Positions 1 to 49,121 of a DNA stretch of 49,121 nt are shown here, in pieces. The translations under genes were made by a program, and so were the position numbers. The stretch lies in assembly GCA_003990765.1 (NCBI GenBank), contig RBNJ01000033.1, positions 1-49,121 on the forward strand. Direction: 5' to 3'. How positions within the stretch are numbered: the first letter of the stretch is position 1; each line of letters starts with the position of its first letter. Below the pieces are notes generated by a model, which was not told the DNA's origin, ran no database searches, and was given only the letters and a program-made list of their open reading frames with translations. The DNA is from Jimgerdemannia flammicorona (taxonomy: Eukaryota).

Positions 1-68
1 GTGGGGGAGGGTTTTGGCCTATATAGTCTAGGTTTCCTTCCATTATATATCTTTGGGACTATGATTCC

Positions 69-98
<30 letters not shown>
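1..98 (+). mobile_element. 3' end and poly(A) tail of a LINE-like retroelement (same family as 23870-25108 and 42558-42902)
   Basis: GGTTTTGGCCTATATAGTCTAGGTTTCCTTCC followed by an A-tract. Its reverse complement matches the sequence next to the T-tracts at ~23940-24005 and ~42581-42650. Confidence 0.75.
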
Positions 99-99
<1 letters not shown>

Positions 100-109
100 C
101 AAAAATTTT

Positions 110-150
<41 letters not shown>

Positions 151-329
151 CCAACTTCTGTATGCTAACTGTTAACATAACCCACCAATAAGGTTCTCAA
201 GGATATCCATCAAGAACTTCATTGGCTCTCTGCATATGTTCTGCAGATAACTTCACCTCTATAAAACAAGTTTTGATATATTTATAGACTCTATCAAAAC
301 TTGTAAGTAAGAACTCAGCATCCTCTGAT

Positions 330-1010
330 TATGCTTACAGATACAGACATACTTAATAATATGAATGCTATCTAATCAATAGTGCAGATCTTTGGACTCA
401 AAATCCAAATCAGCTTATAGATAAGGATATGAGTGAGACTACGCAAATCATATAGGCAGTCTCTCTGATATTGAAGAATCTCTTTTAGAAAAAGTATCAG
501 ATGAAATAGAGTGAGATTATCTTCAATTTAGCATAATCAGGAGGTTGAGTCTAGTGCACACTGGAGGTCTGGGCAGTAGATGGATGCAATCTTCTCTTTA
601 TGAAGTCACCTTGGTCAGGAGCTATAGTGTATGAGGTTAGCAGGGCACCTTACAAGAATGACCTAGAGCACTTCAGTGATGACAAAATCAAGATACAAAA
701 AGGCCTCAAGATATGCTTAACCTTGTGGCCAAGAGGGCTGCACATGGTAAAAGTGATATCTTCCAGAAATTGAGAGTTTTCAGAATTTAAGTCTTTGGTA
801 AGTTTTATTTAAAGAAATCATGAATTTCTTTTTGGGACTTCATTCTGATCAGATACTTCTTTAAATCTTCAGGCTGGAAAGCCTATATCTATTCAATGGA
901 TATTCCATATAAGTATCTTTATCATTTTGAGTAAGTCATGACTTTCCAGATCCTACAATCTTCTACAGATCTGCTATGGATGCCAGATACAATATATGTT
1001 CTTCTGTCCA
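330..1010 (+). pseudogene. Decayed gene, putative PD-(D/E)xK / Crinkler C-terminal-like nuclease-fold protein
   Basis: Broken translation GQ*MDAIF..IVYEVSRAPYKNDLEHFSDDKIKIQKGLK/DMLNLVAKRAAHGKSDIFQKLRVFRI*VFG, then a GTAAGT intron, then WKAYIYSMDIPYKYLYHFE*VMTFQI. Several stops and frameshifts. Family assignment is from recalled motif pattern only. Confidence 0.35.
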
Positions 1011-1614
1011 TGAAGGTAGGATGATTAATACTGACATAGAAGTAATTGAAGTAATTGTATTTGATCTAATATATAGTGTATTGATGTAGGTGTGGGTAAA
1101 CCAAGCATAGGAGAACCTGGAGAAGTTATTATGGTCATCAGTATACTTTTCACTTAAGGGAAATTGAATACTGCCTTCTTCGCCCATAAGATATATCTCC
1201 AAGACTTTGGACATACCACATAAATCCAAGAAGGTCAAGCACCCTGCACTTGTATAAAAGGGTTGTAGATTATATAGTATCAGTAGCATAGTGAATCAAA
1301 TTTCCATTTCTTAATTATATGTAGTTGAGACAAAGTGACTTTCTATTATGGATAGAAACTTGAGGTAGCATTAAATTGATATGTGACATTACAAGTTCAC
1401 TTTGTTTTGTATTTGGTAAAGTTATTGAGGTGATATAATATCCAGTTCTATATTAGATTTAGTATTGATTTTGGTAGTATCAGATTCAGCATTAATTTTA
1501 GTAATATTAGATTCAGTAATAGATTCAGTAGTATCAGATTCAATAATAGATTTTATATCCAAAGTAGATTGACTAAATATAAATAAAATTATTAAATTAA
1601 TAATATGTATACAG

Positions 1615-2092
1615 TAAATTATAAGCTACAAACTTTACATTTTTTTTTTTTTTTTTTTATACTAGCTGCAAGTGGCTGTAATAGTTACTAGCTATAAACT
1701 ACTAACAATAAGCTGCTATAAGTCACTGTACAAGCTACAAGCCATAAGCTACCACAAGCTGCAAATAAGCTGCAATAACTATAAGTTACAAGCTATAAGC
1801 AAGCCACAAGCTACAATAACTGTAAGCTATAAGCCACAAGCTGCAATAACTGTAAGCCACAAGCTGCAAGCAAGCCATAAGCCATAAGCCATAATAACTG
1901 TAAGCTGCAAGCCATAAGCAAACTACAAGCTGCAATAACTATAAGCTGTAAGTCACAAGCAAGCTGCAAGTCATAATACATAACTGTAAGCCATAAGCCA
2001 CAAGCTGCAAGCTATAATGCAAGTCATAAGCTGCAAGCTACAATAAGCTACTACTAGCTACTATGAGTTACTATAAGTATTATAAGCTATAA
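1615..2092. repeat. Degenerate minisatellite built from ~7-bp AAGC(T/C)(A/G)(C/T) units with ATAACTGT inserts
   Basis: Dozens of AAGCTAC/AAGCCAC/AAGCTGC/AAGCCAT units visible directly. The 1672-1887 ORF is a by-product of the array. Confidence 0.85.
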
Positions 2093-2698
2093 AATTCCTT
2101 ACCTATGTTCAGCTAGTATGTCATTTGTATTGTTATCAGAGTCTGCATTCTTCTCATCAAAAGAAATATATATAGATATAAGTTTTTGAAAGTCCTCAAT
2201 TAAGGATATAAGTTCTGGATGAGTTTTAGAGAAGATAGAAGCTAAAAAATCTTGTGACATATTGGTGGTATTTTTGAATATAGAATATAAATGAGATATA
2301 GTTGACAGAGCAAAGAAGTTGATAGTTTATAATGTATAGTATAATATATAGATATGTGACTGACTCAATATGCAGTCACTAGGAAATTAATGAAGCACTC
2401 CATAAAGCACCTTTTAATAAAATTTGCATATTGTGTCTCTGAAGTTAAATTTCTGAACATGTGACTAGACTCAGAGTAGTGATAAAAATCAACTTTGATT
2501 TTAATAGATTTTCTGTAATTTCTCGAAAACAGTCCAGGGGGCCATAAGGCACCTTTTGAAAAATTTCACGTCAAATGATCTAGCCTAGGCAACTCCTCAC
2601 TTATAAATAACAGACAGACATAATCCTGATCTCAGCCCGATTTATTTTTTGTCTACCCAGATATAATAGGTAACCTCTCTTAAAACCCCACTTATTAT

Positions 2699-5600
2699 CT
2701 AAGAATGAACTACACGCCGCCGCGCAATCGCTTTCGGTCGGTTGTCCGCAAACAACCACTTAGCCACAATCTCAATCAAGTACGATAACCCAAAGTCAAG
2801 GAGCATGCACCACGTCAGTTTCTGCTTGAACTGCATTGTATTATGATCGAAGGGTGAGAAAAGTCAGTTGGCTTGGACCAAGAGTCACTACCAAAAACAA
2901 GAAAATAATTTTCAATTGTACCCACCTCCTCGGGGAATTTGACCAGCTTGAGCTGCTCGTTCACCCCCGGGAAGAACTCCGTCGCGCCCGCGAGCGCAAT
3001 CGCACCCACACTCAAGAGACCCCAGTATAGCGTTTTGTTGTCCTGGATGCGCTCGCGGAATGGATAGCCCTGCGGAAAAAGGAAGAGTGTAATTCAAATA
3101 TACTTGATCAAACGAAGAGACTGAAGTATTTAAATGAATAATGTACCTGGTAGTTGATGGCGAAAGTAGAAACTTGCATGCCCAATTGAATCAGATACAC
3201 AGCGCTGTTAAGTAATGATGGTTCGAATTCGCGCTCGAGATCAACTGACTTTGGCCTACAAAATTCATAAATGCAAGTTCAATAATAGAGATTTAGTCAA
3301 CCATCCATCGAGAAAAAAAAAAAAAAATCTATCCCATCAAACGCAACTATACTCACGGCTCCCAGACTTTGGCCAACGAGTTGATGTAGACCAGCGCGAC
3401 GATATGGACCGTGAACTGGCCCATGACCGAGACGATGATGTACGGGTTGAAGATGTTGGTCTGTGGGCGCTCCTTGGACAATTTCTCAAGAGGCTGTTGG
3501 AATGGGTGGTGGCATTATTAGTTGGATTGCTTAAAGCAATGTAAACCGATACGCTACATCAAAGGTATACCCCCACCTCATTCAAAACAAAGTATACCAA
3601 CCTTGGCCCTCGAGATGCACAGGAAGCACACGGCCATGAGCATGCCCGAGATGGTCGCCTGCAGATCGCCAAACTTGATACCGTCCAGGTACAGAACAGA
3701 GAGCGAGTAGGCCGAGATGAGGCAGTTAAGCGCAAGAATCTTGTACATCTGGATCGTGGCAACGAGCGTGCAGCGGCCCTGTCGGATGATGTTGTTGACT
3801 GCGAGTGATGGTTGGGAAGAAAAGTCAAGTTACAAATCAGAGCAGTGAAGGCAGCATTGAGCGTCAAAAACGTGGGGTACTCACTGGCGACGACATTGCT
3901 GAGCTTGGAAGTGAATGGCGCGGCGACGGAGGCGTCGCCAAACTTGATAGTTGGGGGTTCTTCCATGTCCATGTCTTCCATGAGCTTGGAGGTCATACTC
4001 TCCATCTGTCATGATAAAAATCAATATCGAAGCAATGTCAGCACTCAGATACGGCTCAACAATATTCCATCGGGGTCTCAACCTAATGAATTAACCGAGC
4101 CCTTCTCCTCCAGCCGAATTCCCTACCTGCTGCTGAGCTTGGAATTTCTTCGACTGCTGTGGGGTCATGTTCTGCTGTGCGAGCCTGGCCTGTTCTATCT
4201 GGGCGGCGGCATCAGGGTACAGGTGAGCGATGGCGGGCGGGGGCGGGGGCACGGGCATGTTGAACCTGGCTGACACCTTCTTCTGGTTCTCGTACATGTC
4301 CTTGAGCCGGTCGATTCGCTGCCGCTCCGCGATCTTTTTCAAGTCCTCGATTGTCCCGTCCAGGAGCGCCACACCGATGTGTGCCTGCTTCAGCGCACCA
4401 ACGTCGTTCGTGCCGTCGCCGGCCATCAGCGTCGTGTAACCATAGTTCTTGAACGAGGTCAGAATGAATTCCTGAAGGTAGAAATGAAGCCAAGGTACGT
4501 GAGTGAGATTCAATCAAATCTTGCTGGTCAAGCATGGGAAAGTATATAGGATCAGAAAGTATGAGCGTGCTCAATTGGGTACCTTTTGTGAAGGTGACAC
4601 GCGGGCATAAACCCATGTATGCTCCAACACATCCCTCCATGATGATTTATCCATAAACTGGTTCATTGCCGGGCCGGTCAAACAGATATCGTACTCTTCC
4701 AAGATCTTGGTATCAACGGGTTTTGCCGGGTCCACAGCGATCTGTATCTTCTCGTCGATCGACTTGAACACTAGATCATCCTCGCCCGTGCCATCTTCGC
4801 GAACGTCCAAGATGAGCACGTCGCGATCCACGATCTCGACCTCGCGAGCGACGTGGCAGGCTGTCAGGGCGTTGTCGCCGGTGATCATGATGCAGCGATG
4901 GGAAGACTCGTTGAGCTGGCGGAGAGACTCCTTGGAATCCTCCTTGAGCGGGCAGGTGAAGACGAGGAAGCCGGCGAAGATGAGGTCGGACTCAACGGAT
5001 TCGCGCGTCAAGTTGTTGATCTGGTCACTGCTAAGGCCGTCCTTGAGGAACTTGTAGCCGAGGGCCAGCACGCGTGAGCCGCGCCGTGTGAAGAACTTGT
5101 ATGTCTCCTCGTAATTGTCGGGGACGTGCGTGTACATCTTGCGGAGCGTCTCGGGCGCACCCTTGACGGAGACGAAGGTCTTGGCATTCGAGAAGTCGTA
5201 GTGGTTGAGGTACGAGACGGAGGCTTGGCGTTTCAGGGCAGACGAGAATTGGAAGCGGCGACGAATCTGAAGGTTCTGGCGATGTCCCTTCTCGTTTTCC
5301 TTTGGTGAAACGATGTCGCCCTTGTTCAGCTTCCATTGGATGGCCTCCAGCGTCACCTTTTCCATCGGATCACCAACAATGCCGTCCTCGAGAAGCACGA
5401 GCGCGTGTGCCGAAGACAGAACCCAGGTTGTTTCGCGCGGTGTCTCGGTGGTGGCCCTCAATTGCATTAACCCATCTTTGGCGATGCCGGCCACGCCCTC
5501 GACGACGAGATCTTCGCCAGTCAAGGTGCCAGTTTTGTCAAAGCAGCAAACGTCAACCTTGCCAGCGAAGGGAATGCGGAAGGGTTCGGTACAGTAGATG

Positions 5601-8083
5601 GCTGGTTCCATGAAATGATTCAATAAATATGATGTGAATGTGCAAAGCCGGTCAAGGGTGTCAAAATTTCTATTAAACAAGCAAACTCACCGAATCGAGA
5701 GAGAGCAACCAAGCTAGTATTAACCGCCAAACTCAATTCCATCGGCAACTCCGGTGGCACGACGGATGTGATGATCAAGATACAATCCAACAGCAACTTG
5801 GAGCGCTTCCGATCGTTCTTGACGCCCTCTATCCAGACGTACCGCGAGGCAGCAATGGCGAAGCAGAGCAAGAACAGGATGAAGAGCAGGGCCTCAAAGT
5901 TGTTAGCCGTCACACGCTCGGTTGAATACACCATCGTGCGCACTAGCTTGCCCTGAGATGTGCCGAAACCGGTACGGACGACCTGGCAGAGGCAGCCGCC
6001 GTCAGGAGCTGGGGTGATTTGGACGGCGGTGTGTATAAAGTCAGCACGATGTACGGCGGTATTTGGTATATGTATCCATAACTCTTTGAGATTCCAACAC
6101 ATTTCCTATTCATACATTTGTGGCCACTGCTTACCATGCAACCTGCCCTCTGACGGAGGAGTCACCTGCAGCACTTTAGTACCGCCGTATAACACGTTAA
6201 GCTTATCGGCCCCAGTCAGATCGAGTTCGTCGTCAGGATTGCGCAGGGACACGGATTCCTACAAGCGATTTTTCAACCAGAGGCAGAGAGGTGTTGTGAG
6301 CACGAATCTCAAGAACGGCTTGCAAAGGGCATAAGGATGGTCCGCCCTTAAAATCCAGAGTTCGCCATCAGGAATTGTCCGAAAGTGCATACCTTCAAGA
6401 GCGGAGTTGACTCGCCCGACAACATAGCCTCATTGACAATGCAAGAGCCGTCGACAATGACCATATCGCAGGGCACGGAGGATTCATCCTTGGAGCGAAC
6501 TAAGTGGAAAAAGAAGCATGAGCGACAAGCAGCCGACAACACGAGTTAATCTAGGACTGACAACTCACCAACGGAGCACAAGTCACCGGGGAGGAGTTCG
6601 TCAGACTGGACTGTGATCCACTTCTTGTTGCGACGGACGTAGACGGGGTAGGGCTTCTGAGCCATGGTGCGGAATTCACCGATAGTTTTGATACGCTATT
6701 AAATTATAAAGCAAACCCGCATATAAGGTAACGTGCCAATATACTTGGCCCCGACAGTACACATATGGCAAGAACTCTCCCATACCGACCAGACACATAC
6801 CTGGAACACAACGGTGCACTCGAACACGATGAGCATGAACAGGGTGAAGAGTGAGTAGTACCAGTACTCGTCGAGACACCAAAGACCGACGCAGAAGATC
6901 TGGAAGACGAAGAAAGGGGCTACGGCGTGCTCCTTGAAGAGCTCCATGAAGCTTGGCATCGGGATCTCAAAGCTGACAGAGAGAAGAAATCGATGGAGAG
7001 GTAGGTTAGACATCAGATGTGCCAACATGGAAGTTCGCGTTCCAATAACGCATGGTGTCCAGATTGAGAACATACCGATTCAAGCCATACTTCTCCGTCA
7101 CATATGCAACATCATTTTCAGTCTCGAGACCGCGGGCGTTCTGGTAGGTGGAAAGAGGAGGATGGAAGTCCGAAGGGAAGCGCGTCTTCACGAACACTTT
7201 CTTGTCCTCGTCCCAGGTATACTTTTTCTTCTGGAAGTGGAATGAGGTCTCGCCAGATTTGAGAAGGGTGGTGGGCTAGAGGAGTTTGGATAGACGGGGA
7301 ATGGAAAGGTTGTTAAATTCTGACGAGCGGCGACCAGAAGAACAAAGTTTCATATGGAAATTGAAATGTGCGCGTATTGCATTTATGCCCTAGGATTGGA
7401 AACTAGGAAGAATGCACATTTCTCAATTGCGAAATGGTTTCATTTCACACACAAGGTCGACAGTTTGTTCCCTTTGTTCCTTGTGCCGTATACTAAAATA
7501 ACTCATAATCAAACACATACTTTACTGTGATGTATTTCGCATAGGGTGCCAACACCTTTATGACTCGCGGGAACGATCTTGATAATCGAGGCGACGGCGG
7601 GGTCGGTTTCCTTCAGAAAAAAAAAAAGAACCTATCAGGTTGGATCGTTTCGGACGACAAGGTTTACGGTTGCGTGCCACGCCAATCCATTCTTCGTTTT
7701 CCCGGGTCAGCCAATGCCCAACACCATACAGTACCTTTATACACGTAAAAGCAGCATTGACGGAGACGCTCCATTGGCATGCGAGGAAGGACAGGGCGTG
7801 GGAGGTGCAGATGAAGCCTAGGGTGACGAAGGTCCATTCCTCTGATCCAAGGTAGGTCTCATACTTGAAGAAGTAGACATACAACCAGATAGGGTAGAGA
7901 ACGGCGAAGGGCCAGATGTAGGTGCGCCATTTGAAAGGAAGCGGGTTATGAAGCGAGGCTGAAACGATGGACTTGGACTGCACCAGAGTCTGGGGCCTGG
8001 AGTTGTACGGTGAGCTAGAGGGTTAATTTTAAAATCTCGAGTGCACAGTTTAGTCTGCCCGTAGACAGTTGAATAACATACAT
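2699..8083 (-). CDS. SPF1: P5A-type ATPase (ER transmembrane-helix dislocase, Spf1/ATP13A1), multi-exon
   Basis: Motifs [85 protein letters not shown] split as AT(8083-8082)|intron|G(7996). Last exon ends ...ARRRVVHS* at 2699. Confidence 0.96.
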
Positions 8084-8206
8084 TTTTTATTTTTTTTTTC
8101 CGTTTGCCCAGGCAAGATTCTTGTGGGGGAGGAGTTCTGGTGGAGTTGTCGGAAGTCGTAGGGTGTCGGAGGTCCAAGCAAGAAAGACTTAACCCAATCC
8201 ACGAAT

Positions 8207-8214
8207 CCACGTCA
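8207..8214 (-). promoter_or_regulatory. Candidate UPR element TGACGTGG about 125 bp upstream of the SPF1 start
   Basis: Exact match to the XBP1/ATF6-type UPRE core, with CCAAT at 8194-8198 and a CACGTG nearby. Motif is short and could be chance. Confidence 0.25.
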
Positions 8215-9514
8215 CCTTCGTAACATTTTGGACTCACGTGGCACACATTTGGCAAACATTATCGCCACCATTTTGCGTAGCTAATACTATACAATAGCCA
8301 GGGCCGCATCAACCATAGCCCGATGGAAGATCCTCCGAGCAATTGTCATCAGGCTGTAAGGCCGTTACAATTACTCAATCCTTTTGTAAGGGCTGAACTC
8401 TAAGTAATTCTTAGTGCTTTGGAAGAATTGACTAAAGCTCATTAAAATAAAAGGTATTTATACATTGTTTCAAAAGCTATTTAGTGGCAAGAGTATGTGG
8501 ATCAGCAGTGTTGTTATTACAGGGCATGAGAGATTGCAATGCCAAACAACGGATCACGTGTACACGTTTCACGTGATGGGTGCAGAGAACATCACATCCA
8601 TCTTTCTCCCCCACGGTCAGCTCACGCATGTTTGCGAAGAGGCGGTCGGTGACGGTGCTGTGTCGTAGAGATAGAAATCGGCAATTGAGACAGTAGAGCC
8701 CTCTGATTCATGCGTACATATTAAATATCATATTCATGTAAAGTTCTGCGTCGCGGTCTTCTGGTACGCGAAGCTCGATAGTATTACAAATGACCACATA
8801 CATTTGATGGAATTTGTCTCATGAACTTTTATAACTATTGTTTCACGCTCGTCTTGTTTCGAAAAGGCTAAATCTCACTGAAACAATGAATTAAATTCTT
8901 GTCTACCCAATCTCGCATGCAGATTGTCACGTCGGATCGTCTTATCGATCGTGAAAAGGTAGTACACGAGCAGGAAGGCGCGTACGGTCCATCACCATCA
9001 TTTTGCGGTCCATATCATCGCTTGCTGGTGTAGGGACTGGCAAATAGACTCGCAGGAATCCCGCGTCCGCCGTCGAGGTCAGGAGGGGGGCGTGGATCTC
9101 GGGTTGAGGGCTGGGCCGACTTGGGATGCTGCCGGATAATCCTGGCACAAGTGCGCTGCTAGATTGGAGGGCAGCTAGCGGTTCGGCGAGCTGTGACAAA
9201 TGTTAGGAAGATAGGCTGGGTGCGGTAGGAGGCAGAGCTCAGGTGGAAAATAAGAGAATCGGACGAAAGAGGAAGCCTTCCACACATCGCTTCAAGTGAC
9301 CCTACACCTTTGCACCACAAGACAGATCGAGCTTCTCGTGTCCATCTTCCCGCAGAACACTTGGTAGTCTGGCGCATCACCAGTCATTGTCTCTGCCAGA
9401 GTTAGTTTTCGGGGAGGGGGTTGAGTAGGATGCAAATAAATCACTAACATCGATACCAGAAGAAAACATCACTTTCCTTAAACAATCAACCTGGCCCGTT
9501 CTGTTCTGAAGGCG

Positions 9515-9707
9515 GGAGGGCACAAAAACCACGACGTCCTGGGAGCAAGTTTGTTCTTGTCCAGTGACGCCCCAACCAACGCATGGGCAACAAAACCTTG
9601 CCATCTCTAAGAGGAGGCGCGTGGTGGAGGGCACAAAACCACATCCTGGGAGCAAGTTTGTTCTTGTCCAGTGACGCCCCAACCAACGCATGGGCACAAA
9701 AACCTTG
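9515..9707. repeat. Imperfect ~85-bp direct duplication (9515-9600 and 9626-9707)
   Basis: Both copies read GGAGGGCACAAAA..CCTGGGAGCAAGTTTGTTCTTGTCCAGTGACGCCCCAACCAACGCATGGGCA..AAAACCTTG. Confidence 0.9.
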
Positions 9708-10462
9708 AAGAATTTTGCTGCATAACAAAGAGATTCTGACGTCACGTGTCATACCATGGTGCCAAACCCCCCCCAGCATATTGTACGCTACATTGACTAC
9801 TTTATAGACACTCCCCCGATTCATGGGATTTCGCACATTTCCGTGATTCCTCCACTCTCAGCGAGCAACCATCAACGAACTTTGGATCAATTTCTCGCAA
9901 AATGTTGATTTTGAATGTTGAAAAGGACACGAGACCGGAGGTAGGTCAACATCTTTTAATTGTTGACAGCGACGAATTGCATACTGTGCCACAAAATACG
10001 CTAGAACGAACGGGGAGTAACCAACGGGGAATGAGCAAGCCAACCAAAAGGAGCGAATGACCGAATTGAACCAACGGGAAGCAAGCAATGATATATATAA
10101 TCTAATGAAATAAACTCGCTCATTTCTTTCGTTTCAAGACCAGGACCTGGTTGCGTGGATGAAAATTGCGTTGCTACGATGGTGACTTGTGTTTGAACAT
10201 GTGCGTAGTAGTGGTGCCTTTTGTTTATATATTTACCTTAGTGTGTATATATATATAGCAAAGGCCAAATTTTCAATAGAAACCGGGAGTTTGAAAGGCA
10301 CGGGTTATTGAGGGATGCACAGGTTTCTTTGACACGAAATGCCAAAATTAACGTGGCGACGATTGGCGGAAAATGGAATATCAACCCTTCTTTTGGCCCT
10401 AGATCATCTGGTCCTTTTTTCGAACCCCTCCTCCCTCTTTTCCCTCCCGAACCACCCCCACC

Positions 10463-12395
10463 ATGGCCAACCTGGAGAAAGACGAAGATGCCAAGGCCTT
10501 CCTCCCCCCGCCCGTGAATTCTAGGCAGGCCCCAAAAAGTCACCCCATCCACGTCATTGGCGCCGTGGTCCTCTTCTATTTTGTAATCTCCCTCTCCGTT
10601 GTCTTCCTCAACAAGTTCATCCTTTCCACCTCCGAGTACAAATTTCCGTACCCGCTGTTTGTCACGTGGTTCCAACTCGTCGTCGCGCTGATCGTGTTGC
10701 TTGTGTGGAGCCATCTGGGCAAGACGTACGTAGAAAAGTGTTTTGTTAGGTGTTCACATGGAATCGCTAGTCGTTGGAGATGTGCGAAATGGCGAGGGCG
10801 TGAGTGGGCGATGACAAAGCATGGAGAGCGGTTGGGAGGGTGGGAAGGAAATACACAACGCGACACTTTACGCAATTGGAAAATGGCGGCGGAACGAGAG
10901 AGCTCTGGATCGTGAAAGTGACACACACCGCCAAAATATTACCCTGTACTGATCCTTCATAATCACTCATTTGATATCTTGACCAATAGCAACAAATCTT
11001 TTGCGCTGATTCCGCCCTACGAATTCAATCTTGAAATCGCTCGCAAGGTGGCCCCATTGACCTTCATGTACGTCATGATGCTTGCGCTCAATAACCTGTG
11101 CTTGCAATACGTCGAGGTCACATTCTACCAGGTGAGCTGAATGCATCGGAATGGAAACTCGGTGAATATGGGAGATCATGAGGGGCTAGTGATTCATTGA
11201 GCGAAAGGACATTATGATTTCTAAGGCGATTTTTTTTTACTTTATTTTTTGCACAATTCCCCAGGTTGCCCGCTCTCTTTCGATCGTCTTCAACATCATC
11301 TTCACATTCACTATCCTGGGCCAGTCGACCTCGGCGCCCGCGATCATGGCATGCGTGATCGTCTTCTTGGGTTTTGCAATCGGCTCTTACGGCGAGATCA
11401 ACTTCTCGTGGGAGGGCGTCCTTTATGGTGTGGGATCATCGGCCTTTGTGGCCCTCTACGGCATCTACGTCAAGAAGACCCTGAGCGTCGTCGAAAACAA
11501 CCAATGGTTCGTAAAAGTCGGCGAGGGGAACAGGGGGTTGAGAACCCAGAGGGGTTCCTCTCTGGGGCCGGCGTCGTTCTGGTGCGGATAGAGTCGTTTC
11601 AGACTGATGGGATGGGAAGGGGGATGTTTGACCCGGGGATAGAAGGGAGGCAGACGGGGGGCAATGACGTTTAGCTGGCAATTTGACTGGATTTCGTATG
11701 GATTCTGGATTGTGGATTTTCCGCCGGCCATCGCTTATTTGACCATCTTTCATCTCGCTTTGCACCTGTCACCCTGTTTACTCTATTTCATATAGGCGCC
11801 TGCTTCACTACAACACAACACTCTCTATTCTTTTCCTCGCTCCCCTTGTCTTCTTCTCCGGCGAGCTCTCAGATATTGCAGCTTACGTTTACTTCCTCGA
11901 CGAGTTCCCCTTCTGGTTCCTGATGGTATAGTCTCGATCTAATCCGTTTATGAATCAATCAATTCATTTTTATGTACGAAATATTTATGTTTCTCATCTT
12001 CCATTCTCACGTCCGAATCAACTCTATTCGTAGACCATTACCGGTGTCAGCGGCTTCGCCGTCAACATCGCCATGTTTTTGCAGATCAAGTACACTTCCG
12101 CCCTGACCAACACCATCTCCGGTACTGCCAAAGCCTGCGTGCAGACCGTACTCGCCGCTATGATCTTCCAAAACCCGATTTCAGTGATGGTGAGTATCCT
12201 GTGAAGCAATCATCGAGTCTGTCATTCTGTGCACATCTGCTTGATTCGAAGCGGATCCTTGTCGGTTCATGATTTATTCTAATTGTTTATTTCATTATTT
12301 GTCGTGTTTCGCAGAACGCTACCGGCATCTTGCTCGCTCTCTTTGGCTCTGGTTACTATAGCTGGATCCGCTACAAGGAGATGGTCAGCAAGTAA
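10463..12395 (+). CDS. Nucleotide-sugar transporter, GDP-fucose transporter-like (SLC35C1/TPT family), multi-exon
   Basis: YFVISLSVVFLNK, PLFVTWFQ, NNLCLQYVEVTFYQVARSL, LLHYN, QIKYTSALTNTISGTAKACVQT. GT-AG introns. Ends WIRYKEMVSK* at 12395. Confidence 0.88.
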
Positions 12396-12411
12396 ATTCA
12401 TGGGAGTGAGA

Positions 12412-12412
<1 letters not shown>

Positions 12413-12494
<82 letters not shown>
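12413..12494. repeat. ~80-nt poly(A) tract
   Basis: Directly visible, one G interruption, about 18 nt after the transporter stop codon. Confidence 0.9.
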
Positions 12495-12497
<3 letters not shown>

Positions 12498-12888
12498 TTG
12501 GCAGTGATCTAGTATGACGATTGCTCAGTAGCCTGTGTTCGGGACCAGGACAGAACTAGCTGCGATTTTGGAGTTCTTTCTTTCTTTGCTTCCTTATCAT
12601 TCTTTTTAAAAAATTACGGTAATACCATTCATAGATTTGTGCCCTCGAGATCAGTGTGTTTGTTACGTTCACCTCGCTTCCCTCTGCTTGTGAAACTGTG
12701 CTCGTGATGATCCTCACGAGAGGCCAGATTGGATCTCAGCTTTTTCATGTAAATATTTGTTTATAAGGGGAGGGGGGGAAGGAAAGTAAAATTCACAAAG
12801 TAATTATGTAAATTGTTGGTATGTCACGTGTGGGTGGCTTGAGATTTATCGATTGGACGATGAGCAGTCACATTATTCATCTTCAACG

Positions 12889-14875
12889 ATGGCCTACCTC
12901 CTTCCACGCCGCCGTGTCGTCGTCACTGGTCTAGGGCTCGTCACACCCCTTGCCACCGGCGTCAAGAACACCTGGGACCGCCTCTTGGGCTCGCAGAGCG
13001 GGATTATTTCCCTGACCGATACGCCCGGGTATGAGAGCTTCGCCGACCTGCCCGTCACCATTGCTGGCGTGGTGAAAAGCGGGTCGAAGAATGAGGGCAG
13101 GTTCGACGCATCGGAGTGGTTAGATCGAGGGGTGAGATGAGCGGGGGTTATTTTTATGTGATGCGATGATCTGTAATGTGGTCGCGATCTGAAAGTTCAT
13201 AATTGTGTGGATTGCTTGGTAGGACGACCGGGTGATGACGAAGTTCACACAATACTTCATGGCGGCTGCTAAGCAGGCCTTGGCAGATGCCGAGTGGATC
13301 ACACCCTCAGACGAGGAGAAGCTTCGGACGGTACGTGAATTTGCGCAGTGATGTTTGTCGTCCGTCTTCATTATTAAGATATGTGCTTTGCATATTCACA
13401 TTCAAAAGGGTGTATGTGTCGGCTCCGGCCTGGGTGGCCTGGAAGATTTGGTAAGCACTTCGAACTCGTTCAAAGAGCAGGTTTGTGTCAATATTTACAA
13501 TTTGGATGTTTCCATTGTCGATATAAATTGATTTCATCTTGGAATTATTCATGGTTCGAACAAACACGAAATATTATTAAACAGGGCTACAAAAAGCTCT
13601 CGCCAATGTTCATCCCCAAGCTACTCGTCAACATGGCTGGAGGACATCTCACAATGAAATTTGGTTTTCGGGTGGGTAGTATTTTTGGGCCCTCTTAAAA
13701 GCAGCAAGCATGTCCTAAAATTTCATCGATGACATCACTTAGGGTCCAAACCATGCCGTCTCGACGGCGTGTACCACGGGCGCGCATTCGATAGGTGACG
13801 CCATGCGATTCATCCAGTATGGTGATGCAGATGTCATGATCGCGGGAGGGTCGGAAGCGTGTGTTCACCCGTTGGCCGTGGCTGGGTTTTGCAAGTGAGT
13901 TAAGCAATGTGTTGCATATTTAGGGCTCTTACGAAAAAGCAAACGGTCGGAATAGTGCAGGCACAAGTATTGTTGGAGATGCAAAGCATGGTTTCGCCAT
14001 ATCCTTTCGACGACACTTCATTTAAACCCTTTTCGCAATCCACCACAGAGCCAAATCTCTCGCCACAGGCTATAACTCCAATCCCACCGAAGCCTCCCGC
14101 CCCTTCGACCGCGATCGTTCGGGTTTTGTGGTGAGCGAAGGCGCCGGAGTCGTGGTGCTCGAGGAGCTGGAGCACGCGCGTCGGCGCGGCGCGCGCGTTT
14201 ATGCGGAGATGAGGGGATACGGTCTATCCAGTGATGCGCATCACATCACCGCGCCGCCTGACGATGGGAATGGCGCAGCCCGCGCAATGGCGAGGGCGTT
14301 GGAGGTTGCTGGGTTGGGCCCCGCCGAGGTGGATTATGTGAACGCTCATGCTACGTCAACGTCTTTGGGTAGGTTGATTTTTATTCGGAGCGGGAACGAG
14401 CTTTTGAAACTATCAAAGAGATGTCTAAACTCTTTGCACCATATCTAGGCGACGCAGCGGAAAATCGTGCCATCAAATCCATCTTTGCCGGCCACACGGA
14501 TCACCTAGCCGTCTCATCAACCAAAGGCGCCATTGGTCACCTACTGGGAGCTGCGGGAGCCGTCGAGGCCGTCTTCACGATATTATCAATTTATCATGTA
14601 GGTTGAGTAGGTTATTTACTTCCTTTTTCATTCGACGAAAGTAATATTGTTAATTGCTGACATTATTTTCATTCATACCTTCGTGCATGTAACAGAACGT
14701 TCTGCCCCCGACGTTAAATCTTCATAATCCGGGCGACCCGGCTGAGGACTTTATGCTCAATTATGTCCCACGCCAGGCGCAGGATCGTACTGGCAACGGT
14801 GGCGTGCGCGCAGCGCTGACCAACAGTTTCGGCTTCGGCGGGACCAATGCGAGCTTGTGTTTTGCAAAGGTATAG
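12889..14875 (+). CDS. CEM1: Mitochondrial 3-oxoacyl-[ACP] synthase (FabF-like, CEM1/OXSM), multi-exon
   Basis: [23 protein letters not shown] (catalytic Cys), [50 protein letters not shown]. Confidence 0.93.
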
Positions 14876-15022
14876 GTCCGCGATAGTTATTTAGTTATTT
14901 GCAATAAACGTGACTCAGGAAAAATGGTGGCTTGAGAAAAAGAAAAATATGGCAGTCACTTTCATTCTTGAAAGGGTATTTACCATTGAACAGCGAGATC
15001 TGCCCTTTGAGCGCTCGAAAAC

Positions 15023-18000
15023 ATGGAGGAACAATTTGCGAAAATACGCACACAGATAAACTCTAAATTGGAGAATCAGAAACAGGTACGCGCCACGAAA
15101 CTTTGCAGTTATCAATCGAGACTAGCTTTATCGGAAGTAATTCCCCAAAAGCACCTTTGAGAATAATATGTCCGTATGTTCACTCTCTACTCCTTTCTGT
15201 GACATTTGCAGGTGGCAGTTGCTTTGATAGCTGTTGAAGAGGTATGCATACTGTTGCGCCAGGAAGTTGTCTCGCAAGGAAATTGTCTCGTATTTTTTTT
15301 TTTTTTTTTTTTTTTTTCTCGGAGCACCGAGTTTACGACCTACTATCAAGTCATACTACCATTACCTATTTTTAGGCCCTGAAGGAGCAAAATGCACCGA
15401 AAACGCCGACGGCTTATTTTGCGGCTCTGGTAAGTCATGATTTATTTGCTTAGTCTTTGTGAATGGATGTGAAATTGATCCCAACCATCATGTACCGCAG
15501 ATGACTACCCTCGAGGCTCAGAAGAATGCGCAGGGCAGGTCGGAGATTCGGACGGCTATTCTATATCTTTTGGATATTGTCTTTCCGAGGTAAGGAGGGC
15601 TCATAATTTGCCTATCTTTGCGGCGGCGATGGCGGTATTGCTGCTTCATGCCCTTGATGATTGTTTCATAGAGCTGTGGAAACGTACCGATATTCTGTAT
15701 AGGTTGCCGCAGTCCGTGTTGCGGAGCAAGTTCCCAGAAGTTTTGGTTATTTTGGCGACATCTTTGGAAAAGGATAAGGCGGAGGCGCCTACTATCCGTT
15801 CGGTACGTTGTATCCTTATCGATTTGATGCACTTCCCCCTCCTCATTGTCCTTACTATCATCTCCCTTCTTCGCAGGTCATTGGTTGCCTCGAAACCCTT
15901 CTGATTGCCCAAGATACCGCGACCTGGATCCAAGCCACCACCAAAAAAGCTTTCCAAACCCTCCTCGTCCTCTCCATCGATCCCCGCCCAAAGGTCCGCA
16001 AGCGCGCCCAGGATGCCTCACGGAAGATCCTCACCCACCTACCGCCGCCGACCGTCCAGCATCCCGCCGCACCTATGACGGCTGATTTTTGTTTGAGAGT
16101 GCTCAAGGAATGCACCAAGACGGACCAGCAGTCCGCGTTGCATGTGCTGGCGTTGGTGAAGATGATTGTGGCCGTTTGGCCTTCTTCGGTATGCGAATCC
16201 TGTGCAATTTTATACAGTGGTTATAAGCAAAACAAAATTTAAGTAAACAACCTGGCTTTGACAGAGGTTGCATACTTACGTCATTAACCATGCGCGTTTC
16301 ACCTTTGCTCATTCTTCTCAATTCCGACACCAGCACTACGCTCCCCTATGCGAGATCATGCTGCAGCTTCCCAAGTTCAACAAGCCTTTCCTCACCATGT
16401 CCTCGTTTGAGGTGTTCGAGTCATTGTTCGGGAGTGAGAGTATCTCATTTGACGCGGAAAAATTTGAGGAAGTTTTGAGGGTGGGTATTTTTCTCCTTCA
16501 TCGGCATGGCATCAGGGATTTGAATCAAAGAAGTTCTTTGATGGACACCTGTCGATGGACGATGGATTTTTTTTTTTTTTGGTTGTGTGTTTAAATGACG
16601 AGCAGTATATGCAATTCAATTTTACGTAGATATGGTGCTGGTACTGGTAGAATAGCAGAATATCTGACTGATCGATATTTTGTACTTGTATTCAGGCCAT
16701 CTGCGAGTTGAAGCCAAGCGTTAACGACGAGCAACTGATGCCCCCGTGGCTTGAAATTGTTGGCAAAGGTTACCCTGCGTTTGCAAAGTACGTCGCATTT
16801 CTTTCGCCGTGTATACTCAGGCCGTATCTCATTGATCTCATCGCTCACAACCGCTCTTGGATTCCGTACTTTGTAGAATCAACCCGACGGGTTGCGCCGC
16901 CGCTCTTCTCACCCTCTTTCACCTTATCTTCCCTGACATGCAAACCCACACACGCACCATCTACCTACCCGTCGCCCGCTGTCTCGGCAAGTTGACTCTC
17001 CACTGCATCACAGACGATATGATTTCCGTGGCTTTAGCCACCGTCAACTCCGGAACTAAGACCCGTACTCCTCTGCAAGAGATTATTGCCGTGGTGGAGA
17101 ACGGGTTGGGGATTCGGTATCAAGCTGCGTGGAATGAGGTGTTAGTCGTATTGCAGGCATTGTTCAAGGTTCGTAGGGTGAAGGAATAAGTGTTTATTAA
17201 GTGCCTCCTGCGAAGGTATCTTTCTAAGATTGATATATGAAATTTCAAATAGCGTCTCCATCGTGCCTCCTCACCGCTCCTAAACGACGCCCTCGAATTG
17301 ATGGGTGAGCTGCGTCTGGCTCCTGAGGATACCTATATTGAACGTCTGGAGGCCGCTCTTGGCTCTGCAGTCGCCCACATAGGCCCCGAGAAATTCCTCC
17401 AAGTCCTACCTTTGAATCTCGAGAACCCGGGCACCTCCAATGCCATTGGCCGCGCCTTCCTTCTCCCCTTGCTTAAAGACCACATTACCAACACCGAAAT
17501 GGGATACTTTGTCCGCGAACTGATCCCCCTTGGCGACCGCCTCGCCCAGAAATCCCAGGAGTTCACTGACAAGGGTCGTGCGATCGAAGCTAAGGTCTAC
17601 GAGACCATGGCGCAGCAGATCTGGAGCCTCGTTCCCGGCTTCTGCGACCTGCCGCTCGACCTCCCGCATGCCTTCACCAAGACCATCGCCGAACGGTTCA
17701 GCAATGTCCTTTACTCGCAGCCGGATCTACGTCCCGTCATCTCGCAGGGCTTGCAAGCGCTCGTCGAGAAGAATCAGGCGTTGGCGAGGTCGGATGCCGA
17801 CGATGTAGATTTGAAGAAAGCATATGGACTGAGCAAGGCGGATGCGGTGAGGAATGTGCAGATTATGAGCGCGTTTGCGGTGAACTATTTGGCAGTGTAT
17901 TTCAATGTGTTCAGTCAAACGCTGCCGATGTATCGCGGGTATATCTTGGATGTGATCAAGTGTTATTTGGGAATCACGAACGCCAAGGTTTGTGCGGTTT

Positions 18001-20635
18001 TATTATCTATAATAAAACCTTTGGTGCATCATGTTGTATCATTGACCTCTCTATCGATTTTTATATTCTGTTCGCTCTTAGCACTGAATTTATTCACGTT
18101 TTCCATTCGCGATTCTCATTTATCACCAGGATACCAATGCCACCTTCAAAAAGGTTCTCACTCACCTCTCCCAATCTCTCGTCAACTCCACCCCGGCCAT
18201 TAACGATCCAACCATTCCCCCGCCCATGTCCTACACCATGATGGACCTCGCCATCACCATGGTCCCCTTCCTCAGCACCGACTCCACCCAACACCTCTAC
18301 GCCCTCGTCACCTCCTCGCTCCTCTCGCGTGAGGACGAACCCACCCTCCAAAAGAAGACGTACAAGGTCCTCAACCGCATGGCTGAGTGCGAGACCGGTC
18401 GCGCCGTCTTGCTGCACAATATCAACGACCTGCAGACCCGGTTGCTCGACGCGATGGGAGCGACCGCCCCGAGCTCAAAGAAGGATCGGTTGCAGACGTT
18501 GCTGAACACGGTGGAGTTGCTGCCAAGCACGGACCTGCATTTGATCCCGAGCGTCTTATCAGAGGCGGTCGTGTGCACGAAGGAGGTCAATGAGAAGGCG
18601 AGGATTTTGGCGTACGATCTTTTGGTCTCGATGGGGAAAAAGATGAGGGAGGGCGGGACGGTCGTGAACAGTAAGGTCGATGGGATGGAAGAGGATATGC
18701 CGGATGGTAGGTGTTTTGCAGCTAGCTTGTCGGTGTGGGTGCATTTCATAAGCAATGTGTTTTCTCGGATTCAGCAGACTTGCACTTTGTGTCGGTTCTC
18801 ACCTATTTATTTATCTTTCGGTCTGATCGCCTTGCATAGTGAAAGCGACAATCGCCGAGTACTTTATGATGGTGACAGCCGGTTTGGCGGGTTCGACGCC
18901 GCATATGATCAGCGCTACTATCACCAGTTTGTCGAGGTTGTTATTCGAGTTCAAAGGTATGTTACCTCAGTTTATATATATATATATATATTCCCTTTAA
19001 TATTACCTAAATAGTAGCGCATGCGATATTCAAAAATTATTATTATTATTATTATAATTATTATTATTATTCGTTCAGATTCCCTCAATCCCTCCCTCGT
19101 TTCCGACCTCCTACAGACAATGCACATGTTTGTCGAATCCTCAAATCGTGAGATTGTGAAATCCGCGCTCGGTTTCGTTAAGGTCGCGACTGTCTCCCTC
19201 GAGCCACATCTGCTGCAGCCCCACCTGCCGCAGATCGTCCTGGGCATTCTCACTTGGAGTCACGAGCACAAGAGTCACTTTAAGGCAAAGGTGCGGCACA
19301 TCTTCGAGCGGTTGATTCGCAAGTTTGGGTAAGTGGGAATATTACGATAGCGCCCATCGGCTTGGTTTGTACTATAGAGGACCGATCAAATAGGTGTGTG
19401 AATGAGCCATTCTCTCGGTATTCGATTCGCTTCATCTAGTTATGAAAAAATTGAAACCCTGGTCCCTGAAGACGACAAGAAGCTTCTGGTTAACATCAAG
19501 AAACGTCGCGAGCGTGCCAAGCGCAAAAAGGCAGCCAACGCTGAGATGGAATCGGATGGAGAGGAGGCAATTGAAGAGTTGCCCGCTGTGCATCACGGCA
19601 AGAGCTATAATAACGCATACGAGGATGCGCTGTATGGGAGCGAGAGCGAACTAGAGGATTCTGAAGAGGAGGAATCACATGGGTTGGATGCAGGGAAGGA
19701 GAAGAGGCAAAAAGAAAAGGTGAATTTGATTGATATTATGCGGGGGAACAAAGTCGTGTTTTTGTAGTGTTGGCATTTGGTTCCGTGAACGTATGCGCTT
19801 TATTTTTCATTTGGCTGACGTTACTATATCAATCGCCATTTTTTTTTATAGAATAAGAAGCAGATTAGTGAAACATGGATTAAGGAAGACATGGAAGGGC
19901 CGCTAGATTTTCTTGATCGCGGTGTTGTTGGGCGTATTACATGTAAGTTATTCAATTGATCTCTTCTTTTTCTTTTTCACTCCTTTCTTTCTGTTGTCGC
20001 TCCACTTACTTCATCCCACCTACCCACAGCATCCAAACCGACCCCTCGTAAAGGTCGCCGCGTGACGGGCGACGATTTCACGACGGGTGAGGACGGTCGC
20101 ATGATGATCAACGAATCCGACTCCGATGCCGATGCCGCTGGCATCGACGAGGATGGTGCGGCGGTGGCCGAGAACCATTACCTCCAGGCGCAGAGGAGCG
20201 AGGACGGGTTCACGCGTGGGCAAGGCAACCGCATCAAGTTCAACAAGAGGCGGAGGGGAGAGGCAGCTGGGGACGAGGATATGATGGATGTCGATGAGCC
20301 GACGAGAGAACCCGGCGCAGAGAAGAAGAGGAGCAATGGGAAGGGTGGAGTCGTTATGTTGGGCAAGGAGTATAAGGCTAAGGTAATTTCGATTGCGGTC
20401 GGGATTCGGTGGAGATTATTAATTATTGTACTTAATTCAGGCATTTACTTGAAATTCCTGGCCATAATAGCAACTCTAATCATATACCAATCAACCATTA
20501 CCACAGCGCGCAGGTGGTGATATCAAGAAGAAGGGCAAACCGGACCCATACGCCTACCTACCGCTCACCAAGGCGATCAAGAAAAAGGGCCAGCGCGGGC
20601 CGACGGTGTCCGTCACGGGCAAGGCGAGGAAGTAA
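15023..20635 (+). CDS. RRP12: Ribosome biogenesis HEAT-repeat protein Rrp12 (NUC173 domain), multi-exon
   Basis: N-terminus MEEQFAKIRTQINSKLENQKQ. Motifs DPRPKVRKRAQD, GPEKFLQVLPLNL, RAFLLPLL, QIWSLVPGFCDLPLD, REIVKSALGFVKV, HFKAKVRHIFERLIRKFG, GKEYKAK..GDIKKKGKPDPYAYLPL. Confidence 0.95.
19037..19071. repeat. (ATT)n microsatellite inside an RRP12 intron
   Basis: Directly visible; produces the poly-Ile artefact ORFs. Confidence 0.9.
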
Positions 20636-20886
20636 TACGGGGAGGTTTGTTGAAATGACTGCGAAAAAGGGCAATGTCTGTCTTCATGATATACGCGGGG
20701 GGATGGGCACAGATTTTATTTTCAATAGAACGATGACAATCTAGATGCGCGAGTGATGTTATTATATTCGACGACAAATGCATGATTTGCAGCATGTATT
20801 CTATTTACACATTCACAATTACATGTTCCTAAAAAAAAAAGTTAAGTTTTTGTGATATAAAATTTCATGTTCTCCATATCATCTAG

Positions 20887-21566
20887 CTACACAGTCTCCA
20901 CCTCCATGTTTGCCTCCTTCAGCACGCGCACCCCACGCTTCCCGTTATCTGTCGTCAACCCGACGGCGGCCTCAGCCTCCTTCTGTGTGTATGGCTCGTC
21001 CTTGAGCTGTTTCAGCCGGCGCTTGTGGACCTTGCCGCGATAATGTTCCGACAGGGCCATCGAGGTCGTGAAGTGTTTGCTATAAGTGTTAGATGGTTAG
21101 GGTGAATGAAGGCAAAATATGGGTGCCTTTTAGAAAAGCCCGGCCCTCCACAAAACAAAACAAAAAACGAGCTTCCCCAAGATATACTCACGCGCACGTT
21201 ATACAGTAGTGCTGTCCCAACCCTGGCAGATCCGCGTCGACGGGCTGGCTGGCAAGTTTGGCGGCGTTCTCGGGCTTCAGGTCTTCGTGAACCTGATCAA
21301 GCATCTTGGAAAAGGCGCGGGTGCGCATCGCGCGCGAAGTGTCGCGGATACCATGGTGAGTGCGCGAGCGGCGGAGTCTGCGCGGGATCGTGTACAAGGA
21401 TGATTGGGGGGGAGGCGAACGGCGGTGAGAGGAAAAACGGGAAAAGGCATATCGTGTGAATGGGTAAGGTCAACGATCAGAGATTATAAACGTGCTAGTG
21501 CGGACGGACGGTTTTCAAAAGGGTTCCCTTGTCCCAGCGACCGAATGGCACAGCATACCTTCCCAT
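20887..21566 (-). CDS. BUD20: C2H2 zinc-finger pre-60S export factor Bud20/ZNF593, three exons
   Basis: ATG GGA AG|gtatgc intron, then [64 protein letters not shown]. Stop at 20887. Confidence 0.93.
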
Positions 21567-22275
21567 GTCGAAAAGCTGAATTGTGTAGAGCTTGGAGAGA
21601 TGTATTTTTTCTTTTCTACGCGTCCAATCACCGCTGGTCACATGATTTCAGCTAATTATATCATTTTCGGTTCTCGTCCGCTTTACAGCACTCCCCTCCC
21701 TTTTTTTTTTTTTTTTTTTTGCTCGGTCTTCCTCCCGTATATCCCATCTCTAAGCCGCCCAGCGTCGGTACCAATTGTCCGATGCAAACTCGTCTTTAGC
21801 TACTGCGAGCATTGGAGGGAGCACGGGATGGTGTTCGTTTTCGAGAACTGGGATGCGAGCACGCATCTTGTTATATTCATGTGCAGAGTATATACAAGGT
21901 TCTGTGACTCTACCAACTCTTGCACCTTTGGTGCTACCTACTTAATATTGGTCATTTCCAACATCTCAATGATAACCTAATTGCTACCACAATAACCAAA
22001 CTTGATAAAAAAAAAAACTTGACCATATCAAAAAAAAAAGAGTTGCAGTCAAACTCTACTATAAATCTGCTACTTCTGACACCATGTGATATTTGCTAGT
22101 AGGGGTCGCCCCAAGTGGAAACGTCCTCTGATTCTGGATAGGTGTCTTTCTTTTGTTTTGTTTTTTTTTTCTGTGGATAGGTGTCTTTCTTGTAACTGTT
22201 GTCCTAAACACCAAATTTCGATCCAGAGGGCATTTAATTCAATATATATATTACAAACCATCTATCTATCCCAAC

Positions 22276-22430
22276 TAGTGCTCCCAACGAATCGAATCGA
22301 ATCGAATTGAGGTTCTCAAGGGTCCTATTCGATTCAAAGTTCAATTCGAAAAAATTCAATAACTCGACGAAACATGTTATTGGACGTATTCGAACTCAAT
22401 TCGATTCGATTCGAATTGATTCGAGCACTA
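22276..22430. mobile_element. 155-bp non-autonomous hAT element (MITE)
   Basis: Termini TAGTGCTC...GAGCACTA, inverted (GAATC)n/(GATTC)n subterminal arrays, 8-bp TSD ATCCCAAC (22268-22275) / ATCTCAAC (22431-22438). Confidence 0.88.
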
Positions 22431-23868
22431 ATCTCAACCTTTATTATATTCTAGTTTAGCCACTATATTCTCTCTGCTGTATCCATGTATTCTCAATCAA
22501 CTCTGCAATCTGACAGTTTCAAGCTAAGAGCCTGTATCAAATGTGACGAGGACATATGTACGGTCGAACCCTACCAACCTCCAACTCGCCCATTTTTTAT
22601 TTTTATTTTTTTCTTTTTTGCGGATACAATAATGAGTTTACCGGGTTGATGCGTTTAACCTCGAAAGTATGTTGGAACCGTGTTTGCAGCTTTATGTTAA
22701 GTTCCTGGGCATGTTTGTTCAGGTATCTTCGGGCAGTCCTCAAGTATATACTTGTTTGATCCGTCCAGTCCGAGCCGATGGGGTAATTATTTATTGTAAA
22801 TTGAGCCGGAACACGCAAGAAACAACGTACGTAAGCGGTCTCTGGGAATGGCGCAATCATTGACAGCTATGGTATAGGTAAGCTCGCTAGCACGGATTTC
22901 CAACTGCTGTGTTTCAAGTCGCAACGCAGTCACTCTGTTTTTCACTTCAAGCCGAACTTCTACATTTTGGTAATGAAATATGTTGAGCAGAGTTCCCTCA
23001 CAGACGACCTGAAGAACAGGGGTCGTCGAATCTGGAGTCGCATACTGTTTGTTCGTCAATGGAAGCAAAGGGAAAGAATAAGATCACAAGATCGCATTTG
23101 GAAAAAGGATCTCGCGATTTCTGTTAGGGTATTTGTTATGCGCCCACTACGCCAAACATTTATGATATGTGACATATGTCACATTTTTCGTGTTGAAAGC
23201 GTATATCGTTACTTGTGTCTCACTGTTTCCCCCCACTGTTACATTGTCTTTTTGACCTTCCAAACCCCATTGACGTTACGCCCCAAGTATTTTGCCTGCC
23301 TTTGCAATGTCTTCACGGCTCTCGTTTTACTTTTTAGTCTCCTTAAACTTTTCACTCCTCATTGCCAATTTCGAGAATCCGACCAAATGGAACTAATTCA
23401 GCCAGAATGCGACAAGCACAGAAGTCCTCGGCGGTACAAGCGAAATTAACTCAAGCTCGTGGATTGGAACAACCCAGATAGGTCACATTCAGGTACACAT
23501 ATATTAGAGTTTGAGTACACACAGGCATATGATCATAAGTATGGACTATTGGGTACATGATCATCTGCTAACTCATTTGGAACCTTGTAAAATAGGGTGC
23601 ACAATCTTGGGCACACAACTGCTAATATAGTACCAATCTTATAACTATATTTGCCATTGGCTGTAAATAATTATATATTAACTGTGAGCAATTTTGAGAT
23701 TTTTCACCAAATTTACAAATATAATTTCATATACCTCAACTTATTTTCTGTGCACCTAGTTCAGTCAACTCAGAGTGCTTATACTATTTTGTTATATTTT
23801 GATATTTGATTGACAATAAATATTTTTATAAATTTAATAAAATGAATATCTGTTATTCTTTAAATATT

Positions 23869-23869
<1 letters not shown>

Positions 23870-23935
<66 letters not shown>

Positions 23936-25108
23936 TTTTATGGACTCAGAGTCCTGCAGATTTTTATTGAAAGGAAATCTAAACTATATAGGCCAAAACC
24001 CTCTCTTATCACTCATCAAGTACTGCTCTCTCATTAACCTAGGCTAGCTATTGTCTAGTAGCTTGACCATGCCAGGTGCAGTAGAGTCTATATTGGCCTG
24101 CACCTCATTCTGTATACCATAGTCTCTCTATCACCAGAGAGAACTCAGCTATATATCAATAACTGAAAGCATATGCCTGAGATCTCAACATATATATAAG
24201 ACCATATCTGAGCTAAATAGAATAGCCTCTATTACCCCAAAGAGAATGACAGATAAAGAAAACCTCTCATCAAAACATATTACAGTAGATAGGGCCTAGT
24301 TCTCCTAGATGAGATAAGTAGAGGACTTACATATAAGGTAGGAGGAGACCCTCAATACCCCACTACTCAAGTCTGTAGGCCTTGATCATATTGCTGTATC
24401 AGCTCCTGGTTCCAGTTGAGTATAGCCAAGATGTCTGAAATAGGTAGCCTTGGGCCCCCTGACTCCTCTCAATGACCAGAGCTCAATCTGCCAAATTGCT
24501 AAAAGAAGCCAAAAGTGACACCTACTACCTAATCACTCCACATCAATCAAAAGGCCCCACCAAAGCAGTACCCACCTCAGCCCCAATGACTGCCCCCAGT
24601 CTGGTACCCTACTGGTTCACCGTAATTGCCCTTCCTCCTATCTATGATAGCCATCTCCTCTCCCATCCTGATAATATCTAAAAAACAGTTACCTACATCA
24701 GAACCATACTTACTGGAAAGCTTGCCAAAGCCAGAGGACCCCACCACAGATACTAAGGATCTGCAGGTAACCTACACTGGGCACTTGATGCCCAAGATTG
24801 GCTGACTCTCTATATAACCTATAATATATCAAGACAATATCTTATTAGTGATAACAAAAGGAAGAAAGCACTGCACCAAAATGAGTACACTCCAGATGCA
24901 GCTAAAGGCACCAGAATCTGTGAAAGAGTGGAGAAGACACTGATCTGACACTGATAAAGGGGCAACTCATCACTATTGCCCTCCTCCCACTATGTCCATG
25001 CAGGCACAGCAAACCAACCTGAGGTAGAGGAGGTAATAATAGGGGAAAGGGGACTTGGAAGGTTGCCTACCAAACCTTGTGACCAGTAAGGTAGTGGAGA
25101 AAGGAGCA
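23870..25108 (-). mobile_element. 5'-truncated, decayed LINE-like non-LTR retroelement
   Basis: ~65-nt T-tract at the left end, 13-bp TSD TCTTTAAATATTG (23857-23869 and 25109-25121), body homologous to 42581-42902. Confidence 0.85.
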
Positions 25109-25544
25109 TCTTTAAATATTGTTATATAGTTAGTATAATAAGCTATGTATATGTTAGAGTTTGTTTATTGTAATGTGCCTGGCTCAATGGAGGCAAATTA
25201 CAAGGTTGGGGGTTGATGTAGTTTGGCTTGAGCCCCCAGTTACTTTGTCAAAAGCAATAAAATGTTCTAAGATTCCTTATTGGTCCTTGGTGTTTAGTGG
25301 TATAATAGTCAAAGCTGGATATCTGCGATCGATTTCCTTATTGGGATGGTTCTCTGGGTGTAGCAGCGATTTGTGTGTGGCGGTTTCCTTATGCGATTTC
25401 TTCGAGACGATCTCTGTGTAGCGCGACGATCTCCAAAAGTATGCGATTTCTGGCATGACGATCTTGTGTGGCGGTGTTCCTTATGCGGAACTCGATTTTG
25501 GCGTGGATTCCCCTGAATCAGCAGGCTCTCTGAGAATAACGGAT

Positions 25545-25760
25545 AACTTGATAACTCGGATAACTCGGATAACTCGGATGTCGTGGGTTCTTCCTGAACC
25601 GGGCTCACTGGGAATGGATAAATAACTCGGGTGGCGGATATTCGGATAACTCAGATGTCACAGATTCTTCCTGAATTGGCGGGCTTCTGGGAAATAACTC
25701 GGATGGCGTGGATAATTCGGATAACTCGGATAACTCGGGTGACTCGGAAAACTCGGATGG
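25545..25760. repeat. GGATAACTC 9-bp repeats within a locally duplicated CpG-rich segment
   Basis: GATAACTCG arrays at ~25545-25580, ~25620-25655 and ~25695-25760. Parent element not identified. Confidence 0.75.
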
Positions 25761-26728
25761 CAGATTCTTGGCAAAGTTACGTCAAAGACTGGCTTCGTTT
25801 GCGCGGGGTTATGTCGTAGACTGGCTCCACTGCGAAGTTGCATCAGAAGACTGGCTTGTGGCAAGAATAGCGGCTCTCTGGAAATGTCGGATAACTTAAA
25901 TGGCGGCGGACTTCTTGAAAATGGCGGCTCTTCCTTGAGTGGCGGATTTTACTTCAAAAGGCGGCGAAGTTCTTCACTCGAACTTTGGCAGGCTTATCTG
26001 GCAAGCGAACCAAAAATGGACTCGTTCTTTGTATTGGAAAGTGGACTGGAGTGGAAAGTAAGCTCACAATCTCCTTAGAGTTATGTTAGGCAGACTTGTT
26101 TTTTGCTTTGAATTTTTGGACTGAGGTTTATTCACTCTTGTCTCTGGAGTATTTTATACAGTTGTGGTTGCTATTTGGTTACTATGTTGCTAATTATAGA
26201 TTGCTATCTATGGCAGGTGTACCTGGACAGTATAGTATACCCACTCGGTACAGGTAAACATACTGTTCTGGCTAATTATTGTAATGGTGACCCCAGAATG
26301 ATGACATCAGTACAGGAGACAGCCTTTCCTTGCAAGCCACCAGATCGGAGCACAAGAAGATCATATGGCATATGAGATGAGCAATAATGACCAACTGTGA
26401 GTCATTGTGACCACAGTACAAGCATCCTGAAGAATATAAAAGAAGGATTAAGGAATCGCAGTAGCAGTAACCAACAAGAACTACCAATCCCAAAATAGCT
26501 CAAAGACTTACTACAAACAAAATGCCTGCTGTCTGCCAAACCTCAAGGTCAAGGAATCACTAAGATATCTCGGTTGAGGAAAGGATGTTCCAAGACATCA
26601 GAAGAGCCATGAGGACCTGCTCAAGAAGGACTCCTAGTGTCAACCTGGGTACTGCAGACTCTTATCACTTTATTCTCTACCGCTATGAAATGGAAACAAG
26701 GATCACTATTGCTACTGAATGCCTCTAA

Positions 26729-27340
26729 ATGTGGCAGGAGTACAAAATAGGAAACCTCCTCTGTCAGGAGTTCCCACAAGCCAGCACCCAAGAGCTACAA
26801 GATACCACTCCCATAGATATACACAAAACAAGGACAGCTAAGAAGATCCATCAGATTTTCAGGCATACACCATGGTCAATCTCCAACTTGGAGTATGTTA
26901 GAGTCTCAGACTTCAGAGACCTATCATCCCGCTGTATCAATGCACTAAAAGCCAGGGTGGCTACAGAAGCCTGGTCCACTATCACCCTCAACAGTGAAGA
27001 AGTAGAAGACTTCTGGCACCCTATCCTTCAGGACAACCCAGACCAATTCCTGCAAGGATTGATCTCAGTATTCCAAGGCTCAAGCATCCAGGTTAGACCT
27101 CTCCAAGACCCCACATTTGTTCCCTATTTTGTAGAAGAGAACCTCATAGACTGGAGAGCTTCAGACCTTGTCCCCAATTTTCCTGCCACAGCCAAATGTG
27201 ATGACATCATCAATGACATCATCCTGCATGACATACCCGAAGTACACAAAACATGTGACCTACATGATGAATTCGCAGATCTCATCTCCTTCAGTGATAA
27301 TGATGATGAAGCCCACATGATCCTGAACTTTCTACTCTAA
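26729..27340 (+). CDS. Hypothetical 203-aa ORF, probably a transposon-associated remnant (the frame continues upstream past a stop)
   Basis: Open frame with protein-like composition in CpG-depleted DNA. No recognised motif. Confidence 0.3.
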   Translation: MWQEYKIGNLLCQEFPQASTQELQDTTPIDIHKTRTAKKIHQIFRHTPWSISNLEYVRVSDFRDLSSRCINALKARVATEAWSTITLNSEEVEDFWHPILQDNPDQFLQGLISVFQGSSIQVRPLQDPTFVPYFVEENLIDWRASDLVPNFPATAKCDDIINDIILHDIPEVHKTCDLHDEFADLISFSDNDDEAHMILNFLL

Positions 27341-27988
27341 GTTCTTTGTTACACTGGATAATGCCAGCACCGGTATTCTGAGGTGACACGAAATTGTTCC
27401 AGCACCGGCATTTTGATGTGACACTAAATAATGCCAGCATCCTGAACCTATACAACCATCAGTACCAACTCTGGAACTTAGTAGTTTTAGTTATTGAAAT
27501 TTATATTTAGCTTTATATCTTAGCAACCATTGAATTGTATTTTGTATAAATACCCCTCTTATTTTCTCTGAAATAAAGTCAGTTTCGGTTTCACTTATAC
27601 ACACTTCCTTATAAGCAATCTAAGAGATAACAAGACAGTAGTGCTCTGAACAAATGGAGTTGATCTGGATGAGATTCGATTCAGATTTGTCATGTAATGG
27701 ATTCGAATCAACTCAGATTGATCTCATGATCTGATCCAGATTGATCCATCTAGATTGACCCATCTGGATTGACCCATCCAGATTGAAATCTTTGGTGACA
27801 TCACCCTTTCTTTTGTTTATTTCGCTCTTGTTTTTTTTTTTCTGCCGCACTTTGGTGACATCACACTTTCCTTATTTCCTCTCTTTTCTTTGTTCTTTTT
27901 CTTTGTTCTTTCCTGCCGCATCACGAGCAAACAAAACAGCAGCCCTTAATTTGTACATTGGTCCAGTCTACTCATTTTTCACCCTGCA

Positions 27989-30030
27989 ATGATCATCAAA
28001 AGAGGGAGTATTTGAGGTGGAAACACACTCTCTGCTGACAATGTTAGATTCTTTCTCATATGGACAGCATACAAGCTGCTCATCGAGAGCCAAAGGGGCG
28101 ATGGCGGTGGCGGTGGTGATGGCAATGGCGGGGATGAGGGAGAATTCTGGCAACAACTCACAGTGGCCCTTCGGACCTTGGAATTCACAGACCTCACAGC
28201 TATGTACACAGCAGCCTTTTTGGAGCAGCCGATAGTAGATGTAGGTTGCTCACTCGGCTGCCACTTATTTACTTGTGTTTATTTAAACTTCTCCAGTATG
28301 ACCCAATTTACCTTGTGCTTTTCTTAGGGTCCACAGCTCTACGGCGAGATCTGCCAACTTTATTCACAATATCTGGTCAAGATGAAGAAAGGCTGGTGGA
28401 CGTTGCGGAGCATGCCTTTGGTGGCTGAGCTGTTGAGTCAATACATCGCATAGTGGAGGTCTCAAAAGGAACAGAAGCAAGCCTTCATGAGCAATTCTTG
28501 TGCAACTCGTGCAACTCATCGGCATGCAACTCGTCGGCATGCAGCTCACTCACTCACGCTCTTTTTCTGAAATACCCACCTCCGTGTTTTATTTAATTTC
28601 ATTTTTATGTAGTCTCCCCCTAAAAAACACCCACACCTATACACAACCTGCACGCAACCCATCCACATGCAACCCACCTGCATGCAACCCGCCTGCAATC
28701 TGCCCGCATGCAACCTGCCCACATGCGACCCATCTGCATACTTATCTTGGTCCCTCAGATCAGGGCTCAGTTCTATTGGAAAGGAGATTTCAAAGTTACC
28801 CGAGTTCAACCACATCTGGCGTCTGATCAAATAGAGAAATTCGAGGGCAAGATGTTCAGCATGAGCAGTACCAGCATCGTCATCAAGGCTTGGGGGTCTA
28901 CATTCGAATCAGAGCTAATCATACTTGACCAAGGGGTCTATTGGCCAGCAGGAGTTACCAACAACGAAGAGAACCATATCTTTATTAACGAATGTGGAGA
29001 GGTGGTTGCGATGGTGGTAAGGAACCTCTACGGTGACGAGCTTTGCCACCACATCAACAAGATTTATGAGGATTGCATCAAATACCAAGTGGCAGGAAAG
29101 AGGAGGCGAAAAAAGCAAGAAGGGGGGGTTTGGATGGAAATTGGGTATACTGCAACACTGGCGAAAGGTGGGTTCTGGAGTTCCGAAATCCCCCACACTC
29201 ATCTCCCTTTTTTTTTTTTAACCCCTCCCCAGATAAATCACACTCTTCGCTGACACACTCTTTTTTGATACAAATTCAGAGATGCACAGGATTCTGTACC
29301 CCTACCGGAACTTTAGAAGTACCATCGAAGAGCAAACTGCGCATGAGCATGACACGGCCTGTGCGGCGATGACAGCTATGATCTGGGGTTCTTTGAGCAG
29401 ATTGGTAGAACATATGACAGGCCAGCTTAGTGGTGATCTTGGTGCGGCTGTACATACGTTCTTGGCACAATTTAGCATGCCATATGAGGTGAGGAGCTCC
29501 GCTTTTTTAGGATGCTGCAGCCCAGGGGGTTTCTGCAGCCCGGGGGGTTTCTGTGGCCTGGGGGGTTTCTGCCCCCCCGAACACAAAAAGAACTGACCAG
29601 TTGCCATCCGTTTTGGCAGGTTTCTAAGCTGGGGCTCTTGGGGCTGGACCAAGGACAGGCATCCACTAGTACAGCCTGGCAGTATGAGGTCTTGGGCCAA
29701 GGGTTCACCCAACCATATGCCTGCGTCACATCAGGATATGTTGGGCACAACCTTTCTCTGCCCACACACACAGACAATAATGTCACCCCGGTAATGTTTT
29801 ACATCCCAGAAAAGAAGGGCCCAACCTGGGAGGATAGCGGCAGAGTCTGGTATGACCTCACCTATGGTTTCAGAGTCCCGTTTGCAGCCAACATGGCCAT
29901 CCTATTCCAACCACATGACCACCACGGTACCGTCACCTTCGAGGAGAGCTCAGACACAACAGTCATCGCACTCACAATGGATGATAGGCTCATCAAGGCC
30001 TGGGACTGGCGGGTGGAGCAGTTTTTGTGA
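27989..30030 (+). pseudogene. Spliced cargo gene encoding a TET/JBP-like Fe(II) dioxygenase (double-stranded beta-helix fold); the 5' exons carry premature stops
   Basis: Exons 28759-29167, 29280-29488 and 29620-30030 join in frame through phase-compatible GT-AG introns. Motifs GEVVAMVVRN, MEIGY, GHNLSLPTHTD (HxD at 29767-29775), YGFRVPFAANMAILFQPHDHHGT (His at 29923). Putative upstream exons (27989-28240, 28328-~28475) contain one TGA and one TAG, and their junction to 28759 is unresolved. Confidence 0.65.
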
Positions 30031-30240
30031 GGGTTAGGCAATCTTTCGTGAGGGATAGGCAGCCATTTTGTGCAGGTTGGGCAGTCTTATATGGGGGGGT
30101 TGGGCCGGGCGCCTCTTATGTAGCACTAGCTTAGCCGTTATGCAGGGCCCTATCAGCCTCTTGGCCCTGCTCTGTAGTGCCACCGGTGCAGTGCTGCGGC
30201 GTAGGGCTGGGGTGCCCATGGGACTCAAACCGGCGACTTT

Positions 30241-30340
30241 GACCACCAGAAATGCCCTCCGACCGCCAGAAGCACCCTCTGACCGCCAGAAGCACCCTCT
30301 GACCACCAGAAGCACCCTCCGACTGCCAGAAGTACCCTCC
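30241..30340. repeat. Five tandem 20-bp units, consensus GACC(A/G)CCAGAAGCACCCTC(C/T)
   Basis: Directly visible with exact 20-bp periodicity. Confidence 0.92.
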
Positions 30341-30351
30341 ACCCTAGACTC

Positions 30352-30815
30352 CTTGGCAGCTTGGGGCTACCCCTATGCCGCTGGTGGAGGGCCACAAATT
30401 TTGCGTGCTCCCTATGCCTGCCCCACCTGTCCCAGACACTTGCGGCTTGGGGCTGCCCCTTGCTGCCAGCGGAGGGCTGCAAATTTTTGCGCACTCCCTC
30501 TGCCGACCCCGCGCCCACCAACCGACCCCGCCCACTGACCCGGGTGCTGACAGCTTGGGGCTACCCCTCACTGCTGGCGGAGGGCCGCAAATTTTACGTG
30601 CTCCCTCCACCTACCCCCCCTGACCTGGACACTTGCGGCTTGGGGCTGCCCCTTGCTGCCAGCAGAGGGCCACAAATTTTGCGCGCTCTCTCTGCTGACC
30701 CGACCACCAACCCGCCCACCAACCCGCCCACCAACCCGGGCACTGGCAGCTTGGGGCTGCCCCTTGCTACTGACTGAGGGCCGCAAATATTGCGTGCTCC
30801 CTCCGCTGCTACCGC
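30352..30815. repeat. Five copies of a ~60-bp GC-rich core (GCTTGGGGCT(A/G)CCCC..GAGGGCC(A/G)CAAATTTTGCGTGCTCCCT) at alternating ~87/109-bp spacing
   Basis: Cores at about 30356, 30442, 30551, 30635 and 30746. Confidence 0.9.
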
Positions 30816-30943
30816 CAACCCCACCCCACTTTGGCCGCAAACTCTGGGCCAAGTCCTCAGGTTTTTTCTTCCTTTTTTATTATTTTGAAAAGGTATTAAA
30901 TATTCCACAAGGCCAACCAACTTATCCATGGACCTGCCAAATT

Positions 30944-32074
30944 TTAGCAGCCTGAGCCCCACCAAGACTTCAGACACATACATACCCAGATTGTCTCAGC
31001 ATTCAGTGTATACCTCTTTGGGGCAACGAGATCCACCCCACCTGAGAACACCTGCTCGACAGGAGCACTGGAGGCAGGAATCGCCAGGTAGTCCCGAGCC
31101 ATACCACACAGGCTGGGGAAGTCCATTTGACGCAGCTGCATACCCTGATAGGTAGAGCAGTGGTTAGATTGATGGGTTAGATTGGTGGGTTAAATTGGCC
31201 CAACGCCTGCCTAACAACCCACCTGAGTTAGATTGGTGGGTTAAATTGGCCCAACACCCACCTGACAACCTACCTTCCACCAGTTGAGCACCTCCGTGCC
31301 CTCCAGCAGGACCATGTGGTCGCTGGCAAGGTAAATGGTAAGTTCGTCTATTGATGGTAGCTCTTCCACTGATGGCTCTCTCTTCCTCTTTCTGCCAAAG
31401 TAAATGTGAGACAGGAGGGATCCCTCGGCATATTCATCTGGACTTCGGCCGGAACCTTGCAGTGGTACATAGTTTTTCCAGTACACTTCAATTACGGCCT
31501 GCTTGGTTCTCTCAATGAAGTGCTGCTCCCAGCCCTGATCTTTATGGTATTGTAGCTTTAAGCATAGGTCCAGCACTGTTTGAAGAAAAGGAGAGTGAGT
31601 TTTTGTGGGGTTTCCTCTGCTTTGGAAGGGGCAACAGCCACATGCCGACATTGACATACCTGTACTGATTGAGTATATGGCAGTATCTGTTTGGGAGTAG
31701 TATTTTTTAAGCTTGCTTAGAGCAACCTCCATGGTGTCTCTCTGATCCGAGCTTAACCATAAATCACCGCAACCCTCCAGCCTGTCCTCGAGCTTGTCCT
31801 CTAGCCGGTCAATCAGAAGGTTGTATACCGGTATCACAGAGCTTATTGTCGGGGTCATTTGTTTGACTATATCCTTCATACAATCGTCGAAACACTGGCA
31901 GTTATATGTGGTGAGGTGTTGCATTGTGTGGAGGTAGATAAAATGAGTGTGGAGTCAGGGCAACCACCACTTACTTCCAAAACTCTAACAACATTCCTAA
32001 GTACATCCCACTCACTTTCACCTAGAGCCTCGGCCTGTATTTCCTTGTCGGCAGCCATTGTTGAATCTATTGGC

Positions 32075-32105
<31 letters not shown>

Positions 32106-33642
32106 AATCTTCCATCATCTGAAACAGTTGCTTCAGCCGACCGAAGAAAAAAAGGATGCATACCACAGCAAACTCCAGCACATGCTGGATCATTGCAAAT
32201 GTTGAGTTCCAACGCATACAGACATCTAATATAAGCTCTTTTGGGACTAAACTGATTGCCCTATACTGCGCAGCGAATTTGTCTTGTCATTGTGGGGACG
32301 ATCAGACCGACACAACTAGTTTGCGCAGCTTGGAAATTATACTCAGAGCCCCTCCTCTCTCGGATGTTTTGTCTATGTGCATCAGATAGTTCTGAACAGC
32401 GAGATTCAGTATGTGGGCCTGGCATCGTACATGGCAGCTTTCTGCACTGAAGGCCATATTTTCCTGTTTGAGGCTGGTTGCTAAACCTTGGAAAAATGTT
32501 GAGTTGTTTGTGGCATTGTCCGTCATAATGGCCAAAATCTGTACTTGAAATATTTGGTTGACAATTTTATGTGAAAATAAGTAACCAATAAAATCTGGTT
32601 TGGTTTGGTTTAGGACCTCCCTCAAAATGCCGACCTGATGGCAAGCCCCCCTTTTTTACCTTGGTGGTGATCCCAAGCTCCCGGATACAACTAATAAAAG
32701 CATCTGCGATGTTGTCTCCAGAATGAGGGCCAGCAAGTTTGACGAAGTCAAGGGTGAGAGATTTAAGCTGCCAATTGAGGTCAATCCAATGACTGGTAAT
32801 GCCCAGAAACGAAATTGTATTGAGGAATGTCTATGTGTCGATCATAAACGAAATTTTGCCTGCCGAATTCTGCTTATTGAATGTGAGGTTAAATTGGTGA
32901 GCTCTTTTATATAATTCAGCTTGCAAAGGTCATGGTGCTGCCCTTATTTTACCTGAAGTGTCTGGCAGAGATTGTCATACTCCTTCCTATAGACCTCCAG
33001 AATATCTTTGTGAATAGTATCGGCACTTGGCAAATATAAATCATGCTTGAGGAGGCCAAAGATGCTATACAATTGATCACTCTCGATGGTTGTGAATGGC
33101 TGGTCTGTGCACACAATCCAGTGAATGAGCCGATTTCGAAATTCTACCAAAGAGTATGGCTAATATTTTTGATTAAATAGCATTGTTGGTACAGAAATGG
33201 TCGGGCAATCGGATAAATGTACCCACCACAGCTTGGATGTCAATTTTATTTGTCTCTGTGTTCTTTTTGATTTTGTCAGAGTGCTTGTCTTTTATGTGTC
33301 GATTCATGTTCGAAGTCGTACCCCCAAGTATTTTGAACTTCTGGCTGGTGCGGTGCAGTTCATGGGGGTGGATGAAATAATATCATGTGTGTGTCAAAGC
33401 AAAGTGTCAATAGGTGCATCTTAATTTTTTACCTGCAATAATTACAAACAACGTCATCTCCTATCTTAGCACAATATTGCCAGATTTCAGAGCAAGGATT
33501 GCGTGGAAGGTGTGGAGCTATCAGGGATGTTTGACTTGAAGCATCATTGGTACTGTGAACTGTTGAAGACTGATCTGTCGACATGTGTGTTTGCGTGTTT
33601 GCATGTGCATGTGTATGTATGTGTGTGTTGTGTTGTGGACAT
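30944..33642 (-). pseudogene. hAT (Ac-like) transposase with BED finger, intron-containing, inactivated by stops
   Basis: BED finger WQY..VCNYC..GTTSNMNRHIKDKH, WIVCTDQPFTTIE, SFMIDT*T (DxWT with TGG>TAG), HSGDNIA, TDNATNN, RCQAHILNLAVQ, RWNSTFAMI, and the C-terminal WWK..FPSLCGMARDYLAIPASSAPVEQVFS dimerisation domain. Start is approximate. Confidence 0.93.
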
Positions 33643-33659
33643 GTCTGGCATATGAGTCA

Positions 33660-34095
33660 TATGGAGGATTTGGATTGAAGGATTTGGTTGAAGGATTCAG
33701 ATGAGGATTCAGATTGAAGGATTCGAATTGGAGGATTCGAATTGGAGGATTCGAATTGAGTGATTTGGATTGAGTGATTCAGATTGAGTGATTCAGATTG
33801 AGTGATTCGGATTGAGTGATTCGGATTGAGTGATTCGAATTGAGTGATTCGGATTGGGGTGGTTCGGATGGGTGATTTGGATGGGTGATTTGGATGGGGC
33901 GATTCAGATGGGGCGATTCGGATTGAGTGATTTGGATTGAGTGATTCAGATTGGGGTGGTTCGGATGGGTGATTTGGATGGGGCAATTCGGATGGGGCAA
34001 TTTGGATTAAATCCGAGTTGATTCAGATGGCTTCGGATTTGAGATTCGGATCAAACCGTCATGTGACAAATCAAATCTGGATTTGATTCGAATTG
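33660..34095. repeat. Subterminal array of 13-14-bp GGATTGAGTGATTC-type units of the hAT element
   Basis: Roughly 30 related units visible. A shorter related array lies at 27660-27786. Confidence 0.9.
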
Positions 34096-34299
34096 ACTCG
34101 TTCGGAGCACTACAAGACAGTTAAAGATAAGAAGTTTGAGGACCATAAGACCTTGGAAAGGCACTCCAATAAGAACTTGCTTATAACAACTTGAGTTAGT
34201 CTAAGAGATATACCTTGAAGAGAATCTGGCATATTTGAAGGACTCAGCGACCACTATGTGACATTATATAAGTTGGCACAGTAAAGCAGTCTTGGTTGC

Positions 34300-36480
34300 T
34301 TAGTGTACTAGATATAGTATATGGCTAATTTATGATTTTGGTGGTCCAATTCTGCTGCTCATTACATACTATTATAACAAGCAATGTAATTTCTGAAATA
34401 TTTCTAATCTTCTCAAATGCATTAATTGACTTTGAATTCTTTCTCTTCAATTTCTCAATCTCAATCCTAAGTATATTTATGTTATTCTCTGCAGACTTGT
34501 TTAATATCTGGAATAATTCAAATAAAATATTCCAGTTCTATGGTGCTTGACTTGTACATGGTTTCTTCCTATGGTAGTACTATAGAGATAAAAGTGATGT
34601 ATAATTTTCTGAGATATAGTCTTCTGTAACAGTTCTAATTTTTGTTGAGTTCTTCAATTAGAACATCATTCTTTTGATCTCATTTATTTCTTTTACTTTA
34701 CAATCTTTCTATTTGACTTATCAAATTCTTAAGTAATTCAAATATATTAATAGAAGGTAGAACTACTTGATCCTCTACCATACTCATTACTATTTTCCAG
34801 ATACTGCATAGTTGTAATTTATCATTATATTCAGTTATATTATCTATATCAGTTAATTAATATTTCTTAGAGGTTTTGATATCTAAATAAATAAATTAGA
34901 ATTAAATACTATAATAATATATTAACAATTTAGATAAGAAATAAGAATAAATTAATTTTATCATTAATCTTTATCTTTATCCTCAATTGAATCTCCATAT
35001 AACTCAATTGATATAGTAATACTTATTGATCCAGAGTTATCTTCATTGTTTGTACTAGAGTTGGAAAAATATAAGATGAAATATATATAATATTCTAGAT
35101 TAGAAACTATATGTGAATATATCTCTTTGATAGTTCTGATATTGTATATATCACAAATATATTTGGAGATATTGTGATAATATATCCATATTTCAGTATC
35201 TGTGAATTCTACTAAGTATTGATAAATAAGGTATCAATAAGACTCTTACATACTATTGATATTTGGTATATTTTAGCATTTAAAGATGATCTATCCTACT
35301 ACTGTATCAAATATATTATCTCAGATAAGTATATTGAAATAATATTATAATATATAAACATAATGCTCATCTTTTGATAATAAAGTTAGTAGATATGTGG
35401 AGAGTATTAAAAAGATTACCATATTCTCTAAAGTAATAGTATATACTTTTGTATCAATTATAAACCAAATATAAAGTATTTTACAGCTACTTTCAATGAT
35501 ATTTTCAAATACTAAAAGACTACTAGATATAGGTTCATTTATATTAATAGTAGTATTGATGAGTATTCTGGTAGCTAATATCAACTGTTCATTATTTATA
35601 TATCTATATAAAATATAGAATATATTCAATAAATATTAGCTTTCAATTTATTGAATATATCTAACCTATACTTATTAAATAATACTAACCCATTATCACT
35701 ATTTTGATATATGTAAAATATATTATAATATTGGTTTAGAATATGGAAACTTCTATGTTATATATTGCCAGTACTTTTATACTGAATGTGAAAACTATAG
35801 ATCTGATATAATGAAAAAATTAAGATAGAGATTTAATTAATTATAATATATATTAATTAATAGTAATTAGGCAGTAGATTGTCTTGTTAAAAGGATTTTT
35901 GCTATTGAATGAATTCCATCAATAATCAATATTAATAGTAAAATAAATAATATTTAGTCAAATTTGATATACTATTATTATCAAATAAGATTCAGCTGAC
36001 TCTAATTATATTATAAGATCTATTAGCTAATTGAATATTCTGATTATTGAAGCTTTCATGTTATATATTACACTAAACAAACTACTTCAATTTTACATCC
36101 ATCATACAAATAGTTACATGACTGTACACCTAAACATATATCAATATCTGGGATAGAAATGAGTATTATAACCTCTAATTAGTAGTAATCATAAATTTGA
36201 ATATTATAATATTATATATTAGATATCTCTTCATATAGTTACAGAGTTATATTTTGTAAGATATATATGATATCTGACAAAATAATGCTAAATCTGAACA
36301 GTATTTTTTAAATTATATAATAATTTTAGTATATTATAATAAAATTTTTCTCTGGTTTACTGAATTTTAGTTAGCTTGAAATTGCTATCTACTAATGAAA
36401 TCTAATCAGCTCATATATTTAAAATTTCACCATGTATTTTGGACATTATAAATTTCACCATTAAAGTGCATTAACATGGA
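34300..36480. other. Extremely AT-rich, CpG-free decayed repeat relic, unclassified
   Basis: Near absence of CG dinucleotides. Broken minus-strand frames with no recognisable motif. Confidence 0.55.
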
Positions 36481-36519
36481 GTGTCTCAATGTGCTACTGT
36501 TGACATTCCCATTTCCATC

Positions 36520-36586
<67 letters not shown>

Positions 36587-37123
36587 GGTTTTCATTGACT
36601 TGAATTCATACTTTTCGTAATGCAAGAGGATTCCTGGGAAAACTCGAGAAATGGCGCCGAAGACAATCGTTGAAGGAAGCTACAGCGCGTGTTGCCAACG
36701 TCGGTAGAGCTAAATTTATCCACCATATAAACTTTTAAGAGACTGAAATCGTTGTCGATTTCTTCGCAACAAGCAATACTAGTGCACGTAAATTCGTCAT
36801 GAACGGCATGACGTAACCAATATATTTATATAAATGATCATCACGCATTTGAAGAACTATTTAACAAAATTTTTGAAGCCCTACGTTCTATGTTGATTTT
36901 TCTGTGTGCTCAAAAAAGTCGAAAAAGCAGACCTCCGGCAAACATGTTGTTTCGGCAGAGCATTCCCAATTTACCAGTATGGCTTGTCTTTGGATACATA
37001 TTTTGTAAAAAGATACCGTCAGAAAGAAATGAAGCTGTATTCCAACTTGTAATTACATGCCGCATTTTCGGATCAACTGCCTTATCAGGTACCGTACCGT
37101 AAGTTCCTCCAACAGATTTGAAA

Positions 37124-40100
37124 TCATTTCCCATATTCGAGAGGATCGTCCAAAGAAATTTGTCTCCGTAGTGACGCTAAATGGAAGCAATTCGGTATTC
37201 ATGAATGACCAATCATAACAACACTGTTCCTATGCCACTGAAACAAATGGAAATTTAGAGAAGTTTTCTGATACCTGAGAGTGTATTTTCCGAAACAACA
37301 GGTGCTAGTGAGGCTACCGTATTGTGAAATCCATCTCCCTTTCCTTCTTTCTCCAACACGGCTTTCATCATGGCGTCCAATCGCGTCAGTATCTCATCCA
37401 CCTTGGGCCTCTTGGCCGGGTCACCGTCCCAGCACTGGGAGTAGAGCTCGACATAATCCTCCGGCGTACCCTGGATTGGCTCCTCCCGGAACCCCAAATT
37501 GATTTGCATAGCTGTAGTCATGGTATCCAAATCTGAAAAGGGCTCGCCACCATCTGCACTGATTACCCAAAAGATTACGCCCAGACTAAAAACGTCACCA
37601 CGCGTGTCATGCTTAGCTCGCTGGGACAAGCGTTCTGGTGGGATCTTTGTAGACCAGGGGAAGTGGAATTTGGTGAATGCTTAAGAGGGTATGAAAGATA
37701 AAAACTAAGGCAGGTCACACGGTTGTAACAAAATAAAATGGGTACATACGTATGGTGCTCGCCCTTGGGGGTTGAATTTCGAGGTTTTGGCGGATGCCAA
37801 CTTTCCCAAGCCAAAGTCGGCGATGAGTGCCCTTCCCTCGGCATTGATGCTATAAGTGCCAAGCAATCAAATCAGTCACAAAAAATTTCCAAAGAAAAAT
37901 ACGACGAATGCGATAGAGATACACACAGAATGTTCTTGCTGTGCAAATCGCGGTGGATCACGTTTCTGCTGTGTATGTATCGGAGCGCTTCGGCAATCTG
38001 GATCGCGAGGCTTAGCTTGTCAGCCCAGCTTAATTGACCCATGTTCTTCTTCAGGTAGTCTGGGAGGGCGCCCTGCTCAGCATATTTCATTACCAAGATA
38101 TAGGAGTTCGTTTTCGGATCTATGTTTGCAGAAAATAATTTGTTGACTGAGCTTAAATCCTATTAGCAGGCGGGAAATCTTTTGCAGTGAACTTGAGGGT
38201 ACTTACCCTGTGATATACCATAGCATCTCGCCACAAAGTGTTCATCATCCACCTTGCGGATAAGTTGATACTATCAGATATATAAACAGCAGTTCAGTGA
38301 AACATAATAGATTTCACCGGTCGTGCTAAAAAAATTGATTATAAATTAACAGTTACGTATTTACCTCATTTACCAAAGACTGGAATGCTCCTGCGCTTTC
38401 CGGTTGCTCGAACAAGTACTTGAGGGCATACTCCTTTGATTTTAGTTTCTTGCCGGTGGTATGGTAGATTTTAGCGAATCCTCCTTCGGCGATACGGATA
38501 GGATTGTTGAATTCTTCGTCGAAGTCGAAGAATTCGATGCGCCCCTCTTTGATGGCCGACTGAAGCCAGTTCTTCGGCCCATCCAAAGTGGGATCCTCTC
38601 CACTAGAAAATTTGGATTCAAGCGGCGACAGAGCTCTATCATTGGTTTTATCCTGAATTTGGCCAGGGTCTGAGGCTTTTGAGGGCGCTTCACGTAGATT
38701 AAGTGGTGATTGGTTTGAAGTTATATCTTTAAACTCTAGAGAATATAAAGAACATAAGCTGCATCCCAACACACATCTGAAGAGAGCTATTAACAAAGTT
38801 CTAAATACCGTTGGGATCCGGCTTGGGCAAGATCGCTTCCCGATCCATTGCCTCGGTCAGAGGTTGTACTCCCTCGGTGTCAATGTAGTTATCTGAGATG
38901 TACAGGGAACGGATGAGCAATCACAAATGTAGAGAACAGTCGTATCAAAAGGATTGCAACTCACAAGGAAGATGTGTCCAAATTATATCGTGCGTTTTTT
39001 CGAGGCCAGTTTCCAAAGTCTCCAAGGCTTTCTTTAACAGACAAATATTCTGTCCAGCTTGTATGTCGGACGATTTGACGGCCTCGGAAGCAGCGTATTT
39101 CAAACATATAATGAAAGGCGATTTCGTATCTGTCACGATCGGTATGATGTCCTCCTGGCAGAACTTCGAGAAGCTAGCGTGGAGAATTTCAGATGCTTTA
39201 CGTCTGAACACAACCAATCCACCAAATGCCACTTGCTGCGACACACCGTCCTTTTCGAGTTTGTGCTCGCCGGCGTGAGGAATGTCAACAATGTCATAGT
39301 ATTGAATGTCAGAAATATTGTTCCTCACTGGCCTTCGGGCGTGTTCTTGAATGATACGGAGTTGCGATTCGAGCACCGTGGAGATTCCTGGGATGAAAAA
39401 ATATTAACATGGTTAAGAACTCGGAAGAGAATCTAATAATCATATTTAAATTGCTCACCATGTTTAGAAGACTTGACAATGCCAATCACAAATTTGTCAT
39501 CATATCGCTCCGGTGTTGGCAAACAAAGTCGGATTTTCATCATTGAATTGCACCGTCTCACACCTTCTCTAAGAGCAACATGCATTTTGTATTCTTCATG
39601 TCTGTCCGACAATAACATGCTATGGCAGAGTTGTTGCAAGTTCTCATTACTACAATCGATCCTTTCCGATGGCGAGCAAGTGTCGTTGAGAAAATAACTT
39701 AAGACCGCGAGCACACCTTCTGTGATTGGTCCGATGAAGAGAGAACACATATAGAGTAGCAGGCGCTGCTGTGTTGGAAGCGCGTCGATGGTTGGTCGGA
39801 AACGGGTTTCGAGGTTTCTACCAAATGAGCCATCTACTAGTATTGTACTGAAGTGTTCACGAATGATTTCCTCAAGAGATGCATTGCGATATTGTGGTAA
39901 GCCGACTGCATGGCCAAGAGATTCCAGACACAGTGGATGTCCGTCTACGAGCCTGACGAGGTCGTACAGAGTATGTGTGATAAAACACTCCTCCATCCTC
40001 CGCATCCTCACGTGAGAATCAAGATTTCGAATGAACAACTTGACACCGCTGTCAATGTCTAAGCCAGTAAATCCGTCCAGATACATCACTTCCTCCTGTG

Positions 40101-42003
40101 ATATCCACCTTAGACGTTGGTGTGATGTCGCAAGAATTCTAACTGGGATCCCTGGTATTAACATTATCTTCTGAAGCCAGCTCACCAACGCTACAGCACC
40201 TTCATCACCTCTGACTTGCGCGCGTGTCAAGACATCGGCTTGATCGAGGATCAGCAAACTTGTGGGATAGGACCGGAATTTCATAATGATGATCCGTTCC
40301 AACGTTCGAAGGTCATTACCAGAATCTTCCTGGAACATGACATGAGCCAGGCCCTGAAGATATTCGATGGCCGATATCTCATTCGAAGGATCGAATCGCC
40401 AAGCGAAGATCCCACCGGGGAAGAGAGGCGCTACCCGCCTGATCGCATTCTCAGCCAACGCCGTCTTGCCCTGACCGGCAATGCCCTCAATGGTGTACAA
40501 GGAACATGTCTGCGTCCCTCTCATCGCCATTCTCCTCAAAACGGCGGTTATCTTAATAAGCTCCTCCGTGCGTCCGCAAAAAAATCGTGTGAAAGAGATA
40601 TCCTCGAGGTTGTGGGGGGGCATATAGGCTTCGATCATGGGTGTACCCCTCTCGCACTTGAACGCGCCATCCTCTTCCCGAAATGTGGACGAGTAGAGCA
40701 CCATCGCACCCGGAAAGTAGCTTCGTTGGCGGATGTCTTTTGGGTTTTTCATGGAGGCGCGTGCCTCCAACATCGCCTTTTCGACCGTGCAGCCGCTGGC
40801 AAGGCACTGATAGAATTTGGACTCGAAATTGCGGAGGAGGTCGTCCGGCAGGGGACAGTTTGAACCAATGGCGTATGGAATGCCGTTTTCGGTTAGGTTA
40901 CGGGCGACACGGCGGGTTTCACTCGCGGACAGGAACGCTAGCCGTAGGTTCATTGTCGCGTCGAGGCGCAACGTGTCAGCGAAGTGGAGACCTCCTGTCT
41001 CCTGATCTTCAAAAATAAGAGCTCTCGCATCATCACCATCGAACTGCGTGCCGCAGTGTCCCATGAAATGAAGCACCGCGGCACTCTCAGGCTTTCCCCT
41101 AAGCAACTCATACATTCGGTCAACGGTCGGCGGGAACACACGCTGCAGTAATACCATTCGATTGTTTTTCTTAAACCCATCAAATAATGCCTGAAACTGA
41201 TCGCTCAGATGCAGATTTTCAAATTTCTTGGCGTTGGGATCGTTTGGCGTAACAATGGGATCCGGTACAACGGTGACGATGCGCAGCGGAAGAGGGGGAA
41301 GTTTTGGTGGTGGATTGTACGATGACTGGGACGCCTTCGGATTGCGCGGTAAAGGAGACCCCACCGGATTGCGCGATAGCTGAAGCGCCTTGGGATTGCG
41401 CGGTGGCTGAAGCCCCTTCGGATTACGTGATGACTGTGCTCCCTCCGGATTGCGCCATGGCTGAGGCGTCTTTGAGTTGCGCGGTGGCTGATGATTGCCC
41501 GATGACTGAACCCCCTTTGGATTGTGCAATGGATTGTGCAATGGCGGAGGTCCCTTAGGATTGTGCGAAAGGTCCGCAGGCTGAGGACCCTTTGGGTTGT
41601 GTAAGCGTACGAATATGCATTGTCTGGTGAGATACGCGTTATTGCCCCAAGCGTACTCCCAGGGGATGATGTCGAGGTCGTGGTCACCATTGAGATCTAG
41701 TAGGATCCGACGCTTTGAAAGAGGCCGTAACATATCCTGCAGCAGACGCCAGGCAGGGTCGGATTCCGTTTTCGAAAAGAGGGCCCTGAACAATTTTTTG
41801 CCATATTTTCTGAGATCTGCAGATTTGGGGTTTAAGTCGAAGACATCGACTACGATAGATCGGCCCTCTTGGATTTCTTGAAGGTTGAAGGAATGGCTTT
41901 CAACGAGCTTAGCCAGGTAAACATCGGCGGTGGAAACCTTTACACGGACTCTGGTTTCTTTGGGGTTGTCACTGTTGGTATATTTTGACAAGGATATCAG
42001 CAT
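37124..42003 (-). CDS. NLR-like fusion protein of about 1400 aa: CHAT (Cys>Ser), NB-ARC-like STAND NTPase, degenerate GTPase-like segment, TKL-type kinase
   Basis: Exons 42003-39459, 39387-38965, 38892-38809, 38735-38365, 38270-38207, 38119-37927, 37849-37750, 37644-37275, 37176-37124. All GT-AG and phase-compatible, 4203 nt in total. CHAT: IPWEY, VLHFMGHC, LIFED, LAFLSASET. STAND: FCGRTEEL, GIAGQGKT, LLILDQAD, ILATS, GHPLCL, YKMH. Kinase: AEGGFA, ALK, HRDLHSKNIL, DFG, PYIPPE, DVFSLG, CWDGDPAKRP. The frame stays open upstream to 42108, so the start is uncertain, and the last exon is tentative. Confidence 0.82.
41317..41600 (-). repeat. Coding tandem repeat of 27 bp / 9 aa (consensus RNPKGxQxx) inside the CHAT region
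   Basis: RNSKTPQPW RNPEGAQSS RNPKGLQPP RNPKALQLS RNPVGSPLP RNPKASQSS, preceded by HNPKG units. Confidence 0.9.
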
Positions 42004-42557
42004 GTTTGTGGGTGGTTCTTCCGTTTGACGCAGTCTGTGGCTTGTTTCCAAGGAAACCTTAATTATTGTGGAGTTCGGCAGTCTCCACCGGAATCGCTTG
42101 ACAGTCAAAGGGCGGTAATTGGTCTGGATGTAGACTGAAAGGGCGTGTGGTAGTCGCGATGCGTTTGCTAAGAATTCACTAAGTAAAGTGTCTGAAGAAC
42201 CTCTCGGAAGGCTTGAAAAATGACCGCTTGTGCACCTAATCCTTAGATCTACGAATCCTCAGGATATGTGCTCTAGTTGTCAATTTCCTAATAAATTCTG
42301 ATTATCTGAACCAGCTCTGTCCTTTATTGCATGCTTGAATCCTACACTATTTATACATGGAGGTCCCTATCCCCTCGAACCTACTAGAATACTATTAATG
42401 CCTCTATGAAACCACAAGAAGTATCTGGAATACTCCACTGAGTAATTAGAGCACTTTAGAGATAGAAATGGAAATAGACTTCTGATTATATGTATGTTTT
42501 AGAATCCAGGATTTTGCCTATTTTGGATACATCCTGTTTTTGACCATATGCTCCTAC

Positions 42558-42902
42558 TTTTTTTTTTTTTTTTTTTTTTTAATAGACTCAATGTCTCGTG
42601 GATTTTTATTGGAAGGGAACCTAGACTATATAGACCAAAACTCTCCTCTATCATCCATCAAGCACTGCCCCCCCATTAACCTAGGCTAGCTATTGTCCAG
42701 CAGCTTGACCATGCCAGGCACAACAGGGCCTATGTTGGCCTATATCTCATTTTGTATACCATGCTCTCCCTACCACCAGAGAGAATCTAGCTATATGCCA
42801 ATGACTGAAAGCACATACCTGAGACCCCAATATATGTACAAGACCATGTCTGAGCCAAATAGAATAGCCCCTGCCACTCCAAAGAGAATGACAGGCAAAG
42901 AA
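42558..42902 (-). mobile_element. Short 5'-truncated LINE-like copy
   Basis: T-tract 42558-42580, 15-bp TSD ACCATATGCTCCTAC (42543-42557) / ACCATATGCTCTTAC (42903-42917), homologous to 23940-24265. Confidence 0.88.
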
Positions 42903-43800
42903 ACCATATGCTCTTACATTTACCTTCTCTTCTTTAAATATATCTTTTCTTACAAGAATAACTATAGATAGCACTGATAGACTATAGAAGATACTAAGAA
43001 GTTTAGATATTATATAAAACAGTAAAGATATAGAAAACAAGGGTCATCTGGTATCAGAGGCTCTGTATTTCCTTTTCTGGTAATATATAGACTAGATGAT
43101 ATCAGTGTCCATATATCAAATTCAGCCAGACTCTCATCAAAGATTACCAGTTCATTTAATCTCCTGGTATATAGTCTCTCTTCTGAATATATTTCTTACT
43201 TATTCTCCAGAAACAGAAGAATACTTTCTATAGATATCTTGGGCACCAAATACTATTTTAATCAATGTAGAATCTTATGTTCTAGTTGACAGAAGACCTT
43301 CTCATTCTCTTATTCCTCATATTACTCATCATATAGTCTCTTAGCTTATTCTGAGGACAATAGTAGTCAAGATAGAGTATTATTGCCTTATATACTAGTC
43401 CAAAGCACATTATGTCAGTAATTTAATAGTAAGAAAGATATAAGTCTCAATTAATGTCCATAAAGGAGTACTATCAGACATAGAGAAAAGAGATGAAGAA
43501 GATACAGAAGTCTTTATATACTCAGTATATAAGAATAAAAGCAAGACAACTAAGCTTACAGATAAGCAGTAGTACAACAAGATCATCAATAGCTATGTCC
43601 CTCAAGGAAGATATCCCTATGGTACCAGGATGTACTGCTTTGAATACCTAAATAACTACTGGTTCTGTATTAGTAAAGTTAGAAAAATCTATCAACAAAG
43701 GCATAAGTAAGAAGCAGCTAAAGCAAAAAAGAAAGCCGAAGAAGATGACCAGCCCTCAGAGCTTCAAGCTGATATCAATGATGAGGAGGAACAAGAACCA

Positions 43801-44906
43801 GACATTACTCTCAAGGTTAAGAAGTTTTACCCCAAAGCTAAGATCCTAGAATATAAAACTAAAGGAGCCATAGAAATGGATCTTGCTAGTATCTAAGATG
43901 CTATTCTTGAACCACAAACCACTACTCTACTAGACACTGGAATTGGAGTCAAGTTACTAAAGAACTATGCTGGAATTATCAAGACTAGGAGCAGTCTGGC
44001 CAAGAGTGAAATCTCAGTTAAAGGAGGAGTTATTGACTTTGATTACACTGGTGAGATCTTTCTTATAGTTAGAAATCACAACTCTATCATCCTATTCAAA
44101 GTCAAGAAGTATGATAGAATTGGCTAAATACTGATCTATGAAGTTAAGAAGTCTAAGATAACTGAAGTCATTGAACTTATCAAGACTAAGAGAGAAGAAT
44201 AAGACTTTAGATCTACTGAAAGAGGAGTCTATTCTGTCACTAAGATTACTAAACTCTAGTATAAGAAAGATAAGAACCAGAACAAATATATATATACTAT
44301 TAGAAAAAACTTTCCCCTAGAAGAACAACTTCTCAAGATTCTATATCAGAATGAAGGAGTACTTACTATAGACTTCAGAGACATCCATAATTAAGAACTT
44401 AAGTACTACTATAAAGTTGATATCAGTGATACTAAGCTCATCTATCAGAAAGCCAGACCCATACCATCTGCCTATAGAGAATAGCTGCAAGCAGAACTCA
44501 AAGAAATAAAAGAAGCTAGTATTATTAAGCAAGCTATCAGCTCTTAGACTTCACTCATTATCCTTACCCCAAAGAAAGAAAGTAAGTCTGGAGAGTTTGC
44601 TTCAAGACTTTGTATTGATTATAGAAAGTTCAATGCAATCACTAAGAAGGATAAACAGCTCTTGCCAAATATTCAAAAAATTCTTATTATCCTTAGAAGC
44701 AAAGCCAAATACTATACTATCTTGAATCTGTTCTCAGACTTTTATCAGATCAGTCTCACTTAAGATGCCAGTGAGAAATCAGCCTTCATCATACCTAATA
44801 TCACCTATATCTATCTATAAATACCATTTGAAATATACAATGCTCCAGCAAGTTTTCAGTAAATGATGAATAGAGTCTTTAGTAATGAAATTGGAAAATG
44901 GCTTAT
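43801..44906 (+). mobile_element. Decayed Ty3/Gypsy pol fragment: dUTPase followed by the N-terminal half of reverse transcriptase
   Basis: dUTPase 43807-44220: KGAIEMDL, DTGIGV, KTRSSLAK, GGVIDFDYTGEI, DRIG*I, TKREE*DFRSTE. RT ~44500-44906: RLCIDYRKFNAITKKD..LPNI, FYQI, EKSAF, IPF.IYNAPASFQ*MMNRVF. Element probably extends upstream. Confidence 0.88.
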
Positions 44907-45069
44907 TGTGAAATACTGGAATTTGAGGGATAAAGGAGCAATCTTTATTGATATGTGCGAAGCGCGTATTTACATGTTGATGACGTTTCCACTGATGACG
45001 TCCTCACATGTGAGCTGCGCCACCTTCACGTGAGCTACATACCGAGTTGATTAGCTAGAAATCTCAACA
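44907..45069 (-). repeat. 163-bp 3' LTR of the Copia element
   Basis: Minus strand reads TGTTGAGA...TTTCACA, preceded by the PPT TTGAGCGGGAG, with an internal AATAAA. Confidence 0.88.
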
Positions 45070-45439
45070 CTCCCGCTCAACAAGATATGCGCTCAAACTG
45101 CAGAAATGCATGCTAACTAACTAATGAATGCAATGCAGGAAACGATAGGTAGAATGGGTGCTATCTATCAACCTAAAAAATGTCCGAATTCCCTGCTTAT
45201 AAGCACTAAAATAGGTAGAATACGTAGTAGAAAGGGTGCGCTAGGAACTGATAAACAGTCCGAATGTCTGAAATGGATGTCCGCTTGAAATGTTTGCTTG
45301 CTTGCTTGCAAATAGAAATGCAGTACGGATGTGCAATGTTCATAGGGGATGTAAGATGTATATGTTGGAGGCTTTTTGCCGTTAGGAAAGTCTCGTGATT
45401 TGCGTCGATTATTGTTGTTATTGGTGGTCCCTGAATCCT

Positions 45440-48400
45440 GGCCGTAGCATAGGGTTGCTTGTAAGACACATCCCTTGCATGCAGTGTTCGAATTTTGGCC
45501 TCGGAAGGGCCTTTGTAAGAGAATCCGCCGTCATAGACTCTGTTGGCATATATTCCAGGCATATAGTACCGTTTTCCATGCATTCGCATATATAATGATG
45601 TTGAATGTCGATATGCTTAGTCCTTGCATGATGTATAGGGTTCTTTGCTAATGCAATCGTAGATTGATTATCCTGTAAGATCAGTGTAGAGTCTCGTTCC
45701 TGAGTATACCCTAATTCCTTTAGTAATTTTCATAGCCATACGGCTTCCTTAGTTGCTGTGGACAATGCTTGATATTCCGCTTGCGTAGAGGATGTGGCCA
45801 CCGATGATTGCTTACGTGTTTGCCACGAGATAACTCCTTTGCTGATATGGAAGAGATATCCGGTCGTAGAGCGCCAGTCGTCGAGGTCGCTGGCCCAATC
45901 GGCATCGCAAGCTCCGGAGATATGCACGTGACTCCCGCTTTGTCCTTTATCACTGCCCAAACTGAGCGTATAGTCCGCTGTTCCTTTGATGTACCTGAAT
46001 ATGCGCTTAATTGCTGTCCAATGCGAGTTGTCATAGCATGAGGCGTACTGCGCCACTTTGTTTACTGCATAAGAGATGTCTGGTCGCATTCCTTGTATAA
46101 GATATATAAGGGATCCCACTGCTTGTCTATAGGGGATGTTCTTGTCGGGCGTAGAGTCACTTTTCCTTAGCCTCATCGTAGTTTCCATTGGCGTCGCCAC
46201 TGGCTTACAATCACTCATCCTGAATCGTTCAAGTACTTGCTTAGCGTAGGTGGCTTGGGATAGGTGTATAGCGCGCTTGTTTCTGTCACGTGTAATCGCT
46301 ATCCCCAATAAGAAGGACGTGTCGCCTAAGTCCGTCATCTCAAATTCCTGGCATAGCGTAGCTTTTACTTCGTTAACTTGGCTCCTCTTGCTAACGATTA
46401 TGATATCATCGACCCATATCCCCAAGTATACCATTCCTGAGGATGTATGTCGCGTATATATGCATGGATCCACTTCGCACTGCCGAAATCCGTTGTCAAG
46501 CAGATATTGATCGATCTTCCGATTCCATAGTCTCGCTGCTTGCTTGATTCCGTATAACCCTTTATGTAGTTTGCATACGAGCTCTTTCCGCCCGTCGTAT
46601 AGTTCATATCCTTGCGGCTGTTGGACGTATAGTTCCGTATCTACATCACCATTCAGGAACGCAGTCTTAACATCCATCTGCTGTATTTTGTAATCGTACT
46701 CAGCGCCGATAGCCAGTAGTATGCGTAGAGAAGTGAGCTTGAATATGGGAGAGAACGTCTCGTCGTAGTCTACGCCGTAATCCTGTGAATATCCCTTAGC
46801 AACGAAGCATGCCTTGTACTGCTCTATGCTTCCATCGCTTTGATGCTTAACTTTATATACCCAACGAGATCCTATAGCTTGATGATCCCTTGGAAGAGGT
46901 ACTAGATCCCAAGTACCATTGCTGATGAGCAAATTATACTCTTCATCCATCGCTCACTTCCACTCCTTACTATCAGGGGAGGATACGGCTTCGTCATATG
47001 ATCGTGGATCCACCATTGTCAAGTATGTACACTCGCAAGCATAGTTCACGTGATGCTTGCGTTGGGTCTTCGGAACATTCCAATAGTCTCCTAGATCCGT
47101 ATCCAATGTCCTGGATTTGCACTTTTGTTTACCTTTCGTAGATGGGAGAATCGTCTCCGCTTTGCTAGTCTCGTCATCGCTATCCCTTATCTCAGTTATC
47201 CTCGGTCCAGGAGGTGGCGAAGGAATCCTCACTGGGATAGGTGACATTTTCAGGGGTGTCTTCAGGGGTGTGACCGGAGGACTCGCCGGAGGCGTAGTAC
47301 TGGCCGCCAGAGGCATAAGGTTGATTGCCAGGGGCGTTCCCGGAAGCGTATGTGTAATCGTAGTTGTCTTCTCGATATTCACGTATGAATCCTGTACGCC
47401 GGGTTCCTTGAATGTAATGTCACAGGAGTTAACAATTCTCTGCTTCCTTGGATTCTACAGTCTATACGCTTTGCAACCATTGCTATACCCGAGGAATACA
47501 TGCTTAGTAGCCTTTGGATCAAACTTATCCTTATTTCCGCTTTTATCTAACACGTAGGCTTTGCTTCCGAATATGCGTAGATGTGAGATATCGGGCTGAT
47601 TTCCACTCCATAGCTGATGTGGTGTAGCATTATCCTCGTTCCTGGATTGCTGATCATTGCCACAAGCATCCTTGCTTAGAGCTCGAGAAATACACCTATT
47701 GCGTATATACACTGCCGTATTCACCGCTTCGGCCCAAAAGGGCTTCGATAGATCAGCCGTGTTGAGCATTATACAGGCCATCTCCACTACCATTCGGTTA
47801 AAACGCTCCGCTACGCCATTCTGCTGAGGCGTATAGGGAGCTGTCATTTGGTGTTTTATCCCGTGTCTCGTCAAGAAGTTCTTGAACTGATTATTAACAT
47901 ACTCCTTGCCGTTATCTGAGCATAGTGCTCGAATTTTACATCTGGTCTCGTTTTCGACGATAGCCTTGTATTCTCTGAATTTTTCCAAAGCTTCACTCTT
48001 TGCCACCATAAGGTATATGTAGACCTTGCGCATATAGTCGTCGATGAACGTAATAAAATACTTCTTCCCGGAGTGTGATTTATTTCTCGCAGGTCCCCAT
48101 ACGTCTGAGTGTACCAAATCGAGTATCCCTGAGGCTCGTTTCGTCTGTTCCTGGAAGGGTTGTTGACAGGCCTTGTTCATCGTGCAATCATCACATGGCA
48201 TATGGTCCGGGCGTAAGTTGTCCGGGAGTCTGCTCACCGAACCGTTCCTTATCATATGTTCAAGGCTTGTCGGGCTGATATGTCCGAGTCTCCGGTGCCA
48301 GGTATATGCTACGCTGGTCGTTCCAGACCACGCTGCATTTGCCGCAGCTGCGCCACTCGGCGTTTTGTTTATTGCATATAAGTATCCATGCTTCCTGGTC

Positions 48401-49121
48401 GTTAATGCTTCTTTGCCATCAAGATCGTATATCTTCACGCCATCGCACGTTCCTGAGATTCGCTTATCCCCTCGTGCTAGCGTTCGACCCATCGAGAAGA
48501 GGTTCTTTCCTATCCCTGGAGCGTACAGTATGTCCATAAAGGTCGCGTAGGGTTCCTTAATGTTTCCATGCAAATACATGCTGACGTTGCCCTTCCCCTG
48601 AGTGTATATAACCTTATTATTGCCCAATCTGATATGCACGGGGTTGTCAAAGGGTTCGTACATAGAGAACCACTCGTGGTGTGAAGTCATATGCTGGGAT
48701 GCACCCGAATCTAGGAGCCAGATGTCCTCTTCGTCGCATGCAATGTTAGCGCTCGGTGTATACTCGTCTCTGGCGCTGGCGCATGTGCTGTTTACGTCAC
48801 CACCACTTTTCGCACCTTGAAAAGTATTCCGAATGTCGGGTTCCGTAGATGTCGAGCAAGCGCATTTGCAGGTAGAACTGGCGCTGGTGGATGTAGAACT
48901 AGATCTCGTAGATGTTGGGGTGGCTTGCGCATTTTTCACCGGTCCAAAAGGGTCCGAATCTACATCGGCGAAGAACAATCCTCCCTTATCGGCATTAGAA
49001 TCTGCGCTATTCGCTTGCTTGCCACTCTTTCCTTTCTTTCCACCCTTGTCCTTTTCCTTTTTCATGCATTCATTCGCACGGTGTCCATACTTGCCGCAAT
49101 AATAGCAGCTCCCGTCGAATT
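45440..49121 (-). pseudogene. Copia gag-pol in a single frame, broken by three premature stops
   Basis: Stops at 47455 (YRL*NP, TGG>TAG), 46954 (WK*AM) and 45730 (WL*KLL). The last two fit CGA>TGA. The 3' end is approximate. Confidence 0.9.

Follow-up and report, generated by a model that had tools for sequence, protein, structure and literature searches.

We found that the minus strand of a 49,121-nt stretch of Jimgerdemannia flammicorona DNA (hereafter the window) carries a single gene, expressed and spliced, from a fungus of the Endogonaceae. Its product, an NLR-like STAND protein, consists, from the N-terminus, of a CHAT domain, an NB-ARC-type STAND NTPase, an orphan alpha/beta domain (the middle domain) and, after a disordered linker, a TKL-like kinase, and is a member of a CHAT-NB-ARC family whose members differ in their C-terminal parts. 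The kinase may be the output of this protein.

The gene runs from an ATG at 42003 to a TGA at 37124, and its nine joined exons form one frame of 1400 codons (Table 1). The homologues start at the same Met. In the unspliced DNA the long ORF (39433..42258, minus strand) has 941 aa from stop to stop and 856 aa from its first in-frame ATG; the original prediction had this ATG at 42003, which stands, and a length of 891 aa, which does not. All eight coding introns are GT..AG, measure 71 to 105 nt and bring an in-frame stop if retained, and read-through of intron 1 leads to a stop after 8 codons. We are highly confident of this gene model and of the domain order.

Table 1. Features of the gene, in positions of the window
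Feature	Position	Strand	Basis or content
Whole coding region, 9 exons, 4203 nt, 1400 aa	37124..42003	-	Spliced frame, single terminal stop
Exon 1, aa 1-848: N-terminal region, CHAT, NB-ARC module, start of middle domain	39459..42003	-	ORF listing, Pfam
Intron 1, 71 nt, GT..AG	39388..39458	-	Holds the stop 39433-39435 that closes the long ORF
Exon 2, aa 849-989, orphan alpha/beta middle domain, without Met	38965..39387	-	Representative-library matches
Exon 3, aa 990-1017, linker	38809..38892	-	Junctions in RNA contigs, spliced frame
Exon 4, aa 1018-1141	38365..38735	-	RNA contigs, spliced frame, alignment with 7 Glomeromycotina kinases
Exons 5, 6, 7, 8	38270-38207, 38119-37927, 37849-37750, 37644-37275	-	Spliced frame, RNA contigs
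Exon 9, aa 1384-1400 and TGA stop	37124..37176	-	Junction 37176/37275 in both runs
Possible 3'-UTR intron, 110 nt	36988..37097	-	Joint 36987/37098, CT..AC ends, X1 only, weak
CHAT (caspase-like) domain, aa 87-430	40714..41745	-	Pfam PF12770, 2.2e-13
Codon AGT, Ser361, position of the CHAT catalytic Cys	40921..40923	-	Alignments, codon reading
Pro-rich tandem-repeat insertion of 93 aa (aa 142-234) within the CHAT region	41302..41580	-	Alignment, TRF
NB-ARC-type STAND NTPase, aa about 478-830	39514..40572	-	Profile, Foldseek, motif columns
Protein kinase domain, aa 1098-1349, over exons 4-8	37378..38496	-	Pfam on P0010 and exon pieces

The joining of separate ORFs by eight introns, as originally predicted, was borne out by contigs from two runs, X1 and X2, which belong to two studies under one organism code. 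Their run type is labelled as a guess, and we take them as RNA because introns are removed in their contigs. X1 and X2 contigs lack all eight coding introns at the exact borders of the model (CT..AC on the plus strand), including the three junctions for which the prediction had proposed an RNA check (39459/39387, 38965/38892 and 38809/38735). One contig joins 39198-39386 to 39458-39766, and a second is spliced from about 39227 through 37098. The joint of the possible 3'-UTR intron has a shorter side of just 29 nt in the X1 contig. A shorter extra transcript, or an isoform that retains intron 1 and encodes the CHAT-NB-ARC protein alone, may exist alongside and is compatible with the contigs.

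Independent gene models were consistent with these results. The nearest named record, P0010 (an NCBI protein of 453 aa from J. flammicorona, flagged partial), has the junctions of our model from exon 2 to the stop, is 98% identical to our product over the covered part and shares the C-terminus encoded by exon 9. In the Endogone sp. model P0015 this STAND C-terminus likewise runs on into the middle domain within one protein, and the end of P0004 coincides with the position of the exon 1 donor. It is highly improbable that two genes are present, a CHAT/STAND protein that stops at 39433-39435 and a kinase with a start of its own, joined by rare read-through. The NCBI record would fit this, as it models the kinase part only, and so would the contig depth, which is greater over the kinase part and falls toward the 5' end, though contig depth cannot rank parts of a gene. 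Against it, one contig in each run skips intron 1 and its stop, with 189 nt on the shorter side of the 39386/39458 junction; P0010 begins within exon 2; and P0015 links the STAND and middle domains. Moreover, no Met lies between aa 841 and 1005, the first past aa 840 being aa 1005 in exon 3, and thus the conserved domain of exon 2 is translatable from exon 1 only.

The CHAT domain that had been predicted is present, with a Pfam score of 50.8 bits against a cut-off of 24, and the family profile matches PDB 8tl0, a 'CHAT domain-containing protein', at 2e-7. Two candidate catalytic His residues lie in H-F-M-G-H (aa 312-316), which is invariant in 8/8 rows and in the 12 A5 rows that cover the motif. 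However, the domain had been treated as an effector, and this was not supported, since residue 361 is Ser in a column that has Cys in 15/15 relatives (7/7 close ones and 12/12 rows of A5, 8 of them new). We take this column to be that of the CHAT nucleophile, from general knowledge and from the conserved A-C motif of the family. The Ser codon is one base from TGT (Cys), and an X1 contig that spans it (40654-41078) shows no differences. The 93-aa insertion is 25% Pro, contains TRF arrays at 41334-41464 (period 27) and 41518-41544, is missing from 7/7 homologues and is retained in an RNA contig spanning 41126-41893. The Ser substitution, the insertion and the domain family of exon 2 had all been overlooked in the original prediction.

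The predicted STAND module is of the NB-ARC kind, as the family profile (A2) matches Apaf-1 at 4.7e-5 and a structural model of aa 455-848 (pLDDT 80-94 over the NBD) has Apaf-1, CED-4 and the wheat G10 resistosome at Foldseek ranks 1-6, with E from 2e-8 to 1e-6. The G-K-T column of the P-loop (G-I-A-G-Q-G-K-T, aa 507-514) is kept in 13/13 rows, and the Walker B motif (L-L-I-L-D-Q-A-D, aa 583-590) aligns in 13/13 rows. The H-P-L of G-H-P-L (688-691) is found in 12/12 rows covering it, and the winged-helix column of His808 is common to 4 close family rows only; the motif names (Walker A P-loop, G-x-P, MHD-like His) are those we presume to apply. At sensor I the protein has T-S-H where 8/8 distant relatives have T-S-R, and in the close family the Arg position is filled by H, Y, N or G; this loss counts against a kinase-output mechanism. 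Pfam NB-ARC (PF00931) gave no match at E<=0.1 for the window ORF, whose Pfam NTPase matches (AAA_22, AAA_16, NPHP3_N) are all sub-threshold. Against the PF00931 cut-off of 23.5 bits the close homologues P0001 and P0002 score 19.0 and 23.3, and distant relatives pass at 28-39.

As predicted, the kinase keeps its catalytic residues: K1123, E1141, H1218-R-D1220, N1225 and D1238-F-G are all present, and in an alignment with seven Glomeromycotina kinases all 8 rows agree in the K, N and DFG-D columns. P0010 matches PK_Tyr_Ser-Thr at 1.1e-47 (163 bits) and Pkinase at 2.9e-40 (138.8 bits), and the kinase exon pieces match Pfam at 3.2e-17 and 6.1e-13 (63.1 and 49.1 bits). We call the kinase TKL-like, a group name we assume, because the PK_Tyr_Ser-Thr model outscores Pkinase and because, among named proteins, it is closest to Glomeromycotina 'kinase-like' ones. 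It belongs to a Mucoromycota family, with 32-40% identity to Glomeromycotina proteins and with a pre-kinase motif and H-R-D-L-H-S-K-N in common. Exon 4 encodes a low-complexity linker, the pre-kinase helix motif, the glycine loop and the residues K1123 and E1141. The loop reads A-E-G-G-F-A, so that of G-x-G-x-x-G the middle Gly only is kept, and two of the seven relatives also miss one Gly; kinase activity is therefore uncertain.

An orphan alpha/beta domain, some 150 aa long, lies between the STAND module and the linker. Exon 2 corresponds to a separate, conserved domain family: it has 30 matches at E<=1e-3 in the representative library and none to a Pfam or NCBIfam family, so that the stretch between STAND and kinase is not a spacer. 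The model of P0015 has a pLDDT of 80-95 over the domain; a weak fold match to the LRRK1 Roc domain (Z 4.9) is not counted as evidence. In our protein and in P0015 the domain follows the NB-ARC module on its C-terminal side, and in Endogone P0021 it is N-terminal to another NB-ARC-like P-loop. Since it occurs on either side of NB-ARC modules, it could conceivably dock sensors to helpers. We consider it quite unlikely that an Endogonaceae NLR network uses the domain as a new homotypic adaptor, through which a CHAT-dead, kinase-bearing 'sensor' docks on and activates 'helper' NLRs. If true, such an adaptor would give fungi an equivalent of CARD/PYD or sensor-helper wiring, within a subphylum reported to have yielded no NLRs.

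Other members of the family end differently. The close homologues P0001 and P0002 are CHAT-NTPase-ankyrin proteins, and distant (metagenome) relatives are CHAT-NB-ARC-TPR. In our protein the lack of a repeat sensor, which had been predicted, was confirmed: Pfam found none of the superstructure-forming repeats (ANK, TPR, WD40, LRR, HEAT) in the six ORF pieces (E<=0.1) or in P0010. A young chimera without a specialised role, in which an NLR paralogue captured a kinase cassette, lost the CHAT nucleophile, expanded a repeat and is now functionally decaying or neutral, is an unlikely explanation. The region is transposon-rich, with Copia and hAT remains on the flanks, and the gene in it is transcribed and spliced. 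The change from Cys to Ser takes one base, the insertion is unique among eight sequences, the terminal branch, at 0.68, is longer than any other in the clade (median 0.43), and no second CHAT-kinase protein appears among 120 listed of 471 matches. Yet all 1400 codons and eight introns are intact, the NB-ARC and kinase motifs are retained, the frame is also preserved in P0010, a second record, which differs at 2 of 453 aa, and the junction from STAND to middle domain is shared with another genus.

In Apaf-1 and the plant resistosomes, STAND oligomerisation drives effector proximity. We favour a comparable mechanism, to which as a whole we give a probability of roughly 0.4. The NB-ARC module would be a nucleotide-dependent switch, and the C-terminal part, with the middle domain as the best candidate, would sense a signal and release autoinhibition. 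The NB-ARC domains would then oligomerise, and the gathered kinase domains would activate each other by trans-phosphorylation, so that the kinase rather than the crippled CHAT domain would be the enzymatic output. Two observations point to the kinase as output: the CHAT nucleophile is replaced and the kinase residues are present, and the same Mucoromycota kinase family is fused elsewhere to NTPase switches. Counting against it, the region C-terminal to the NTPase of STAND/NLR proteins is usually the sensor rather than the output.

This position is one reason to suppose that the kinase, perhaps with the middle domain, is instead an integrated decoy, whose modification or binding by a foreign factor trips the NB-ARC switch. 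We regard this as possible, if somewhat doubtful. Since its own CHAT would be inactive, such a protein would signal via a helper paralogue with an active CHAT, and Cys-intact paralogues exist. A dead signalling domain suits the sensor of a sensor/helper pair, for which plant NLR pairs are the basis; plant pairs are usually adjacent, however, and a scan of the window (128 ORFs of 88 aa or more, 94 of 62 aa or more) turned up no NLR-like neighbour. Among X1 contigs, 97 of 174 are only 90-95% alike, and 37 of the 40 listed variant sites lie in exon 1, in line with a decoy, whereas a pure decoy would not need the catalytic residues that the kinase retains without exception. According to the available part of PMC12258605, plant NLRs commonly integrate kinases, and nine T-NACHT NLRs of Sordariales that carry a PKinase at the C-terminus are put forward as integrated decoys.

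Judged from that part of the source, the Sordariales proteins resemble ours in being fungal and NLR-like with a kinase C-terminal to the nucleotide-binding domain. They are NACHT-type and keep a complete canonical architecture, repeats included, beside a kinase resembling CHK2/PRD-4; ours is NB-ARC-type, has no repeats and has a TKL-like Mucoromycota kinase behind an orphan domain, and the absence of repeats argues against reading it as they are read. The accessible text of PMC12881547 also mentions fungal protease domains fused to 'kinase-like domains'. Because of these published cases the architecture is less isolated than originally claimed. Excerpts of PMC10197012 and PMC12881547 describe fungal NLRs that begin with a CHAT protease (CHAT, NACHT or NB-ARC, then TPR, ANK or WD40), some of them clustered with gasdermin genes. 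As far as these excerpts go, our protein is like them in having CHAT N-terminal to a STAND NTPase and unlike them in its missing repeats, its Ser for the catalytic Cys, its C-terminal kinase and its host lineage, Mucoromycotina rather than Dikarya. Pfam detected no gasdermin family in the same 128 and 94 ORFs, within about 13 kb, from which intron-split genes could escape.

Likenesses to other systems are partial. By structure and by profile the NTPase module matches the Apaf-1/CED-4 apoptosome and plant resistosomes best, and as in Apaf-1 systems a caspase-family domain is paired with an NB-ARC switch. However, Apaf-1 recruits a separate caspase via CARD and senses through WD40, whereas here the caspase-like domain is fused, without its Cys, and a kinase is C-terminal. 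Gigaspora margarita P0059 ('NACHT domain-containing protein') likewise has this kinase family and a STAND NTPase in one chain, in a different order (kinase 39-243, NACHT 502-659, pentapeptide repeats) and without CHAT or the middle domain. ROCO proteins (LRRK1/2: Roc GTPase-COR-TKL kinase) also place a nucleotide switch N-terminal to a TKL-type kinase, a mechanistic analogy in which the ROCO switch is a Ras-like GTPase and ours is STAND.

NLR-like receptors were reported not found in Mucorales (PMC4986451) and in 6 + 14 Mucoromycotina proteomes (PMC7928374), and the available portion of PMC12258605 gives Mucoromycota counts as low as one per species. Our gene and its relatives form an expressed CHAT-NB-ARC family in Endogonaceae, which domain-based censuses would overlook because its NTPase scores fall under the Pfam NB-ARC threshold. 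The gene offers three natural experiments: a caspase-like domain that lacks its Cys, a C-terminal part swapped from repeats to an orphan domain and kinase, and an orphan domain found before NB-ARC modules as well as after them. Should the kinase be the output, the protein would be a compact system in which to test a STAND switch driving a kinase; should it be a decoy, integrated-decoy logic would reach early-diverging fungi.

The window DNA is eukaryotic, with short GT..AG introns and a G+C content of 25-54%. On the minus strand we found a stop-to-stop ORF of 941 aa (39433..42258), which measures 856 aa from its first in-frame ATG at 42003; the length of 891 aa given in the original prediction was incorrect. 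Downstream of this ORF five shorter ORF pieces lie on the same strand, two of which match Pfam kinase models (3.2e-17 and 6.1e-13). When nine exons are joined, a frame of 4203 nt and 1400 codons with a single terminal stop results, and the predicted gene extent of 37124..42003 thus holds. All eight introns are 71-105 nt long, start with GT, end with AG and contain at least one in-frame stop on read-through. Therefore the frame is open only once all eight are spliced. An end of intron 7 at 37680 was rejected, since the RNA contigs give 37644/37750.

Features of the gene and of its surroundings (nucleotide positions are those of the window; aa, residues of the spliced protein)
Feature	Position	Strand	Content or evidence
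Exon 1	42003-39459	-	spliced frame
Exon 2	39387-38965	-	spliced frame; aa 849-989
Exon 3	38892-38809	-	spliced frame
Exon 4	38735-38365	-	spliced frame
Exon 5	38270-38207	-	spliced frame
Exon 6	38119-37927	-	spliced frame
Exon 7	37849-37750	-	spliced frame
Exon 8	37644-37275	-	spliced frame
Exon 9	37176-37124	-	spliced frame
Linker	aa 990-1073	-	rich in Pro, Ser, Thr, Gln, Asn, Gly
Housekeeping block	4574-19011		P5A-type ATPase (-), triose-phosphate-transporter family (+), beta-ketoacyl synthase (+), RRP12 (+); Pfam
hAT transposase dimerisation-domain fragment	30947-31189	-	Pfam 9.8e-13
dUTPase exon	43897-44124	+	Pfam 3.5e-13
Copia-type retrotransposon	45733-49119, runs past window end	-	RVT_2 2e-76 in one ORF

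Two public sequencing runs of one organism, X1 and X2, come from two studies and are available as assembled contigs; words sampled from 37100-42300 are present in them at 72% and 61%. Both are labelled 'RNA? (a guess)' and neither is on record as RNA. We found that in both runs the contigs on 36600-42500 skip 8/8 coding introns at the exact predicted borders, and the skipped introns show CT..AC ends on the plus strand. The removal of eight introns identifies the contigs as spliced RNA, although a DNA copy without introns is formally possible. The eight predicted GT..AG introns are thereby matched by both runs, including the junctions 39459/39387, 38965/38892 and 38809/38735. In each run one contig links 39198-39386 to 39458-39766 and splices out the stop at 39433-39435, and one 1.5-kb spliced contig runs from ~39227 down to 37098 (X1) or 37065 (X2); the two share an overlap of ~30 nt, typical of assembly-graph breaks. 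The contigs inform on junctions, and not on minor isoforms, transcript starts or exon linkage in single molecules.

A related protein, P0010 (RUP49637.1, 'kinase-like domain-containing protein, partial', from Jimgerdemannia flammicorona, Endogonales, Mucoromycotina), starts inside exon 2, has identical junctions and the same stop, and differs at 2/453 residues. This NCBI protein is an independent line for the predicted splice junctions from exon 2 to the stop, and it places the origin of the window in this species or one very close to it. Only 90-95% likeness to the window was seen for 97 of the 174 X1 contigs and for 72 of the 136 X2 contigs, and exon 1 holds 37 of the 40 listed variant sites; therefore paralogous transcripts overlap the CHAT/NB-ARC part. 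Over the middle-domain and kinase exons no paralogous transcripts were seen among the contigs and sites listed, which is a weak negative, since neither contigs nor a shortened table can establish absence. Over the 5' leader (42100-42263) lies one X2 contig, with a depth of 850, that has small indels and substitutions relative to the window; the leader appears to be common to a paralogue or repeat of high expression.

Relatives of the middle domain bear on the link between exon 1 and the rest of the gene. Exon 2 contains no Met, and after aa 840 none occurs before aa 1005, which lies in exon 3. Exon 2 nonetheless encodes a conserved domain, the middle domain: a search of the representative library gave 30 matches at E≤1e-3, with 31-48% identity, and seven of these reach E≤1e-10. 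All but P0035 (410 aa, a multi-stretch match) were aligned, and in 27 of these 29 relatives the called protein stops at most 31 residues past the column where exon 2 of the window ends, as would be expected if the exon is internal and its boundary conserved. In P0015 (RUS13063.1, partial, Endogone sp. FLAS-F59071) a single protein combines the C-terminal portion of the same STAND module with the middle domain. P0004 (798 aa) shares 44% identity with exon 1 and stops at the same donor position, behind the same short hydrophobic strand. That exon 1 and the downstream exons belong to two separate genes is close to excluded. We also considered that the gene is a young chimera in decay. This is improbable, as the 1400-codon frame is intact and the junction from STAND module to middle domain is common to another genus.

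The CHAT domain scores 50.8 bits in Pfam (cut-off 24), and the family profile matches PDB 8tl0 ('CHAT domain-containing protein') at 2e-7. Its H-F-M-G-H motif is invariant in the alignment. In the conserved A-C column the window has Ser361 (AGT) where 7/7 close homologues have Cys. A second alignment has Cys in this column in 12/12 rows, eight of them new, which brings the count to 15/15 relatives. The X1 contig over 40654-41078, spanning the Ser361 codon region, shows no differences from the window. The window also has an inserted Pro-rich repeat of 93 aa (aa 142-234; Pro content 25%), which occurs in 0/7 homologues and is retained in RNA; we rejected its reading as an unspliced intron, since it is in frame and present in a contiguous RNA contig.

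In Pfam the NTPase of the window matches only AAA_22, AAA_16 and NPHP3_N, all below threshold, and the family profile matches Apaf-1 at 4.7e-5. The predicted structure of aa 455-848 reaches a pLDDT of 80-94 in the nucleotide-binding domain, and its quality is poor past about residue 270 of the model. When this model was searched with Foldseek, ranks 1-6 were Apaf-1, CED-4 and a wheat resistosome, followed by ZAR1 and Roq1, with ORC/Cdc6 intermixed from rank 7 on. The Walker A, Walker B and G-H-P-L motifs are conserved. The TPR-type relatives have the sensor-I Arg (T-S-R) in 8/8 cases, whereas the window has His (40131-40139, aa 622-631 region) and the Endogonaceae-type clade has His, Tyr, Asn or Gly in the second CHAT/NB-ARC alignment.

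The middle domain matched no Pfam family (E≤0.1 or 0.05) and no NCBIfam family. Its profile reached a best E of 0.35 against PDB, and its best Atlas score of 0.88 (recognition 1588) is under the useful range. With Foldseek against PDB no match reached E≤1e-3, the rows obtained being weak and RNase H-like, and the best Z of the wide VIA-align search, 6.3 (Rag-like GTPases, chitinase barrel parts), is below that tool's noise level of 7-8. Since these matches are all weak, we name no fold. A scan for related loci with the smaller middle-domain alignment matched 177 stretches, of which none was confirmed. In a model based on P0015 (31 sequences) the middle domain has a pLDDT of 80-95 and is predicted as helix, three strands, helix, strand and long helix. 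In P0021 (RUS12921.1, partial, Endogone sp. FLAS-F59071) it precedes a P-loop that resembles NB-ARC (8.4e-4 in Pfam, sub-threshold) on the N-terminal side; the same orphan domain is therefore found on either side of STAND modules.

On P0010 the kinase scores 163 bits with PK_Tyr_Ser-Thr and 138.8 bits with Pkinase. K1123, E1141, H-R-D 1218-1220, N1225 and D-F-G 1238-1240 are all present, and the glycine loop reads A-E-G-G-F-A. The gene shares a pre-kinase motif and H-R-D-L-H-S-K-N with seven Glomeromycotina kinases (32-37% identity).

The exon-1 search returned nine proteins at E≤1e-3, and for seven the identity is 43-52%. Two (P0001 and P0002) have ankyrin repeats directly after the homologous part, and a kinase is annotated in 0/9. 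Conversely, PF12770 (CHAT) is absent from the 120 listed of 471 P0010 matches. Each search scored the 8000 candidates with most words in common, so these absences are weak. Among the matches listed, the best long kinase relatives come from Glomeromycotina, where the kinase is fused to many other modules; the Gigaspora protein P0059, for example, has the order kinase, NACHT, pentapeptide repeats.

A metagenome scan gave 23 loci, 11 of which, chosen by long ORFs, were scanned with Pfam. Nine (L002, L004, L005, L007-L009, L011, L012 and L017) have uninterrupted ORFs of 1112-1584 aa with CHAT, NB-ARC above the Pfam cut-off, and TPR; L013 has a 500-aa ORF with CHAT and the start of NB-ARC, and L021 has TPR families only. 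ORFs of at least 150 aa cover 81-95% of the metagenome contigs, which looks prokaryotic. The nine are 27-30% identical (best tblastn segment) in matches that cover both CHAT and NB-ARC, and the pair therefore moves as a unit among very distant organisms. In a 14-row tree eight Endogonaceae-type rows are split from six TPR rows with support 100/100. The window has the longest terminal branch of its clade (0.68), and its placement inside the clade lacks resolution. Within the CHAT-NB-ARC family the C-terminal part is variable.

[quoted passage not shown] PMC4986451 and PMC9815663 list kinases among N-terminal NLR domains, and the former reports that NLRs were not found in Mucorales. NLRs were found in 0/20 Mucoromycotina proteomes, a set that may not include Endogonales (PMC7928374), and PMC12574304 does not mention NLR, CHAT, NACHT or NB-ARC. 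In the literature searched we did not find a description of the middle domain, nor the combination of CHAT without Cys, NB-ARC, orphan domain and TKL-like kinase without repeats. An NLR-like family in Endogonales was likewise not found there, and Tables S8 and S9 of PMC12258605, which give the NLR architectures of 8 Mucoromycota proteomes, may list relatives. Nothing relevant was found on 'tyrosine kinase-like' expansion in Glomeromycotina or on TKL kinases of Rhizophagus.

Within ~13 kb of the gene the hAT fragment and the dUTPase exon are the sole Pfam matches. A second ORF of the copia-type element contains a zinc knuckle, Pol beta-barrel, gag-pre-integrase and integrase core. Between 19000 and 33000 many overlapping ORFs of 88-237 aa lie on both strands at 45-54% G+C, and apart from the hAT fragment they match no Pfam family at 1e-3 or 1e-2. 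A stretch of 25% G+C lies at 34-36 kb. Positions 36522-36585 form an uninterrupted homopolymer of 64 T, read as 64 A in the direction of the gene, ~540 nt 3' of the stop codon and ~200 nt past the last RNA-covered bin. It may stem from the tail of a retroposed element or be mere low-complexity sequence. The Pfam scan found no gasdermin or second NLR-like gene among the window ORFs.

The kinase could be an integrated decoy, as proposed for nine Sordariales NACHT NLRs with C-terminal PKinase in PMC12258605. It is on the sensor side of the NTPase, and a dead signalling domain suits a sensor in need of a helper paralogue; however, no adjacent helper gene was seen in the window, and we rate a decoy as somewhat less likely than the kinase as output.

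The protein carries CHAT, STAND NTPase, middle domain, linker and kinase in this order, with NTPase and kinase motifs intact and the CHAT Cys lost. With the CHAT nucleophile lost and the kinase intact, we favour the kinase as the output of a predicted switch, tentatively and with a probability of about 0.38. Apaf-1 and the plant resistosomes are models for such a nucleotide switch. By analogy with them the NB-ARC module would oligomerise when activated, the kinase would be the enzymatic output, activated through induced proximity, and the middle domain may be a candidate sensor or regulatory element.
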